Shown here piece by piece: positions 1 through 55,865 of a stretch of 55,865 nt of DNA. The notes beneath the pieces are model-generated. The model had not been told where the DNA came from, ran no database searches, and worked only from the letters and a program-made list of their open reading frames with translations. This DNA is from a bacterium (GTDB taxonomy: Bacteria; Verrucomicrobiota; Verrucomicrobiia; Chthoniobacterales; JAFAMB01), in contig JBKPBY010000182.1 in NCBI GenBank assembly GCA_046727075.1, forward strand, positions 1 to 55,865, given 5' to 3'. Each line of letters begins with the position of its first letter. The stretch's first letter is position 1. The position numbers and the translations under genes are program-made.

Positions 1-53
1 AGCTGTTCGACGATGATCTCCTTCACCTTTTCTTCGATAGATTTCTCTGACAT
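1..53 (-). CDS. acpP: Acyl carrier protein, 5' end only (runs off window)
   Basis: Reverse complement of 1-53 reads MSEKSIEEKVKEIIVEQ(L), the typical ACP N-terminus; not in the ORF track. Confidence 0.85.
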   Translation of the reverse strand, partial: MSEKSIEEKVKEIIVEQ

Positions 54-179
54 AAGATCGCGTTTCTCTCCGGTTATGGTTAAGACGTGGCTACGGATAG
101 TCACGAAGCCCGGTGATGGCAACTAAATTAATTAGGGCAAATAGCAACTCCTTTTTTAGGGAATTCAGGGGTCGGGCGT

Positions 180-262
180 CAGGAGACAGGAGATTGAGCC
201 ATTTTACCTCTTTTCTCCAGTCCCCTGTCTCTTGTCTCTTGTATTCTGTCTCCTGGATCCTG
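180..262. repeat. Heptamer (AGGAGAC/CTGTCTC) repeat with inverted arms
   Basis: CAGGAGACAG 180-189 and CTGTCTCCTG 246-255 are exact reverse complements; degenerate tgtctct tandem copies lie between. Confidence 0.7.
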
Positions 263-312
263 TTTTTTAATTGACCTCTCCTGCGAAAAGGTGAACCTAG
301 TGCACCATTTCG

Positions 313-1932
313 GTGAACATGACGGACCCTGATCCTTCGCTAGATCTTCGTATCACGCCCGATTGGTTAAAAGAATCGGAGCCTGCCAACCGCTATGCCG
401 ATTATGAGGGCGATGAAATGGAGCGCCGCTATGACCGTCCGAGGCGGGATCGGCGAGAGGAGCGGCGTCCCAGGCGTCCAGTAGACCGCGAAAGAAGCCA
501 TCCGAGAAAGCCGTCCGGGCAAGACCGGCCCAGGCAAATGGCTCCTCAGCGTACAAACCAGAGTCAACCCAGGACAGGTGACCGGCCGCCTCGGCCACAG
601 GGACGCTTTGTCAGACGAGACGAACCTCGTCCCGAGGTAGAGCCTGCGCCGGTACAGATCGATTTTCTGCCGGAGGAACGAGCATTTTCCAAGATTATCC
701 AGCAGATTAAGTCCGGTCATGTCGCATATCCGCTCTTCGGCCTGGCTCGGATGTTCCTGGAACGTCCGGAGCGTCATTGCATCCGGGTCCGGTCATTGGA
801 TAATCACACGATGTTCTACCAACTGGGCGATCGTGGAGCGGTAGCGATGGAAGCCAGTGCGTTGGAGCGAATCGCTTTCAACGAGACTAAAGATACTTAT
901 TACGAGATACAGATCGTCGAAAAGGAACCGATCAAAGGAAATTTCACTTCCGTCGCGCGCTGTACGCTGAGCGGTAAGCTGCTTGGGCCGACTAACTATC
1001 ACGCCTTTCAACCGCAGCTTCGTGCCCTGTATGAACAGCGGTTCAGCCGCAGAATGACTTTTGAGGAATATCGGCGAACGATCGAGATCGCAAGCGATCC
1101 ACAAGCTGTCGACCAATGGAAAGAAGAGGCTCGCAAGGTCGTGACATATCGAACTAAGAGCGAGCCCGAGCCGGTTGTCTTCGAAAATCTGTCGGCAGTT
1201 GAACAACATTTCCGCACCCATTATTTGGCAACCGTCGTGCGCCCCTGCCTGGCGGCGGAGCTGCCTGGTGACATGATCCGGCATTTGCCGGGCCGGAACA
1301 TTATTGCTGCGGTCCGGAAAGCAAGAGACCGAGAAAACAGGTTTCCAGCCCAAATAGCAGGTGCTCTCCGGCATGGCTTGAATCAAGCCGGTCTTCACGT
1401 TTTCCGGCACAAGAAACGTATTCTTTATATCTCGACTGCGCGCCCGCAGGTCTTCGATCCGAATCAGGCGTCTGTCTCACCGAGCTTGTCGGCGATTCTT
1501 TCAACCATCCGTTCATATCCGAGGATCGCGCGAAAGCAGCTGGCTGAAAAAGTGCTCAGCAAATTGATTGGCCAGAAACCAATTGATGAAGCGAGCGAAC
1601 AATATCAGCACGCAAGAACCAGCCTGGCGACCGACCTGATCTGGTTGGCCAAAGCCGGACACATTATCGAGTTTGCGGACGGGACCTTAGATCTTCCGCT
1701 GCCACCAAAACCGGTTGCCAAACCCGCCAACGAAACGGCGGAACAACCAGGAGCAGCCGCAAACGCAATTGCTGAAGTGCCTGAGCCGTCCGATGCCCCG
1801 ACGGAAGTTGCAGAGCGCGAGGATCCCGTCGCCGTAGAAATCGCTGAAACCTCTCCAGCGGCAGAACCGCAGCCGGTGACGACAGAACCAGTCGAAGCTC
1901 CGGTCGCTGAAACCGAGCTCGGGCCCGTATGA
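313..1932 (+). CDS. Hypothetical protein with R/P-rich disordered N-terminus and acidic E/P/A-rich tail
   Basis: 539 aa ORF, GTG start, globular-looking core; no motif recognised. Confidence 0.75.
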   Translation: MNMTDPDPSLDLRITPDWLKESEPANRYADYEGDEMERRYDRPRRDRREERRPRRPVDRERSHPRKPSGQDRPRQMAPQRTNQSQPRTGDRPPRPQGRFVRRDEPRPEVEPAPVQIDFLPEERAFSKIIQQIKSGHVAYPLFGLARMFLERPERHCIRVRSLDNHTMFYQLGDRGAVAMEASALERIAFNETKDTYYEIQIVEKEPIKGNFTSVARCTLSGKLLGPTNYHAFQPQLRALYEQRFSRRMTFEEYRRTIEIASDPQAVDQWKEEARKVVTYRTKSEPEPVVFENLSAVEQHFRTHYLATVVRPCLAAELPGDMIRHLPGRNIIAAVRKARDRENRFPAQIAGALRHGLNQAGLHVFRHKKRILYISTARPQVFDPNQASVSPSLSAILSTIRSYPRIARKQLAEKVLSKLIGQKPIDEASEQYQHARTSLATDLIWLAKAGHIIEFADGTLDLPLPPKPVAKPANETAEQPGAAANAIAEVPEPSDAPTEVAEREDPVAVEIAETSPAAEPQPVTTEPVEAPVAETELGPV

Positions 1933-1970
1933 CCCGGGATTCACGCAAAGGCGCGAGGTCCCTGCGCTTA

Positions 1971-2007
1971 ACGGTAGACGGTAGAAGGAAAACGGTAGAC
2001 GGTAGAC
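1971..2007 (+). repeat. ACGGTAG heptamer tandem repeat
   Basis: ACGGTAG x2, AAGGAAA, ACGGTAG x2, ending just before the ATG at 2015. Confidence 0.85.
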
Positions 2008-2014
2008 CTTACCT

Positions 2015-2818
2015 ATGCGCCTCATTCGCTATCTTGCCCAGGAGGGTGACGTACGTTACGCCGCCGAACATGCTGACGGCCGTTGTTTCGATATTCACGG
2101 AGACATCTTCGAACAATTTGAGGTTACCGACCGCGAAGCCTCAATGGTAAAGCTTTTGGCACCAATCGAACCTCGTGTGTTTCTTTGCATCGGCTTGAAC
2201 TACCGGCGCCATGCCGAGGAAACGGGCGCTAAGATCCCGGAACGGCCAGTGCTATTTATGAAAGGCGCCAACGCCGTTCAAAATCCCGGCGACCCGATCG
2301 TTTTGCCCACCCATTTGGCCAGCCACGAAGTGGATTACGAATGCGAACTTGCGGTTGTGATCGGCAAAAAATGCAAAAACGTCCACAAGAAAGAGGCCAT
2401 AGATTATGTATTGGGATACACCGCCGGGAACGATGTCAGCGCGCGTGATTGGCAAAAGAAGTTTGGTGGAGGCCAATGGTGCCGCGGGAAAGGTTTTGAT
2501 ACTTTCGCACCGGTCGGACCCGCGATCGTCACGACGGATGAAATTCCAAATCCTAATTCATTGGCGATCGCCACTCGAGTTAACGGCGAGACCCGACAAT
2601 CATCAAACACGTCCGACATGATCTTTGATGTTCCAACACTGATCGAATTCCTCAGCGGTAGCACGACTCTGTTGCCGGGAACCGTGATACTGACCGGTAC
2701 GCCACAAGGCGTTGGGATGGCCATGAAGCCGCCTCATTACCTGGCTCCCGGCGATATCGTGGAAATCGAGATCGAAAAAATCGGGGTATTAAGCAACCCG
2801 GTTGAAGCGGAGGAATGA
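2015..2818 (+). CDS. Fumarylacetoacetate hydrolase family protein
   Basis: CIGLNY..H, VDYECEL, NDVSARDWQ, GKGFDTF and ILTGTP motifs. Confidence 0.93.
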   Translation: MRLIRYLAQEGDVRYAAEHADGRCFDIHGDIFEQFEVTDREASMVKLLAPIEPRVFLCIGLNYRRHAEETGAKIPERPVLFMKGANAVQNPGDPIVLPTHLASHEVDYECELAVVIGKKCKNVHKKEAIDYVLGYTAGNDVSARDWQKKFGGGQWCRGKGFDTFAPVGPAIVTTDEIPNPNSLAIATRVNGETRQSSNTSDMIFDVPTLIEFLSGSTTLLPGTVILTGTPQGVGMAMKPPHYLAPGDIVEIEIEKIGVLSNPVEAEE

Positions 2819-2908
2819 GAGCGAGTGTGGGTGTGAGTGCGAGTTGAAAACAGGCCTCAGAACATGGCAGGCTGTAGGACAACTAACCCAGGGCTAAAGC
2901 CCTGGGCT
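2817..2908. repeat. GAGTGY hexamer run followed by a REP-like hairpin
   Basis: GAGAGC GAGTGT GGGTGT GAGTGC at 2817-2845; CCCAGGGCT-AA-AGCCCTGGG at 2887-2906. Confidence 0.7.
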
Positions 2909-2916
2909 GACATCTG

Positions 2917-5106
2917 ATGACGCTTCGCAACAACCAACAATCGTTCGAACTCAGTTCTCAGTTCAAGCCGCGCGGCGATCAGCAGCACGCCATCGACGAG
3001 CTCGTGAGGTCAATGCAAGCGGGGAACCGGCATCAGACGCTGCTCGGCGTTACAGGGTCGGGCAAAACGTTCACCGCGGCGAACGTTATCGCTGCCTTGA
3101 ACAAACCGACGCTTGTCATCTCGCACAACAAAACGTTGGCAGCCCAGCTTTACAGCGAGTTCCGCCAATTCTTCCCGAACAACGCAGTCGAATATTTCGT
3201 TAGTTATTTCGATTACTATCAACCGGAGGCGTATATCCCCCGGACTGATACGTACATCGAGAAAGATTCATCCATCAATGAAGAGATTGAACGACTTCGT
3301 CTCTCGACTACGACCTCTTTGCTTTCCCGGCCAGATGTCATCGTTGTAGCAAGCGTCTCTTGTATCTATGGGTTAGGGTCACCGGAAGATTACGAAAACA
3401 TGGTTGCCGTCGTCATTCGCGGGCAGCCACTTTCACGTGAGTTGTTCCTGGCGAAGCTTGTAGACATGCTCTACGAGCGGAATGACATCGCGTTCGAACG
3501 CGGAAGATTTCGGGTGCGTGGCGATGTAGTGGAGGTTTTCCCAGCGACATTCGATGAAGAAGCGATTCGAGTAGAATTTTTCGGTGACGAGGTAGAAGCG
3601 ATCACACGATTTGACCCGCTAACCGGTCACGGGAACGAAAGTCTGGATCGGTTTCCTTTTTATCCAGCGAAACAGTTCGTGACTCCCTATGACAAGATGC
3701 AGCGGGCGCTACGTACAATTCGCGAAGAGCTTGATGAACGAATCAAGTGGTTCGAGGCGAACGGTAAACTTCTGGAAGCGCAACGAATCAAGATGCGCAC
3801 CGAATTCGATCTCGAGATGATGCAGGAAATGGGCTTCTGCAGCGGAATCGAGAACTATTCAAGGCATCTGAGCGGGCGCGCACCGGGATCGCGCCCTTAC
3901 ACTCTACTGGATTTCTTCCCAAAAGATTTTTTGCTGGTGGTAGATGAATCGCATGCGACGATTCCGCAGATCGGGGGGATGTACGAAGGCGATCGTTCTC
4001 GAAAAACTGTGCTGGTAGAATACGGATTCCGGCTTCCAAGCGCGCTGGACAACCGTCCTTTGAACTTTCCTGAGTTCATGGAGATGACCAACCAGACGTT
4101 ATACATCAGCGCCACTCCGGCCGAGTTCGAGATCAAGAATAGTGTAGTGGGCAACGCAGGCTACATCCCTCATACTCGCTCACGGATTGGTCAGGAAGAA
4201 ACCGAACCGGTCCTAGTCCCGATGTTGACAGGAAAAGGCTCGGACACTCTTGATGTACACACATCAGGTGCTCGATTGATCATCCAACAAATTATCCGAC
4301 CAACTGGTCTTCTTGATCCGAAGATCACGCTCTATCCGCTTAAAACGCAAATCGATCAGACGATCGAGCTCTGCCGGCAACGCGCGGAACAGGGAGAACG
4401 GGTACTGATTACCACCCTGACGAAGCGCACCGCGGAAGACTTAGCCGATTATCTTCGCGATATCGGATTGAAAGTTCGTTATCTGCACAGCGAGATTGAC
4501 GCCATTGAGCGAGTCGAGATCCTCCGCGCACTGAGAGCGGGCGAGTTCGACATTCTGGTCGGCATCAATCTGTTGCGCGAAGGCCTTGATCTCCCGGAAG
4601 TCAGTTTGGTTTGTATCCTGGATGCCGACAAAGAAGGCTTTCTGAGAAGTCAGACATCGCTCATCCAGACTGCGGGGCGGGCCGCCAGGCACATCAACGG
4701 AGAAGTGGCGCTGTTTGCTGATACCATGACCGATAGCATTCAGAAGCTCATGGCAATCACCGAGTACCGGCGGGCCAAACAGATTGAGTATAACGAGCAG
4801 AACGGGATCACCCCGGCGAGCGTAAAGCGAGCAGTTCAAGAGAGCTTACACATGCTGTTGAGAGGCCGCCAGATCGAAGAATCGGTAGTGCGCGAGAGTG
4901 GGCGCGACTTTAATATCACCGAAGTCTTGCGCGAGTTGGAAGAAGAGATGCAGATGGCCGCCGCCAACCTGGAGTACGAGCGCGCAGCCCTTTTGCGCGA
5001 CCAGATCATGGAGCTAAAGAATGGGACCGGCGAAGCCAAGATCGCGCCGAAACGAAGACCGGTCAGCTATGGTGGACCGAAGAAGCCAGTGCGTAAACGG
5101 CGCTGA
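2917..5106 (+). CDS. uvrB: Excinuclease ABC subunit B
   Basis: GVTGSGKT Walker A, YFDYYQPEAY beta-hairpin, DESH, GINLLREGLDLPEV and C-terminal UVR coil. Confidence 0.98.
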   Translation: MTLRNNQQSFELSSQFKPRGDQQHAIDELVRSMQAGNRHQTLLGVTGSGKTFTAANVIAALNKPTLVISHNKTLAAQLYSEFRQFFPNNAVEYFVSYFDYYQPEAYIPRTDTYIEKDSSINEEIERLRLSTTTSLLSRPDVIVVASVSCIYGLGSPEDYENMVAVVIRGQPLSRELFLAKLVDMLYERNDIAFERGRFRVRGDVVEVFPATFDEEAIRVEFFGDEVEAITRFDPLTGHGNESLDRFPFYPAKQFVTPYDKMQRALRTIREELDERIKWFEANGKLLEAQRIKMRTEFDLEMMQEMGFCSGIENYSRHLSGRAPGSRPYTLLDFFPKDFLLVVDESHATIPQIGGMYEGDRSRKTVLVEYGFRLPSALDNRPLNFPEFMEMTNQTLYISATPAEFEIKNSVVGNAGYIPHTRSRIGQEETEPVLVPMLTGKGSDTLDVHTSGARLIIQQIIRPTGLLDPKITLYPLKTQIDQTIELCRQRAEQGERVLITTLTKRTAEDLADYLRDIGLKVRYLHSEIDAIERVEILRALRAGEFDILVGINLLREGLDLPEVSLVCILDADKEGFLRSQTSLIQTAGRAARHINGEVALFADTMTDSIQKLMAITEYRRAKQIEYNEQNGITPASVKRAVQESLHMLLRGRQIEESVVRESGRDFNITEVLRELEEEMQMAAANLEYERAALLRDQIMELKNGTGEAKIAPKRRPVSYGGPKKPVRKRR

Positions 5107-5188
5107 GGGTTTTCCGTTTTGAGTTGTCGGTTGATAGGACGGATGCGCTGCCGGCGATGTCGGCGCTGTTGGCAATTGACGGCGTTCC
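5107..5188. repeat. Composite heptamer + 9-mer intergenic repeat module
   Basis: Degenerate GGTTTTC heptamers then CGGCGATGT-type 9-mers ending TTGACGGCGTTCC at the permease stop. Confidence 0.7.
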
Positions 5189-7620
5189 TACTCCTCCCTA
5201 AGCGTGTGAATCGGATCGATTCGGATTGCTCGCCGTGCGGGAAGCCAGCTGGCAAGTAGAGCGGTACAGCCGAGGACTCCGATTACTCCAATAAACGTCC
5301 AAGGGTCTGTTGCACCGATACCGTGGAGGAAGCTGGTCAGCAAGCGCCCGAGAATAAAAGCTAACACAATTCCAAATGCGAGACCGATGCCAACCAGCGC
5401 CATTCCTTTGCCGACTACCAACCGGAGTACGTTGGTTCTGGACGCGCCAAGCGCCAAGCGAATCCCGATCTCGCGTGTGCGTTGAACAACAGAATAACCA
5501 AGCACACCGTACAGCCCTATCGCCGCCAGAATCAAGGCAAGGCCGGAAAACAGTCCGACCAGCGTCATCGCAAGATGTTGAGTTTTCAGGCTGTTCGCTA
5601 ACCGCTGATCCATTGTCTGGACATTGAATATCGGAATATCCGGATCAACCGCCTGAACGGCCCGCTGAATGTCAGTAACGTGCGATAACGGGTCGTTGCC
5701 GGCACGAACGATGATAGTCGATATCTGCTCCGGACTCTGCAACACCGGCATGTAGTATTGAACATAGGAAGGTTCAGCGCCGAGGGTGTCATGGATCACT
5801 GTTCGAACCACTCCGACGATCGTGTATTGAGTTCGCTGGCCGGTGCGTGCGTTATCATTAAGCTGTTTGCCGATTGGGTCTTCGCCGGGGAAAAACCGGT
5901 TTGCGAATCGTTCGTCAATAATCACGACTGCCGGTTTATCGAGTGTGTCCTCAGCGTTGAAAGTACGTCCGCGGACTAACTCATTTCCCATAGCGCGAAA
6001 ATAATCCGGCGAAACCGTCGAATACTGTGCGGATGGCGCTTCCCCTGGTCTGGGATCCGGACGACCCGTAATCGCAAAATCGTTCGTCCAAGTGTCGCCT
6101 CCGAAAGGGAGATTGAGGCCGAATGCGACCGAGCGAATGCCAGGCAAGGCCTGGAGTTTCTGTTGGAGCTGTTGATAGAACAGCGCCATTTCTGTCTTTT
6201 TGGGAGGCTGGCCCGGTTCGTTTCGATATTTTACGCCGGCCAATTTGATATCGACGGTCGCCAGGTTGTGAGGATCGAAGCCGAGTGGAATCATTTGAAG
6301 CGCTCGAAAGCTTTGGACCAGCAGGCTAGCGCCGACCAAAAGCGCGCATGCCAGTGCCACTTGCCCAATCACGAGCGAGCTCTGACTTCGCTGATGTTGT
6401 CTTCCAGTTGTGCCTGATTTACCTCCCGCATTCTTCAGAGCATCGCCAGCATTCGACATGTTCCAGGCGGGAATCAAGCCGAAGAAAATGCCGGCAAGGA
6501 GACTGATCGTCCCGGTGGACAGAATCACTGACCCGCTCAAATGAAGTTCTTGAAATCGGATTGTACCTTGAGGCGCGATTGTTTTGATCAAATCCATGCT
6601 CCAGAAGGCAAGAAGAAGTCCAAGCAGCCCGCCGCACAGTGCCAGGCCGACGCTTTCGATCAAAAGCAAGCCGATCAATTGCGGTCTGGTCGCCCCTAGT
6701 GCCGCGCGCACTGCTATTTCTTTGCGCCTCAACATCGACCGACTGAGCATCAGGTTCGCTACATTGGCGCAAGCAATGAAAAGCACCGCCAAGACTACCG
6801 CTGCCAGCAGGAAGAGCGTAGGCCGATACATTCCGACAACCCGCTCGATCATCGGAACCACTTTCAGGCTGAAGCCGGTGTCGGTGTCTGGATACTGTGA
6901 TTCCAGATTTCGGCAAATCACATCGAAATCTGCTGTCGCTTGCGCCGTCGAAACTCCGGGACGCAGACGTCCGATTGCTCGGATCCCAGGATGGCTGCCT
7001 CTTTCAGATAGCGGGGGCCGGTCCGACATCGGCCCGAAAGTGACATACAGGTCGGTGTTCTCCGGCGTTACGTTCCGGGCCGAAGCCACACCGATAACTT
7101 CATAGCTGATGTCGTTAAAGACCAGTTTTCGGCCAATGATGTTGGGATCAGCGCCAAACCGTTTCTTCCAGAGTTTGTTACCCAGAATAACGACTGGCTC
7201 CGAATCTTTTCGATCGTCTGCTTCCGAAAAGACTCGACCGAGTTCGGGACGAAGACCCAGCACAGAAAAGTAACTCGCGGTAACATACGCGCCTCTGAAG
7301 CGTTCCGGTTCTTTGTCGCCTGTCAGGTTAAAATGATCCGTGCGATAGGCAGCGATATCGATCAATGACCGCTGATTCGCCCGCCAATCTAGGTAGTCCG
7401 GGTACGCCACAGCCATTTCTGGATATTGTGCGGACGTTTGCTGCAGCTCCACCAGCCGACTGGAATCCGGATACGGCAGCGGTTGCAGGAGTACCGCATC
7501 GATCACACTGAAGATCGCCGTGTTCGCACCGATCCCAAGCGCCAGTGTCACAATCGATGTGACCGTAAATGCCGGGCTCTTGCTGAGAGCACGAAAAATG
7601 AAACGAATATTCGAAAGCAT
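5188..7620 (-). CDS. ABC transporter permease, duplicated MacB/FtsX (ADOP-like), copy 1
   Basis: 810 aa; TLALGIGANTAIFS, ACANVANL, EIAVRAALGA, REIGIRLALGA and C-terminal PARRA..IDP..LREE. Confidence 0.93.
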   Translation of the reverse strand: MLSNIRFIFRALSKSPAFTVTSIVTLALGIGANTAIFSVIDAVLLQPLPYPDSSRLVELQQTSAQYPEMAVAYPDYLDWRANQRSLIDIAAYRTDHFNLTGDKEPERFRGAYVTASYFSVLGLRPELGRVFSEADDRKDSEPVVILGNKLWKKRFGADPNIIGRKLVFNDISYEVIGVASARNVTPENTDLYVTFGPMSDRPPLSERGSHPGIRAIGRLRPGVSTAQATADFDVICRNLESQYPDTDTGFSLKVVPMIERVVGMYRPTLFLLAAVVLAVLFIACANVANLMLSRSMLRRKEIAVRAALGATRPQLIGLLLIESVGLALCGGLLGLLLAFWSMDLIKTIAPQGTIRFQELHLSGSVILSTGTISLLAGIFFGLIPAWNMSNAGDALKNAGGKSGTTGRQHQRSQSSLVIGQVALACALLVGASLLVQSFRALQMIPLGFDPHNLATVDIKLAGVKYRNEPGQPPKKTEMALFYQQLQQKLQALPGIRSVAFGLNLPFGGDTWTNDFAITGRPDPRPGEAPSAQYSTVSPDYFRAMGNELVRGRTFNAEDTLDKPAVVIIDERFANRFFPGEDPIGKQLNDNARTGQRTQYTIVGVVRTVIHDTLGAEPSYVQYYMPVLQSPEQISTIIVRAGNDPLSHVTDIQRAVQAVDPDIPIFNVQTMDQRLANSLKTQHLAMTLVGLFSGLALILAAIGLYGVLGYSVVQRTREIGIRLALGASRTNVLRLVVGKGMALVGIGLAFGIVLAFILGRLLTSFLHGIGATDPWTFIGVIGVLGCTALLASWLPARRAIRIDPIHTLREE

Positions 7621-7759
7621 GGAAGGAGTGTTGGTGCTAGTTAGTTTTCAGTTTTCGGTTTTCAGTTTTCCGTCTTCGTCTGGCGAAGGTCTGACTAGGG
7701 CGGACAGCTCAGTTTTCAGTTGCCGGCGGTGTCGACGATGTTGGCATTGACGGCGTTCC
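7621..7759. repeat. Composite intergenic module (hexamer, heptamer, REP-like, heptamer, 9-mer)
   Basis: gagtgttggtgctagt / gttttca gttttcg gttttca / ccgtcttcgtctggcgaagg..gcggacagctcag / cggcggtgtcgacgatgttggcattgacggcgttcc. Confidence 0.8.
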
Positions 7760-9834
7760 TATTCCTCTCTCAGCGCTTTGATCGGGTTAATTTTCATGGC
7801 GCGGCGTGCGGGGAAATAGTTGGCTAAAAGCGCAACGATAGTGACGACGATTGCTACGCCGGCCAATGTTGCAGGATCGGTGAAACTAACTCCGTAGAGG
7901 AACGCGCCTAACAATCTTCCTATCCCTAGAGATAGCAGCAATCCGATTACGATTCCGATCGCAACGATCTTCATGCCGCTGCCGATCACCAAACGAAGGA
8001 TATCTCTTGATCCAGCGCCGAGCGCGATGCGAACCCCATACTCGTGGGTGCGCTGGGCGACGCTATAGGAAATGACTCCATATAACCCGAATGAGGCGAG
8101 CAAAAGAGCGGCAGCGGCGAAGCTGGCGACCAAACCCATCACGAATCGCCGGTTTGAAAGGGTGTCGCCCACCAGGTTGTCAATTGTCTTGATATCTTGC
8201 ACCGGCATCTTCGGGTCTGTCTTACGAATTGCGTTCCGCAGACCGACGATCAGGCTGTTCCCATCGAGATCGCCGGCCCCGCGGACAATCACCCCGAACG
8301 CCGAATCCATCATGTCACCTGCGCCTAACCGCACCTTAAGCTTAACGGGATCAAGTTAATTAAACCGGCCGATTGGATTCCTGGTTCCTGTTGAAGATTT
8401 TCCCGAAGCCGTTTGGCAAACTGGGCGAAATCATCGTCTCCTGGATAGGTTGTGTTCGGCAAAGTCAGCCGGGCGGTAAGTATCTTGTCCGGCGCGGACA
8501 TCCCTGTATTGGTGCGCTCAAGCACCAGAAAAGAGTGGAGAAGCAGACCAGTACCACAAAGCATGACAACCGATCCGACGACTTCAAGGAGCACCAACCC
8601 GTCCTGGAGCACCCTATGTGAGACGCTTGACCCGGCGCGGTTTATCTCCCGCAATGGCGTTTGCAGGTCTGCGCTGGCGTGACTGACCAGTCTTCGTGCT
8701 GGTAAAAGACCAGAGAGGAGCCCGCTCAGCAGCGCAAGCGCCAGCGTGAAAACGAACACCGTACCATTCAGCGAAACCGGTGACGCTTTCGGTATGTAGC
8801 TCGCGCCAATCTTCAGAAACAGGTCCAGCAAAAACATCGCTACCAGGCATCCGACAAATCCTGCAATTAGGCCGATAAGGGTCGTTTCCAGAATAAACTG
8901 GCCGATTAAATGCCAGCGCCCTGCTCCCAAAGCCGTGCGAATCGCGACCTCCCGCAGACGCGACGAACTGCGGCTAAGGATCAAGTTGGCCAGATTGATG
9001 CAAACGATCAGGGTCAGGCAGCCGACGATGCCAAACAGGAAAACCAGCTGGCTTCTCCGATATCCAGTTAGTGCCTCGGTCAGCGGAACAAGGTGCGTAC
9101 CGAACGGATTGTTGTACTCTTTGGCCATTGCCTGGGAGATCGCTGTCATTTCCGCCTGAGCGTTTGCCAAAGCCACTCCTGGCTTCAACCGTGCGATCGC
9201 CGTCCATCCGCGAATGCTTCGCGATTGCAGATCCGCCTTAGTGAACACGACCGGAATCCAGCAATCGACCGCCAAACTACCTGGCATGAATTGCCCGGAC
9301 GTCACCCCGACCACTTCATAGCGAAGTCCGTCCAGCATGATTTTTCTGCCGAGGAGTTGATGATCTCTCGAAAATTGTCTGGTCCAGAAGTCCTCGCTGA
9401 GTATGACAGCCGCTTCTGCGGCCGCACCGTTGTCGGAACGAAATGTTCGCCCCAGCACCGGCCTGGCGCCGATTACATCGAAGAAATTCGGCAACACAGT
9501 TTCAGCATTTATTTCCCTTGGCTCATCCCCGGATTGAAACGCGAATCCCATGTCCCAGCCCGCGGTTATGCTTTCGAAACACTGATTCCGCCTTTGCCAG
9601 TCGAGGAAATCCGCCGCTGAGGTCGGCACGACCTCGCGCCTATCCATGATCGTATCGATCTTCACCAGACGGTCCGGATCCTGGAATGGCAGCGGACGCA
9701 TCAAGACTGAGTCGACGATAGCAAACATCGCAGTGCTTGCGCCGATCCCAAGAGCTAGTGTCAGGAACCGCCACAAGCGTGAAGCCGGGAGATTTCCAGA
9801 GGAGGCGGATGGCGTAGCGAAGCGATGAAAACAT
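7759..9834 (-). pseudogene. ADOP-like permease copy 2, disrupted (frameshift near 9770 and deletion/frameshift near 8335)
   Basis: Three ORFs (9640-9834, 8325-9776, 7759-8334) give consecutive parts of one permease; about 110 aa of the second periplasmic domain are missing relative to the paralogs. Confidence 0.85.
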
Positions 9835-9852
9835 GGGATGAGTGTTGGCAGG

Positions 9853-9900
9853 GCTGAGCTTCCGACGTCGCCAAGGCTTTGTCGGACACGTCAGCTCAGC
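9853..9900. repeat. REP-like palindrome, TCCGACGTCGCCAAGGCT family
   Basis: GCTGAGCT-TCCGAC-gtcgccaaggcttt-GTCGGA-cacgtc-AGCTCAGC; further copies at 16526, 25957, 32694 and 49411. Confidence 0.8.
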
Positions 9901-9924
9901 CTCGTGCGTGTGGCAGGGCCTATA

Positions 9925-10038
9925 GGTTTTCGGTTTTCAGTTTTCGGTTGGTGGGACGTATAGGACGTATACGACCGATGCGACGTATAGGACCTATCGG
10001 TGTCGGCGTAGACGGCGATTTTGGCATTGTCGGCGTTG
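9925..10038. repeat. Heptamer + TATAGGACG 9-mer + CGGCG 9-mer composite module
   Basis: ggttttc/agttttc run, then gggacgtat aggacgtat.. aggacctat, then tgtcggcgta gacggcgat tttggcatt gtcggcgtt. Confidence 0.8.
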
Positions 10039-10039
10039 A

Positions 10040-12493
10040 TCACTCCTCTCTCAGTGCCATGATTGGGTCAATCTTCATGGCTCTTCGGGCCGGCCACCAG
10101 CAGGCGAAGAAGGTTGTTGCTAGCAGGGTCATCACAACGATGAGCACAACGCTCGGGTTGCTCGGCTCAAGGCCGTAGAGTGAAGTTGTGAGAAATCGGG
10201 CGACTATTCCGGCAAGGATTAGTCCAATCATGAGCCCGATACCGACGACGCTCATTCCGTTCCAGAGAATCAGACGGAAAATTTTGGCGCGGATCGCGCC
10301 GAGTGCGATCCGGATACCGATCTCGCGTGTCCGGCGAACCACCGAGTAAGCGAGCATTCCATAGAGGCCGACTGCAGCAAGTACGAGAGCAATCGTGGAG
10401 AACAGGCCGACCAGTGTCATCGCCAGCCGTTGTGTCGATAGCCGTAGCGAAATCGCTTGCTCCATGCTCTGTACCTCATAAAGGGGAACCCTGGTATCGA
10501 ACGACTGTACGACCTCGGCTAACGAATGAATCAGTGCGCGTGGATCGCTGTCACTGCGAAGCAGGACAGAGACATAATTGTTGGGCGCTTGGGCGATCGG
10601 GCGATACGATAGCGCGATTTTTCGTAGGCCTGTTCCTGGTTCCCGATGTTCGACGACAGGGACAATGCCAATGATTGTCCAGGTGTGGGGGTCGGTACCG
10701 GTCTCATGAATCTGTTGGCCGATTGGGTCCTGACCAGGGAAAAATTCTTTGGCAAACGCCTCATCGACAATTGTCACTCGTTCTCTGCCAAATCGATCCT
10801 GCTCGTTGAATCCTCGTCCACGCAGGATCGGGATACGCATCGTTTCGAAATAGCTTGGCGAAACAAACTGTTCTTCCGAAGAAAGTTCTTCTCCGGGCTT
10901 GGGATCAGGGCGTCCAACAATCCCGAAAAAGAATTCCCAATCGCTGCCTCCAAACGGAGCATTGATGGTCAGCGCAGCAAAACGCACCCCGGGAATAGCC
11001 GCAGCTTTTGCTAGCACTTGATCGAGAAATCCAGCTAACTCGTTTTGTTTCGGTTCGGGTGAATGTTCGGTGCCATATCGCGATTCCGGCAGCGCGATGC
11101 CTGCCATCAGAAGACGATGCGGGTCGAATCCGAGATTGGCGGTTTGCAGCGTGCGAAAACCATCAACTAACAAAGCGGATCCGATCAGGACAATGCTGGC
11201 GATCGCGACTTGAGCCAGAACAAGCACGCCTTGCGCACGTTGCCGATCGCGGCTGGTTGTACCTCCATGCGCTCCGGTATTTTTGAGGCTACTGCCAAGA
11301 TCAGCCCGAGAGATTTTCCAGGCTGGGAACAGACCGAACAGGAGCCCGGTGCACACGGTTATGATGGCGGTGAACCCGAGCACCGGCGCATTGATGCGAA
11401 TGTTCTGGAACCTGACTGACTCCTGAGGCGCAAGAGAAATGATCGCGTCAAGACTCCAGAACGCGAAGATCACTCCGAGAACGCCACCTCCTAAAGCGAT
11501 CAGCAGACTCTCGGTCAGCAGTTGGGCCATGATCCGCCGGCGGCCCGCTCCCAGAGCGGTTCGCAGCGCGATCTCTTTCTCCCGACTCGCGGCTCTGGCC
11601 AGCAGCAGATTTGCCACATTTGCGCAACAGATTAGGAGAACAAACCCGACTACTGCGAATAACACATTTAACGTCTCGCGATACTTTTGAACCGTCGCAT
11701 CCAGGAGTAAACTCATCGATATCCGTGCCTGCGAGTTTGTTTCCGGGTACCGTGTCTCAAGGTTCCGGCTGATTATGTCGAATTCAGCTCGTGCCTGATC
11801 GATGGAGATCCCGTCCTTCAAACGGCCGATTACTTTTAGGCCGGGATGCGAATCGCGGCTGGTCAGCGGAAGCTGGCTAGCAACCGGACCGAATGGAACA
11901 AACAAAGCGATCGAAGCGGGATTACCAATCCCCCTTGATGGAATGGCGTTTTGCGGCGCGACACCAATAATCTCGTAGTTCACCTCATCCAGAGTCACCG
12001 TTCTACCGATGATTCCGGGATCAGCCCCAAAACGCCGGCGCCAGAATTGTTCTGTAAGGATCGCGACATGCGCGCCGCTGTCGCGATCTTCGTTATCGGT
12101 AAAGCCGCGTCCGGGGCTAATAGTAACTCCAAGTACACGGAAATAGCTGGCGCTCACATAGACGGCTTGGGCACGTTCCGGATCACCGTCATCCTTTAGG
12201 TTGAAACTGTCTCCGCGATAGATCGATATTTCTTGAAAGGAGCGCTGGGTTGCGCACCAATCCAGATAATTCGGATAGGCAACGGACATGGTGCCGAAGC
12301 TTTGGCGTCGTTCTTCAATGTTAACCAATCGATCCGGATCGTGATAGGGTAACGCCTGCAACAGCACAGCATTCACCACGCTGAACACCGCAGTATTAGC
12401 TCCAATGCCAAGAGCGAGAGTCAGAACCGCGGTGATAGTAAAAGCTGGGCTCTTGCCTAAAGTGCGGATAGCGAATTTGAGATCGGAGACCAT
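10040..12493 (-). CDS. ADOP-like ABC permease copy 3
   Basis: Same motifs as copy 1; start placed at MVSDLKFAIR because the upstream ORF extension is translated repeat sequence. Confidence 0.92.
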   Translation of the reverse strand: MVSDLKFAIRTLGKSPAFTITAVLTLALGIGANTAVFSVVNAVLLQALPYHDPDRLVNIEERRQSFGTMSVAYPNYLDWCATQRSFQEISIYRGDSFNLKDDGDPERAQAVYVSASYFRVLGVTISPGRGFTDNEDRDSGAHVAILTEQFWRRRFGADPGIIGRTVTLDEVNYEIIGVAPQNAIPSRGIGNPASIALFVPFGPVASQLPLTSRDSHPGLKVIGRLKDGISIDQARAEFDIISRNLETRYPETNSQARISMSLLLDATVQKYRETLNVLFAVVGFVLLICCANVANLLLARAASREKEIALRTALGAGRRRIMAQLLTESLLIALGGGVLGVIFAFWSLDAIISLAPQESVRFQNIRINAPVLGFTAIITVCTGLLFGLFPAWKISRADLGSSLKNTGAHGGTTSRDRQRAQGVLVLAQVAIASIVLIGSALLVDGFRTLQTANLGFDPHRLLMAGIALPESRYGTEHSPEPKQNELAGFLDQVLAKAAAIPGVRFAALTINAPFGGSDWEFFFGIVGRPDPKPGEELSSEEQFVSPSYFETMRIPILRGRGFNEQDRFGRERVTIVDEAFAKEFFPGQDPIGQQIHETGTDPHTWTIIGIVPVVEHREPGTGLRKIALSYRPIAQAPNNYVSVLLRSDSDPRALIHSLAEVVQSFDTRVPLYEVQSMEQAISLRLSTQRLAMTLVGLFSTIALVLAAVGLYGMLAYSVVRRTREIGIRIALGAIRAKIFRLILWNGMSVVGIGLMIGLILAGIVARFLTTSLYGLEPSNPSVVLIVVMTLLATTFFACWWPARRAMKIDPIMALREE

Positions 12494-12604
12494 GGGATGA
12501 GTGTTAGTGCTAGTCGGCTTTCCGTCTTCAGTTCCGCCTTGTGTTTTCGGTTCTCGGTTTTCGGTTGTTGGCGCTGACGGCGATGGTGGCATTGACAGCG
12601 TTGC

Positions 12605-12922
12605 TCATGCTTCCCTCCTGAGTGCGACGACGGGATCAATTCGAGATGCTCGATGAGCGGGAAGCCAAAGAGCGATCAGTGCAACAATTGTTAGTAGGAT
12701 AGTGACTGTTAGTAGTGTAGGGATGTCGGTTCTTCCCAACGCACTTAAGCGACCTCCGAAACGGCTCATCCAAAGGTCGTAACTGATAATCGCAACGGAG
12801 CGGCTACCAGGCTCGTTGTCCCCTGGCCCGAAGTTGCGCCCTACCACCGGCTCCATTCGGAGGACGTTAAACAGTTTCGATGACAGCAGCGTGCGGATGG
12901 AGAATTTGACGTCGGATAGCAT
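12605..12922 (-). pseudogene. Miniaturised ADOP permease (N-terminal, internal and C-terminal fragments fused in frame)
   Basis: MLSDVKFSIRTL + FNVLRMEPVVGRNF..VAIISYDLWMSRFGG + TD..LLTIVALIALWLPAHRASRIDPVVALRRE each match paralog segments. Confidence 0.8.
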
Positions 12923-12991
12923 GGGGGAGTGTGAGTGCTATTCGGTTTCCAGTTTTCCGCCTTCGTCTGGCCAAGGCCGGACTACGGCACG

Positions 12992-13744
12992 CTAGGTCCG
13001 CAGTTCTTCTTCCAGTTGACGTTCGCGTTCTTTGTCTTCGACGACTTTTCCGTCGAACAAATGGATGGTGCGTTCGGCGTAGCCGGCGAAGCGGCTGTCG
13101 TGGGTGACCATGCAGATTGTGGCTCCGCCTTGGTGCAGGTCTGCTAGCAGCTCCATCACTGCGTCGCCGTTTTTGCTGTCGAGGTTACCAGTCGGCTCGT
13201 CGGCGAGCAGGACCGAAGGCGAGCCGGCAAGCGCACGCGCGACCGCTACGCGTTGCTGTTGACCACCACTCAATTGGTTCGGGAAATGTTTCTGGCGATG
13301 TTGCATCCCTACTCTCTCCAGCGATTCGATTGCGCGCCGTTTGCGTTCTACGCCCCTGACCTCTGATCGGTAAGTGAGTGGTAACTCAACATTTTCCAGG
13401 ACTGTCAGATCGCCAATCAGATTGAAACTCTGAAAGATGAAGCCGATTTCCCGATTCCGGATCCTGGCGCGTTCAGCAAACGAGAGACTTTCTACCTGGC
13501 GCCCGTTCAATAGATACTGTCCGCCAGACGGGGAATCGAGCAGCCCCAGAATGGAAAGCAACGTTGATTTACCACACCCGCTCGGTCCAGCAATGGCTAC
13601 ATATTCGCCGGAATAAATATCTAGATAAATCCCGTCCAGCGCATGCGTTTCAACTTCATCAGTTAGAAAAACTTTCTTTACGTCGCACAGGTGAATCAGG
13701 GACGCTTGCTGTTCGTGTGTAGTAGGGGTTTCGGGTGAGTTCAT
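12992..13744 (-). CDS. ABC transporter ATP-binding protein (MacB/LolD family)
   Basis: GPSGCGKST, LSGGQQQRV, LLADEPTGNLD and VTHD. Confidence 0.96.
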   Translation of the reverse strand: MNSPETPTTHEQQASLIHLCDVKKVFLTDEVETHALDGIYLDIYSGEYVAIAGPSGCGKSTLLSILGLLDSPSGGQYLLNGRQVESLSFAERARIRNREIGFIFQSFNLIGDLTVLENVELPLTYRSEVRGVERKRRAIESLERVGMQHRQKHFPNQLSGGQQQRVAVARALAGSPSVLLADEPTGNLDSKNGDAVMELLADLHQGGATICMVTHDSRFAGYAERTIHLFDGKVVEDKERERQLEEELRT

Positions 13745-13799
13745 TTGAGTCCGAGCGCTGGTGCTAGTGTGAGTTGTTATCAGTTATCAGTTTTCAGTT

Positions 13800-13949
13800 T
13801 CAGTTTTCAGTTTTCAGTTTTTTGGTTCCGGCACTTTCACTCATCAGGAATTCGAGGACTTGAGCGGTTAGAAGAAGGGGGTTATACGCGTCGTCGGACG
13901 AATTAAGGAAGTCTAGATCTGGATCGTTAACATTCGGAGCGTTGTTCAT
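13800..13949 (-). CDS. Putative 49 aa small protein
   Basis: Manual translation MNNAPNVNDPDLDFLNSSDDAYNPLLLTAQVLEFLMSESAGTKKLKTEN*; same strand as the operon and fills the unique sequence between repeat blocks. Confidence 0.35.
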   Translation of the reverse strand: MNNAPNVNDPDLDFLNSSDDAYNPLLLTAQVLEFLMSESAGTKKLKTEN

Positions 13950-14052
13950 TCTGGTAGGACACGGACTGCTTGAAGAAAGTTACAGACACGTTTGGTTTTC
14001 AATTTTTCAGTTTTCGGTTCGTGCTAGTACTAGCGCTCGCACCAGCACTCTC

Positions 14053-16485
14053 TCATTCTTGCCGGAGGGCGATTGTGGGATTGATTTTCATCGCGCGGCG
14101 AGTGGGGAGGTAGTTTGCGACCAGACTTACGAGCATCAGCAAGACAATGACCCCTGCGAAAGTGACAGGGTCAGTCGCGCCGATACCATAAAGTAAGCTC
14201 TGCATCAGCCGGGTTAATCCGATGGAAACAACTGCACCGATTAGGACTCCTGCTAAGACCAGGCGTGTACCGTCTGTCAAGATCATTCGCAACACATCGA
14301 ACCTCTGAGCACCCAATGCCATCCGAACGCCGATCTCGCGTGTGCGTTGGAGGACTCCATAAGAGATTAACCCATACAGGCCTATTGCGGCTAAAAGCAG
14401 TGCGACGGCGGCAAAGCTGCCGATCATCCAGAGGTTCGCTCGGCGGTCGCCGACCGAATCGGCGATCAGATTCGACCACAGGCTTACTCGTGAAAGTGGA
14501 ATCTGGGGATCAACCTCTGCGGTGGCCCTTCTGATGGGCGCAACGAGAGTGAGCGGATCAATCGAGTCATTCGCGCGGACAACAAGGACCATGTTTTGCG
14601 CCCAGCTTTCACCTGGTCCGGAAGTTGGCGATTGAGCAACCGGAAAATAAAACTCGTCTCGTGTCGGTTCACCAAGGCGCTGAGGACTTACGTCGCCGAC
14701 AACGCCGACAATTGTAACGGACAGGTTGACATCAAGGTTGAGCCTATGACCAATCGCGTTCTCAGCGCTTTTCCAGTAACGAAGCGCCATTGAGCGATTA
14801 ATTAAGATCACACGTTGAGCGCCGGCAGTGTCGCGGGCATCGAGGAAACGGCCAGCAAGCAATGGGATGCCGGCAGTCTGGAAATATTCGCCACTGATCG
14901 CTCGGAGCTGGGCGACAGGTTGTTTCCCATTTTCGAAAGCTGATCTTCCCTCGATCTGGAAACTAGTGTCATTGTCACTCCGAGTAAGTGGCAGCAAGCC
15001 GATTGCTCCGGCTGACTTTACGCCGGGCAGAGTAGCGATGCGTTCCTGAACAGCACGATAAAAGGTATAGACCGATTCATCTGACGAGTAGCGGTTTGGT
15101 GGTAAAGCAATCGAACCGGTCAGAACTCTCTCCGGGGCTGCTATACCAGTGCTGGATTCTTGCAGTTTTAGAAATGACCGGAACAAGAGTCCGGCGCAGC
15201 TGAGAACAATCAAAGCGCACGCGATTTCCGCAATTACCAGGACGTTGCGAAGATATCCCTGACGCCCACCACCCACTGTTCCGCGCGAGCTTTCGGCCAA
15301 CGCTGACTGCAAATCGACATTACGCCTTCGCGAGATAGTGATGAGCGGCAGTGATCCGGACACAATGCCGACCATCGTTGAAAGAGCGATCGTAAAAGCG
15401 AGTACGCCAAAATCAATTCTGACCTCGGATGCACGGGGGAGATTTGTGCCTGCGATTGATACGAAGAGGTCGGTGCCAAACAACGAAAGGAGTACGCCAC
15501 AGATTCCGCCAATGGCACTTAACAAAATGCTCTCAGCGAGCAGTTGCTTGGCCAGATTCCAACGGGTGGCGCCCAGCGATACCCGGATGGCCAGCTCTCT
15601 CCGCCGACCTGCGATACGAGTCAACAACAGGTTCGCGAGGTTTAGCGCGGCGATCAGAAGCATACAGCCGACGGCTGCCTGAAGAAGGAACAGCCCGGCC
15701 CGCTGATTTCCCACCATGTCTTCCTGAAACGGGATCAAACGTATGCCGAATCCGCTATTGTCGTCCGGATACTTCAAAGCGAGAGTCGCTGCAATACTGG
15801 ACATCTGGGCCTGAGCCTGATTAACAGCTATACCCGGCTTCAACCTGCCAATGATGTAAGCAAGCCTGTACCCACGGCTTTGCAGTTTGCTCTTCGTGAA
15901 GGTGTACGGGATCCATAGCTCCACTCTTTCGGTCGGGAGCCGAAAATCATCCTGCATAACACCAACGATGGTGTGGCTTTCGCCGTTTAGCTGGACAGTG
16001 CGGCCGAGGATTCCTTCGGATTGACCAAAAAGGCGGCGCGCTAGCCTGGCACTAAGAATCGCAACATGATCTCTGCCGGCCTGATCTTCTCCCATTTCGA
16101 ATCCGCGGCCAGAACGAGGGCTGACGCCGAGCAAATGAAAATAATTGGCGGAGACAGTTGCACCTTCGATGCGTTCGGCTCCTTCGTTTCCTTGCAGTGC
16201 GATGCCTCCGTCCCGGTAAGCGGCCAACTCTGAAAATACGGTGTTTCGTTCTCTCCAGTCGAGAAAGTCTGGCGCGGATACGTTCGACAACGGCCAGTTC
16301 GGTTCCCATGTCGACCAGACGCGCATCAGCTGTCCTGGCTGAGCAACAGGCAAAGCGCGAACCAGCACGGCATTGATCACGCTGAAGATTGTCACGTTGG
16401 CTCCGATGCCGACGGCGAGCGTCAACACGGCCACCAGTGTGAACGCCGGAGAGCTGCGAAGAGAACGGACCGCGTAGCGGAGCAT
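14053..16485 (-). CDS. ADOP-like ABC permease copy 5 (first in the transcript)
   Basis: 810 aa; TLAVGIGANVTIFS, NLANLLL, ELAIRVSLGA and REIGVRMALGA. Confidence 0.93.
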   Translation of the reverse strand: MLRYAVRSLRSSPAFTLVAVLTLAVGIGANVTIFSVINAVLVRALPVAQPGQLMRVWSTWEPNWPLSNVSAPDFLDWRERNTVFSELAAYRDGGIALQGNEGAERIEGATVSANYFHLLGVSPRSGRGFEMGEDQAGRDHVAILSARLARRLFGQSEGILGRTVQLNGESHTIVGVMQDDFRLPTERVELWIPYTFTKSKLQSRGYRLAYIIGRLKPGIAVNQAQAQMSSIAATLALKYPDDNSGFGIRLIPFQEDMVGNQRAGLFLLQAAVGCMLLIAALNLANLLLTRIAGRRRELAIRVSLGATRWNLAKQLLAESILLSAIGGICGVLLSLFGTDLFVSIAGTNLPRASEVRIDFGVLAFTIALSTMVGIVSGSLPLITISRRRNVDLQSALAESSRGTVGGGRQGYLRNVLVIAEIACALIVLSCAGLLFRSFLKLQESSTGIAAPERVLTGSIALPPNRYSSDESVYTFYRAVQERIATLPGVKSAGAIGLLPLTRSDNDTSFQIEGRSAFENGKQPVAQLRAISGEYFQTAGIPLLAGRFLDARDTAGAQRVILINRSMALRYWKSAENAIGHRLNLDVNLSVTIVGVVGDVSPQRLGEPTRDEFYFPVAQSPTSGPGESWAQNMVLVVRANDSIDPLTLVAPIRRATAEVDPQIPLSRVSLWSNLIADSVGDRRANLWMIGSFAAVALLLAAIGLYGLISYGVLQRTREIGVRMALGAQRFDVLRMILTDGTRLVLAGVLIGAVVSIGLTRLMQSLLYGIGATDPVTFAGVIVLLMLVSLVANYLPTRRAMKINPTIALRQE

Positions 16486-16645
16486 TGGGGGTCAGTGCTA
16501 GTGTTAGTGTTGCCAGGGCTTGGAATCCGACGTCGCCAAGGCTATGTCGGACAGATCAGCTCAGAATCGTGGGCGTAGTAGCTTCAAAGGGTTTCGGTTT
16601 TTCAGTTCACGGCGATCACGGCGTTCTCGTGCGTTCCCGGCGTTG
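16486..16645. repeat. Composite module with hexamers, REP-like copy (16526-16564), heptamers and 9-mers
   Basis: cagtgctagtgttagtgtt / tccgacgtcgccaaggctatgtcggacagatcagctcag / ggtttcggttttttcag / cacggcgat cacggcgtt. Confidence 0.8.
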
Positions 16646-18016
16646 TCAACGGAGCCTGATGCGTTCCTGGTTATCGTAAGCGCTGGTGTCGGAGAGGATC
16701 ACCTGGTCTCCAGGTTGCAGGCCTGATCTGATTTCAATTGCGTTCACGGAACCGCGCCCGAGTGCGACTTTGGTCCGCACGGCTTCGTTAGCATCCGGTG
16801 TAAGCTTAAAGAGCCCAATGGTGCTTTCGTCCTGACCAAAGGCAGGGCGCCCGACATAAATGACATCGGTTAGCCGTTCGAGCTCAATGGTACCTTCAAC
16901 TCCGAGATCCGAACGCACGGTTTTCGGCAAGACCTTCTCGCCGAAGCTTACATCAACCAGCACGGTGCCTTGCTGGACTGCCGGGTCAACTCGCGAGACC
17001 TTCCCGGGTACGATCCCACTTGTTCGTGTATCGATGCTGGCTGATTCACCAATTTTGATATCGCGCGCTTGTGTCTCTGCGATTTTGATCTGTGCTTTCA
17101 GTTTCATCGGGTCGGCGACCCGGGCCAGGTTGGTTCCGGCTGTTACCTGTTGTCCGACAGCCACTGCGATCTGCTGAAGAACTCCTTTCATTCCTGCCCG
17201 CACCTGAAGAGCATCGACTTGGCTATGTTTCAAGGCAGCCAGCGCTTTCGCTTGGTCCAGATCGCTCTGCGCAACGGCAAGCTGCGGTTCAATCGCTTGC
17301 TGGGTAAAATCATAACGCTGTTTTTCAATGTCAAAGGAGGCGGCCTTTTCGCGCGCGGTGATCTGCGATTTTTTCAGATCGAGTGCTGCGATTAATCCTT
17401 CTTTGGCCAGTCGCTCGTTTACGTCGCGCTCGGCGTTTGCCGCGTCGCTCTCCCCTTCTGCCTGGGTCAAAGCAGCCCGGCGTTCAAGCGCTTGCCCTTG
17501 TAGCTGCGCTCTCAGGTTAACCAGTCTGGCCTGAGCGCTTGTCACCGCCGCATCAGCGTCCAAAGCAGCTTGCTGCAATTCAGGGTTGGTCAGCGTGAGG
17601 ATGACGGTATCGGCATTCACTTCTGTTCCCGGCCAGATAATAATTTTGTCTACTCGCGCGTCGTTGCGGGCAGCGATCCAGCTAATGTCTTCGGGAACCA
17701 ATGTCCCTAGACCGCGCACCTGACGCAAAAGCGGTCCTCGTTTCACCGTGTCGATCCAGACCGAGTTGCGCGCGACCGTTGGCAACGCGGGCTTAAGTTG
17801 GGCAAGTCCAATCGTGATCGCCACAAGCCCAACAACGGCAGCACCACCGATCATTATCCGGCGCCGGAGCTTGCGCGCTTTTACACCGGTACGGAGGACA
17901 TCCATATTGGAGGATTGATTCGCGACCGAAGGTCGGTTCTCTTTCAGAGATGGATTCTCTGTTGGAGACTGTTTCTCCGTCGCGTGATTACCGGTGAAGT
18001 TTCTTACACGGTTCAT
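16646..18016 (-). CDS. Membrane fusion / periplasmic adaptor protein (HlyD/MacA family)
   Basis: N-terminal TM anchor, VKRGPLLRQVRGLGTLVP, coiled-coil hairpin and EIRSGLQPGDQVILSD; exact start uncertain. Confidence 0.9.
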   Translation of the reverse strand: MNRVRNFTGNHATEKQSPTENPSLKENRPSVANQSSNMDVLRTGVKARKLRRRIMIGGAAVVGLVAITIGLAQLKPALPTVARNSVWIDTVKRGPLLRQVRGLGTLVPEDISWIAARNDARVDKIIIWPGTEVNADTVILTLTNPELQQAALDADAAVTSAQARLVNLRAQLQGQALERRAALTQAEGESDAANAERDVNERLAKEGLIAALDLKKSQITAREKAASFDIEKQRYDFTQQAIEPQLAVAQSDLDQAKALAALKHSQVDALQVRAGMKGVLQQIAVAVGQQVTAGTNLARVADPMKLKAQIKIAETQARDIKIGESASIDTRTSGIVPGKVSRVDPAVQQGTVLVDVSFGEKVLPKTVRSDLGVEGTIELERLTDVIYVGRPAFGQDESTIGLFKLTPDANEAVRTKVALGRGSVNAIEIRSGLQPGDQVILSDTSAYDNQERIRLR

Positions 18017-18041
18017 CGTTGCTTTTCGATCGTTGTTGCTA

Positions 18042-18293
18042 TCAGGCCTTCGGAGGGAGCGAGTGCGAACAGGCGACCACGGATTGCTGGCTTGTGCCAA
18101 ATCCAGTCGTTACTGATTGCTTCGCACTGATTCCGATCGACACGAGCGAGCAGATCGCCAGGAGCAGGAAGACCAAAACATCGGGCTGGCGTCGGGCACC
18201 TTCCGTGGGCAATGGCTTGGCGATCGACCGGCGCTGCGCGTTTAGCGGGAACTCGATCACTACATTGTCAGCAACTGGATTCATAGTTTTCAT
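18042..18293 (-). CDS. Small single-TM hypothetical protein, first gene after the sigma54 promoter
   Basis: AAAGGA-like RBS before ATG 18293; hydrophobic VLVFLLLAICSLVSIGI segment. Confidence 0.55.
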   Translation of the reverse strand: MKTMNPVADNVVIEFPLNAQRRSIAKPLPTEGARRQPDVLVFLLLAICSLVSIGISAKQSVTTGFGTSQQSVVACSHSLPPKA

Positions 18294-18322
18294 TGGTTGT
18301 CCTTTCACGGGAAAAGGATAGG

Positions 18323-18338
18323 GCAAGTCCCATGCCAA
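18323..18338 (-). promoter_or_regulatory. Sigma54 (-24/-12) promoter
   Basis: Minus strand TTGGCATGGGACTTGC has GG-N10-GC and matches the TGGCAC-N5-TTGC consensus; next to a sigma54 activator gene. Confidence 0.8.
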
Positions 18339-18354
18339 CCTTTTTCCAGTTACG

Positions 18355-18367
18355 TAAGTGATTGAAA
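18355..18367 (-). promoter_or_regulatory. Possible IHF site
   Basis: TTTCAATCACTTA resembles WATCAANNNNTTR and lies between the promoter and the enhancer-like sites. Confidence 0.45.
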
Positions 18368-18413
18368 AACAGCATCTTATGCGAAATCGCTATTTTCACC
18401 CATCATTGAATGC

Positions 18414-18449
18414 GTCTCATCGAGAGACCTGTCAGTCTCAAAATGAGAA
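18414..18449. promoter_or_regulatory. Tandem palindromic upstream activator sites (putative bEBP enhancer)
   Basis: GTCTC-ATCGA-GAGAC (18414-18428) and TCTCA-AAA-TGAGA (18436-18448); centres 21 bp apart, about 85-105 bp upstream of the -24. Confidence 0.65.
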
Positions 18450-18540
18450 TCGAGCAGCATCGAGCGGACGGCCGCGGTTCCAACACCTCCAGATCCGTCG
18501 CCTCGAGGGCGTTCTTGAGTGCACGGGCGTGCGGCTCGCC

Positions 18541-19983
18541 TCAGTTCTCACTCGATCTCGCGCCCGATACGGCCCGATGCCGCTCGATGCCGCTCGATGC
18601 CGCTCGATGCCGCTCGATCTCCGTTCGATCCCGCTCGATCCCGCTCGATTCCTCCGCCCACGGCAGCCGGACTGCGGCGCGACAGCCTTCTTTGCCGTCC
18701 GGGCGATTCATCAGCACGAGTGATCCGGCGTGTGCTTCGATGATTTGGCGGCTTAATACCAACCCGATACCGCTGCCTTTGGGTTTGGTGGTGAAAAAAG
18801 GAACGAACAAGTTGGTGGTGTTGGTTAGTCCGTGACCACCGTCATCCACATAGATCTCGACAAATGCTTCTTCGACCTTCCAACCGACGTCGACGCCGCT
18901 GCCGGTTTCCAAGGCTGCGTCAGCTCCATTGCGAATCAGATTGATCAAGGCCTGACTCATTTGATCGCTGTCCAAAGGAAGCGTGAACGGTTTGTCTGGA
19001 TGGATCGTTACCGGCAATCGCACCTCGAGCGCTGCGGCATGCCGAATCAATGGTTCAATCTCGCAATCACGAATCACCGGAGCCGGTAAACGGGCCAGTT
19101 TAGAATAGCCGCCCATGAAGTGGCTCAGCGCCTCGGCTCTAGACGCAATAACTTCCAGTCCCCCTTCGATATCCTGTTGCCAGTCTCCCGACCTTTGCGT
19201 TACCGGGCGACGCAGCAACGTAACAAGACTGTCAGCAATTGAATGGATCGGCGCCAACGAATTGTTCAGTTCATGTCCAAGCACACGAATCAAACGTTGC
19301 CAGGCGGCGCGCTCTTCTTCGCGCAACGGCTGGCTTAAATCGGCGAGCACCAGGAGCTGATGCGGCCGGCCTCCTTCGCGGAAAGAGGTCCGGCGCAAAC
19401 CCCAACGGCCACCGGCGCGACCTGGGAATTGCCGAGTCAAGATACGTGACGGCTCCCCTTCCAGACATTGGTCAAGCCCGACCTCCTTCGCACCGTGGCC
19501 GAGCAACTCCGATTCGGGCTTTCCGAGCAACTCAGTTCCGGTTCGGTTAATCAAACGCAGACGGCCTTCATCATCGAATGTGAACACCGCGACAGCGATC
19601 TCTGCCATGACAGCGCGAAGGAGCGCCGTGGCTTCCGCTGCCTCGCGCCGGCCGATCAATAAAGTTTCGCTCAGTGAGTTAACTTCGCGCATTACTTGGC
19701 CGAGTGAATCTTCTCTTCGTGCACGACGTGACCGCAGCGAATAATCTCCTTCGCGTAAAGCGGCCAGCAGATTGGTTAAAGTCTGCATCGGGAAGACAAC
19801 TCTATTTCTTAACGCGATGACACATCCAATCCAGACGCTGACCACCAGGATAGAGAGCGTCCATTGTACTTTCGCGGTCCAACCGCCGAACCAGAGTAGA
19901 AACAGGCAAGCTACAACCGCCGGCAAACCACCCAGAAACGCGATCAGCTGGATCGCGGTTTCGTGCGGAAGCTTGCGGGGCAT
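18541..19983 (-). CDS. PAS-domain sensor histidine kinase (NtrY/NtrB-like)
   Basis: Two TM helices, HAMP, PAS, H-box RVLGHELNNSL, NLIRNG, DDGGHG and FFTTKPKGSGIGL; start placed at MPRKLPHE. Confidence 0.92.
   Translation of the reverse strand: MPRKLPHETAIQLIAFLGGLPAVVACLFLLWFGGWTAKVQWTLSILVVSVWIGCVIALRNRVVFPMQTLTNLLAALREGDYSLRSRRARREDSLGQVMREVNSLSETLLIGRREAAEATALLRAVMAEIAVAVFTFDDEGRLRLINRTGTELLGKPESELLGHGAKEVGLDQCLEGEPSRILTRQFPGRAGGRWGLRRTSFREGGRPHQLLVLADLSQPLREEERAAWQRLIRVLGHELNNSLAPIHSIADSLVTLLRRPVTQRSGDWQQDIEGGLEVIASRAEALSHFMGGYSKLARLPAPVIRDCEIEPLIRHAAALEVRLPVTIHPDKPFTLPLDSDQMSQALINLIRNGADAALETGSGVDVGWKVEEAFVEIYVDDGGHGLTNTTNLFVPFFTTKPKGSGIGLVLSRQIIEAHAGSLVLMNRPDGKEGCRAAVRLPWAEESSGIERDRTEIERHRAASSGIERHRAVSGARSSEN
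18575..18650. repeat. Decamer tandem repeat CGATGCCGCT
   Basis: About 7 copies, overlapping the 3' end of the kinase ORF. Confidence 0.85.
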
Positions 19984-19993
19984 GGGGAAGGAA

Positions 19994-20096
19994 ATGCCAA
20001 CATCGCTGTCAATGCCAGCAATGCCAACAACGAAGATAGTTTCCTCGAAATTCCTTGGTTGATGGCATTGTCGGCGATGTCGGCGTTGTTGGCATG
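19994..20096. repeat. Inverted pair of 9-mer arrays (long imperfect hairpin)
   Basis: ATGCCAACA..GTCAATGCCA.. faces ..TGGCATTGTC..TGTTGGCAT between regulator and kinase. Confidence 0.7.
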
Positions 20097-21494
20097 TCAG
20101 AGACCGTACTGCTGTAATCGCCGGTAGAAGGTGCTCCGGCTGAGGCCGAGGGCTTCGGCAGCTTGTCGAGCGTTGCCGCCGAAGCGAGCAAGGCTTTTCT
20201 GGATCAGAAGTCTTTCTATTTCTTCGAGGCTCATGTCTTCGATCTGCGCAGCGACGTTCGGTTGCGAGCGTTGAAGACCGAGATCGTCGACACGTATCTT
20301 TGGACTGGTGGCCATCAAAACAGCGCGCTCGATCGTGTGATCCAATTCTCTGACGTTGCCGGGCCAAGAATGGGCCACCAGAGCACGCGCAGCGTCGTCT
20401 TCGAAGCCTTGGAACTGTTTCCGATACCGTTTTGCGTGTCGCTGCAGAAAATGATTCCCGAGCAAAGGAATGTCTTCGCGACGGTCTCGCAGCGACGGTA
20501 ACCGTAACTCAACGGTATTCAATCGGAACAACAAATCCCGCCGGAAACGCCCAGAGCCGACTTCTGCTTCAAGATCCGAATTTGTGGCGGAAAGGAGACG
20601 GACGTTTGCGTGGCGTGTCTTGGAGGAACCGACCCGCTCAAATTCCCCGGTCTCGAGCGTACGCAATAGCTTGGCTTGCTGTGCCAGCGGCACGTTACCG
20701 ATCTCGTCGAGAAAAAGCGTACCGTTGTCCGCTAACTCGAACCGGCCGGCACGATCACTCTTCGCGTCAGTAAACGCGCCTTTTACGTGTCCAAACAGTT
20801 CACTCTCAAAAAGGTTCTCACTCAATCCCCCCATATTCACCGTGATCAACGGTTGCTGGGACCGGCTGCTTGCCGCATGCAAGCATCGGGCGATTAAGCC
20901 CTTTCCTGTTCCGTTCTCACCAGTGATAAGAACATTTGCGTCTGAAGGACCGATCCGGCGGATAACCTCGAGGACCGGTTTCATTGCGTTTGAGGTCGCC
21001 AAAAGCTCTCCGCCGTCACCTGAAGGGAACTCGCCCCGATCGCGGCGTAGATATTCGTTCTCGGCTTCCAGGCTCTGGCTGCGCCGGGCGGCAGCCGCCA
21101 GTTCCAGCTGGGTTCGGACGATCGCCAGTACTCGCGCGTTCTCCCAAGGTTTTTGGATAAAGTCTTTGGCGCCGCGCCGCATCGCCTCGACTGCCAGATC
21201 GATGGTTGCCCAGGCCGTCATGACAACGACTCGCGGCGCACCTTCGACAGTCTGCAACCGGCTCAACAGATCGAGTCCTTCCTGTCCGCTGGTCGTGTCT
21301 CGCGTGTAGTTAAGGTCGACAAAAGCCAGCGCGAATTCGTGACGTTGGACCGCTTCTAACGTTTCAGCCGGCGACTGGGCGAGCGCAGTTTCGTAACCCT
21401 CGTTCTTGAGAAGCAGCCGTAACGCCTGGCGGACAGCGAGTTGGTCGTCAGCGATCAAGATTTGCGCGGCTGGAGTGCTCATGAACTGGAGCAT
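20097..21494 (-). CDS. Sigma54-dependent response regulator (NtrC family)
   Basis: REC domain, GENGTGKG, ESELFGHVKGAFTDA, LFLDEIG, WPGNVREL and Fis-type HTH. Confidence 0.96.
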   Translation of the reverse strand: MLQFMSTPAAQILIADDQLAVRQALRLLLKNEGYETALAQSPAETLEAVQRHEFALAFVDLNYTRDTTSGQEGLDLLSRLQTVEGAPRVVVMTAWATIDLAVEAMRRGAKDFIQKPWENARVLAIVRTQLELAAAARRSQSLEAENEYLRRDRGEFPSGDGGELLATSNAMKPVLEVIRRIGPSDANVLITGENGTGKGLIARCLHAASSRSQQPLITVNMGGLSENLFESELFGHVKGAFTDAKSDRAGRFELADNGTLFLDEIGNVPLAQQAKLLRTLETGEFERVGSSKTRHANVRLLSATNSDLEAEVGSGRFRRDLLFRLNTVELRLPSLRDRREDIPLLGNHFLQRHAKRYRKQFQGFEDDAARALVAHSWPGNVRELDHTIERAVLMATSPKIRVDDLGLQRSQPNVAAQIEDMSLEEIERLLIQKSLARFGGNARQAAEALGLSRSTFYRRLQQYGL

Positions 21495-21509
21495 TCATGC
21501 ACCTGAGAG

Positions 21510-21621
21510 GGAACGCCGTCAACGCCGTCATCGCCGACATAGTTAGCGCCGGAACGCCGAGAGCCGAAGGCATGGGTCATATACGTCATATAGGTCGTAT
21601 AGCTCCTATACGTCCTATTTC
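21510..21621. repeat. 9-mer modules (AACGCCGTC and TCCTATA families) in inverted orientation
   Basis: ggaacgccgtc aacgccgtc atcgccgac.. then catatacgt catataggt cgtatagct cctatacgt cctat. Confidence 0.8.
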
Positions 21622-21712
21622 TTCCGCTCGTCAAACTTACACCACGGTTAGCTTACCCATCATGTGAGTTGCATCGTCCGGCTGTTGATGGAGGAAGAGG
21701 ACGATGATGAGG

Positions 21713-22703
21713 CTAGCCTTGGTGCTCCTGAAGAAAACCCTCTGCTTCTTTTGAGGCTTCCAGGTCCCCGAAAGCTTTGGCTCCGTCCCGGCTTTGCTCG
21801 CCGAGGCTTTTCGCTTCGGCTGTTCTGCCCACCTCCGAATAGAGCTTCGCCAAAAGCAACTGACCTGAATAGAGAGCGCGTGGGCTATTTCCCGATTTAC
21901 TGAGCGGGATCGCTTCCTCGGTTAGTTTAATCGCTTCAACAGTATTCTTTTGATCCAGCTCGAGCTCGGCTAACACAAGCAGCGCGAATGGAACAAAGAG
22001 ATGCATCTGATTTTGCTGTCTCAGTCGCAGGGACTCACGGAAGTTGATGCGGGCGAGATCAATCTCTCCCGCCTTCTGTTGGAGATAGGCAATGTGTCGT
22101 ACAATGAATGATCGCATTCGCTCATCACCGGTTCGATTTGTGAGTTCGAGGCCTCTGTCGAAGGTCTCGCGCGCAGGTTTATCCCGATCCTGCATTTGAT
22201 AAACGAGGCCGCGATAGAACATCGCCTCGGCGAGCCCGATGCCGTCGCCCACTTCTTCGAAAGTCTTGAGAGCTCGATCGAAGTGTTCCGTTGGAGCTTG
22301 CCAATCCCCTACTTTGTCGAGCGCCCTGAAGTAAGTAAATCGTCCCTCCGCCATTTCCAAGGTTGCTAACGCTTGGTTGTCACCGCTCTCTTGGACATCG
22401 GACCGGGCTACGGCAATCGCTTCCCGGACAGAGTCCTCGTTCTTTTGAAAGTATGTATTTCGGTCGGCTGCGTAGTGCGCTAGCTCAGCCCTCAGCCGCG
22501 CCACCTCGGCGGTATCCTTCGTCCTCTTTAGTTGTTCTTCGAGCAACTTGCCTGCTTCATCCCATTTACCGGCGTCGACTAAATGTCGCGACTCTTTGAT
22601 TACTCTAGCCGACGCAAAGCGGAGATGTCGTCTGCGAGAGAATCGGTAGCATTGCGAGCAAACCAGCAATCGAGAACAGAGATGCCGTAAATCGACCGAT
22701 CAT
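21713..22703 (-). pseudogene. Secreted TPR-repeat protein with an apparent +1 frameshift near 22620
   Basis: ATG 22703 gives signal-peptide-like MIGRFTASLFSIAGLLAMLPILSQTTS, then stops; the helical-repeat body (AEAMFYRGLVY, IAYLQQKAGEIDLA) is in another frame. Confidence 0.65.
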
Positions 22704-22739
22704 GAGGATGAGGATAGCCGGGCTCGCAGCGCGGCTGTC

Positions 22740-22913
22740 AACGGTTTTCAGTTTTCGGTTCTTGAGATGTAAGGCGTGGCGATCGAAATACGGGTACCAC
22801 CCTTGGGGGCAAGGCTCCTAGAGCACGGTCCTCCAGGTTCAGATTCGTGCGACGCGAATTTGCCAGAAAGAAGCTCCGCTTCAGCGTAAAAGGACCGAAA
22901 ACTGAAAACCGTT
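22740..22913. other. 24-bp terminal inverted repeats enclosing a 126-bp hairpin-rich segment (candidate ncRNA or MITE)
   Basis: AACGGTTTTCAGTTTTCGGTTCTT vs AAGGACCGAAAACTGAAAACCGTT, one mismatch. Confidence 0.55.
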
Positions 22914-22932
22914 AACCGTTAACTGTTAACCG

Positions 22933-22963
22933 CCCCGAAAGCTTTCGCAGAAAGCATTCGGGG
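22933..22963. repeat. REP-like or terminator-like hairpin after the oxidoreductase stop
   Basis: CCCCGAA-a-GCTTTC-gca-GAAAGC-a-TTCGGGG. Confidence 0.6.
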
Positions 22964-22974
22964 TAAGCGCAGCT

Positions 22975-25902
22975 TCAGGCCAGGGCGTTATGCAGAATTT
23001 CGATTGGGTGGTGAGCGATGCGACCAGTGCCGTCCTTAATCTGGTGCCGGCAACTTGTACCTGGGGCCGCAATGAGTGTATCGGCCGGGGCAGAACGAAC
23101 AGCTGGAAACAAAACTAAGCCGCCGATCTTCATAGAAAGATCGAAATGTTCCTTTTCATACCCGAACGAGCCAGCCATACCACAACAACCGGAGGGGATC
23201 AGTTGAACGCGATAATTTTTGGGAAGCTCGAGCATTTTCACCGTCGGAGTCAATGATGCGAGGGCCTTCTGGTGGCAGTGGCCGTGCAGCTTGATCTGGC
23301 GCGAATCGCTGACGAACGCGTCGCTCCGAATATTCCCGAGATCAGCCTCGCGTGCGACGAACTCGTCAACGAGCAGAGAATTCTTCGCCAGCATCTTCGC
23401 GCTCTCCAAAAGGTGCGACGGCACGAGATCGAGGACTTCGTCGCGAAATCCGAGAATTGCCGAGGGTTCGATCCCAATCATCGGAGCTTGCTCGGTAATT
23501 ATATCTTTCAATAGCTCCACGTTCCGGATCGCTAATTCTCTGGCTTCGCGCACAAGGCCTTTGGAAATTTGTGCGCGACCGCTATCGACATGATTGGGGA
23601 TAACAACTTCATATCCGAGACGGTTCAACAATTGCACTGCCTTTATGCCGATACCTGCATCGTGGTAGTTGGTAAACTCGTCACAAAACAGAAAAATGCG
23701 GCGCGTGTAAGATCCTTTGTTAGCGTGTTCGCGATGCCAACGGCGCAGAGTTGTCCTTGGCAATTCTGGAATGGATCGGTCAACAGCGAACCCAGCAAAC
23801 CGTTTAAGGAATGCGGCAATCAAGCTGTTTGTAACCAAGAAATTGTGAATGGAAGGCGCCAGCGAGGCCACCCGCATCGCGCGAGAGAAATCGGCGATCA
23901 GGCGTGCGCGTCGCGGCACCCCTCTCGCATCATAAAACTGCTGTAGCCATTCTGCTTTCAGCCGGGCGACATCCACGTTAGAGGGGCATTCCGCTTTGCA
24001 TCCTTTACATGAAAGACAAAGATCCATAACCGAAGCGATCTCATCGCTGTCGAACGGGTTTGCCTTTTCCGATCGCGACAAAACTTCGCGCAAAATATTT
24101 GCCCGCGCTCGAGTGGTGTCCTTCTCGTCACGTGTCGCCATGTAACTCGGGCACATAGTACCGCCCATAAGATGGGACTTCCGGCAATCGCCCGAACCGT
24201 TACATTGTTCCGCAGCGCGGAGAACGCCTTTGGAATCGGAAAAATTGAATACGGTGGCGAACTCACGCACCGCTTGATTCGCTTCGTAGCGCAAGCTGGC
24301 ATCCATTGGCGGCGTATCGGTGATCTTGCCCGGGTTGAAAATACCAGCAGGATCCCAGCTTTGTTTGACCCTTCTAAATAGTTGGTAGTTTCGTTCGCCT
24401 ACCATCAGACGAAGGAATTCGCCTCTCACCCGTCCATCGCCATGTTCACCACTTAAAGAACCGCCGTACCGCTTCACCAGATGCGCCACCTCAGTGGCGA
24501 CCTCGCGAAAGAGGCGGCGTCCTTCGACAGATTTCAGGTCAAGGATCGGCCTCAGATGGAGTTCACCGGAAGCTGCATGTCCATAGTGGACGGCGGATAG
24601 ATTGTGACGCGCTAGAATCTCATCAATCTCGCGCACGAACGCAGGCAGATCTTCCGGATCTAGTGCTGTATCTTCAATGACAGCCACTGGTTTGGCGTCT
24701 CCGGGAATGTTGGAGAGCAAACCGAGCGCAGCCTTACGCAAGTTCCAGACACGATTTTGGTCTTTTCCCCAAACGACCGGGTAGTGGTAGCCCAAATTCA
24801 AGCCGCGCAACTCTTTTTCCAATTCATGGGCTACCGATTCGACCTCCTCACGCTTATCTGCTGCAAGTTCAACTGCCAGGATGGCGCCTGGGTCACCTTG
24901 CACGAAGAATCGATTTTGGCGTTGCTCCAGATTTGTTTTTGTACACTCGAGGATATTATTATCAATCAGCTCGCAAGACCGCGGACTGTATCGGAGAGCA
25001 ACCAGATTCGCTCGCAGAGCCTCATCGATCGTTGCGCAGTGCACACAAACTAAAGCACTAGCGGCAGGTGGCAGCGGTTCGCAAGCAAGGGTCGCTTCGG
25101 TTAAGAATGCCAGAGTTCCTTCCGATCCGGCCAACAAACGACAGAGGTTGAACTCCGGACCATGGGAAGCGAACGGTGAACACGCCGCAAGCAAATCGAG
25201 GGCGTAGCCGGTATTCCTGCGATGAATCGAGTTCTTCGGAAATTCCCGATAGATTTCGGCTCGCTGGTCAGCGTCATTCAACAAGGTAAAAGCGTCTCGG
25301 TAGATCGCGGACTCCAGATCGTTTCCTGCGCACTTCATTTTCAACTGACTGCTTGAGAGCGGCCCGAACTCGGCGATCGAGCCATCGCTCAGGACTGCCC
25401 GTGCAGAAATGAGATGATCTCGCGTGCTACCGTACACAACGGAATTCGCGCCGCAGGCGTTATTGCCGATCATGCCGCCGATCATTGCGCGGTTCTGGGT
25501 AGAAGTCTCTGGAGCAAAGAAAAGGCCGTGAGGCGAGAGTGCGAGGTTCAATTCGTTACGCACCACGCCTGGCTGCGCACGAACCGTTTTTCGATCTTTG
25601 TCGATTTGAAGGATGCGAGTTAAATGGCGAGATAGATCGACGACAATGCCTGTTCCAACAACCTGTCCTGCCAGCGAGGTCCCGGCTGTTCGAGGAATGA
25701 GCGGAGTCTTAGTGTCGTGAGCAAATCGGACAAGCTTACAAATGTCCTGCTCATTCTTTGGAAACGCGACTGCCAGCGGCATTTCGCGGTAAACCGAGGC
25801 ATCGGTGGCATACAAAGTCCGCGTCGTGTGATCAAGATGGAACTCGCCTTCCAGTTCAGAGGAGAGGCGTCGAAGTTGAGCAGAATCAGGGGGCATTGGC
25901 AA
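22975..25902 (-). CDS. FAD-binding / Fe-S oxidoreductase (GlcD-GlpC fusion, YdiJ-like 2-hydroxyacid dehydrogenase)
   Basis: YATDASVY, GTSLAGQ, GSEGTL, GEHGDG, CNGSGDC, CLSCKGCKAECP, HGHCHQ and CCGMAGSFG. Confidence 0.93.
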   Translation of the reverse strand: MPMPPDSAQLRRLSSELEGEFHLDHTTRTLYATDASVYREMPLAVAFPKNEQDICKLVRFAHDTKTPLIPRTAGTSLAGQVVGTGIVVDLSRHLTRILQIDKDRKTVRAQPGVVRNELNLALSPHGLFFAPETSTQNRAMIGGMIGNNACGANSVVYGSTRDHLISARAVLSDGSIAEFGPLSSSQLKMKCAGNDLESAIYRDAFTLLNDADQRAEIYREFPKNSIHRRNTGYALDLLAACSPFASHGPEFNLCRLLAGSEGTLAFLTEATLACEPLPPAASALVCVHCATIDEALRANLVALRYSPRSCELIDNNILECTKTNLEQRQNRFFVQGDPGAILAVELAADKREEVESVAHELEKELRGLNLGYHYPVVWGKDQNRVWNLRKAALGLLSNIPGDAKPVAVIEDTALDPEDLPAFVREIDEILARHNLSAVHYGHAASGELHLRPILDLKSVEGRRLFREVATEVAHLVKRYGGSLSGEHGDGRVRGEFLRLMVGERNYQLFRRVKQSWDPAGIFNPGKITDTPPMDASLRYEANQAVREFATVFNFSDSKGVLRAAEQCNGSGDCRKSHLMGGTMCPSYMATRDEKDTTRARANILREVLSRSEKANPFDSDEIASVMDLCLSCKGCKAECPSNVDVARLKAEWLQQFYDARGVPRRARLIADFSRAMRVASLAPSIHNFLVTNSLIAAFLKRFAGFAVDRSIPELPRTTLRRWHREHANKGSYTRRIFLFCDEFTNYHDAGIGIKAVQLLNRLGYEVVIPNHVDSGRAQISKGLVREARELAIRNVELLKDIITEQAPMIGIEPSAILGFRDEVLDLVPSHLLESAKMLAKNSLLVDEFVAREADLGNIRSDAFVSDSRQIKLHGHCHQKALASLTPTVKMLELPKNYRVQLIPSGCCGMAGSFGYEKEHFDLSMKIGGLVLFPAVRSAPADTLIAAPGTSCRHQIKDGTGRIAHHPIEILHNALA

Positions 25903-25918
25903 CTAGAGGTAGTGTAGA

Positions 25919-26006
25919 GTGGCTGGTGGCTGGTGGCTAGTATGGAGTGGGGTTTTCGCCTCCGCCAAGGCTTCGTCGGACGCGTCGTTGGACGGGTCGT
26001 CGGACA
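25919..26006. repeat. GTGGCTG heptamers, REP-like copy and 12-mer repeats
   Basis: GTGGCTG x3; cgcctccgccaaggcttcgtcggac; CGTYGGACGSGT x3. Confidence 0.7.
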
Positions 26007-26425
26007 GGGCCGCAACTGCAGTACGACAAGATGGCCGGCCGCAAAGTCAGAAGCAGCGGAGCAATCAGTTGGAATGACCGGGCACTGTTAATCAGCAAGA
26101 GTCTGGCCGGATGGAACCTGGGCCTTCAAAGCGATGCCCAAGGAGAGATTGCAGTCTGGTTTGCTCGACTCTTACTGGGATGGATAGAGCCAGAATCGGG
26201 GATTTTTTTCCGGGCCGATAGCTCAAGATGAGTACAACGCCAACATCTTGTGATCGACAAGCTCCAGGGGCGAAAAAAAAGACAAACCTTGGGCTTCGCA
26301 GAGCCCCGGCTCGCATGCGCGAAAACAGCAGAAATTTCCGCTGACAAAAACAATTGAAAATATCTAACCCTTAAACCCAAAAGTGTTACCGATGTGTTGA
26401 ACCAAAAGCGTTACCGATGTCTGTC
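26007..26425 (+). mobile_element. IS481-family remnant (transposase C-terminus and right end)
   Basis: RKVRSSGAISWNDRALLISKSLAGWNLGL..IAVWFARLLLGWIE resembles IS481 transposase C-termini; 19-bp direct repeat CCAAAAGYGTTACCGATGT at 26377 and 26402. Confidence 0.72.
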
Positions 26426-26438
26426 CCGTTCCCGTTCC

Positions 26439-26472
26439 ACGGATTACGGGTTACGGATTACGGGTCCGGGTT
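26439..26472 (+). repeat. ACGGRTT heptamer tandem repeat
   Basis: ACGGATT ACGGGTT ACGGATT ACGGGT. Confidence 0.8.
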
Positions 26473-26524
26473 CCTGATGTAGGGCTTTGCGAAAAACGTC
26501 TCAGGCGTGGTAGGATGATTCACT

Positions 26525-27304
26525 ATGGGCCGGCTGATAGAAATCATTGCGCATAAGCGGAAAGAGATCGAGCCGTGGCTGGAACACACGGATGAGTGGC
26601 GTAGGAGAACCGAATCGCTGCCGAGATTCCGAGGGTTTTGCGCGGCATTAACAAACAACGAGTTTGGATTGATCGGCGAAATCAAGAAAGCGTCACCTTC
26701 GGCTGGTATCATCGCGCCGGAATTCGACCCGGCCAAAATTGCCACTATCTACGAAGAGGCGGGCGCAGACTGCATTTCGGTTCTGACAGATGAAAAATAC
26801 TTTTTGGGGCACCTCGACTATCTGGCGCTGGTTCGAACACGTGTTTCGCGGCCGCTCTTGCGAAAGGACTTCACGTTGCACGAGGTGCAGATTTACCAGG
26901 CCGCACTTGCCGGCGCTGACGCGGTGCTTCTAATTGTGAGCGCGCTCACGGTCGACGAATTGAAACATCTCCTGGAAGTGGCGAGAAGAATCGGCATTGA
27001 CTGTTTGGTTGAAGTGCATGAGGAGGCTGAATTGGACCGTGCACTTGGGCTTGGATGCGACTTGATTGGAATCAACAATCGGAACCTTGGGACATTCGAA
27101 CTCGACCTCGCGGTTACTGAAAGGTTAGCCTCAAAAATTCCCGACGAAGTCACGGTTGTCAGCGAGAGTGGAATCCGGACAGAGGACGATATCCGTCGGG
27201 TTGTGGCAGCCGGGGTGGATGCGGCACTGATCGGGGAATCGTTAATGCGCGCATCTGATCCTAAGGCACTGCTTCAGGATTTTCGCAGGGCTGCAAATGG
27301 TTGA
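26525..27304 (+). CDS. trpC: Indole-3-glycerol phosphate synthase
   Basis: EIKKASPSAG, ISVLTDEKYF, LRKDF, GINNRNL and VSESGI. Confidence 0.96.
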   Translation: MGRLIEIIAHKRKEIEPWLEHTDEWRRRTESLPRFRGFCAALTNNEFGLIGEIKKASPSAGIIAPEFDPAKIATIYEEAGADCISVLTDEKYFLGHLDYLALVRTRVSRPLLRKDFTLHEVQIYQAALAGADAVLLIVSALTVDELKHLLEVARRIGIDCLVEVHEEAELDRALGLGCDLIGINNRNLGTFELDLAVTERLASKIPDEVTVVSESGIRTEDDIRRVVAAGVDAALIGESLMRASDPKALLQDFRRAANG

Positions 27305-28256
27305 AGCCTTCGATGTCCCCAAAGAGGAAGCACGTAAACGGCTGGATCTTTTTTTGGCGAAACAGGCACCGCGCCTGTCAAGAGCCCGCATTCAACAACT
27401 GATCGCTGACGGCCACGTATTACTCAACGGGCAGTCGACCAGGGCCAGCCGGCCGGTTAAAGCTGGTGATGTCGTCACATTAAGCGAGCCGGCGCCTGTG
27501 CCGGTAGCGTTGGCTCCTGAGCCGATCGATCTATCGATTTTGTTCGAAGACGACGATTTGGTCGTCATCAATAAGCCGGCCGGCATCGTGGTACATCCGG
27601 GTGCGGGTGCACAGAGTGGCACGCTGGTCAATGCTCTACTTTTTCATTGCAGGAATTTGAGCGGGATTGGGGGCGAATTAAGACCTGGAATCGTTCACCG
27701 ACTGGATAAAGAGACCAGTGGCTGCCTTGTTCTCGCTAAAAATGACGAGGCTCACGCACGATTGAGCGCCCAGTTCGCGCAGCGCGATGTAAAAAAAGTC
27801 TATCTGGCATTTTGTGCGGGGCATTTCAGAAGAAAGAGCGGCGACATAACGGCTCCGATTGGACGGCATCCGGTGCATCGCAAAAAGATGGCTGTGGTAG
27901 AGCGCGGACGTGCGGCTCACACGCGATTTGAAGTGGTCCAAGAAGGCAAAAGCTGGTCGCTCGTGGTCTGTCAAATTTTCAGCGGAAGAACTCATCAGAT
28001 TCGAGTACATCTGCATTCGCTCGGACATCCGATTTTGGGCGATAAAGTTTATGGGAAGCACAAGGCGACGGAGGGCCGACATTTGCTTCACGCCTGGCGT
28101 CTGGGCTTTTTTCATCCAACGCACCAGAATTGGTTGCAATTTGAAGCTCAATTGCCCAACGATTTCCTGGAATTCGGAATCGATGAGCAGGTTATTGTTC
28201 GTACAAGGATTGGACTTGGTGATCGAAGCCCTGCAGAAGCTGCAGGGGCGCGATGA
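27297..28256 (+). CDS. rluD: RluA-family pseudouridine synthase (RluD-like)
   Basis: S4 domain, NKPAGIVVHP, HRLDKETSG and GRTHQIRVH. Confidence 0.9.
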   Translation: MVEAFDVPKEEARKRLDLFLAKQAPRLSRARIQQLIADGHVLLNGQSTRASRPVKAGDVVTLSEPAPVPVALAPEPIDLSILFEDDDLVVINKPAGIVVHPGAGAQSGTLVNALLFHCRNLSGIGGELRPGIVHRLDKETSGCLVLAKNDEAHARLSAQFAQRDVKKVYLAFCAGHFRRKSGDITAPIGRHPVHRKKMAVVERGRAAHTRFEVVQEGKSWSLVVCQIFSGRTHQIRVHLHSLGHPILGDKVYGKHKATEGRHLLHAWRLGFFHPTHQNWLQFEAQLPNDFLEFGIDEQVIVRTRIGLGDRSPAEAAGAR

Positions 28257-29001
28257 CGTGCGTGCTACCGCGAATTTGATTGAACGTATTGCTGAGTTGA
28301 GAGGAACCGGCGACACTGACCGGGCGGCGCCCGGGGACGCGGATTCCGTCTTTCACGACTGTTCACCGGCGCACGACAAATCGAACGTTGAAGCCCTGGC
28401 AGAGCTTCGTTCGGTGGCTTCTGTGTGCACGAAGTGCCCGCATCTTGCGTCATCCCGGCACACCGTTGTATTTGGCGTCGGGAACCCGAATGCGGATCTG
28501 ATGTTTGTCGGGGAAGCTCCTGGCGCCGACGAAGATTTGAGGGGAGAACCTTTCGTCGGGCGCGCCGGCGAACTGCTGACGAAGATCATACAGACCATGG
28601 GTTTCGAACGTTCGGAGGTTTATATTGCCAACGTTCTGAAATGCCGGCCCGATATGCCGGTCGGAACGGCGGGGAACCGGCAACCGACGGAGCAGGAAAT
28701 GGCTAATTGCCTTCCCTATTTGCGTCAACAGATACAATTGATTCAACCGAAGGTGATAGTCGCTCTGGGAGGCGTTGCGATGCGAGGCCTCTTTGGCAAG
28801 AACGAGCCGATGAAGAACCTGCGAGGGCGTTGGCATTCATTTGGCTCGGTCCCGGTAATGGCCACTTTCCATCCGTCCTACTTGCTTCGAAATCAGGCGC
28901 TTACCGAGAAGCGGAAAGTATGGGAGGATATGTTGCTCGTGCTGGAACGACTGGAGAGACCAGTTACGGAACGGCAGAGAAATTATTTCTTGAAAGGGTA
29001 G
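28183..29001 (+). CDS. Uracil-DNA glycosylase family 4 (Fe-S)
   Basis: CTKC, GEAPGADED, PFVGRAG, ANVLKCRP and HPSYLLRN; start uncertain (MSRLLF used). Confidence 0.92.
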   Translation: MSRLLFVQGLDLVIEALQKLQGRDDVRATANLIERIAELRGTGDTDRAAPGDADSVFHDCSPAHDKSNVEALAELRSVASVCTKCPHLASSRHTVVFGVGNPNADLMFVGEAPGADEDLRGEPFVGRAGELLTKIIQTMGFERSEVYIANVLKCRPDMPVGTAGNRQPTEQEMANCLPYLRQQIQLIQPKVIVALGGVAMRGLFGKNEPMKNLRGRWHSFGSVPVMATFHPSYLLRNQALTEKRKVWEDMLLVLERLERPVTERQRNYFLKG

Positions 29002-29193
29002 CGGTCGATTGCCCTCCGGAGATGTCTGAACTCCCACGATCGGTCGGGCTGATTAACGTGGTGCGATTTTTCAAACGGAGACGAAAAGTATGCGCATTTT
29101 GATGCTTACCAACAATATCCTTTGCAGGCGCGCGCTGATACTTTAGCGTGCATCTCTCGCCACTGAGAACTAACCAAAGACGGGGAAATAATT

Positions 29194-29796
29194 ATGGCAC
29201 TGTTAGGCTTTTTCGGACCAAGCAAAGATGATGTGTGGCAGCGTTTGGCCGATGAGGTTGGCGGGAATTTCTTTGAAGGAGGCTTGTGGCTTGGTGATAG
29301 CAAGGTACGGGCGCATGTCGACGGATGGCCGGTGACTTTGGACACCTACAAGGATTCGCATGGCGCAACGTTCACTCGGGTTCGCGCTCCTTATCTCAAC
29401 ACCGATAACTTCACTTTTGCCATTTATCGGGATCAAAGCTTTGACCACAAGGACCGATGGACAGATCGCGAAGATCTGGAGATCGGGCGGGCGTTCTTTG
29501 ACCAGGAGTTTGTGATCAAGAGTAACGACCTTCAGAAAGTGAAGGATCTGTTCAGTGACGACAAGCTGCGAGCTGCGTTAATCAAGCAAAGAGACATTTT
29601 TCTTCGCGTCCGTTTTGAGTCTGCCTGGTTTAACAAACAATATCCGAACGGTATGCATGAGCTTTCGCTGGAAGCGAAAGGCGAAATCAAAGATTTGGCC
29701 CGCTTGAAGGAGCTTTACATGCTTTTCGGAGAGACCCTCCACCAGCTCTGTCATATTGGCCTTGCGCTAGATAAGGATCCGGGAATCGTGATCTGA
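29194..29796 (+). CDS. Hypothetical protein
   Basis: 200 aa ORF with a plausible start; no motif recognised. Confidence 0.75.
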   Translation: MALLGFFGPSKDDVWQRLADEVGGNFFEGGLWLGDSKVRAHVDGWPVTLDTYKDSHGATFTRVRAPYLNTDNFTFAIYRDQSFDHKDRWTDREDLEIGRAFFDQEFVIKSNDLQKVKDLFSDDKLRAALIKQRDIFLRVRFESAWFNKQYPNGMHELSLEAKGEIKDLARLKELYMLFGETLHQLCHIGLALDKDPGIVI

Positions 29797-29798
29797 CT

Positions 29799-30326
29799 AT
29801 GCTGATCCGGAAACATTTAGCAATACTTGGAACGCTGTTTTTAATGAGCAGCAGTTTATTTGGCGCTCTATGGAAGTCTTCCGACTACAAATGCCAAGTC
29901 TATCTACCGGACGGGGAGCCACGGATTGACAAATGGATCACGCTCGGCTCAGTCGAACCGGGCACCCTGGTCGGCTCTAGAAACGTAGAGGGGACAATCT
30001 ATCTATTTTGCGGCTACGTCGATCTGGCAAAAGAGCCGAAAGTGCGCCATCTGGATGCAAAATCGATTGAGATATTGCAGAAGCGTTTTTTTGGTCCAGG
30101 CCAAGGGTTTTGGCATGGGTTGCAACGGATCACTCTGAACGGCATGAACGGGTTCCGGCTGACGGGCGATCAGGTTCACAGTGGGGGACATTATGGCCTG
30201 GTGGTGGATATGTACGAGGCTAATGGCCGGATCTATCAGCTAGCTGGGATGAAGCAAAATGACCAGCAGCCGTGGAAGGATACGAACATTAAGGTTTTCC
30301 TGGCAAGTTTCAGGGTGTTGAAGTAG
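29799..30326 (+). CDS. Hypothetical exported protein
   Basis: 175 aa, signal-peptide-like N-terminus, 2 bp after the upstream stop. Confidence 0.7.
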   Translation: MLIRKHLAILGTLFLMSSSLFGALWKSSDYKCQVYLPDGEPRIDKWITLGSVEPGTLVGSRNVEGTIYLFCGYVDLAKEPKVRHLDAKSIEILQKRFFGPGQGFWHGLQRITLNGMNGFRLTGDQVHSGGHYGLVVDMYEANGRIYQLAGMKQNDQQPWKDTNIKVFLASFRVLK

Positions 30327-30376
30327 CTGCGGGCCCGTGGCTGCGTGGGTTGTGACCGGTATGCGACGAATGGCAC

Positions 30377-31435
30377 TTATGGGGTTCGCAAGTCTTGGAT
30401 AAACTGGTCGACGTCACTCTCGGTGGTGTCCCAAGAGCACATGAGACGGGCGCCGCCGCCAGGGCCGACATCAGTATAGAATCGCCAGCCGCGGTTGTGC
30501 AATCTCGTGACGACATGGCCTGGCAGTTTCGCGAAGACAGCGTTTGCTTCGGTCGGGAACAGCACATTAATACCAGGGATGCTTGCCAACTGGGCGGCTA
30601 GTCGTTGAGCCATGGCGTTGGCGTGCTTGGCGTTGTCAAGCCATTGACTGTTCGCTAACAAACCCAACCATTGAGCAGCTAGAAACCTCATTTTGGCGGT
30701 GAGTTGGCCGCTCTGCTGCATCCGATAGAGAAATTCCTGTTCGAACGACCGATTAAAAAAGACGATCGCTTCACCAAAGGCCAATCCGTTTTTTATTCCT
30801 CCAAAGACGAGCACATCGACGCCCGCTTTCCATGTCAGCTCTGCCGGGGTGCAATTGGCGGACGCCGCTGCATTTGCAAATCGCGCACCGTCCACATGCA
30901 ACGCAAGTTCGTGCCGTTTGCATAAAGCCGAGAACTCCGCAACTTCCGCGGGCCGATAGATTGTCCCGAGCTCGGTCGCGTTGGTCAGACTCAAAACACG
31001 CGGCCGAGAGGAGTGTACCTCGCGAAGACCGAGAAATGCTTCGCCAACGGCGGACAGATCAATCTTACCATTTGGGCCCTCCACGACTCGGGTTTTGAGG
31101 CCGGGATTCAAAAAGCCGACGGCGTTACATTCATCCGTCTCGACATGGGAAAACCTGTGACAGATGACGCTGTTGTGACGCTCACAGAAGCTCCCGATGG
31201 CAAGTCCGTTCGCCGCGGTGCCACCCGATGCGAAGTATGTTTCACAATCTGTCTCGAAAAGATCGCAAAAGGCTTTTCTTGCCTGATTAGTGATCGTGTC
31301 ATCGCCGTAAGCGACCAAATGACCAGCATTGGCTGCCTGCAAAGCCTCCCAAACCGGGGGACAGACGCCAGCATTATTATCGCTCGCGAAATGACGTCGA
31401 TGATCGTAGTCGAAGTTGAGAAACGGGCTGGTCAT
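30377..31435 (-). CDS. Low-specificity L-threonine aldolase (PLP)
   Basis: FASDNNAG, GGTAAN, ETDECNA, TELGTIY, HVDGARFAN and GGIKNG. Confidence 0.92.
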   Translation of the reverse strand: MTSPFLNFDYDHRRHFASDNNAGVCPPVWEALQAANAGHLVAYGDDTITNQARKAFCDLFETDCETYFASGGTAANGLAIGSFCERHNSVICHRFSHVETDECNAVGFLNPGLKTRVVEGPNGKIDLSAVGEAFLGLREVHSSRPRVLSLTNATELGTIYRPAEVAEFSALCKRHELALHVDGARFANAAASANCTPAELTWKAGVDVLVFGGIKNGLAFGEAIVFFNRSFEQEFLYRMQQSGQLTAKMRFLAAQWLGLLANSQWLDNAKHANAMAQRLAAQLASIPGINVLFPTEANAVFAKLPGHVVTRLHNRGWRFYTDVGPGGGARLMCSWDTTESDVDQFIQDLRTP

Positions 31436-31487
31436 AAGTGGCAATAGGATACAGGTGGGAAGCGAGAGAGACAATGGGTGAGCGTAG

Positions 31488-31536
31488 CGGCGTGCCGGCG
31501 TATCGGCGTCGCGGCGGATCGGCGGATCGGTGTCGG
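31488..31536 (+). repeat. CGGCGNNN octamer tandem repeat
   Basis: CGGCGTGC CGGCGTAT CGGCGTCG CGGCGGAT CGGCGGAT. Confidence 0.75.
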
Positions 31537-31590
31537 CTCTTAAGCCAAAATGTCATTGAGCCGCGGGAGTGAGGTTTTTAGATTGGTGAT

Positions 31591-32040
31591 ATGAAAGTGG
31601 AGAATCTGCGGAGCCCTTATGACAAGGTTCGCGGGCTCTATAATTTCGGGCGGATGCTCGACAAAATACGGTTGCGCGCAGCGGGTAAGTTGCCTCCGGA
31701 CTACGTTCCGAACTGTGGCCTTCATAATGACGGAAAGACATGCGCGTTTCTGCGGATCAACTATGACGCTCTCGTCCAGCGTGTTCTTGAGGGCGGCTCG
31801 GACGAAGAAATCGCTGACTGGTGTTTCAGCCATGGAAGGAAGCCAACGGACGAAGAAATCGAAATGTGGAATGAATACATGCGGAAAATGGGCTGGCGCG
31901 ACCCGTTATCGAAGCGGATACAACAGCGAAAGATAGAAAGCGGTTTTGGGGACCGAGACGATATTCAGACCTCGTTTGACTATATTGAGCTGGACGAAGG
32001 GCGCGATCCAAAGGAGCGTAACGCCAAGTTTTCAGCCTGA
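31591..32040 (+). CDS. DUF5069-like protein
   Basis: LRSPYDKVRGLYNFGRMLDKIRL..G.LP.DY and FDYIELDEGR. Confidence 0.8.
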   Translation: MKVENLRSPYDKVRGLYNFGRMLDKIRLRAAGKLPPDYVPNCGLHNDGKTCAFLRINYDALVQRVLEGGSDEEIADWCFSHGRKPTDEEIEMWNEYMRKMGWRDPLSKRIQQRKIESGFGDRDDIQTSFDYIELDEGRDPKERNAKFSA

Positions 32041-32055
32041 ATTTCTCGGTCGTCT

Positions 32056-32667
32056 ATGGAAGAAGAAATGGTTTTAGTGGTTCGCCGATCGCTCTTGGAA
32101 TCGCTCAGCATGTTCCAAGGTTTAAATTTCGATGTGGGACATTACTTGCCGGTGTTCTTGTCCCGAGAAAACAATTTCTTCGCGCCACGGTCCTCGGCTG
32201 AAACCGATCCCAGCCTGAAACAGATCATCCCGTATGCTTTGATTGTCAGCGAAGGAAAGATCTTGCGGTACAAAAGGGGCAAGCGAGCCGGCGAACAGCG
32301 GCTGGTTTCCAAAGGATCTATCGGCATTGGCGGCCATATGAACGAGCACGATGAAGGCCTGTTCGCACTGGATGACCAAGCTTATCTGGCCGGTGTTTTG
32401 CGCGAGGTGCAAGAAGAAGTCCAGATCGCTCCACCAATCTCGAACCGGATTGTGGCTTTGCTCAACGATGATTCAACCGAAGTTGGTCAGGTACATCTTG
32501 GCGTTATTCACGTCATTACTTTGGCGCGCCCAATTGCCGAAAAGCGAGAGAGCGTAATCACGTCGCTGAAGTTTCTGACACCGGAAGAATTGCGCGCTGA
32601 GAGAGAAAGCCTAGAGGGCTGGTCGCAGATTTGCGTGGATCACCTCGAGAAATTGGTGGGAGCGTAG
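32056..32667 (+). CDS. Predicted NUDIX-family phosphoesterase
   Basis: AETDPSLKQIIPY, SIGIGGH, REVQEEV, GQVHLG and LEGWSQ. Confidence 0.8.
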   Translation: MEEEMVLVVRRSLLESLSMFQGLNFDVGHYLPVFLSRENNFFAPRSSAETDPSLKQIIPYALIVSEGKILRYKRGKRAGEQRLVSKGSIGIGGHMNEHDEGLFALDDQAYLAGVLREVQEEVQIAPPISNRIVALLNDDSTEVGQVHLGVIHVITLARPIAEKRESVITSLKFLTPEELRAERESLEGWSQICVDHLEKLVGA

Positions 32668-32693
32668 GGGTTCGGGCGTGGCACGGCACGAGC

Positions 32694-32735
32694 CTGAGTT
32701 GATCCGTCCGACAGAGCCTTGGCGACGTCGGAAGC
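32694..32735. repeat. REP-like palindrome (inverted copy) between convergent genes
   Basis: ctgagttgatccGTCCGACagagccttggcgacGTCGGA is the reverse complement of the 9861 and 16526 copies. Confidence 0.8.
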
Positions 32736-32744
32736 GTTCGTACG

Positions 32745-33662
32745 CTAAGACAGCGATTCCAGTTCGTCGATCTCCTTCCGATACGGCATCCCTGGTTGTG
32801 CACCTGCTCGCGTAACCTTGATTGAGGCGGCTACGCCAGCGCGTTGGGCAGCGTTCCGAAGAGGCAAGCCCTCGGCTATACTCGCTCCGAGCCAACCGAC
32901 AAAACAGTCCCCTGCTCCAGTTGTATCTACGGCCTTAACTTTGCGCGCTGGAAAATGATCGATGTTTTCGCCGTCGGAAATGGTGATTCCCTCCGCTCCA
33001 AGCGTCACAACGACCTGACGGCACCCTTGGCGGTGAAACCAAGTGATTGCCTTCCGGATGTCAGTTTCTCCACTCAACGTCGCGGCCTCATGTTCATTTA
33101 CCACGATAGTATGCAAACTTTCATAAATCGTCTTAGGCAGGACCCTGGCTGGCGCCGGATTTAAAACAAAAGGTTTGCGCTGTTCGTGACAAAGCCGTGC
33201 AACAGCTTCAATTGCGCCATCTCGAATTTCCAATTGGGAGATTACGACATCCGCAGTTTCAAATGCGTCGCGAGCGCTTGAAACAATTACCGAATCAACA
33301 AGCTCGTTGGCCGACCTCGCGACGGCGATCATGTTTTCGCGACTCTGGCTATCAATAAAAATGAGCGCCACGCCGCTTGTTGCATTAGGTAGACACTGGA
33401 AATATTTGGTTTCGATCCCTTCTTTGGCGAGTCGCTCATGTGCAGCGGCTCCATACGAATCCGCGCCGTGGGCTCCAACGAAGGTGACATTTGCGCCGGC
33501 CCTGGCAGCAGCTACTGCCTGGTTTGCGCCTTTGCCTCCACCGAACATCTGGAAATCGCCCCCGAGCACAGTTTCGCCTGGCCGAGGCAAGTGATCACAA
33601 ATGACAACAAGATCGGTATTTGAGCTACCGACGACTACAACGTTCCGGGGGTTATGAGGCAT
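32745..33662 (-). CDS. rbsK: Ribokinase
   Basis: VVGSSNTDL, GGKGANQAVAAAR, NEHEA and DTTGAGDCF. Confidence 0.92.
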   Translation of the reverse strand: MPHNPRNVVVVGSSNTDLVVICDHLPRPGETVLGGDFQMFGGGKGANQAVAAARAGANVTFVGAHGADSYGAAAHERLAKEGIETKYFQCLPNATSGVALIFIDSQSRENMIAVARSANELVDSVIVSSARDAFETADVVISQLEIRDGAIEAVARLCHEQRKPFVLNPAPARVLPKTIYESLHTIVVNEHEAATLSGETDIRKAITWFHRQGCRQVVVTLGAEGITISDGENIDHFPARKVKAVDTTGAGDCFVGWLGASIAEGLPLRNAAQRAGVAASIKVTRAGAQPGMPYRKEIDELESLS

Positions 33663-33749
33663 GCAGACGAGTGTGAATGCCGAGGAATGGCTAGATCAAG
33701 CGTCTTTCTGCGAAAGGCGATAGCGCGCGAGCCCCTGATCGGTAAAGCC

Positions 33750-35681
33750 TCACCGATTATACAGAAGAGCGCCATCCTCGGTTATTGGCGCCTTTTCTTC
33801 TCTTGCCCGGATTCCGCGCCAATATTTGAGGGGAATCATCGCGGCTGCCACAATGAGCAGCTGGCTGATGATGAAAAGCATCAACGGGCCAAAGGCGCGG
33901 TCCATGAATCCGTAGGAATGCAGACCGACTCCCAACATATTGACGCCAAACCAGGATAAGCTGGTAACGATGTTTCCAAAGACCGCAAGCGCGGCAATTC
34001 CTCGTTCGCGCGCGTAGCCTCCCCATCGGGCGTGAAGGATAATCGCATTCCAGAGAACAATTAGCAGCGCTCCGTTCTCCTTTGGATCCCAACCCCAGAA
34101 TCTACCCCATGATTGGTCCGCCCAGATCCCACCAAGGATCGTGCCAGTGAAACTGAATAGTGTGGCGAAACAGACGACCCCATAGATCATTCGGGCGAGC
34201 GATTTTGAGGTTTCTTGGTCGAAGGATTTGGTCAGCAATCCTCGCGCGATATAGACAATGCCAAGGAAACCAGACAAAAAGGTGGCGGAATAGCCAAGGG
34301 TTACGACAACGACATGCGTGGCGAGCCAAATGTTTGTGTCAAGAACGGCCCGCAACATCTCCAGGCTGTCGCCATCCCACTGCAGGTTCTGAGCTATCAG
34401 CAGGGTCAGGAAACCAATTGCCGATCCGCAAACGCTTCCGACGCCGTTTTTGTATAACCGTTCGAGAAACAGGCAGAAAAGGACTGCGCCCCAACCGACA
34501 AAAATAGCCGAGCTGTAAAGGTTGGTGACTGGAGGCCGCCCTTGCAAATACATGCGGGTTACCAGACCGGCTGTATGCAACAAGAAGGTAAAAAGAAGAA
34601 GTGTGACCGCAGTCCGGCCCAGGACATTGGGCCAAATCAGCCAAGAAAGCAGGGCAAACAGAAAGACCAATCCGTAAAGCAAGATCGCTTGATAAAAAGG
34701 CTGCGCATGATTGAAGAGAAACTCGAGACGCGGCCGGTTCAACTCTTCGGGCAGGGTCTTTTGCAAGTATTGTTGGTACTCTTGCAGGCCCTGATTGAAC
34801 GCGTTGCTGTCTCCTCCTTGGTAGGCAGAAATCAGTTTTCCGTACGCGGTCACCGGATAAGGAAGTTTCCCAGTCGCGATTGCTCTGAGCAGCGCTCCCG
34901 AAATGTGCTGCCATCGGTCACTGGTGATGCCATGTTCCGGGTCCAAGTTGTGTGGCAGCGATCCGCTGACGGCTGGGAATGCGTATGCGAACCTCACTTG
35001 GCTCAGCTTCTGATAACGATCTGTAAATAGAATAATGCGTTCAAAATCCTGCTGATCGAACGGCTTGTTTGCGTCGCGATTGCGAATAGCCTCCATGCCG
35101 GGCTCAATCGTCTGCTCAAATGCTTGAATTTCTTTTCCGAAATCAGGCGAATCTTCGGGCTGGAGAGTGTTTTTCAGTTGAATATAAAGGCGTAGACCTT
35201 CGCGTAGCTTTATGATCTCGCGCTGAAACTCGTCCCGGCTTTCAGCGTCGGTCTGCGATGCCAATCCGGCCTGCTCTTCGATTCTGGAGAAGAATGGTTT
35301 CAGGTCTTGAAACGAATAATGCAGGAATCCACCAGTCGCTTCACTTGATCCAAAAAGACTCAGGATGCCGGGTAACGCTTTAACTTCGAAAACCTTCGCA
35401 AGGTCGGCGTGCTCGGGCATCGCGAAAGTTTCGAGCAACCACTGACTCTGGGAACCGGTCAGCTTTCTGCCATCGCCAGAGTCATAAGTGCCATGATGGT
35501 TCATGGCCGAAAGCGAGACCCGGGCGAGCGTGTCCATCGGCATTACCCTTCCCCCTACCAGCACCGGAAGCTGGCCAAAGCCATCGACGTTAAAGCCCGG
35601 GTTTTGTCGCGCGGGCATCATCTTCGAGATGGCCCAGGCGGCGCACAACAAACAGATAATCCAGGGAAGAAACCGCTTCAT
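33750..35681 (-). CDS. ccsA: Cytochrome c biogenesis protein CcsA/ResC (system II)
   Basis: PPVTNLYSS, WLATHV, WADQSWGRFWGWDPKE and GLHSYG; start MKRFL overlaps the upstream stop. Confidence 0.93.
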   Translation of the reverse strand: MKRFLPWIICLLCAAWAISKMMPARQNPGFNVDGFGQLPVLVGGRVMPMDTLARVSLSAMNHHGTYDSGDGRKLTGSQSQWLLETFAMPEHADLAKVFEVKALPGILSLFGSSEATGGFLHYSFQDLKPFFSRIEEQAGLASQTDAESRDEFQREIIKLREGLRLYIQLKNTLQPEDSPDFGKEIQAFEQTIEPGMEAIRNRDANKPFDQQDFERIILFTDRYQKLSQVRFAYAFPAVSGSLPHNLDPEHGITSDRWQHISGALLRAIATGKLPYPVTAYGKLISAYQGGDSNAFNQGLQEYQQYLQKTLPEELNRPRLEFLFNHAQPFYQAILLYGLVFLFALLSWLIWPNVLGRTAVTLLLFTFLLHTAGLVTRMYLQGRPPVTNLYSSAIFVGWGAVLFCLFLERLYKNGVGSVCGSAIGFLTLLIAQNLQWDGDSLEMLRAVLDTNIWLATHVVVVTLGYSATFLSGFLGIVYIARGLLTKSFDQETSKSLARMIYGVVCFATLFSFTGTILGGIWADQSWGRFWGWDPKENGALLIVLWNAIILHARWGGYARERGIAALAVFGNIVTSLSWFGVNMLGVGLHSYGFMDRAFGPLMLFIISQLLIVAAAMIPLKYWRGIRAREEKAPITEDGALLYNR

Positions 35682-36832
35682 GCGATAACGCGACGCCTCA
35701 CAAATCCAATTAAGTGCATGGAGAACTGAACGAGCAGTCCAAAAATAATGACGCCGCACGATATATACGGCAGCAACCAGCTCGGGTTCTTGACAACTTG
35801 GAGAATGCTGGTCGTATCGTTGTTATCAAAACCGGCCTGGTAGAATGTTAGCCCACGGTACCGGAGCGGATTGTTCATGAAGATCAACGTCTCTCTCCCG
35901 CTCCGGGCCGTCGGATCTGAGATCCGGACTCGGCTGGAAAAATTCTTAGGGATTTCTGTCCCTGCGTACCGATCGTGGCTGAATTGAACAAGCTGAACCG
36001 AGAACGGCTTGTAATACCGCTTCGGACGCAGCACAAGCTGATAACTCTTTCCATCTGACTGGAAGCTTACGGGTCGGGGAAACGCTGAGGCCAGGCTCCA
36101 TGTTCCGACGGTCTCGCCATTTCGGATCACCGAGACATTCACCGAAGGCGTGTTCCGTTCATTCTGCTTATATGTTTTCGCTACTCGCGCAGCAACGGCC
36201 ATCGGCCCGAGTTGGAGATGCGGATAATTGGGCGATGGAAGTTGTGAGGGATTGATTAGGACCGAGTTCGGGTAAAAATCGTTGACGACGAGCCGTAGAG
36301 AGTCGACCGGCAGATCGATCTTGTTCCCACGAGAAAGCTTGGAGTCTGGTATCGAAACAACCCGATCAGAATCGTTGGCGTTCGTGTCGATCAACGCGAG
36401 TTCGTCGTGATAAAAGCCTTCGGAATAGTTTTTCGCCTCACCCTGATTAAGCCGTAGCTGGCTTTCCACTTGAAACAATCCGGTCAGCAATTGACCTACG
36501 AGCAGCAGAATCAATCCTGAATGTACCAGAAGAATTCCGGCTCTTTTCCATGAAAACTTGAAACGGGAAACGTGCGCCGCGATCAGGTTAATAAGCAACA
36601 GCCCGCCGATCAGATAGCCACCGGGGAACCAGGGAATTTGAAGCGTAGTCCGGGGCGGCGTGAAATACAGGAAGAAGCTTTTGAAATAACGATTCTGCGC
36701 CTCGTAGATCCCAATATGAACTTGATCCAGCGTACCGACGAAGACCAACACCATCGCGCAAGCCAGACAGAAGATGGTCAGCTTGAGAGAGGTCAATGGC
36801 TTAAGCCAATGCAGAATACTATTGCTTGTCAT
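35678..36832 (-). CDS. Cytochrome c biogenesis protein ResB/CcsB-like
   Basis: SLKLTI..GTL, GILLVHSGL, PKNFSS and MNNPLRYRGLTFYQ; adjacent to ccsA. Confidence 0.88.
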   Translation of the reverse strand: MTSNSILHWLKPLTSLKLTIFCLACAMVLVFVGTLDQVHIGIYEAQNRYFKSFFLYFTPPRTTLQIPWFPGGYLIGGLLLINLIAAHVSRFKFSWKRAGILLVHSGLILLLVGQLLTGLFQVESQLRLNQGEAKNYSEGFYHDELALIDTNANDSDRVVSIPDSKLSRGNKIDLPVDSLRLVVNDFYPNSVLINPSQLPSPNYPHLQLGPMAVAARVAKTYKQNERNTPSVNVSVIRNGETVGTWSLASAFPRPVSFQSDGKSYQLVLRPKRYYKPFSVQLVQFSHDRYAGTEIPKNFSSRVRISDPTARSGRETLIFMNNPLRYRGLTFYQAGFDNNDTTSILQVVKNPSWLLPYISCGVIIFGLLVQFSMHLIGFVRRRVIA

Positions 36833-37454
36833 TCGTCGACTTTGTTTTTGGTGGAGTAATCAATTCACCGCCCGGTTTTCCAAACCGGAAGGAACGCACG
36901 AAATCCTGGAATTTTGAACGTTGCTCTTCCAATAGCGTTGGGTCCCCTGTCATCTTCACGAACCAAGTACGATCAGACTGCGGGATAACGGCGCCTAAGA
37001 TTCGTGACGGCGTTGCAGCGTTTTCCGGGGTCTGCAGGTCGACAAAGTAGCACTCGACACCGTTGACGTCACTTTTTTGGATCGACTTCTCCAGATCGGC
37101 CTCGGGTAACGACTGCTGTTGCACCTGACCACGCCATCTATTCACGTTTGAAGCAATACCGCCCGCGTCGCCGGGGAATGCTGTTACGCTAATGTCGGCT
37201 GACCGACCGTTCGGGCCATTTACTTTGAAGCTACCAAGCCGCATCTCGGAGAGAGGTTCTGTCTGCCATCCCTCCGGCTTGGTCCAAACCGGTTTGGCCT
37301 CCGGCGCAGGCGGCACTAGTCCAGGAGAGCTATTCTCGAGCGCGACTTGCTCTTTAGGAATCCGGTAGACCTCGATCTGTTGATTGTCGCAGGAAACCAA
37401 TAGGAGACAGAAGACAGGAGACAGAAGACAGAAGAAATAAGCCACCTTTCTCAT
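36819..37454 (-). CDS. Hypothetical lipoprotein linked to the ccs genes
   Basis: LLVSC lipobox; WTKPEGW, NVNRWRGQV and WFVKMTG. Confidence 0.8.
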   Translation of the reverse strand: MRKVAYFFCLLSPVFCLLLVSCDNQQIEVYRIPKEQVALENSSPGLVPPAPEAKPVWTKPEGWQTEPLSEMRLGSFKVNGPNGRSADISVTAFPGDAGGIASNVNRWRGQVQQQSLPEADLEKSIQKSDVNGVECYFVDLQTPENAATPSRILGAVIPQSDRTWFVKMTGDPTLLEEQRSKFQDFVRSFRFGKPGGELITPPKTKSTNDKQ

Positions 37455-37457
37455 ATC

Positions 37458-37949
37458 TCATCTACCGGCGGTCCGCAGCTCGTATTTTTGCTTCAGCTCT
37501 TGAAAATGGGTCGATGGGAACCACTGATAGAGCATGAAATAAACAAGTACACCGGTCACTGACACGTAGAGCCAGATTGGCATCGTGATCTTACCCATCC
37601 TGCGGTGCCGATCGAAACGGGCGCGCAACGCAGGAATCACGGTCACGGCTACAAGTGGAAGAATGGTAAATGCCAGCACCAGGTGGGTGAGCAGAAGGAC
37701 GTAATAGACAGGTTTAATCCAGCCATCTGTGGTGAACTTCACTGAACCCTCGCCAACCGCATGGATCATCCCGAAATGGTACGTGAGGTAACAAGCAAGG
37801 AAGAGCGTGGAGCATGCCAAAGCGCTAACCATGCAGGTAATATGAATCCTTTTCCGGTCACGGAGAATCGCCAGCCAACCGGTCGCAATCAGACAGGTAC
37901 TGATTGCGTTCAGGGTCGCATTGATTGGGGGCAAATCGAAGACGGTCAC
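37458..37949 (-). CDS. DUF420 (CtaM/YozB-like) membrane protein
   Basis: LPPINATLN, FLACYLTYH, HRRMGK and WLYVSVTG. Confidence 0.88.
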   Translation of the reverse strand: MTVFDLPPINATLNAISTCLIATGWLAILRDRKRIHITCMVSALACSTLFLACYLTYHFGMIHAVGEGSVKFTTDGWIKPVYYVLLLTHLVLAFTILPLVAVTVIPALRARFDRHRRMGKITMPIWLYVSVTGVLVYFMLYQWFPSTHFQELKQKYELRTAGR

Positions 37950-38058
37950 GAGCTACAAACTATTAGAGGAACTTATTTTGTTACGTATCTATGCATTTCC
38001 GGCCAAAAGCAAATGCGTTTGGCGGAGGCGTTTCTCGGAAGGCGGCGTGTCGGCGTGC

Positions 38059-38091
38059 CATATTAGTCCTATTGGTCCTATAGGTCCTATT
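38059..38091. repeat. TCCTAT 9-mer repeat
   Basis: catattagt cctattggt cctataggt cctat. Confidence 0.75.
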
Positions 38092-38131
38092 CCGCCCTAT
38101 CGACAACGAGGACCCGACGAGGAGCCTCCGC

Positions 38132-38728
38132 TTAATACATAAATAGCTTCGCGACGATTGCGCCGAGCATCAGGCCAATGATTACTTCAAGGCGAGTGTG
38201 GCGCTGTAACGCGGATCGGGACCAGCCGACGAGCACGGAGAAAAAGATCCAGGGAAGCGCGATCTTTGCTCCGAGCGGCCAGAGCGAACAGCTAGTCAAC
38301 ATCGCGAAGCCCGCGTGCATCGATGGCTTGATCCAGAGATTTGCTCCCCAGGCAGCTCCGACCAGCACCATCGCAGCCGCACATCCTCTAATGAACGCGC
38401 TCGGCTGATGCGTCAGGTAAAGCACCAGGCAGGCAAACAATAGCAGAGAAATTCCAATCGCAAACAGATGCGGACGATCCTTCTGCTCGGAAACGTCCAA
38501 ATTGCTCCACTGGCCCCTGCGGACCTTCAGCCAAATGTAAAGCGAAACCGGCAGCAAGGATGCCAAGACAACCGTTAGCACACCCAATACCGCCTCAAGG
38601 GGTGCGAGCATTCGCCAGCCGACGATTAGCGCCACAATCGGCGTAAAAATAAATGGATGCCCGGCGACAGAGAGACCCTGTGCGCTCAGGCGCTTAGCAT
38701 TCTCCCGCGTTAAAGTCGATTCGATCAA
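38132..38728 (-). CDS. PAP2-like membrane phosphatase
   Basis: Several TM segments, KPSMH and WSRSALQRHT..EV..G. Confidence 0.7.
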   Translation of the reverse strand: MIESTLTRENAKRLSAQGLSVAGHPFIFTPIVALIVGWRMLAPLEAVLGVLTVVLASLLPVSLYIWLKVRRGQWSNLDVSEQKDRPHLFAIGISLLLFACLVLYLTHQPSAFIRGCAAAMVLVGAAWGANLWIKPSMHAGFAMLTSCSLWPLGAKIALPWIFFSVLVGWSRSALQRHTRLEVIIGLMLGAIVAKLFMY

Positions 38729-38740
38729 GTACCAGGGAGA

Positions 38741-38998
38741 TCAATGAGACTGGGCGCTAACCATCCGGTGTTTAGCATCCAGCTGTTTACACGAACGCAC
38801 GATCATGAAAGTCATGCCGGTGAGGAGCAAGACGACGAACCCGATCATAAAAAGCACGCTCAGCGAAAAACCTGCGCTGATGCCCGAAACGCCGCCGTCA
38901 CCTGCCACATTGGAAGGTTCCTTGCATCCAGGGCATGCGAACAGCGACGGCGCGAAACCGAGAAACAGCGCACTGAGCAGCGACAAAAACCTCACCAT
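38741..38998 (-). CDS. Small membrane protein with CxxC
   Basis: Signal peptide ending LFA, then CPGC, then one TM helix; directly downstream of SCO. Confidence 0.7.
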   Translation of the reverse strand: MVRFLSLLSALFLGFAPSLFACPGCKEPSNVAGDGGVSGISAGFSLSVLFMIGFVVLLLTGMTFMIVRSCKQLDAKHRMVSAQSH

Positions 38999-39011
38999 GA
39001 AATAGTTTGAA

Positions 39012-39647
39012 TTATCTTCCGCCCCGACGCAAGAGACTTCCGACATCAAGCAGCAGCTTCTGCACGACCTCCTCAGAAGTTCCGTCGTAATAGCCCCGAA
39101 TGACGCCGTCTATATCGACCAGCGCGAATTTTGTGCTGTGGATAAAATTTGGCATCACGCTCCCCGGATCCTGTACGGCGAGTTGGAAGCCGTTGATCGC
39201 CAAATCATAAATCTGTTGTTTCTCCCCGGTCAAAAAATGCCAGCGATTGGATGCTTCATATCGTTGGGCGTACCGGCTGAGCACAGATGAAGTGTCGAAT
39301 TGTGGATCGACGGTAAACGAGACCAAGGCGAGGGAACTGCCCTTGGAGAAATTGCGATCGAGCTCGGCGAACCGGCTGCTCATGATCGGACATGGTCCAG
39401 GGCACCGCGTGAAGAAAAAGTCCGCGACCCAGACTTTACCTTTAAGAGCGTCCTTCGTCACAGTCTGACCAGTCTGATCAACGAACGAAAAGTCAGGGAC
39501 TGTGTTGAATCGTTCGAAATCCTTGATGAATCTCTGCTGCGCAGATTTCCAAGATTGATACCCGAACGCGAGGACGACAATCGCAATGGTTGCAATGAGT
39601 GCTCCAAGCAACCCCTGGCGAAAACTAGGCTGAGCGACCGATACCAT
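39012..39647 (-). CDS. SCO1/SenC copper chaperone
   Basis: FFFTRCPGPCP, TVDP..D, WHFLTG and HSTKFALVD; start MVSVAQ. Confidence 0.93.
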   Translation of the reverse strand: MVSVAQPSFRQGLLGALIATIAIVVLAFGYQSWKSAQQRFIKDFERFNTVPDFSFVDQTGQTVTKDALKGKVWVADFFFTRCPGPCPIMSSRFAELDRNFSKGSSLALVSFTVDPQFDTSSVLSRYAQRYEASNRWHFLTGEKQQIYDLAINGFQLAVQDPGSVMPNFIHSTKFALVDIDGVIRGYYDGTSEEVVQKLLLDVGSLLRRGGR

Positions 39648-39656
39648 GGTCAGAAA

Positions 39657-39794
39657 TCGGTAAACCGTAGCCGGCAGTCCGTAAACCGTAATCGGTAGTC
39701 CGCAAACCGTAATTGTCATCCCTAAGCCCTGATCCGCCAAGTGGCGCACGTTTTCGGAGCGAACACGGATTACGGAACACGGATTACGGATTAC
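39657..39794. repeat. Inverted pair of heptamer arrays (CCGTAAW vs ACGGATT)
   Basis: cggtaaa ccgtagc..ccgtaaa ccgtaat.. at 39657-39714 and acggatt acggaac acggatt acggatt at 39764-39794. Confidence 0.75.
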
Positions 39795-40211
39795 CTATTC
39801 ACGGGCCGCAGGTGGAGCGCCGCTCAGGCTCTTCTGGACAATTTGGATCAATTGTTCAGGCAAGAACGGTTTTTGCAGGAAGAGAGAACCTTCTCGCATT
39901 TTGAGGCCGTTCGCGTCCTGATAAGCCGGCGAACCGCTGGTATAGACGATTTTCAGGCTCGGCTTGCGCGCCGCCAACTCGTCGGCTAGCCGGATGCCGT
40001 CCAACCCGTCTTGCATGACGATATCGGTGAGCAACAAATCGATCTGTCCATTGCTCTCGTCCCAAACCGCGAGCGCTTGAGATCCTGAGGCAGCTTCCAG
40101 GACTTGATAGCCGGACCGCAGGAGGATGACGCGGTACAATTCTCGCAGTGTTGGTTCATCTTCGACGAGCAAGATCCTCTCAGAGCTGCTATCGATGAGG
40201 TTGGAGTTCAT
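39795..40211 (-). CDS. Single-domain response regulator receiver
   Basis: ILLVEDE, DLLLTDIVM, TSG and LQKPF. Confidence 0.9.
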   Translation of the reverse strand: MNSNLIDSSSERILLVEDEPTLRELYRVILLRSGYQVLEAASGSQALAVWDESNGQIDLLLTDIVMQDGLDGIRLADELAARKPSLKIVYTSGSPAYQDANGLKMREGSLFLQKPFLPEQLIQIVQKSLSGAPPAARE

Positions 40212-40446
40212 ATTTAGCCCCGCCCGAAACGGCGATAAGGCTCAAATTGCACAACAGGAGCAAGTTACTTTTTTCGGGATTTAGAACACTGCTGTCAAGG
40301 ATTCGTTAGAAATGAGTGTAAATTTTATTAACAACCAAATTTTTCCCAACCATAAGAAATTGGGTCTTTTAGACGCGGGATTTCACGATTATAACTACTT
40401 TTTCAGGCGCTTTACAATTGTTTGTCGTACAATTGGTTTTGTAACA

Positions 40447-40468
40447 ATAGGATACCAGGGTATCCTAT
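40447..40468. promoter_or_regulatory. CsoR/RcnR-family operator
   Basis: Perfect palindrome ATAGGATACC-AG-GGTATCCTAT, 3 bp before the repressor ATG. Confidence 0.85.
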
Positions 40469-40471
40469 GCA

Positions 40472-40750
40472 ATGGCCCATATCTCGCGAGATAGAAAAAA
40501 GCTTCTCGATCGGGTTCGGCGTCTTCAGGGACAGATCACCGCTCTCTACAAGGTTCTGGAAACCAAAGACGATTGTACCGAAGTATTGCATCTCTTAGCC
40601 AGTTGCCGCGGGTCGATGAGCAGCCTGATGCATGAGATCGTGGAAGGACATATCCGTTTCCACCTTATGACGAATGATTCCGGAAAGACTCGTCAGCAAG
40701 AAGAAGCGGCCGAGGAACTAATCGAAGTGCTGCGAAAGTATTTGAACTGA
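40472..40750 (+). CDS. RcnR/DmeR-type metal-sensing repressor (CsoR/RcnR/FrmR family)
   Basis: RVRRLQGQI; His3, Cys35, His60 and His64 at the same positions as the Ni/Co ligands of E. coli RcnR. Confidence 0.92.
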   Translation: MAHISRDRKKLLDRVRRLQGQITALYKVLETKDDCTEVLHLLASCRGSMSSLMHEIVEGHIRFHLMTNDSGKTRQQEEAAEELIEVLRKYLN

Positions 40751-40767
40751 AACATCCGGAGCATTTC

Positions 40768-42789
40768 ATGAAGTTGCAAACCAAGGACACCCAGGGAACC
40801 CCAGCCATCGCAAGACTCGATAGAGTATCTGCAGCGCAGGCTGGAAAGCTGGACGAGCATGGCCATCACGGTTACCACGATGATCACGATCACGATCATG
40901 ATCACGACCATAACCATGACGGCCATGATCATGAAACTGACGCGGCCGAGTATGTCCGGCTCGCTGCGATGGGGTTGATCATTGTCGCGAGCCTGACCGG
41001 CTGGTGGCGCGGCCTCATGGATCGCGATTGGCTGGCTTTTGCCGGAACGCTGATTGGCGGACTCCCAATCTACCGAGAGGCTTGGGAGAATCTGCGCAAG
41101 CGACGAATGACCATGGAGCTTTCAATGACCATTGCTCTGGTCGCAGCGCTGCTCATTGGTCAGTTTTTTACGGCGCTGGTAATCGCGTTTTTCGTCTTGT
41201 TCGCCGAACTCCTGGAAGGCTACACAACAGGTGGCGGACGACGCGCTATCGAAGCACTGGTCAATGCGCTACCCCGACAGGTCACGGTCCGGCGCAACGG
41301 AGTCGATAGCCATATAAAAACCGAGGAGCTTTCGGCCGGCGAGATCATCGTGATTCGGCCAGGCGAAAGGATCCCGGTCGATGGCTCGGTTACAAAAGGC
41401 AGCAGTTACGTCGATCAGTCAGCGATCACAGGGAAATCGTTACCGGTTGAGAAGACGGAACTGAGCAAAGTCGTCGCCGGATCGATCAACAAAAGCGGTG
41501 TCCTGGAGGTCAGCGTTGAGCGGATTGGACGCGACACGACCTTCGGCCGGATCATCGAGATTGTCGAGCAGGCGGAGAAATCGAAAGCACCGGTGCAAGG
41601 GATTGCAGATCGTCTGGCGGCGGGCCTCGTCTACTTCGCCTTTGGAGCAGCGGTCCTGACATTTGTAGTTACGCGCAACGTTACCTCTACCATCGCTGTG
41701 ATCATCGTCGCGGGCGCTTGTGGAGTCGCTGCCGGCACGCCTCTAGCCATTCTAGCCGGAATTGGAAGTGCAGCTCGACGCGGGATCATTGTCAAAGGAG
41801 GCCTCTTCCTGGAAAAACTGGCAGAGATCGATACGATCGTTCTGGACAAGACTGGGACACTGACGATGGGCGTTCCCGAAGTGACCGCCATCCGAACAAC
41901 CAACGGAGCTACGGAACAGAATCTCCTGGAGACGGCCGCAATTGTTGAACAGCATTCGGAACATCCATTAGGTGAAGCGATTGTTCGAAAAGCTAAGGCA
42001 GCAAACTTGGCCTTACGTGGATACACTGATCTTCGCTATTCCCCGGGCAAGGGGCTGACATGTCTCGATGGCACAAGCAAAATTGTAGTCGGAAGCCGGC
42101 CCCTGTTGGAGGAGAATGGAGTCGACGGCCTGGATGGCCTCGAAAAGGATTCAGCACGAGGAGAAACCCTTGTTCATGTGGCAAGAGACCGGAAATATCT
42201 GGGCGCGCTTGCAATCGCCGATCAACTCCGGCAGGAATCACTTCAAGCCGTTGCTGAGCTGAAACGACGCGGGTACTGGACCCTGCTTTTGACCGGGGAC
42301 AGCAAAGAAACAGCATCGGCGATCGGCGACCAACTCAAGGTGGATGAGGTTTTTGGTGAGCTTCTTCCTGAGGACAAACTGGACAAGGTCCGCGCACTCC
42401 TTAAAGCCGGCCGGAAAGTGGCAATGGTCGGCGATGGAATCAATGATGCTCCAGCCCTGGCAGAGGCAACCGTAGGCATCGCGATGGGAGGAGGGACGGA
42501 TGTCGCGCTGGAAACCGCCGATGTCACGCTGATGACCAGTGATTTGTCCCGTCTTCCTGAGGTGTTCGATAGCGCCAAACGCTGCTACCGGGTGATCATG
42601 TTTAATTTCTGGGGAACGATCCTGGTTGACACTGTTGGTATTGTGTTGGCCTTCTTCGGTTTGCTGGCTCCGGTCATCGCAGCGCTCATACACGTTGGAT
42701 CGGAGCTGACGTTCATTTTGAATTCGGCGCGCTTGTTTGGCGCAAAGATAAGACGTATGGGACGTATAAGTCCAATGCGAGAGTGTTAG
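40768..42789 (+). CDS. Heavy-metal P1B-type ATPase with His/Asp-rich N-terminus
   Basis: PGERIPVDG, DKTGT, SEHPL, TGD and GDGINDAPAL; (HD)n tract. Confidence 0.95.
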   Translation: MKLQTKDTQGTPAIARLDRVSAAQAGKLDEHGHHGYHDDHDHDHDHDHNHDGHDHETDAAEYVRLAAMGLIIVASLTGWWRGLMDRDWLAFAGTLIGGLPIYREAWENLRKRRMTMELSMTIALVAALLIGQFFTALVIAFFVLFAELLEGYTTGGGRRAIEALVNALPRQVTVRRNGVDSHIKTEELSAGEIIVIRPGERIPVDGSVTKGSSYVDQSAITGKSLPVEKTELSKVVAGSINKSGVLEVSVERIGRDTTFGRIIEIVEQAEKSKAPVQGIADRLAAGLVYFAFGAAVLTFVVTRNVTSTIAVIIVAGACGVAAGTPLAILAGIGSAARRGIIVKGGLFLEKLAEIDTIVLDKTGTLTMGVPEVTAIRTTNGATEQNLLETAAIVEQHSEHPLGEAIVRKAKAANLALRGYTDLRYSPGKGLTCLDGTSKIVVGSRPLLEENGVDGLDGLEKDSARGETLVHVARDRKYLGALAIADQLRQESLQAVAELKRRGYWTLLLTGDSKETASAIGDQLKVDEVFGELLPEDKLDKVRALLKAGRKVAMVGDGINDAPALAEATVGIAMGGGTDVALETADVTLMTSDLSRLPEVFDSAKRCYRVIMFNFWGTILVDTVGIVLAFFGLLAPVIAALIHVGSELTFILNSARLFGAKIRRMGRISPMREC

Positions 42790-43857
42790 CTGGCGGGCAC
42801 GATCGAACGAGCGATTCTTGGCTTCCATTTCTCGGAGGCAAACGCAATCAGTGGAGCTTCGACGAACCGATAGGCTTGCACACAGATAGCGACGAAGAAA
42901 ATTGTCAGGATAACGATGAGTAGGTCCGGCTGGATCTGTGTGGCTATGCCTTTTCTTAGAAGATTGCCCAACACGCCCATCAGGAAACTGTGAGTCAGGT
43001 AAATCGAGTAGGAAGCGTCTCCGAACAGTATCGGAACCGCCAAGCAACGTGTATTCGGTGTAGGAAGCAACGAGGCCCCCAAAACCAGGAGCAGAGCTGG
43101 CAAGCCGTGGGTCAACAGGTGTGGGAACGAGGTGGTAGTAAACAGTGCAAACAAGAATCCTAGAGTCGCGAGAGACATCATAGCAACGGCCTCCAAAAGG
43201 TGATCGCCTCCTCTGGTACGCACATAGATCGCGCCGGCGGCGACACCGAGCAGGAACTCGAATATAAGCGGCGACGAAGCCAGGTAATGGAGCGCCGGCG
43301 GCAGGTTAACGATTCTTGACAAAGCGAACAGAGCGAGGAACGCGGCTAGAAGAAACAGCATAGTTAAGCGCCGGGTTTTCAAAGAGATGGAGGCGGCAAA
43401 AAAGAGATAGAAACAGAGTTCGAAAGATAGACTCCATCCCTGATTAATCATTGGCATCCATTTGCCGACATCATTCAACGCAGGCCACAGGAAATAGGAT
43501 GAGATGACATAAGACGGCGTCAGGCTCGGTGCCTGATCCGCCAGTTTGAATCCCCAAAGCAGGAGCAAGACGGTCGTCCAGACCCAATAGGCTGGATAAA
43601 TGCGCAGGACACGTTTGCGAAGAAAATTGAGAGACGCAGCAAGGCCGTCAGGACGTCCAGTCGTCGTAACGAACCATAATAAACCCGCTGATCACAAAAA
43701 ATATGTCGACGCCTACGCCACCCAAATTGGCGCAGCAGGCAAGATGACAGGGCGCCGGATGATTGTCGCGCATCTGCGTGCAGAGGTGCGAGATCACAAC
43801 AAAAATTGCTGCTACCCCACGAAGAATTTGGATGCTCGCTAGTTTGTTGTGCTGCAT
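42786..43857 (-). pseudogene. Acyltransferase family 3 (OafA-like), frameshifted near 43670
   Basis: SIQILRGVAA..H and GVDIFFVISGFIM in one frame; FLRKRVLRIYPAYW, WSLSFE and GDASYSIYLTH in another. Confidence 0.85.
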
Positions 43858-44076
43858 ACCGTCCTTGGGCAGCGAAACTAGACCCGGTACAGATCAGGTT
43901 CGAGTCTGGGGGGTTACGTCGGGTTGAGATTGCGTCTTTTAAGTGCAGACGGTTCGGCGACGGGTGTTATTCGAGAGAAAGAGCGGGTTACGCAACTGAT
44001 ATCAGCTTCCAGCTCGACATTTATAGCAGCTCGGCACGTTACAGATGTCGGCGGCAGGGCCTGCCGCCCTATAGCA

Positions 44077-44676
44077 TCACACGATATAAAGAATCGTGAA
44101 CAGAAACACCCAGACGATATCGACGAAGTGCCAGTAAAGACCTGTGCACTCGAGGAATCCATGTTTCTGAGGTGTTACGTGACCCATCAGTGCTCGAATC
44201 AACGAGGCAATCAGAAGGAAAACACCGATCAGCACGTGGCAGCCGTGGAATCCCGTGAGCACGAAGAAACAGGAGCCCATGATGCCAGCAGTATTAAACC
44301 AGAATCCTTCATGATGGAGATGGATCCACTCGAGCGCCTGATTGGTAAGGAACAATGAACCGAGAACGATCGTGGCTAACAAAAGAAGCTTGCCGCCTTT
44401 ACCTCGTTTAATCAGTGCGGCCTCCGAGAAATGCAGCGTAAAACTGCTGCTGATCAGAAAGATCGTGGCGATGATCGTTTTGACCATTGTGTCGCCACCC
44501 CTCAGCATTTCCGGCATTTGCCACCCTGGCCCGGCTCCGCCACGAAGCACCATGTAACCACCGATTAGTCCGGCGAACAGCATCGCTTCAGAGGCTAGAA
44601 ACGTCAGCATTCCGAACCGCACGATGTTCGGTCCTGGTTTTTGAATCTCGTCGAAGGTGGTTGCTGTGGCTTCCAT
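44077..44676 (-). CDS. ctaE: Cytochrome c oxidase subunit III
   Basis: FLASEAMLFAGL, LTGFHGCHV and YWHFVDIVW. Confidence 0.93.
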   Translation of the reverse strand: MEATATTFDEIQKPGPNIVRFGMLTFLASEAMLFAGLIGGYMVLRGGAGPGWQMPEMLRGGDTMVKTIIATIFLISSSFTLHFSEAALIKRGKGGKLLLLATIVLGSLFLTNQALEWIHLHHEGFWFNTAGIMGSCFFVLTGFHGCHVLIGVFLLIASLIRALMGHVTPQKHGFLECTGLYWHFVDIVWVFLFTILYIV

Positions 44677-44678
44677 AG

Positions 44679-44795
44679 TTAAATCTTTTGATAGATCGAT
44701 AGTTTCCAGAGGATTACGAGTAAGGTCAGCAGAATCGCAAAAGTGACCAATGCGATCCAGAGGCGCCGATTCCTTCTTCGTAGTTCTTCATCCAT
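44679..44795 (-). CDS. 38 aa single-TM protein (CoxF-like)
   Basis: MDEELRRRNRRLWIALVTFAILLTLLVILWKLSIYQKI*; TAATG overlap with the cyoE stop and ends 2 bp before ctaE. Confidence 0.75.
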   Translation of the reverse strand: MDEELRRRNRRLWIALVTFAILLTLLVILWKLSIYQKI

Positions 44796-45688
44796 TACGC
44801 TCGAGTCAATACAAGGGCGCCCAACGTGATCGGTAGATAAACAATTGAAGCGACGAACAGGCGCCGCGCAGTTTTCTCAGATCCGTGGAACGCAAATTGG
44901 AGCGACATCCAGCCAAAATAGATACCGGTCGCGGCCGCGATTACGAAATACCAGACCGTAGTCAGCCCTGCCATTGCCGGCATCAAGCTAACGGAGATCA
45001 AAGCCATTGTATAAAGCAGACCCTGACGGCCAATCATTGCGGCACTTTGATCCGTGCCGCCCAGCATGACAAAACCTGCTTGCTTGTAATCTTCTCGGAA
45101 CAACCACGCGAGCGCGAGAAAGTGAGGCATCTGCCAGAGGAATAGAATTGCGAACAGAAGCCATGCTTCAAAATCGATTCGCCCGCGCGCTGCCACCCAT
45201 CCGATCACTGGAGGCAGCGCACCGGGTAAAGCACCCACAATTGTGTTCAAGGTAGTTACCCTTTTGAGCGGTGTGTAAACAAAGACGTACGAACCGATGG
45301 TGCCCGCCGCAAGAACACCGGCCAGCAGATTAGTCCCCAGTGCAAGCCACAGAATGCCGGCGATCGAACAACCGACACCGATGATCATTCCTTCTTCCAC
45401 GCTCATTCGGTGCGAAGGCAACGGTCGGTTTCGAGTCCGTCGCATGCGGGCATCAAATTCGACCTCAAACACCTGATTCAGGGCAGCTGCCCCGGCGGCG
45501 GCAAGGGCGGTGGCGAACAATGTCTGCAAAAGGTACGGGACGTTCATCTCTCCGCGCCACCCAAACAGGAATCCGATCAGCGTCGTGCTGAGCACGAGCA
45601 GAGAGAGGCGAGCCTTCACGAGCTCGGCAATATCCGAGACCAATCGGCGGACTTGCGAATTAGGATTATTGGCTAAAACCGTGCTCAT
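44795..45688 (-). CDS. cyoE: Protoheme IX farnesyltransferase (heme O synthase)
   Basis: DARMRRTRNRPLP, YTPLKR, GALPPVIGW and WQMPHF. Confidence 0.95.
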   Translation of the reverse strand: MSTVLANNPNSQVRRLVSDIAELVKARLSLLVLSTTLIGFLFGWRGEMNVPYLLQTLFATALAAAGAAALNQVFEVEFDARMRRTRNRPLPSHRMSVEEGMIIGVGCSIAGILWLALGTNLLAGVLAAGTIGSYVFVYTPLKRVTTLNTIVGALPGALPPVIGWVAARGRIDFEAWLLFAILFLWQMPHFLALAWLFREDYKQAGFVMLGGTDQSAAMIGRQGLLYTMALISVSLMPAMAGLTTVWYFVIAAATGIYFGWMSLQFAFHGSEKTARRLFVASIVYLPITLGALVLTRA

Positions 45689-46719
45689 GCTCTGCTCACC
45701 GCGATATGATCGATCTCTCCCACCGGCGTGGTGGCTCTCCACAACAACCTGGAAAGCGAAACGCTCAACAATACGCCTGTCACCAAAGTGAGAGCACCTA
45801 CAAGAACATGCGCTGTCGCGACATCTGCCGCCTTGTTGCTCCAAACAGTCCAGGCTCCTAACCCAACCTGTACGATCACCAAACCGATCCACCCGGCCGC
45901 CGCAAACCGAATTGGGCCGAGCAAATGCGGTTGCCGCAACAGCCGTGTTGCGCTTCGAATCACTTCAATTGAAATACAAAGTGCCAAGAACCGATGAATG
46001 TACTGAAGCCAAATCAAGCCCGCGGTGATTGGCTGTTGCGCGGGTGATCGGACGGCGTTGATTCTTGCGATCGCATCAGATGTTGATGGGGGAAAAAGGC
46101 CGCCATATACGGTTGGGAAGTCAGGGATCGAGAGTCCGCTATGGGAGTGACGCATGGCGGCACCCAAAGCCAATTGCACGAAGATGGCCACAGTCAGCGC
46201 GATCGCTGAGATCCGGCTCTTGCGCAAGATGGAATCACCAGGTTCGACCGATGCTATCGCCTTCCAGAAACGTGAGTTTACTAAAGCAATCGTCGCTACA
46301 AGCGCAAAAAAGCTCTGGGCCAGGCAAGCGTGAAAGAGACCAAGCACCGGATTGTGTTCAGTTACCCGCAAACCGCCTAGAACGCCTTGGGTCACTACAG
46401 CTAGCACGGCGATGCCGGACATCCATTTTACCCACGGCCGTTCTTCAATCATCAGTGTGACTGCACACAAAACGAGCGTGAATAATCCAACGGTGCTCGC
46501 GATCAACCGATGCGTGTGCTCGTAGAAAATTCCGCCGATCCACTTTGACACCGGGAACAGAAACATGTTGTACCCGAAACTGTTCGGCCAATCTGGAACC
46601 GCCATTCCTGCTTCATGGCTGGTAACCAGCCCGCCGCTACAGATCAAAACCAGGACGGCGACGGCAACGAAAATCGAATACCAATGAAGAAGCCGCTTTG
46701 GCAGATCGATCGCGGACAT
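45685..46719 (-). CDS. ctaA: Heme A synthase (COX15/CtaA)
   Basis: GMAVPDWP, EHTHRL, QGVLGGLRV, H..LAQ and HRFLA. Confidence 0.93.
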   Translation of the reverse strand: MSAIDLPKRLLHWYSIFVAVAVLVLICSGGLVTSHEAGMAVPDWPNSFGYNMFLFPVSKWIGGIFYEHTHRLIASTVGLFTLVLCAVTLMIEERPWVKWMSGIAVLAVVTQGVLGGLRVTEHNPVLGLFHACLAQSFFALVATIALVNSRFWKAIASVEPGDSILRKSRISAIALTVAIFVQLALGAAMRHSHSGLSIPDFPTVYGGLFPPSTSDAIARINAVRSPAQQPITAGLIWLQYIHRFLALCISIEVIRSATRLLRQPHLLGPIRFAAAGWIGLVIVQVGLGAWTVWSNKAADVATAHVLVGALTLVTGVLLSVSLSRLLWRATTPVGEIDHIAVSRA

Positions 46720-48491
46720 TAGTGAGCCTCAATCCTCGCAGTCTCAGGCGCAGGCTGATCTTGCGGTAAATAATCCTGGTCTATGCCCGGGACGCTATAT
46801 TCATAAGGACCATGGTAAACCGTTGGCGTCTTCTCGAAATTCCCATGTCCTGGAGGTGACGGCAGCGTCCACTCTAATGTCGTGGATTGCCACGGATTCT
46901 TTGGTGCCTTGGGGCCTTTGAACATACTGTAGAAGAAATTGATCAGAAACGGGATAGTCGAGAGACCGAGCATGAACGCGCTGATCGAGATAAAGACATT
47001 GACCGGCTGCTGACTACGCAAATGGTCGTACTGGGTCGGATCTGCGATTCGGCGCATCATTCCATTCAACCCAAGGTTGTGCATCGGGAAGAAGGTGCAG
47101 TTGAAGAAAATGAAGGCTAAGGCGAAGTGAACTTTGCCCCAAAACTCGCTCATCATGCGACCGAACATTTTCGGAAACCAGAAATAGATCCCGCCGAACA
47201 CTCCGAACAGACTGCCGCCAAACAGAACGTAGTGGATGTGGGCGACGATGAAGTAGGTGTGGTGGATGAAGATGTCCACAGGTGTCGCAGCCATGTAAAT
47301 CCCACTCAAGCCGCCAATCACGAACATCGAGACGAAAGCCAAGGCGAAACACATCGCCGTCGTGAAACGGACTGAGCCGCCCCAGACCGTTCCCATCCAG
47401 TTAAAGGTTTTGATGGCAGAGGGCACCGCAATCAGCATGGTCGAAAACGAAAACGTCGCGGAAAGCAAGAGATTCATTCCGCTGACGAACATGTGGTGTC
47501 CCCAAACAATGAAGCCGAGGAAAGCGATCGCTCCCATCGCCCACACCATCGCTTTGTATCCGAACACCGGCTTACGCGAGTTTACAGCAATGATCTCCGA
47601 CACCAGACCCATCGCCGGCAACATCATGATATAAACTTCCGGGTGACCGAAGAACCAGAACAGGTGTTGCCACAGCAACGGTTGTCCGTAGTTGCTCGAT
47701 GCGAAGAAAGTTGTACCAAAGTTCAGATCGAAGAAAAGCATCGCCGCGGCCGCCGAAAGAACTGGGACCGCCAACAGTAATAGAAACGCCGTGATAAGCA
47801 GCGCCCAGACCGGCAACGGCAACCGGAACATCGTCATACCGGGAGCGCGCATGTTGATGGTTGTCGTGATGTAATTCATCGCGCCGGCGATCGATGCGAG
47901 TCCGTTGATGAACAAGCCGACACACCAGAGGCTCTGTCCCCATTGCGTGCCGTTGTAGTTGGCGTGAGAGGAGAGCGGCGCATACGAAGTCCAGCCTGAA
48001 GCCGGGAACCCGCTCGGCACGAAAAAGCTGGAAAGAATAACGATGCCGGACAGCAAGAAGAGCCAGAAAGAAAGCGCATTGAACCAGGGGAACGCCATGT
48101 CCGGGGCACCGATCTTCAACGGAATCAGGAAGTTGCCAAAAACACCGATCAGCAGCGGCATGATGACAAGGAACACCATGACCGTCGCATGCATGGTGAA
48201 CAGTCCGTTGTATCCCCCCGGTTGAATTGCGCCCTGCGGGGTCACCAGCCAGCTCGGCAACAGATGACCAATTATCGGCACGGGAACGTTCGGGAACGCC
48301 AGCTGGAACCGGACCGCCATAGCCAACAGACCACCAATTAAAAGAAAGAATAGACTGGCAAACAAGTACTGCATCCCGATGGTCTTATGATCCTCGGACC
48401 AGATGTACTTGCTGAAAAAGCTTAACTCCGGATGATGCGCGTGGTGTTCGTGCGCTTCTCCGGGAGCAACGTGAGCGATTGTCTGTGCCAT
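46719..48491 (-). CDS. ctaD: Cytochrome c oxidase subunit I, type A1
   Basis: DHKTIG, FTMHAT, DMAFP, FWFFGHPEVY, WGHHM and AHIHY; all six His ligands present. Confidence 0.97.
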   Translation of the reverse strand: MAQTIAHVAPGEAHEHHAHHPELSFFSKYIWSEDHKTIGMQYLFASLFFLLIGGLLAMAVRFQLAFPNVPVPIIGHLLPSWLVTPQGAIQPGGYNGLFTMHATVMVFLVIMPLLIGVFGNFLIPLKIGAPDMAFPWFNALSFWLFLLSGIVILSSFFVPSGFPASGWTSYAPLSSHANYNGTQWGQSLWCVGLFINGLASIAGAMNYITTTINMRAPGMTMFRLPLPVWALLITAFLLLLAVPVLSAAAAMLFFDLNFGTTFFASSNYGQPLLWQHLFWFFGHPEVYIMMLPAMGLVSEIIAVNSRKPVFGYKAMVWAMGAIAFLGFIVWGHHMFVSGMNLLLSATFSFSTMLIAVPSAIKTFNWMGTVWGGSVRFTTAMCFALAFVSMFVIGGLSGIYMAATPVDIFIHHTYFIVAHIHYVLFGGSLFGVFGGIYFWFPKMFGRMMSEFWGKVHFALAFIFFNCTFFPMHNLGLNGMMRRIADPTQYDHLRSQQPVNVFISISAFMLGLSTIPFLINFFYSMFKGPKAPKNPWQSTTLEWTLPSPPGHGNFEKTPTVYHGPYEYSVPGIDQDYLPQDQPAPETARIEAH

Positions 48492-48507
48492 GACGGTATT
48501 CCTACAA

Positions 48508-49482
48508 CTATTTGGTCCGCGCCGGCGGGGGAGGGTTATTGGCAGGCGGCGGCGCTACCTTCTCTATATACCATTTGTCGAAATCTGCCTGGGACACAAC
48601 TTGAACCTGCGCCTTCATATTGTAGTGCCCGGAGCCGCAAAGCTGATTACAAGCAAGCTGATATGAACCGACTTTGGTCGGAATAAACCAGACCCAATCG
48701 ATCGTACGGCCCGGAATAATGTCCTGATAAACGCGGAACTCCGGAATGTAGAAGGCATGGATCACGTCTCGTGAATTCAAGCGAATCCTGACCGGCTTAT
48801 TGACGGGCAGCTCAAGGACACCAGATTGAAAGTTCTGCTTGGTTAAAGGATCGTTCGGGTCATTCCCAAAGATGTTTTCATTAGAGATCAACTTCGGGTC
48901 GGAACGCCCAAGTTTCCCGCTCGGGCCGGGGTACTGGAAGCTCCATCCGAACTGGTAAGCGAGCGTCCCGATTTCCATCGCATCCTGTGGGGGATCTGTG
49001 TGAATCACATTCCACCAGAGGTGATTGCTGTAACCCCAAAGGCCGAGAAAGATAAGCGTCGGGATAATTGTCCAAACGAACTCCAGCCGATTGTTACCGT
49101 GGCTGTAGATCGCTTTGATACCCTTACGGGCGCGATATTTGACCAGGAAATAAATGTAAACAATCTGCGTCAGCACAAAAACGCCGCCCGTCAGGTAGTA
49201 GATAAAGTACATCAGCTCATCGATCCGCTTACCGTGCGCGCTGGCAACGTCGGGTACCCACCAAAGATCCGAAGTTCGCGGAGCTGCGTGGACAGACAGG
49301 CTCAGACCAACAATGAAAAGCAAGGTCAAAACAACAATCGTCCACGAGCGGCAGGGCCGAGCTTTATCTCGACCTTCTCGGGCTGCTACATCGACGAGGT
49401 CGCGATGACCTGTCCGCCATAGCCTGGGCGACGGCGGAATCGCAGCCCTATCGACGCTGTTTGACATTGGGGAATTCATCAT
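48508..49482 (-). CDS. ctaC: Cytochrome c oxidase subunit II
   Basis: HGNNRLEFVWT, QFGW, DVIHAF and CuA motif CNQLCGSGHYNM; start uncertain. Confidence 0.93.
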   Translation of the reverse strand: MMNSPMSNSVDRAAIPPSPRLWRTGHRDLVDVAAREGRDKARPCRSWTIVVLTLLFIVGLSLSVHAAPRTSDLWWVPDVASAHGKRIDELMYFIYYLTGGVFVLTQIVYIYFLVKYRARKGIKAIYSHGNNRLEFVWTIIPTLIFLGLWGYSNHLWWNVIHTDPPQDAMEIGTLAYQFGWSFQYPGPSGKLGRSDPKLISNENIFGNDPNDPLTKQNFQSGVLELPVNKPVRIRLNSRDVIHAFYIPEFRVYQDIIPGRTIDWVWFIPTKVGSYQLACNQLCGSGHYNMKAQVQVVSQADFDKWYIEKVAPPPANNPPPPARTK

Positions 49483-50219
49483 GGTTTCGCTGGTGCCCCT
49501 TGCGCAGGGGGTGGTGGTGACGATCCGGGAGGGGCCGGTTGTCCGGCGGGAGCGGCCGGCTTACCTGGCGCAGCCGGAGCTCCCGGCTTCTGGCCCTGCT
49601 GGGCAGCGCCTCCGCCGGTCAGGTCCTGGGGAGGAATTTTCTCTACTTCGGGCCATGTCCATTGCTCTTTTCGATCTTTAAACTGATCGCGCATTTGCTT
49701 CACCATGTCGGCTGTGATCGGAGGCGCGTTGTTCCCCCAGTCAGACCGCACATAGGTCAAAATAGAGGCGAGCTGTTGATCTGAATACTGACCCTCCCAG
49801 GCCTGCATCGAGTTGTTGAAAGCTTTTCCTTTGATCTGGACCGGCCCCTGCAAGCCCTTCAGCACAATCGCAATCAGATGGTTCGTGGCGTTGCCCAGAA
49901 CAACTTCCGAGCCGGCCAACGGCGGATACTGCCCTTCCAGGCCCTGACCAGTCACCTGATGGCATGTGATGCAGTTAGATGAGAAAAGCGCTTTGCCAAC
50001 GACCTTCGGGTCGACCGTGGTCTTTCCCCCAACTTGAGCGCCATATTTGGGTTCGTAATCAAAAACATCCGGCTTAAAGCCGCCGCTATAGGTGAACAAA
50101 TAGGCGCCCGCCCAAAACACGCCAAGGCCAACTAGTCCCATCAGCCAGACAGGGACTGGAGCCGATCCTATCTCGGGTGCAGATGCTGTACTCTCGTCTG
50201 TCCTGCTATGGTCGCTCAT
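49479..50219 (-). CDS. Membrane-anchored monoheme cytochrome c
   Basis: TM helix, CITCH, YPPLAGS, distal Met and Pro/Ala tail. Confidence 0.9.
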   Translation of the reverse strand: MSDHSRTDESTASAPEIGSAPVPVWLMGLVGLGVFWAGAYLFTYSGGFKPDVFDYEPKYGAQVGGKTTVDPKVVGKALFSSNCITCHQVTGQGLEGQYPPLAGSEVVLGNATNHLIAIVLKGLQGPVQIKGKAFNNSMQAWEGQYSDQQLASILTYVRSDWGNNAPPITADMVKQMRDQFKDRKEQWTWPEVEKIPPQDLTGGGAAQQGQKPGAPAAPGKPAAPAGQPAPPGSSPPPPAQGAPAKP

Positions 50220-50830
50220 TCTGTCGGTTCTGGCGCCTCCGGTAAGGCGTAGTTTCTCTTCAGGGAAAGCAGATAATCAACCAGGGCCTTTCCATTCTCC
50301 GTGGGCACAACTTCATAGCCGGGAGGTGGCGCATCTGCTCCGTCAAGTTTGACCGCATCCAGGGACGGCTGGCCAACAATCTTCTGGGTCCGGAACAGCC
50401 ACTTGTAAGCTGGCATCGCTGACTCCGGATGAGCTGCGTAGAGGTAACGGTAAAACCACTGGGGGTCAGTCTGGCGCACGCCCACATTCGTAAGATCTGC
50501 TCCGAGTCGTGAAGTCCCTAAGAAGACTTGCCGATCGTACAAGTAGTCGCGCGCTACTGTCCGGCGCTTACCCCATTCGCGATCGATATCGCTTCCTTCG
50601 TTTTTGTCACGGACGAATTGGCTGTGGCAATAGATGCACCCATTGGATGCATATACGTGGTAGCCTTGCTCCGCAATGCCTGGTTTTGCCGGAGGCGCTA
50701 CCTCTTGCGTATTCGGATCCTTATTCGGCTGCAGCCCAGCAAATGTCAGGTACGGATATGCGACAAATCCGAGCCACGAAACGCCAAAGGCACCGAATAC
50801 TCCGAAAAACAATTTCACGAACTTATTCAA
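50216..50830 (-). CDS. CcoO/FixO-like monoheme cytochrome c
   Basis: GCIYCHSQFVR, GTSRLGADLTNVG and SAMPAY. Confidence 0.88.
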   Translation of the reverse strand: MNKFVKLFFGVFGAFGVSWLGFVAYPYLTFAGLQPNKDPNTQEVAPPAKPGIAEQGYHVYASNGCIYCHSQFVRDKNEGSDIDREWGKRRTVARDYLYDRQVFLGTSRLGADLTNVGVRQTDPQWFYRYLYAAHPESAMPAYKWLFRTQKIVGQPSLDAVKLDGADAPPPGYEVVPTENGKALVDYLLSLKRNYALPEAPEPTE

Positions 50831-52290
50831 GCGACACTCACCTCCGGCAGAGATTCTTTCGAAGATTCGGCAGCGGGTTCCTGCGGACGTACCCGAGTCG
50901 GAAGCAGCAGAATCAGTTTCACCGCCGCCGCGAAGCTGATGTTGGCCACAAAAATGAGCAGAACGGCGACGTTTTGTACGAGTAAGAATGGCTGAATCAG
51001 ATCGTTGATTGCATCCATTGAAATCTTCGAATCCTGAAGAGCGAACCCTTGAATTGCGCCTCCAATCACCAGATCAAAGCCGATCATGCCGAGTCCAACT
51101 ACGTTGAACCAGAGATGCGTTTTAGCCAGCCAAGGATACTGCCAATCCCGGCCCAGCAACCTCGGTACGATCAGATAGAGAGCGCCAAACAGAATCATGC
51201 TGCAAAAGGCGATGAGTCCAAGGTAGCGGTGGCCCGCCGATACAAAGGTGAATTGCGCAAGGTGGCCGAATGTTCGGAACGACAGTAATGCTCCCAGGCT
51301 ATTCCAGACCATGTAGGCAAAGCCGCCAAACAATAGGAAACGCAACGGCAGATGCCATCGCAAATCTTCGAAGCTATCCCGGACGGTAAGATGAAAGTTG
51401 AGAGCGGCGGCAATAACTGGAATCAGCATCAATACATTCGCTACGACGCTGGCAGTAATCGTCCAGGCTGGTAGCGGGCCGCCCATCCCGTGTATCAAGC
51501 CTGTCCAACCGCCAAAAATGGCCGTTCCCCAGAATCCAACTAAGGCAAGCCGGTAACTGTAGACCGGCTTCCCGGCGATTTTGGGAAGAAAATAGTAAGA
51601 AGCGGCTAGTGCAATCGGCGACAACCAAAGCTGCATGAGCGCGCCGCAGAACCACCAGTGAATAGCCGACTGTGCGACTCCCGGTATCTGGAACGGATTC
51701 AACAATGCGCTCGCTGTCGCGTACATCCATGGGAACCATAGGAATGCACCGACCAGATACCATTGAGAAACATAGGTCGCTCCAGGCTCCCGATGGACGA
51801 ACATCGATACCGCCCAGAACCCGATAATCAAAAGCGCGAGAAAAAGTATGAACGCTACAGGGCCGGGAAATTCGAGCATTTCTTTTCCGTTACCGTTCCC
51901 GGCAAGAATCGATAATATGCCGAGCCCGACGCCTACGTTCCAAAGGACCGCCCCAACAATCGGCAGTGAAGGTCTTCGCAACGGAGTGCCACAAAGTTTC
52001 GCCAGGAGCCACAGCCCAACACCAATGCCGGCGCCTGATGCCCAGCCGTAGACCATGCAATTCAGAAAGACTGGATAGCTGCGGCCGAAGCTCAGCCAAC
52101 CGATTCCCGGTAGCGCCCACCAGGCCTCAGGCGTGTACATTTGAGAGACGTTGAGCAGCCAGAAGAGCGATCCAAGCGCCAGCCAAAAGGCCGCAGCTCC
52201 AAACAAAATCAGGACCGGGACCCGGATCGATCGTTCAACCGAATCGGTCGGTTCTTGCAACAAACGAATCTGTTGGTTCATCGCACTCAC
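50827..52290 (-). CDS. CcoN/FixN-like membrane subunit with degenerate metal ligands
   Basis: WLSFGR, GKEMLE, YVSQWY, YYFLPK..GKPVYSYRL, LPAW and H.W align to CcoN; most His ligands replaced. Confidence 0.85.
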   Translation of the reverse strand: MSAMNQQIRLLQEPTDSVERSIRVPVLILFGAAAFWLALGSLFWLLNVSQMYTPEAWWALPGIGWLSFGRSYPVFLNCMVYGWASGAGIGVGLWLLAKLCGTPLRRPSLPIVGAVLWNVGVGLGILSILAGNGNGKEMLEFPGPVAFILFLALLIIGFWAVSMFVHREPGATYVSQWYLVGAFLWFPWMYATASALLNPFQIPGVAQSAIHWWFCGALMQLWLSPIALAASYYFLPKIAGKPVYSYRLALVGFWGTAIFGGWTGLIHGMGGPLPAWTITASVVANVLMLIPVIAAALNFHLTVRDSFEDLRWHLPLRFLLFGGFAYMVWNSLGALLSFRTFGHLAQFTFVSAGHRYLGLIAFCSMILFGALYLIVPRLLGRDWQYPWLAKTHLWFNVVGLGMIGFDLVIGGAIQGFALQDSKISMDAINDLIQPFLLVQNVAVLLIFVANISFAAAVKLILLLPTRVRPQEPAAESSKESLPEVSVA

Positions 52291-52679
52291 GGTTTAGACC
52301 CTTGAGGTGCAGCAGGAGCCGCTGGACTGGCTGCGGGCTGCGCCGCATTCGGCGCCGGTGTCGCAGCCGGAGCAGGAGTAGCTACGGGGCCCGCTGCATG
52401 AGGTTTATTTGCTTTGAGATCGGCCAGCACCAGGTCCATCGCGCGATCAATCGGAATTCCAACGATGCCCTTCGATTTATCAATCCACCGGTACTGGGTT
52501 AATATTTTTTGGTTCTCTGCGTTCAAGTCGGCGAGGATCTTAAGCCGCTCTTGCTTCCTGACATCCTCAACGGTCGGGATGCTTTGGCGCTGCCAGACAA
52601 GTAAAGCCGCCAGCACGGCGAACAACAGGACAATGATCAGGCCTGTGAATGTTCCTCTTTTTTGGCGTTGTTCAGTCAT
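52287..52679 (-). CDS. ActG-like small subunit
   Basis: One TM, LTQYRWIDKSKGIVGIPIDRAM; follows actF. Confidence 0.7.
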   Translation of the reverse strand: MTEQRQKRGTFTGLIIVLLFAVLAALLVWQRQSIPTVEDVRKQERLKILADLNAENQKILTQYRWIDKSKGIVGIPIDRAMDLVLADLKANKPHAAGPVATPAPAATPAPNAAQPAASPAAPAAPQGSKP

Positions 52680-52681
52680 GC

Positions 52682-53914
52682 TTAGTTACTCAGTTTCAGC
52701 GATTCCAGCAGTCGCGGGTCACGCGTCGGGAATAGCGAGGCGCCGCTTAGCCGTACCAGGAAAATGAAGGCGAGAGGACAACCGATCGCTAATAAAGAAA
52801 GCAGATCGAAAACGCTCACCTGAAATCCGGCCGGATGCATAAATGGGAGAACGATGACGTAGAGATCCAGAATATGCATCGCGAGCACCCAGAAACAGAT
52901 CGGGACCAGGAAAGGGGTGTTTCGCTTGTTGTACTGGAACAGGAGATAGAGAAACGGGATGAAGAACCGTCCCACCACCAGCGCAGTACTCAAGGTATGC
53001 CAAGAACCGATGTTCCGTCGCAGGAACCAAGTGGTCTCTTCAGGGATATTACTATACCAGATCAGCATGTACTGGCTGAACCCGATGTAACCCCAGAAGA
53101 TCGAGAACGTGAACAGCAACTTACCCATGATGTGGTAGTGCTCTTCGTTCACAAACGCCAGGTAGCCGGCTTTCTGGAGAGCGAACACAACGATGATGAG
53201 CAACGCCATGCCGGCGCCAGCCGCGCCTGCAAAAACGTAGACGCCCCACATGGTGGATGCCCAGTGATAATCCAAAGATGAAAACCAATCGAACGCGGCA
53301 AGAGTCATCAAGGCCGCGAAAAGCAAAAGGCAAACAAACGACACACCCCGCATCTGGATCGAGCGCTTCGGATCTCCATCTGTATCCTGCCGCACAGACA
53401 TCCGCCGGAAGTAAAAGGTCGCAAACGTAAAAAAGAAGAAGTAAAGCACTGCCCTCAGCCAGAAAAACGGGATCGTTACGGTGCCAAACTGCAGGACGAA
53501 ATAACCGAGCTTGTCCCTAAGGGAAGGATCTTCACTCGGGTGTTTCAACGCTGCGATCCAGCTCCACAAATCATGCCGGAACAATATGACTGGTATGAAG
53601 AACAAGAAAACCCAGGGCAAAATTGTCGCCAGATTTTCCATCTGCCGCCGAACCACGATCCCCCAGCCTGAGTCTGTCGTGTGATGCACTAGAATCCAGA
53701 AAAAGACTCCGGCCAGCATTGTAAAAAAGTAGAGGAACCCGAACAGCCAGGAAAAAGCAACTTGGCGACGCAGTTCGCTGCCCTGCGGCGCCATGAATCC
53801 GGCCGCCAGCGCGACCACCAGCGAAATCCCGCCGACAGCAAGTAACACAAAGAAAACTCTTCCAAGGTTGCGTCCTTCAAACCTCTCTGCGCTGGGAATA
53901 GTGATCGATCTCAT
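52682..53914 (-). CDS. actF: Alternative complex III subunit ActF
   Basis: W..VVRRQME, DWFSSLDYHWASTMWG and SQYMLIWYSNIPEET. Confidence 0.9.
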   Translation of the reverse strand: MRSITIPSAERFEGRNLGRVFFVLLAVGGISLVVALAAGFMAPQGSELRRQVAFSWLFGFLYFFTMLAGVFFWILVHHTTDSGWGIVVRRQMENLATILPWVFLFFIPVILFRHDLWSWIAALKHPSEDPSLRDKLGYFVLQFGTVTIPFFWLRAVLYFFFFTFATFYFRRMSVRQDTDGDPKRSIQMRGVSFVCLLLFAALMTLAAFDWFSSLDYHWASTMWGVYVFAGAAGAGMALLIIVVFALQKAGYLAFVNEEHYHIMGKLLFTFSIFWGYIGFSQYMLIWYSNIPEETTWFLRRNIGSWHTLSTALVVGRFFIPFLYLLFQYNKRNTPFLVPICFWVLAMHILDLYVIVLPFMHPAGFQVSVFDLLSLLAIGCPLAFIFLVRLSGASLFPTRDPRLLESLKLSN

Positions 53915-53920
53915 ATCTCG

Positions 53921-54670
53921 TCAATGCGCTGCTGGTGCGGGCGAAGCCGCCGGTTGAGGTTGGTTCGGTTGCGCAGCCGCTTCCGCTTGCAGTGCTGCTC
54001 GTTTATCCGGGGGCACGTCCTCTAATCGCGCGTATTCGCTCTTCTGAAGCGTCCGAATGTAAGCGATGATTGCCCAGCGGTCTTTCACCGTCACCTTGTC
54101 TGCGTACGGCATCATCGTATTGAACCCATTGGTGATCGTATTGAAGATCTGCCCATCCGCCATGGTCCGATACTTGTCCTGATGGTAATTGGCGATGCTG
54201 TTGAGGCCGTGTTTCGACGTGATTCCGTTACCCTGCCCTGTTGCTCCGTGGCAGACGGCACAATCGATCGAATAAACCGCCTGACCGCGCTTCAAAAGGT
54301 CCGGCGTAACCGGTAACGGTATGCCTGTTCCCCAATTGTTGCCCATCTTTCCGGTATTGTAGTAGTCGGTGCCAGCGGAGAATTCACCCAGCGGCGAGTC
54401 AATATGCGTTGCCGGATCCGGCACATCGGAGTTTTGCGTCACATGCCCTGGAATATCGTATCCCATTGGGATCGTGCCTTCGACCGGAGGACGGGCGCCG
54501 CGACCGTCAGCGAAGAATGCGCTCGGTTTCTGGTATTTGATTTTGTCCTGTCGCTTCATATCGCCGAAGAACTCGATTGCCGGCACAGGACGATGCTGCC
54601 CCTGGAACCCCAGCAGTGCTACGGTGATAATCGATAGAAGCAGGAAGACGATCAGGAAATTCTTAATCAT
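53921..54670 (-). CDS. actE: Alternative complex III monoheme cytochrome c ActE
   Basis: DMKRQDK, RPPVEGTIP, CAVCHG, DGQIFNTITNG..MM and DRWAII.YIR.LQ. Confidence 0.88.
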   Translation of the reverse strand: MIKNFLIVFLLLSIITVALLGFQGQHRPVPAIEFFGDMKRQDKIKYQKPSAFFADGRGARPPVEGTIPMGYDIPGHVTQNSDVPDPATHIDSPLGEFSAGTDYYNTGKMGNNWGTGIPLPVTPDLLKRGQAVYSIDCAVCHGATGQGNGITSKHGLNSIANYHQDKYRTMADGQIFNTITNGFNTMMPYADKVTVKDRWAIIAYIRTLQKSEYARLEDVPPDKRAALQAEAAAQPNQPQPAASPAPAAH

Positions 54671-55226
54671 TTTCGTAAAGCACGGTCACGCCCTGACCGC
54701 CGATCTCTTCCAGGAAGTCGCGAGTTCCGGTCTCAGAAAACTTCGGGTCGACTGACTCGATCACGAGGAAAAACGCGTCGTTGGAAAACTCCTTGAAACG
54801 TTCGAAATCAAAAAGCGGATGATGATACCGCGGCAGCCGGTTCAGGATGAAAACACCAAAGAAAGCGGTGAACGCCGAGAACAAGATGGTCAGCTCGAAC
54901 ATGATTGGGAAAAACGCTGGAACCGTAAAGAAGTTCACCGGCTTCCCGTGAACGATGAGGGGATAAAGAAACGATGAGGGAATGTATTCCAGCGATACGG
55001 CTGTAAGGAATCCGGTCAGACCGCCACAGAAAATGATGTAGCCAAGCGGCGATCTTCTTAGTCCCATCGCTTTGTCCATTCCGTGGATTGGAAACGGCGA
55101 GTGGCAATCCCAGAACTTGAACCCTTTATCCCGCACTTTCTCCGCGGCGTCGTAGAGGGCGGCAGCGCTGGAAAATTCCGCAATTACACCCCAGGCCGTT
55201 TTTTTTGCAGCAGCGGCAGCACTCAT
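54663..55226 (-). CDS. actD: Alternative complex III subunit ActD (DUF3341)
   Basis: [21 protein letters not shown] and [10 protein letters not shown]. Confidence 0.9.
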
Positions 55227-55865
55227 GCGTGTACCTCCTTCGGTGATTCTTGTCCGCCGTCAGAGGGCGGGTGATAATGAGGATCCGCTTCCGGGAGCAC
55301 ACCTTTCACTTCTGAGATCGCCACCATCGGCAAAAACCGGATAAAGAGCAGGAAGAGCGTAAGAAAGATTCCGTGAGATCCAATGAAAGTGAATACATCG
55401 ACCCAGGTCGGATGATACATACGCCAGGCGGACGGTAAGAAGTCGCGGTGCAGCGAGATCACAAAGATAACGAACCGCTCGAACCACATACCGGCGTTTG
55501 CGCACATCGCGACGAAAAACACCACAACAACATTCCGCCGAAACGCGCGCACCCACATGAGCTGTGGCATGACAACGTTACAGGCGAACATCGACCAGGA
55601 AGCCCACCAATAAGGACCGAAGTAGCGGTTCAGGAATGCAAATCGTTCAAATGGGTTAGCGCCATAGAATGCAACAAAGATCTCCATGGTATAGGCGTAC
55701 CCGACGATCGATCCGGTCAGTAGCAGGATTTTGCACATCACATCGATGTGATTCCAAGTGACGACGTCATGCAGCTTATAGAGCGATCGCGCCGGTATCA
55801 TGAGCGTTAACACCATGGCGAATCCGCCGAAGATCGCGCCTGCGACGAAGTAAGGCGGGAAAATC
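55223..55865 (-). CDS. actC: Alternative complex III subunit ActC (NrfD family), 3' part
   Basis: [20 protein letters not shown] and [20 protein letters not shown]; runs off the window. Confidence 0.92.

Follow-up and report, generated by a model that had tools for sequence, protein, structure and literature searches.

Ordered repeat modules between ADOP permease genes of a Chthoniobacterales bacterium are probably unpaired arms of four-helix-bundle gene cassettes

Intergenic tandem arrays of short words are known from several bacteria. Rehm et al. (2015, PMC4692102) described the heptamers GGGAATC of Xanthomonas and GGGGA(C/T)T of Nostoc. According to the accessible part of that paper, these obey a mirror rule (antisense ahead of a start, sense following a stop), form 70-75 inverted pairs and vary in array length between species, with no function identified there; its supplement shows a GGGAATC array spanning the start codon of XCC0516. 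The intergenic TAACTGA repeats of Beggiatoaceae are described in the accessible part of MacGregor (2015, PMC4679880). Two further systems combine repeats with a gene: the ORF-bearing intervening sequences of 23S rRNA (S23p/PF05635/TIGR02436; Coxiella; PMC4990558), and the REP, BIME and REPtron elements (Di Nocera et al. 2013, PMC3733652).

The window analyzed here is a stretch of 55,865 nucleotides (contig JBKPBY010000182.1, assembly GCA_046727075.1, the genome called G000 below). Its permease array resembles the known MacB-type ABC exporter operons with duplicated ADOP permeases (TIGR03434) in having MFP and ATPase genes in the operon and three intact permease genes of about 800 aa above the 622-bit cut-off, at 934, 917 and 895 bits; the other two of its five permeases are broken. 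The spacer modules are 9-mers (N9a and N9b, which are left-type arms, and Y9), and a heptamer (H7) and a hexamer (X6), which are right-type arms, these terms referring to the gene cassettes described below. On the mRNA, every arm in the window is rich in A and C.

5113-5132, minus: degenerate H7 units, adjoining the convergent uvrB stop
5150-5186, minus: N9a array (AACGCCGTC/AATGCCAAC type), left-type arm, 1 nt past the permease-1 stop
5188-7620, minus: ADOP-family duplicated ABC permease 1, intact, 810 aa (TIGR03434 934 bits)
7627-7636, minus: X6 module (AGCACC/AACACT), right-type arm before the ATG
7643-7721, minus: H7 array (AAAACYG), right-type arm, split by a REP-like palindrome (7673-7706)
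7722-7757, minus: N9a array, 4 units
7759-9834, minus: ADOP permease 2, pseudogene (early frameshift and internal deletion of ~370 nt against the G001 orthologue)
9840-9888, minus: REP-like palindrome (9862-9888), then hexamer (9840-9849)
9925-9949, minus: H7 array
9954-9997, both orientations: Y9, a 9-mer block of GTCCTATAC type
10002-10037, minus: N9a array, 4 units
10040-12493, minus: ADOP permease 3, intact, 817 aa from the ATG at 12493
12494-12604, minus: spacer with N9a (12567-12602), H7 (12543-12566) and X6 (about 12500-12512)
12605-12922, minus: collapsed ADOP remnant of 105 codons (permease start, internal piece and end)
12923-12991, minus: spacer with REP-like palindrome (about 12951-12988), degenerate H7 and X6 (12928-12940)
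12992-13744, minus: MacB/LolD-type ABC ATPase
13745-14052, minus: spacer with an inverted hexamer pair at its ends (about 14021-14052 and 13750-13772), H7 arrays (13999-14019 and 13776-13821) and a 49-codon ORF (13800-13949)
14053-16485, minus: ADOP permease 5, intact, 810 aa
16486-16645, minus: spacer with N9b (AACGCCGGG type, 16605-16644), H7 (16594-16607), REP (16527-16553) and X6 (16494-16512)
16646-17905, minus: RND-type periplasmic adaptor (MFP), TIGR01730 above cut-off
19984-20096, no strand assigned: complete inverted N9a pair (hairpin) in the response-regulator/histidine-kinase spacer, fold z -6.4

Read on the minus (mRNA) strand, all six spacers named in the earlier note contain ordered modules as it had claimed, with corrections in detail. 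Spacer 7621-7758 runs from four 9-mer units through two heptamers, a REP-like palindrome and three to four more heptamers to the hexamer and the ATG. The order in 9835-10039 is four 9-mers, the Y9 block, three heptamers, the palindrome and the hexamer; in 12494-12604 it is four 9-mers, three heptamers and the hexamer, with no palindrome; and in 16486-16645 a 9-mer of a different subfamily is followed by two heptamers, the palindrome and the hexamer. The 9-mer begins 1-2 nt past the stop, and the hexamer stops 5-8 nt short of the ATG. The palindrome lies between heptamer and hexamer, as described, in 9835-10039 and 16486-16645, but inside the heptamer array in 7621-7758. Spacer 5107-5187 has the 9-mer but is convergent with uvrB and has neither hexamer nor ATG, while 12923-12991 has the palindrome, as its first module, and the hexamer but no 9-mer. 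Spacer 13745-14052, omitted from the earlier note, reads reversed hexamer, heptamer, small ORF, heptamer, hexamer. The Y9 block was likewise absent from its list of modules.

The central spacers are no artefact of assembly: an independent soil contig covers 9594-15396 and differs from the window by 14 substitutions and 12 gap letters. The modules are enriched in the array beyond chance. The hexamer precedes 6/6 permease and ATPase starts and the 9-mer follows 5/7 stops (counted by eye), against 43 with a hexamer array in the 40 nt ahead of the start and 15 with a 9-mer array in the 40 nt past the stop among 2843 genes called with a custom hexamer-based caller whose starts are approximate; both counts include the array's own genes. 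Genome-wide there are 13 junctions from 9-mer to heptamer, and none in the reversed control.

The modules are not specific to the permease array. The Chthoniobacterales-like genome of this soil bacterium carries hundreds of intergenic 6-10-mer arrays made of over 20 word families, several of which can share one spacer; period-7 rows with a score of at least 35 number 262 in intergenic and 20 in genic sequence. Among 447 stop-side arrays, 22% lie within 5 nt of the stop, against 6% in a rough null. Start-side arrays mirror the polarity of stop-side arrays in a ratio of 133:6, and array polarity is set by the side of the spacer, not by the mRNA strand. Inverted same-family pairs occur in 75 of 158 multi-array spacers and direct pairs in 6. 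When polarity was learned from pairs only, single arms stood on their own side 172:41, and a left arm preceded a right arm 29:2. The genome-wide scan thus refuted random order and orientation and revealed positional bias, for which a DNA-level explanation is available: the order in the permease spacers follows from arm polarity in a genome-wide repeat class, and the stand-alone RNA grammar of the earlier note dissolves. What stands genome-wide of the claimed module order is left arm before right arm; a fixed heptamer-before-hexamer rule was rejected, the count outside the array being 5:3. At least one unrelated operon (C192) has also acquired the full order of 9-mer, heptamer and hexamer.

These arrays share with the GGGAATC and TAACTGA heptamers their abundance as intergenic tandem arrays near gene ends with an orientation bias. 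Like TAACTGA, H7 is oriented toward starts, and one TAACTGA unit lies within 13776-13821. However, AAAACYG is not the same word as the published heptamers, and the window words lack G3 tracts.

Genes flanked by the same repeats, a search for which the earlier note proposed, include small four-helix-bundle (TIGR02436) genes between inverted arrays. The intact cassette consists of a left array, an A/T-rich leader, a TIGR02436 or GxxExxY gene and a reverse-complement array. In G000, 4/6 four-helix-bundle matches and 3/3 GxxExxY matches lie between inverted arrays; across the order, inverted arms flank 14/22, 14/21 and 12/19 full-flank loci, versus 2/150 ordinary small genes. For each tandem module of the window, the same genus contains an intact cassette with a matching arm. 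N9a words match cassette L185 and, at the site in relative G001 orthologous to the G000 cassette C38, the arm of C18, while N9b matches the arm of C38 itself. X6 words stand on both sides of L048, H7 words downstream of L056 (whose upstream side is cut off), and Y9-like words form an inverted pair around the four-helix-bundle gene L067 in G002. Judged from these matches, the words and polarity of the unpaired arms are those of inverted arrays flanking small four-helix-bundle genes; arm polarity in the window is that of the intact cassette, in which the left arm is read inward from the gene on its left. Word families are specific to protein clades: GTT/AAC-core heptamers accompany the P0001 clade and AGTG/CACT-core words the P0002 clade across genera and unrelated loci, and N9 words occur with 7/8 closest relatives of the C38 protein.

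Like the 23S intervening sequences, these cassettes hold a four-helix-bundle passenger between terminal inverted repeats, are sporadically distributed and show gene decay. They differ in standing between protein-coding genes and in having arms built of tandem word arrays. The window spacers, flanked by protein genes and not in a 23S rRNA helix, differ further in having no gene and mostly no pairing. The accessible parts of Rehm et al. and MacGregor draw no link to four-helix-bundle clades, to which several families are traced here, and a literature search outside subscription journals turned up no published connection between flanking inverted word arrays and genes of the four-helix-bundle or GxxExxY type.

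The window spacers likely hold relics of such elements, not cassettes. An inverted same-family pair is absent from the six named spacers and present at 13745-14052, at 19984-20096 and in relatives, and blastx against 105 passenger proteins found no passenger gene or remnant in the window spacers. Candidate passenger remnants among 60 array spacers were rejected: the sole matches, weak ones in three G001 alignments, were to a repeat-derived protein tail. The passenger was deleted and the arms retained at three sites (C137 of G000 against L059, C57 against L075, and C98:2427); alignments of L048, L050, L062 and L069, which have no comparable upstream flank, did not enter the count of empty sites. 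Among 101 fillers of inverted pairs, three are gene-deleted remnants and three more contain whole genes; 65 of the 75 testable fillers are unique, their A/T content does not exceed that of controls, and relics of the A/T-rich leader show no excess. Because so few fillers are gene-deleted and most are unique, gene deletion is not established as the main route to arms. One gene-less composite of arms and filler exists in about 10 near-identical copies at unrelated sites.

The arrays turn over between congeners. In relatives the orthologous spacers have words of their own, which vary between genera and frequently form complete inverted pairs; in the ADOP array of G029 an intact four-helix-bundle gene lies between inverted arms. 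Across 178 spacers with flanks 87% identical, 47/96 G000 arrays and 68/115 G001 arrays have no counterpart in the orthologous spacer, the G001 sample being 618 kb of about 3.9 Mb, made up of contigs with H7 or passenger matches and therefore biased upward in its share of array spacers. The G001 permease array nevertheless has the full 9-mer, heptamer and hexamer order in at least four spacers, with changed units. Plain descent with gene duplication was rejected as a source of the pattern: the permeases are indeed diverged, as the earlier note had it (34-48% amino-acid identity), yet orthologous spacers turn over at 86-94% protein identity.

The protein cores have their nearest relative in other genomes in 27/30 cases and in the same genome in 3/30, whereas the nearest neighbour lies in the same genome for 16/30 upstream flanks and 14/30 coding ends (last 45 nt), about 9% being expected in each case. 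Downstream flanks give a weak signal (8/30), with mean scores equal within genome and within genus. The contrast between cores and upstream flanks points to local copying: paralogue ends and flanks appear to change together while protein cores stay diverged. For known ADOP operons we found no published report of such homogenised ends and flanks. For one N9a arm in four, a better match lies outside the array, and the segment at 9840-9888 shares 85% identity over 66 nt with 16506-16571.

We consider the spacers probably to be patchworks of unpaired arms, which are likely cassette relics and have likely spread between neighbouring permease spacers through gene conversion. The process would begin with cassettes of the form described, with clade-specific words, followed by loss of the passenger with the arms staying in place, as at the three sites above. 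Further deletions, probably at shared AAC/ACT microhomologies, may have fused an outer left arm to the right arms of other elements; because arm polarity is fixed, the product would read 9-mer first and heptamer and hexamer last. The conserved first and last codons of tandem ADOP paralogues, together with the arms, could then act as homology anchors, as the nearest-neighbour patterns suggest, and one genome's arm set would thereby spread along the array. The recombination anchors offered among the functions in the earlier note come close to this. REP-like palindromes would insert independently, slippage would alter unit numbers, as seen in near-identical strains, and the arms may be mostly neutral to the host: with a Shine-Dalgarno-like word at only 249/1308 starts (19%), the genome would tolerate G-poor arms ahead of the ATG. 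Several observations fit this less comfortably. The order kept in G001 and its recurrence in C192 could be explained equally by selection, the arms also adjoin the non-paralogous ATPase, MFP and regulator genes, the commonest words of a genome would by themselves produce part of the within-genome flank likeness, no X6-clade protein was found in G000 or G001 at E 1e-20, and passenger remnants are absent from the window spacers and rare among the pair fillers.

That the arms are live binding sites of cognate four-helix-bundle proteins (Avd-like pentamers), several acting on the DNA or mRNA of the permease operon, is unlikely. The idea draws on the tracking of protein clades by word families across genera and unrelated loci, on a weak match of P0002 to DGR Avd (E 6.6e-5, below cut-off), and on its sole PDB match, XCC0516, the gene with the GGGAATC array over its start codon in the supplement cited above. 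Co-inheritance of gene and arm yields the same pattern, however; moreover, no X6-clade protein was found at E 1e-20 in G000 (70% complete) or G001 (87% complete), and the only H7 cognate in these two genomes lies in G000, 5'-truncated and with other arms. A wider proposal is less likely than not: four-helix-bundle (Avd-like) proteins may be sequence-specific nucleic-acid binders that recognize clade-specific 6-10-nt words and spread or maintain gene-less arms without a transposase. GGGAATC and TAACTGA would then be cassette footprints, and permease arrays sinks in which arms are stacked into a combinatorial address and homogenised with the gene ends. On the cassette-relic reading, every tandem module of one spacer becomes assignable to a four-helix-bundle clade, which gives matched protein-word pairs with mismatched controls, and the published unexplained intergenic heptamer repeats would be tied to the same family, including the solved XCC0516 protein.

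A selected RNA cassette for processing, stability or translational coupling, as the earlier note proposed, is quite improbable. Strong local enrichment, the fixed phase to stop and start and the order kept in G001 speak for it, as does the fact that A/C-rich arms leave the start region unstructured where Shine-Dalgarno use is low; such a role is proposed for start-proximal TAACTGA arrays in the accessible text of MacGregor. The polarity, however, is mirrored rather than fixed to the mRNA strand, and within co-directional spacers the words are about as frequent in antisense (sense:antisense 13:16 for the 9-mer, 18:17 for the heptamer and 39:26 for the hexamer). Divergent (109/411) and convergent (99/346) spacers are as rich in arrays as co-directional ones (301/1206). 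The permease spacers fold no better than shuffles (z -1.9 to +0.8; 0/7 array spacers significant against 100 dinucleotide shuffles each), while z falls to -8 in spacers of relatives; neither sequence nor fold is common to relatives, both being absent in G004, G006 and G037. Paired arms show no excess of G·U over A·C on the mRNA strand (53:44 and 17:24), Rfam gave no match in 5000-21800, and a pseudogene or remnant borders 4/6 named spacers. We see no sign of a dedicated RNA cassette, nor are the arrays random slippage.

Very improbable is the proposal that repeated arms and homogenised gene ends are kept for gain, loss and reshuffling of permease units by recombination. Array content does vary, G000 having a remnant where G001 has an extra permease and ATPase (the ATPase-permease interval of G001 contains no ADOP remnant like 12605-12922), and it varies among relatives too. 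Near-identical soil contigs differ in X6 unit number in 12494-12604, one contig fuses 7647 to 7709 and so lacks the REP-like insert of the heptamer array, and others take different forms near 12509-12992. Most of these joints, however, have short sides or unknown letters between them, and those with sides under 30 letters, including 7757-10040, were left out. The deletion ends of both remnant and pseudogene lie within coding sequence, not in arms, and rearrangement does not show selection for rearrangement. Independent polymerase slippage with coincidental order is hardly credible and was rightly discounted in the earlier note: it could account for changes in unit number and the unfixed order of H7 and X6 outside the array, but not for the mirror polarity, the excess of inverted over direct pairs, or clade-specific words around one gene family.

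The optional palindrome looks like a member of the REP family. We inspected 60 of its 73 core matches in G000, which are intergenic, imperfect palindromes of 20-40 bp; many carry CCGTAG, found in only one of the four window copies (at 12978). G000 (70% complete) has only one match to the Y1 transposase (PF01797), with an internal stop. The arrays themselves resemble REP, BIME and REPtron elements as dispersed intergenic repeats with an autonomous gene-plus-repeat form, many gene-less copies and composite clusters, but their arms are tandem arrays rather than palindromes of 20-40 bp, and the gene that goes with them does not encode a tyrosine transposase. The inverted pair at 19984-20096 is the paired form of the N9a arm, and other families stand at that position in G001.

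On the minus strand, the mRNA strand of the permease array, the genes run in the order sigma-54-type response regulator, histidine kinase, RND-type periplasmic adaptor (MFP), duplicated ABC permease (ADOP, TIGR03434) 5, ABC ATPase, a 105-codon ADOP remnant, ADOP 3, ADOP 2 (a pseudogene) and ADOP 1, which uvrB faces. ADOP 2 is frameshifted early in its sequence and is missing ~370 nt relative to both its orthologue in the congener G001 and a soil contig. The source genome (G000; 3.1 Mb, 265 contigs) is 70% complete; the named relatives of the window MFP protein are from Chthoniobacterales and other Verrucomicrobiota, and the sequencing runs containing the window sequence are soil metagenomes. 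The permeases are clearly diverged (34–48% pairwise identity), as the earlier note had stated, and the word modules that it had placed in their spacers were located there, with some corrections needed:

Modules of the permease spacers, minus strand
N9: 9-mer, subfamilies N9a (AACGCCGTC/AATGCCAAC) and N9b (AACGCCGGG)
H7: heptamer AAAACYG
X6: hexamer AGCACT/AACACT
Y9: extra 9-mer block in spacer 9835-10039, in both orientations and not named in the earlier note, GTCCTATAC
REP: optional REP-like palindrome

X6 and N9 are strongly enriched in the array: X6 precedes 6 of 6 starts there versus 43 of 2843 called genes genome-wide, and N9 follows 5 of 7 stops versus 15 of 2843. Near-identical soil contigs vary in X6 unit number and in a REP insert at 7647-7709. 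The palindrome is a separate dispersed REP-like family, comparable to that in PMC3733652.

We consider it probable that the tandem word modules are unpaired arms left over from four-helix-bundle cassettes, their order set by arm polarity and their sequences homogenised across the tandem permease array. A cassette here is a four-helix-bundle (TIGR02436) or GxxExxY gene bracketed by inverted word arrays (arms), and filler is the DNA between paired arms. Cassette arms would have been left unpaired in the permease spacers, with polarity placing the left arm N9 first and the right arms H7 and X6 last; turnover would be fast, and local conversion would homogenise the arms along the array.

In G000, 4 of 6 TIGR02436 matches and all 3 GxxExxY matches are enclosed by inverted arrays of a single family; the remaining two TIGR02436 matches are truncated or one-armed. 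Across 300 genomes of the order, the best-scoring loci of three four-helix-bundle clades, where flanks are full, have inverted arms in 14/22, 14/21 and 12/19 cases, against 2/150 for ordinary 300–450-nt genes. Arm words track protein clades: GTT/AAC-core heptamers accompany the clade whose member in G002, of the same genus, carries H7 downstream (L056), AGTG/CACT-core words accompany that whose G002 member carries X6 on both sides (L048), and N9 words occur at 7 of the 8 relatives closest to the protein on G000 contig C38. Within cassettes the upstream arm is made of N9 and the downstream arms of H7 and X6, the same order as in the window. Between C38 28398-28805 and the orthologous site on G001 contig C18 (L185), the four-helix-bundle proteins are ~68% identical and the neighbouring operon proteins mostly 86–97%. 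The arm subfamily is N9b at C38 versus N9a in G001, where the arm resembles window N9a; a cassette swap or fast protein-word co-evolution is possible.

A gene-deleted version of G001 cassette L059, on G000 contig C137, still has the two arms, the leader and the gene's two ends, and C57 is a similar counterpart of L075. Such remnants account for just 3 of 101 pair fillers, and the majority of fillers are unique, which counts against a simple gene-deletion story. One gene-less element is repeated:

Composite repeat: ~330 nt, with CCGCAGATT arms, 98-nt filler and extra flanks; G000 contig C211, ~5290-5620, and ~10 other contigs

It occupies ~10 unrelated sites at 95–99% identity, so such DNA gets copied around; it appears to be a MITE-like, recently copied unit.

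The solved structure closest to the X6-clade protein is XCC0516, the four-helix-bundle pentamer 2gsc; row 27 of supplement file 2 of PMC4692102 has a GGGAATC array overlapping the start codon of Xanthomonas XCC0516. PMC4990558 and PMC10053308 link the family to 23S rRNA intervening sequences and to DGR Avd, respectively. A literature search, at the level of paper listings, turned up no description of the gene-plus-arms cassette. By eye, an A/T-rich leader, often with ATAAC...GTTAT-like words, separates the left arm from the start codon of four-helix-bundle and GxxExxY genes (L043-L076, L129-L198), and could act as a promoter or operator common to them. At G000 C6 6233-6499, a four-helix-bundle gene without its 5' end and left arm is directly convergent with its neighbour.

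Tandem Repeats Finder gave 262 intergenic period-7 and 189 period-9 rows genome-wide. Among arrays ≤40 nt from a gene end, N9 orientation (sense:antisense) was 14:3 after stops and 0:13 before starts; X6 gave 8:32 and 45:7, and H7, like X6, 5:18 and 13:1. In a motif-free test (635 of 1123 arrays), stop polarity predicted mirror polarity at starts 133:6, a symmetry common to most word families. The 158 spacers with at least two arrays include 75 with an inverted same-family pair and 6 with a direct pair, and array frequency is not lower in divergent and convergent spacers. With arm polarity learned solely from pairs, lone arms lay on their own side 172:41. A left arm stood ahead of another family's right arm 29:2; mixtures of this kind were counted in 27 spacers, some being N9 or X6 subfamily pairs. 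Of the module order described in the earlier note, left before right holds genome-wide, in a mirror-symmetric pattern; H7 precedes X6 by just 5:3 outside the permease array. The full order occurs once more in the genome, in an ABC operon on contig C192, presumably of oligopeptide type. The N9-to-H7 junction, with which an intact N9 arm naturally ends on its inner side, occurs 13 times; ten copies lie elsewhere than in the array (2 sense, 2 antisense, 3 convergent, 2 divergent and 1 at the edge of a contig). The mirror rule is shared with the Xanthomonas GGGAATC arrays of PMC4692102 (Rehm et al.), where a function was not found; TAACTGA arrays near starts are described in PMC4679880 (MacGregor).

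An MFP-ATPase(-ADOP) operon is present in eleven relatives. In G009, G010, G020, G021, G024 and G029 many of the spacers consist of inverted pairs built from other words, each genome reusing its own along its array; these often fold strongly (z down to -8.4), with 6 of 18 tested weaker than -2. In G029 an intact four-helix-bundle gene separates the ATPase from ADOP. Besides this cassette, just 3' of the MFP gene (L040), its operon includes a GxxExxY-like ORF together with two ATPase genes. The G004, G006 and G037 operons have no arrays of this kind. G001 retains N9-H7-X6 in four spacers, mostly with N9b; after MFP a reversed X6 replaces N9, and the regulator/kinase spacer carries other families. 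Genome-wide, about half of arrays (47/96 and 68/115) are absent from the congener's orthologous spacer. Among 33 intact ADOP genes, 30 are in genomes with at least two; of these, 3 protein cores had their nearest neighbour within their own genome, as did 16 upstream flanks, 8 first-45-nt, 14 last-45-nt and 8 downstream flanks (~9% expected). The flank signal owes something to the fact that each genome favours the words most common in it. For 3 of 4 window N9a arms, the best match among 3792 spacer ends was an array mate. We read the repeated grammar as fast turnover with local conversion, the latter of which we infer.

The proposal of a functional RNA or DNA cassette is partly supported. At the RNA level, no array spacer folded better than shuffles or matched Rfam, and in paired arms G·U was not in excess on the mRNA strand (53:44; 17:24). 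Relatives share the presence of some arm, not its sequence or structure. An unstructured A/C-rich region ahead of Shine-Dalgarno-less starts may be tolerated or mildly useful, and an SD-like word precedes just 249 of 1308 starts. The arms may also be bound by putative cognate four-helix-bundle proteins, though searches of G000 and G001 yielded no protein of the X6 clade.

A 49-codon acidic ORF lies between ADOP 5 and the ATPase (13800-13949, minus strand). It is kept in G001, where codons 22-43 show 9 synonymous changes and a single non-synonymous one, is present in 2 of 41 genomes, both of the source genus, and has no NCBIfam match; it may encode a genuine small protein belonging to the exporter operon. 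Inside the histidine-kinase ORF, at its 3' end, 7.4 copies of the 10-mer CGATGCCGCT (18575-18649), a family frequent in spacers, lengthen that ORF. At 22730-22935, upstream of a TPR gene, an inverted H7 pair with arms ~130 nt apart is mostly replaced in G001.

Follow-up and report, generated by a model that had tools for sequence, protein, structure and literature searches.

A maintained, ligand-stripped CcoN-like protein behind the ACIII genes of a soil Verrucomicrobium, and its possible role as a scaffold

The window analysed here, meaning the whole 55,865 nt stretch (GCA_046727075.1 JBKPBY010000182.1:1-55865) from a soil Verrucomicrobium, encodes a CcoN-like protein of 487 aa (50827..52290, minus strand, GTG start) that has lost its catalytic residues while remaining under purifying selection, with its frame intact across its clade, as expected of a pseudoenzyme. 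The best reading of the sequences is that a working cbb3 oxidase linked to ACIII gave rise to it in place, with a scaffold or electron-wire function being the role that they best suggest. The fuller proposal, that a pseudo-oxidase of this descent serves as the scaffold, in the membrane, for a relay of c-type hemes leading to the intact aa3 oxidase, is one that we consider evenly balanced between right and wrong.

In the numbering of P. stutzeri CcoN, reportedly that of Buschmann et al. 2010, we take H60 and H347 to bind the low-spin heme b, H345 to bind heme b3, and Y251 to be the cross-linked Tyr. Alignment by phmmer to PDB 3mk7_A (P. stutzeri CcoN; 103.5 bits, E 1.1e-28), gap-free at the ligand sites, reproduced all of the motif pairs that the initial annotation had read by eye, and with them the absence of four of the six His and the Tyr. 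Both low-spin heme b ligands are replaced, with FGRLRPLHTN reading FGRSYPVFLN (H60 to F75) and GHVH reading GHRY (H347 to Y356, with H345 retained as H354). Just one of the three CuB ligands is kept, as WWYGHN reads WWFCGA (H207 to G216), and YIWAGPHH reads GGWTGLIH (H257 to I266, with H258 retained as H267), the latter change also removing the cross-linked Tyr (Y251 to G260). The assignment of His207, His257 and His258 to CuB is confirmed in PMC3578206. Alignment slip was considered as the cause of these losses and rejected, as flanking motifs (FGR..P, WW[YF], W.G....GGP and FT......LG..F) fix the columns, gap-free, in all of 25 aligned rows; that 33 of 80 related loci have HHYHHHH in exactly these aligned columns also argues against it.

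The losses extend to the protein's relatives. Among 121 sequences of the close family, F occupies the H60 column in 112, G the H207 column in 111, G the Y251 column in 105, T the H257 column in 105 and Q the H347 column in 96. The CcoN-like protein is stripped in each of the 20 genomes sampled from the window's family, the former ligand columns varying freely between genera to give seven-column strings such as FGGIHHY, ANGTNPL, FKATVQH, FNAGLRS, SGATQRY, AGGAQRD and FNASSRS, and the H345-equivalent His is missing from most genera. The initial annotation had allowed that a proper alignment might find six His ligands elsewhere; instead the gap-free alignment preserves the losses, and no replacement set emerged, none of the 15 positions conserved solely in stripped forms being a His, Met or Cys. 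Given what is established for heme-copper oxidases, the site would have lost the capacity to reduce O2, because the low-spin heme b ligands, two of the three CuB ligands and the cross-linked Tyr are gone. Four of six His being absent, and the columns drifting, no redox site is expected in the CcoN-like protein, which would bind no cofactor; the window's own copy, which keeps H354, the proximal ligand of the high-spin heme, and also H267, may hold a single five-coordinate heme.

The fold is that of a CcoN subunit I. AlphaFold predicted a confident 12-helix CcoN structure (pLDDT 89.2, pTM 0.89), for which the top seven Foldseek matches were all CcoN chains (TM 0.86-0.91, rmsd 2.1-2.7 A; best matches 9g6b_A, 3mk7 and 8smr_E), with NorB and ba3 lower. 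The protein passes the PF00115 superfamily model (138.1 bits, against a cut-off of 34.8), and falls below the threshold of the TIGR00780 equivalog (124.7 bits, against 583.15). Databases still annotate it as a working oxidase.

The gene shows the marks of maintenance. Comparison with a same-genus genome gave a dN/dS of 0.063, and three other stripped pairs gave 0.131, 0.096 and 0.142, up to about twice the values of five fully liganded pairs (0.029-0.074; ActF, 0.033-0.096). The stripped pairs retain full length at dS of 0.6-1.1, and no stop or frameshift was found in the 29 genome copies examined, which cover 10 genera of the family and nine other families. The CcoO-like protein (0.041) and the 246-aa cytochrome c (0.023) encoded alongside are similarly constrained. 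Of the 192 positions at least 95% conserved in liganded forms, 85 stay conserved in stripped forms, chiefly Gly, Pro, Trp and other aromatics; identity within the stripped clade descends to 38%, and the predicted fold of the window's protein is still confident. Hence the initial annotation was right that the ORF is full length, and that this is a maintained, ligand-stripped CcoN rather than a decaying one. Of the two observations that it thought would jointly count against this, the retention of ligands by syntenic homologs is true of some (22 related loci), and neutral evolution of this copy is disfavoured by the dN/dS.

The gene sits within an ACIII operon in which ActC, D, E, F and G follow in order, all on the minus strand. 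The NrfD-like membrane subunit ActC is represented by its C-terminal part (55223..55864; PF03916 NrfD, 28.9 bits), as the gene is truncated by the contig end, with ActA and ActB off the contig; it shares 62-90% identity with the gene preceding ActD in related loci, and at one of these (L004) ActC is preceded by genes for a multiheme cytochrome and an Fe-S protein of 1085 aa. Then follow ActD (54663..55226; PF11821 ActD, 201.5 bits), ActE, an N-terminally anchored monoheme cytochrome c (53921..54670; PF13442 and PF00034; single CxxCH at residue 137), and ActF (52682..53914), which has about 10 hydrophobic segments, gave no match in a Pfam search, and matches Rhodothermus marinus ActF (PDB 6f0k_F) at 216.6 bits. 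The ActG-like small subunit (52287..52679) was recognised by a 40-homolog profile against PDB 8k9e_G 'ActG' (E 0.0016, 21.7 bits). Its single membrane helix is N-terminal and its tail rich in Pro and Ala, with W.DK.KG..RIPI.RAM as a conserved motif; the gene is found in ACIII-linked loci, with none recognisable beside stand-alone CcoN genes. The overlaps described for 49479-52290 were confirmed, this segment comprising three minus-strand ORFs (CcoN-like, CcoO-like and cytochrome c) with 4-base overlaps; the same overlaps link the ActG-like gene upstream to the CcoN-like gene, and the cytochrome c gene to CoxII downstream. Biogenesis genes (Sco1, DUF420, ResB/CcsA and a P-type ATPase) are also found near the locus.

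The order ActC-D-E-F-G-CcoN-CcoO-cytochrome c recurs across Chthoniobacterales relatives. A survey of homologs for ligand loss, as the initial annotation had recommended, found, among 80 loci, 33 with the complete set of seven residues, 37 that no longer have the binuclear centre, and eight that are fully stripped. Contrary to what was first supposed, the module was not inserted between ACIII and the oxidase, since related loci also have a CcoN in the slot behind ActG, fully liganded at 22 of them and degenerate at 40; it is the presence of liganded CcoN in this same slot that favours descent in place. Nor is the aa3 oxidase the constant partner: ACIII genes are upstream of CcoN in 63 of the 67 loci with upstream room (and in 40 of 40 such degenerate loci), whereas in the partly stripped clade the operon stops after the cytochrome c, and aa3 is kilobases off or absent from the locus. 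The replacement residues at the binuclear site of this partial clade are conserved (N, S/A, Q/T, R, Y). In a mixture-model tree, the 14 stripped rows form one clade among the liganded forms (SH-aLRT 97), with long branches (end branches 0.25-1.67).

The liganded, ACIII-linked CcoN of other Chthoniobacterales, such as those at L012, L030 (labelled Chthoniobacter flavus) and L017 (Terrimicrobiaceae), resemble the window's protein in their post-ActG slot, their CcoO and cytochrome c partners and their sequences (41-45% identity), and at several loci the same aa3 genes come next. However, they retain HHYHHHH, which the window's protein does not, and their TIGR00780 scores (217-256 bits) exceed those of the window's family (86-176). 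They presumably work as oxidases, whereas the window's protein, judged by its residues, would not. No CcoN scoring above 176 bits was found in 41 genomes of the window's family; a working cbb3 may lie elsewhere in the window's genome, which is 69.85% complete. By the same model score, no CcoN match exceeds 181 bits in 79 of 151 sampled Chthoniobacterales genomes, among them lineages labelled Candidatus Udaeobacter.

The partner proteins have kept their own cofactor motifs. The CcoO-like monoheme cytochrome c (50216..50830, minus strand; 204 aa) retains CIYCH and the Met of PESAMPAY when aligned to CcoO of PDB 8smr_F, as the initial annotation had stated, and with a hydrophobic segment at residues 4-25 it combines the N-terminal membrane helix, CxxCH and axial Met that typify CcoO/FixO. 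It exceeds the PF02433 FixO cut-off (60.2 bits, against 29.6), and is below that of the TIGR00781 equivalog (58.9 bits, against 200.65). A single CxxCH is present in the CcoO of 77 of 78 loci, the exception being a 57-aa fragment at a contig end, and the Met of MP[AS][YF] is retained across the liganded, partial and stripped classes. The membrane-anchored monoheme cytochrome c of 246 aa (49479..50219, minus strand; PF00034 and PF13442; single CxxCH at residue 83) likewise has a single CxxCH in 71 of 73 loci. Among solved structures it is most closely related to the cytochrome c domain of copper nitrite reductases (72 bits) and to Thermus cytochrome c552 (64 bits), with no CcoP chain among the matches listed at E <= 0.001.

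Structure prediction suggests that the CcoN-like protein would still bind the CcoO-like protein. The predicted binding score was 0.86, a level that 116 of 157 solved complexes but two of 215 mismatched pairs attained, and the best of three controls scored 0.00; contact agreement between runs was at least 96%, and partner pLDDT at least 83. This pass may reflect mere likeness, because cbb3 complexes have already been solved. Retained positions account for 18 of 37 at the predicted CcoO interface and 67 of 155 elsewhere (odds ratio 1.24, p 0.58), and so constraint is spread over the whole CcoN-like protein, rather than pointing to this interface.

The adjacent oxidase is, as claimed, an intact aa3 type, also encoded on the minus strand. 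The A-family CoxI (46719..48491; PF00115, 500 bits) has the full ligand motif set, including WFFGHPEVY, HHM and HIHY, and aligns end to end with Paracoccus CoxI (PDB 1ar1_A, 461.7 bits), its TIGR02891 score of 639.8 bits being slightly below the 670.75 cut-off. The aa3-type CoxII (48508..49482; TIGR02866, 158 bits, above cut-off) has, by inspection of its sequence, a C...C..H..M motif of the CuA type and no fused cytochrome c domain, with no CxxCH either in this protein or in any of 32 CoxII homologs from related loci. Genes for heme A synthesis, namely heme A synthase CtaA/COX15 (45685..46719; PF02628, 110.4 bits) and heme O synthase CtaB (44795..45892; TIGR01473, 271.6 bits, above cut-off), are followed by CoxIII (44077..44676; PF00510, 102 bits).

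Cytochrome c552 donates electrons to CuA oxidases. In the scaffold proposal, the ancestor would have been a cbb3 oxidase encoded directly behind the ACIII genes and fed electrons by ACIII. Loss of the heme b ligands, two CuB ligands and the Tyr in the window's family would have left a catalytically dead CcoN, the 12-helix protein being kept with its heme-binding CcoO-like subunit and the membrane-anchored, c552-like cytochrome c. It would then act as a membrane platform keeping the heme c of CcoO close to ACIII, possibly along with the tethered cytochrome c, such that c-type hemes could conduct electrons onward to CuA in the neighbouring aa3 oxidase, whose CoxII, with CuA and without a cytochrome c domain of its own, would need a carrier. 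The whole of this path from ACIII to aa3 is one that we infer. Such a role cannot be general, because aa3 is not adjacent in the partly stripped clade. Furthermore, PMC8552683 describes ActE as dispensable for electron transfer from ACIII to aa3 in Flavobacterium johnsoniae, so an added relay may be unnecessary.

The closest known system is the cbb3 oxidase, CcoN-CcoO(-CcoP), of P. stutzeri (3mk7, 5djq) and relatives (8smr, 6xkw, 9g6b), which shares the subunit I fold, a CcoO with CxxCH and axial Met, the predicted N-O interface, and the gene order of N, then O, then cytochrome c. It differs in possessing the ligands and Tyr that the window's protein lacks, in having the diheme CcoP rather than a monoheme c552-like third subunit, and in not being encoded inside an ACIII operon. 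The ACIII-caa3/aa3 supercomplexes of R. marinus and F. johnsoniae (6f0k, 6btm) also have ACIII genes followed by an A-family oxidase, and counterparts of their ActF, ActD and ActG are recognisable in the window; direct hand-over of electrons from ACIII to the oxidase is proposed for them in PMC5928083 and PMC8552683. However, they have no CcoN/CcoO module between the two complexes, and subunit II of R. marinus has its own heme c domain, according to PMC5928083, unlike the window's CoxII. The gNOR, nNOR, eNOR and sNOR families (Murali et al. 2024, PMC11214002) resemble the window's protein in missing the cross-linked Tyr, and therefore do not reduce O2, but they keep both hemes and a metal site, PMC11214002 describing gNOR as the first superfamily member with one active-site His replaced. 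In the Rhodobacter capsulatus bc1-cbb3 supercomplex with membrane-anchored cytochrome cy (6xkw), electrons move between the quinol-oxidising complex and the oxidase on tethered c-type cytochromes (PMC7876108), although its CcoN is active and the electron sink, whereas the window's CcoN-like protein could only be a platform.

Other roles can be envisaged. Firstly, the CcoN-like and CcoO-like pair could have gained a new activity, or a sensing function, through the heme c of CcoO or a lone heme bound to His354, being peroxidase-like, NO-binding or a redox sensor of ACIII output instead of a passive relay. The CcoO heme c motif is strictly retained, the window's protein keeps H354 and H267, and the conserved replacements in the partial clade resemble a remodelled site rather than decay. 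This is nevertheless unlikely, as free variation of the ligand columns across the family's genera misfits a defined new site, the H354 and H267 positions are His in just 77 and 81 of the 121 close relatives, and there is neither an attached signalling domain nor a conserved regulator in the operon. Secondly, the protein could be an ion- or proton-conducting module, or a conformational coupling element, of ACIII that uses the old oxidase channels without redox chemistry; the precedent would be the cofactor-less NrfD-like subunits for which proton transfer in ACIII is proposed (PMC5928083). It would suit this role that the entire 12-helix bundle is conserved, not one face, and that E140, R167, R241, N298, H300, R317, R377, H392 and Q414 are conserved in all classes. 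Yet the subunit lacks a driving redox centre, and residues near the active site or along what we take to be the K-path, or proton path, have changed relative to liganded forms: Ala replaces the Ser of S240 in 97% of stripped proteins, and positions 244, 247, 263, 313-315 and 382 are lost. We consider this more doubtful than a new activity. The initial annotation's own suggestion of a sensor or ion channel gained nothing from the analysis when it was weighed.

Thirdly, at the same low probability as a conducting module, the protein could be an assembly or stability factor, a chaperone-like frame without which the CcoO-like protein, the tethered cytochrome c or ACIII could neither fold nor insert, but which has no part in the working complex. 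This would accord with the 4-base overlaps coupling ActG, CcoN-like, CcoO-like, cytochrome c and CoxII, with the predicted CcoO-like binding, and with the nearby biogenesis genes, but a 487-aa membrane protein held at a dN/dS of about 0.1 family-wide would be costly for a transient helper; the idea also overlaps with a scaffold, from which sequence alone cannot separate it. A non-functional relic nearing loss, with its apparent constraint coming from operon structure or recent inactivation, would explain the lost ligands, drifting columns, long branches and raised dN/dS, but is very improbable, because neutral decay over a divergence reaching 38% identity would have broken a frame that is intact in all 29 copies, with full length kept at dN/dS of 0.06-0.14 and a confident fold.

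Literature searches, covering one library of papers, found no description of a ligand-stripped, ACIII-linked CcoN. That the catalytic subunit of an oxidase was exapted, in place, as a cofactor-free structural subunit of the ACIII machinery, keeping a CcoO heme c and a tethered c552-like cytochrome in place as a fixed bridge to aa3, is a reading to which we give somewhat less than an even chance; such exaptation from a working ACIII-cbb3 unit would have taken place one or more times, two being probable. In around half of the sampled Chthoniobacterales species, judged by model score, the sole CcoN-type gene found is now the degenerate one. If this is true, then the 'cbb3 oxidase' calls in these abundant soil bacteria would not indicate high-affinity O2 respiration.

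The CcoN-like protein of the window (487 aa, 50827-52290 on the minus strand) has lost most of the residues that hold cofactors in a working cbb3 oxidase. When aligned by phmmer to Pseudomonas stutzeri CcoN (3mk7_A), it scores 103.5 bits and the ligand motifs are free of gaps. In this alignment H60 is replaced by F75, H207 by G216, Y251 by G260, H257 by I266 and H347 by Y356, and histidine remains at H258 (as H267) and H345 (as H354). The initial annotation had read its ligand substitutions by eye, and all of them were reproduced. The heme ligand roles of these positions are those we take them to have in CcoN. The protein reaches 138.1 bits on PF00115 and 124.7 bits on the CcoN equivalog model, the cut-off of which is 583. 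The CuB ligand numbering agrees with that in PMC3578206.

These replacements are common among its relatives. In an alignment of the query with the best 120 of 215 matches (n=121), the H60 column is F in 112 sequences, H207 is G in 111, Y251 is G in 105, H257 is T in 105 and H347 is Q in 96, with His at the H258 column in 81 and at the H345 column in 77. Among these 120, the sequences that have a name mostly bear that of "cbb3-type cytochrome c oxidase subunit I", from Verrucomicrobia or Chthoniobacterales. An exhaustive search of representatives at 50% identity returned 1691 matches at E ≤ 0.001, and 326 at E ≤ 1e-30. When the query was aligned with 150 listed of the 1691, all seven residues were present in just 6 of the 151 rows, one of which is N-terminally truncated, and the remaining rows carry nearly any residue at the ligand columns.

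The gene lies within a single string on the minus strand, running from 55864 down to 44077, in which ACIII genes are followed by the CcoN-like module and then by aa3 genes, in an assembly of 3.1 Mb that is 69.85% complete. The window is itself an entire contig of this assembly. The string opens with the C-terminal part of ActC, which is cut by the contig end, and continues with ActD (PF11821, 201.5 bits), the monoheme cytochrome c ActE, ActF (410 aa; 216.6 bits to PDB 6f0k_F) and a 130-aa single-helix protein that is ActG-like by profile. Then come the CcoN-like gene, a 204-aa CcoO-like protein with CIYCH and the axial Met intact, a 246-aa membrane-anchored monoheme cytochrome c and, in order, CoxII, CoxI, CtaA, CtaB and CoxIII. 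Every junction from the 130-aa gene through CoxII is a 4-base overlap. When 40 homologs of the 130-aa protein are combined in a profile, the ActG chain of PDB 8k9e is matched (E 0.0016), and therefore this protein is part of ACIII. It had also been considered as a cbb3 subunit, but Pfam FixQ matched just 3 of the 40 members, and BLASTP against the small ORFs that precede stand-alone CcoN genes found no homology (E 0.9 and 0.053). CoxI has complete ligand motifs, and its alignment with Paracoccus CoxI runs from end to end; CoxII carries the CuA motif and has no cytochrome c domain. Respiratory biogenesis genes adjoin the oxidase genes at 33750-42789: CcsA/ResC-like (33750-35759), ResB-like (35678-36832), DUF420 (37458-37949), SCO1/SenC (39012-39749), a response regulator (39795-40211) and, on the opposite strand to the rest, a P-type ATPase (40768-42789). 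Elsewhere in the window, MacB/FtsX-type permease genes stand in a row at 5188-18100 (5188-7620, 10040-12592 and 14053-16485), with an ABC ATPase (12992-13744) and an HlyD-type protein (16646-18100); a further MacB-type gene, broken into two pieces, seems to be represented by the ORFs at 7759-8334 and 8325-9776.

Scanning a single genome for each species gave 565 tblastn-confirmed loci, the best 80 of which were assigned to ligand classes and are the basis of the following counts. Of the 67 loci in which 2.5 kb or more of upstream sequence is available, 63 have ActC-D-E-F-G before CcoN, and CcoO and cytochrome c after it. All seven ligands (HHYHHHH) are found in 33 loci and a near-complete set in two; 37 loci read HN[SA][QT]RY[YH] or close to it, with the CuB ligands, the Tyr and the b3 His gone and the heme b His often remaining; and eight are fully stripped, like the window. 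Chthoniobacter flavus is an example of a relative in which every ligand is retained. ACIII precedes all 40 degenerate loci (partial or stripped) that have upstream room. The loci with no ACIII upstream number four, three of them HHYHHHH and one near-complete, and one of these continues into a P-type ATPase, as ordinary cco clusters do. The initial annotation described the module as inserted between ACIII and the aa3 oxidase; that description must be abandoned, as the same slot is occupied by CcoN in relatives across those 63 loci. The conserved ACIII-CcoN-CcoO slot spans liganded to stripped forms, and therefore the gene of the window was not inserted, but descends in place from a cbb3 oxidase that was working and linked to ACIII.

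Some features of individual loci deserve separate mention. In the partial class (L024, L029, L034, L053, L064, L066, L079 and 30 other loci, some labelled Candidatus Udaeobacter; CcoN match at about 10001-11470 in full-length loci) the substitutions are themselves conserved, namely H207 to N, Y251 to S/A, H257 to Q/T, H258 to R and H345 to Y, with the heme b His often kept. Judged from these residues, the site looks remodelled rather than in free decay, possibly with a Tyr-ligated heme. CcoO is also longer in this class, with a median of 357 aa from stop to stop; the other classes have medians of 231 and 213 aa. Another locus, L005 (CAVWLI010000021.1), is labelled "uncultured Acidobacteriota" and holds a stripped operon 57% identical to that of the window; it clusters with Verrucomicrobia loci, and its bin label may be wrong.

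Two trees, both including the seven ligand columns, differ over how often the ligands were lost. FastTree (84 rows, rooted on three fused CcoNO) joined the partial and stripped forms inside the liganded ones (SH-like 97), a result that carries a warning of long-branch joining. Under a site-mixture model in IQ-TREE (42 rows), the stripped forms made one clade (SH-aLRT 97) and the partial forms another (100), placed apart; stripped-clade branches were several times the length of liganded ones. Since the degenerate clades are joined in one tree and apart in the other, the ligands must have been lost at least once, and more probably twice.

The stripped gene was present in 20 of 20 sampled genomes from ten genera of the window's family, with the seven ligand columns varying genus by genus. 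For nine further families of the order, the pattern is HHYHHHH in seven, HNSQRYH in one and ASATSVL in one. Scores on the CcoN model agreed with ligand class in all 29 genomes checked for both, liganded forms scoring 217-256 bits and degenerate forms 86-176 bits. Across 41 genomes of the window's family the best CcoN score was 86-176 bits, and none of their CcoN-type matches exceeded 176 bits; four genomes of the family had no match to the model. Among 151 genomes of the order, canonical fused CcoNO (at least 623 bits) occurs in 27, the best score is 196-273 bits in another 27 (including the unpublished genome G163), no score exceeds 181 bits in 79, and no match to the model appears at E 1e-20 in 18. 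Degenerate ACIII-linked copies stand beside canonical fused cbb3 genes in, for example, the Chthoniobacterales genomes G131, G084 and G030, and therefore dead and working cbb3 genes can coexist. Frames for fused CcoNO, 780-875 aa long and scoring 623 bits or more on TIGR00780, are found in G131, G084, G123, G030, G102, G171 and G060, all seven of which also hold a low-scoring CcoN copy (101-173 bits). Two genomes of the same order, G032 and G062 (about 0.9 Mb in one contig, 99% complete), have no CcoN-type match.

The partner cytochromes have kept their hemes' binding motifs. Across the best 80 of 565 loci, CcoO has a single CxxCH in 77 of 78 (in the remaining locus CcoO is a 57-aa fragment, situated at a contig end), cytochrome c has a single CxxCH in 71 of 73, and CoxII homologs have none in 32 of 32; the Met motif of CcoO is retained in all three ligand classes. 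The heme domain of the window's 246-aa cytochrome is nearest to the cytochrome c domain of copper nitrite reductase and to Thermus c552, and is not close to CcoP. A predicted complex of the CcoN-like and CcoO-like proteins scored 0.86 (best of three controls, 0.00), a mark that 116 of 157 solved complexes attain, as do 2 of 215 mismatched pairs, although this pairing may reflect likeness only, because cbb3 structures exist. Runs of the prediction shared at least 96% of contacts, with partner pLDDT of at least 83. Positions retained in stripped forms were not enriched at the predicted CcoO interface (p 0.58). A scaffold-and-relay role for the dead subunit has, in our judgement, about an even chance of being correct. 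From the lack of cofactor onwards, we infer that the subunit would be a membrane platform holding the heme c of CcoO beside ACIII, and that electrons would pass from ACIII through CcoO and the tethered c552-like cytochrome to the CuA site of aa3. The CuA oxidase, with no heme c domain of its own here, would thus be fed by the relay.

Alternatively, the stripped subunit could have acquired a new heme-dependent activity or become a sensor, which is rather unlikely. That the protein provides an ion path is improbable, and the same applies to its being a frame for assembly. In 30 stripped sequences, 192 sites were examined at which 42 liganded sequences show conservation of 95% or more: the same residue is kept in at least 80% of the stripped sequences at 85 sites, and is lost at 69. 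Those lost include every ligand, the neighbours R72, N217 and N263, and several polar positions; those retained are chiefly Gly, Pro, Trp, Tyr and Phe, together with E140, R167, R241, R317, R377, H392 and Q414. No newly conserved His, Met or Cys was found in the stripped sequences. The AlphaFold model of the CcoN-like protein (41-row alignment) has twelve long helices (pLDDT 89.2, pTM 0.89), and the top seven Foldseek hits are CcoN chains (TM 0.86-0.91, rmsd 2.1-3.0 Å). The dN/dS survey proposed with the initial annotation indicates purifying selection: the CcoN-like gene gives 0.063 at dS 0.81 against a same-genus genome (proteins 90% identical), and three more stripped-clade pairs give 0.131, 0.096 and 0.142. 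For the same genome pair the values are 0.041 for the CcoO-like gene, 0.023 for cytochrome c and 0.055 for ActF, and five fully liganded CcoN pairs range over 0.029-0.074. Constraint on stripped CcoN is still strong, perhaps up to twofold weaker than on liganded forms. The gene is not decaying, and that it is a relic is highly improbable.

A sequencing-run search gave 20 matching runs, mostly of soil DNA, and two soil metatranscriptome runs that each shared 0.07 of the words. Metatranscriptome contigs on 44000-55865 (92% likeness) are scattered over the operon, and coverage of the CcoN-like gene is very thin, with a depth of 0-2.1 in its bins (50732-52315); as the contigs come from relatives and could derive from DNA, they show neither expression nor silence.

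Full-text literature searches found no description of a ligand-less CcoN or of an ACIII-linked pseudo-oxidase, although specialists may have noted such proteins earlier. A 2024 survey (PMC11214002) presents gNOR as the first member of the heme-copper superfamily with an active-site His replaced, and regards active-site His as conserved outside that single exceptional family. A figure legend of PMC5492636 credits Muntyan et al. 2015 with an "unknown group" of PF00115 sequences, which may bear on novelty.

Public sources label these proteins "cbb3-type cytochrome c oxidase subunit I", and the presence of ccoN is commonly taken as capacity for microaerobic respiration (PMC8407424). Such a reading would mislead for a widespread group of soil Verrucomicrobia; with no CcoN match above 176 bits in the family's 41 genomes, the inference would be wrong there. 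Within the order, a single genomic slot displays a natural series, from a working oxidase, through loss of the binuclear centre, to loss of all cofactor ligands, which makes it possible to test directly what in an oxidase subunit is needed for structure and what for chemistry. Electron hand-over from ACIII to oxidases is still debated (PMC8552683). Were the scaffold-and-relay role correct, a dedicated membrane-held heme-c module between ACIII and aa3 would be a new arrangement.
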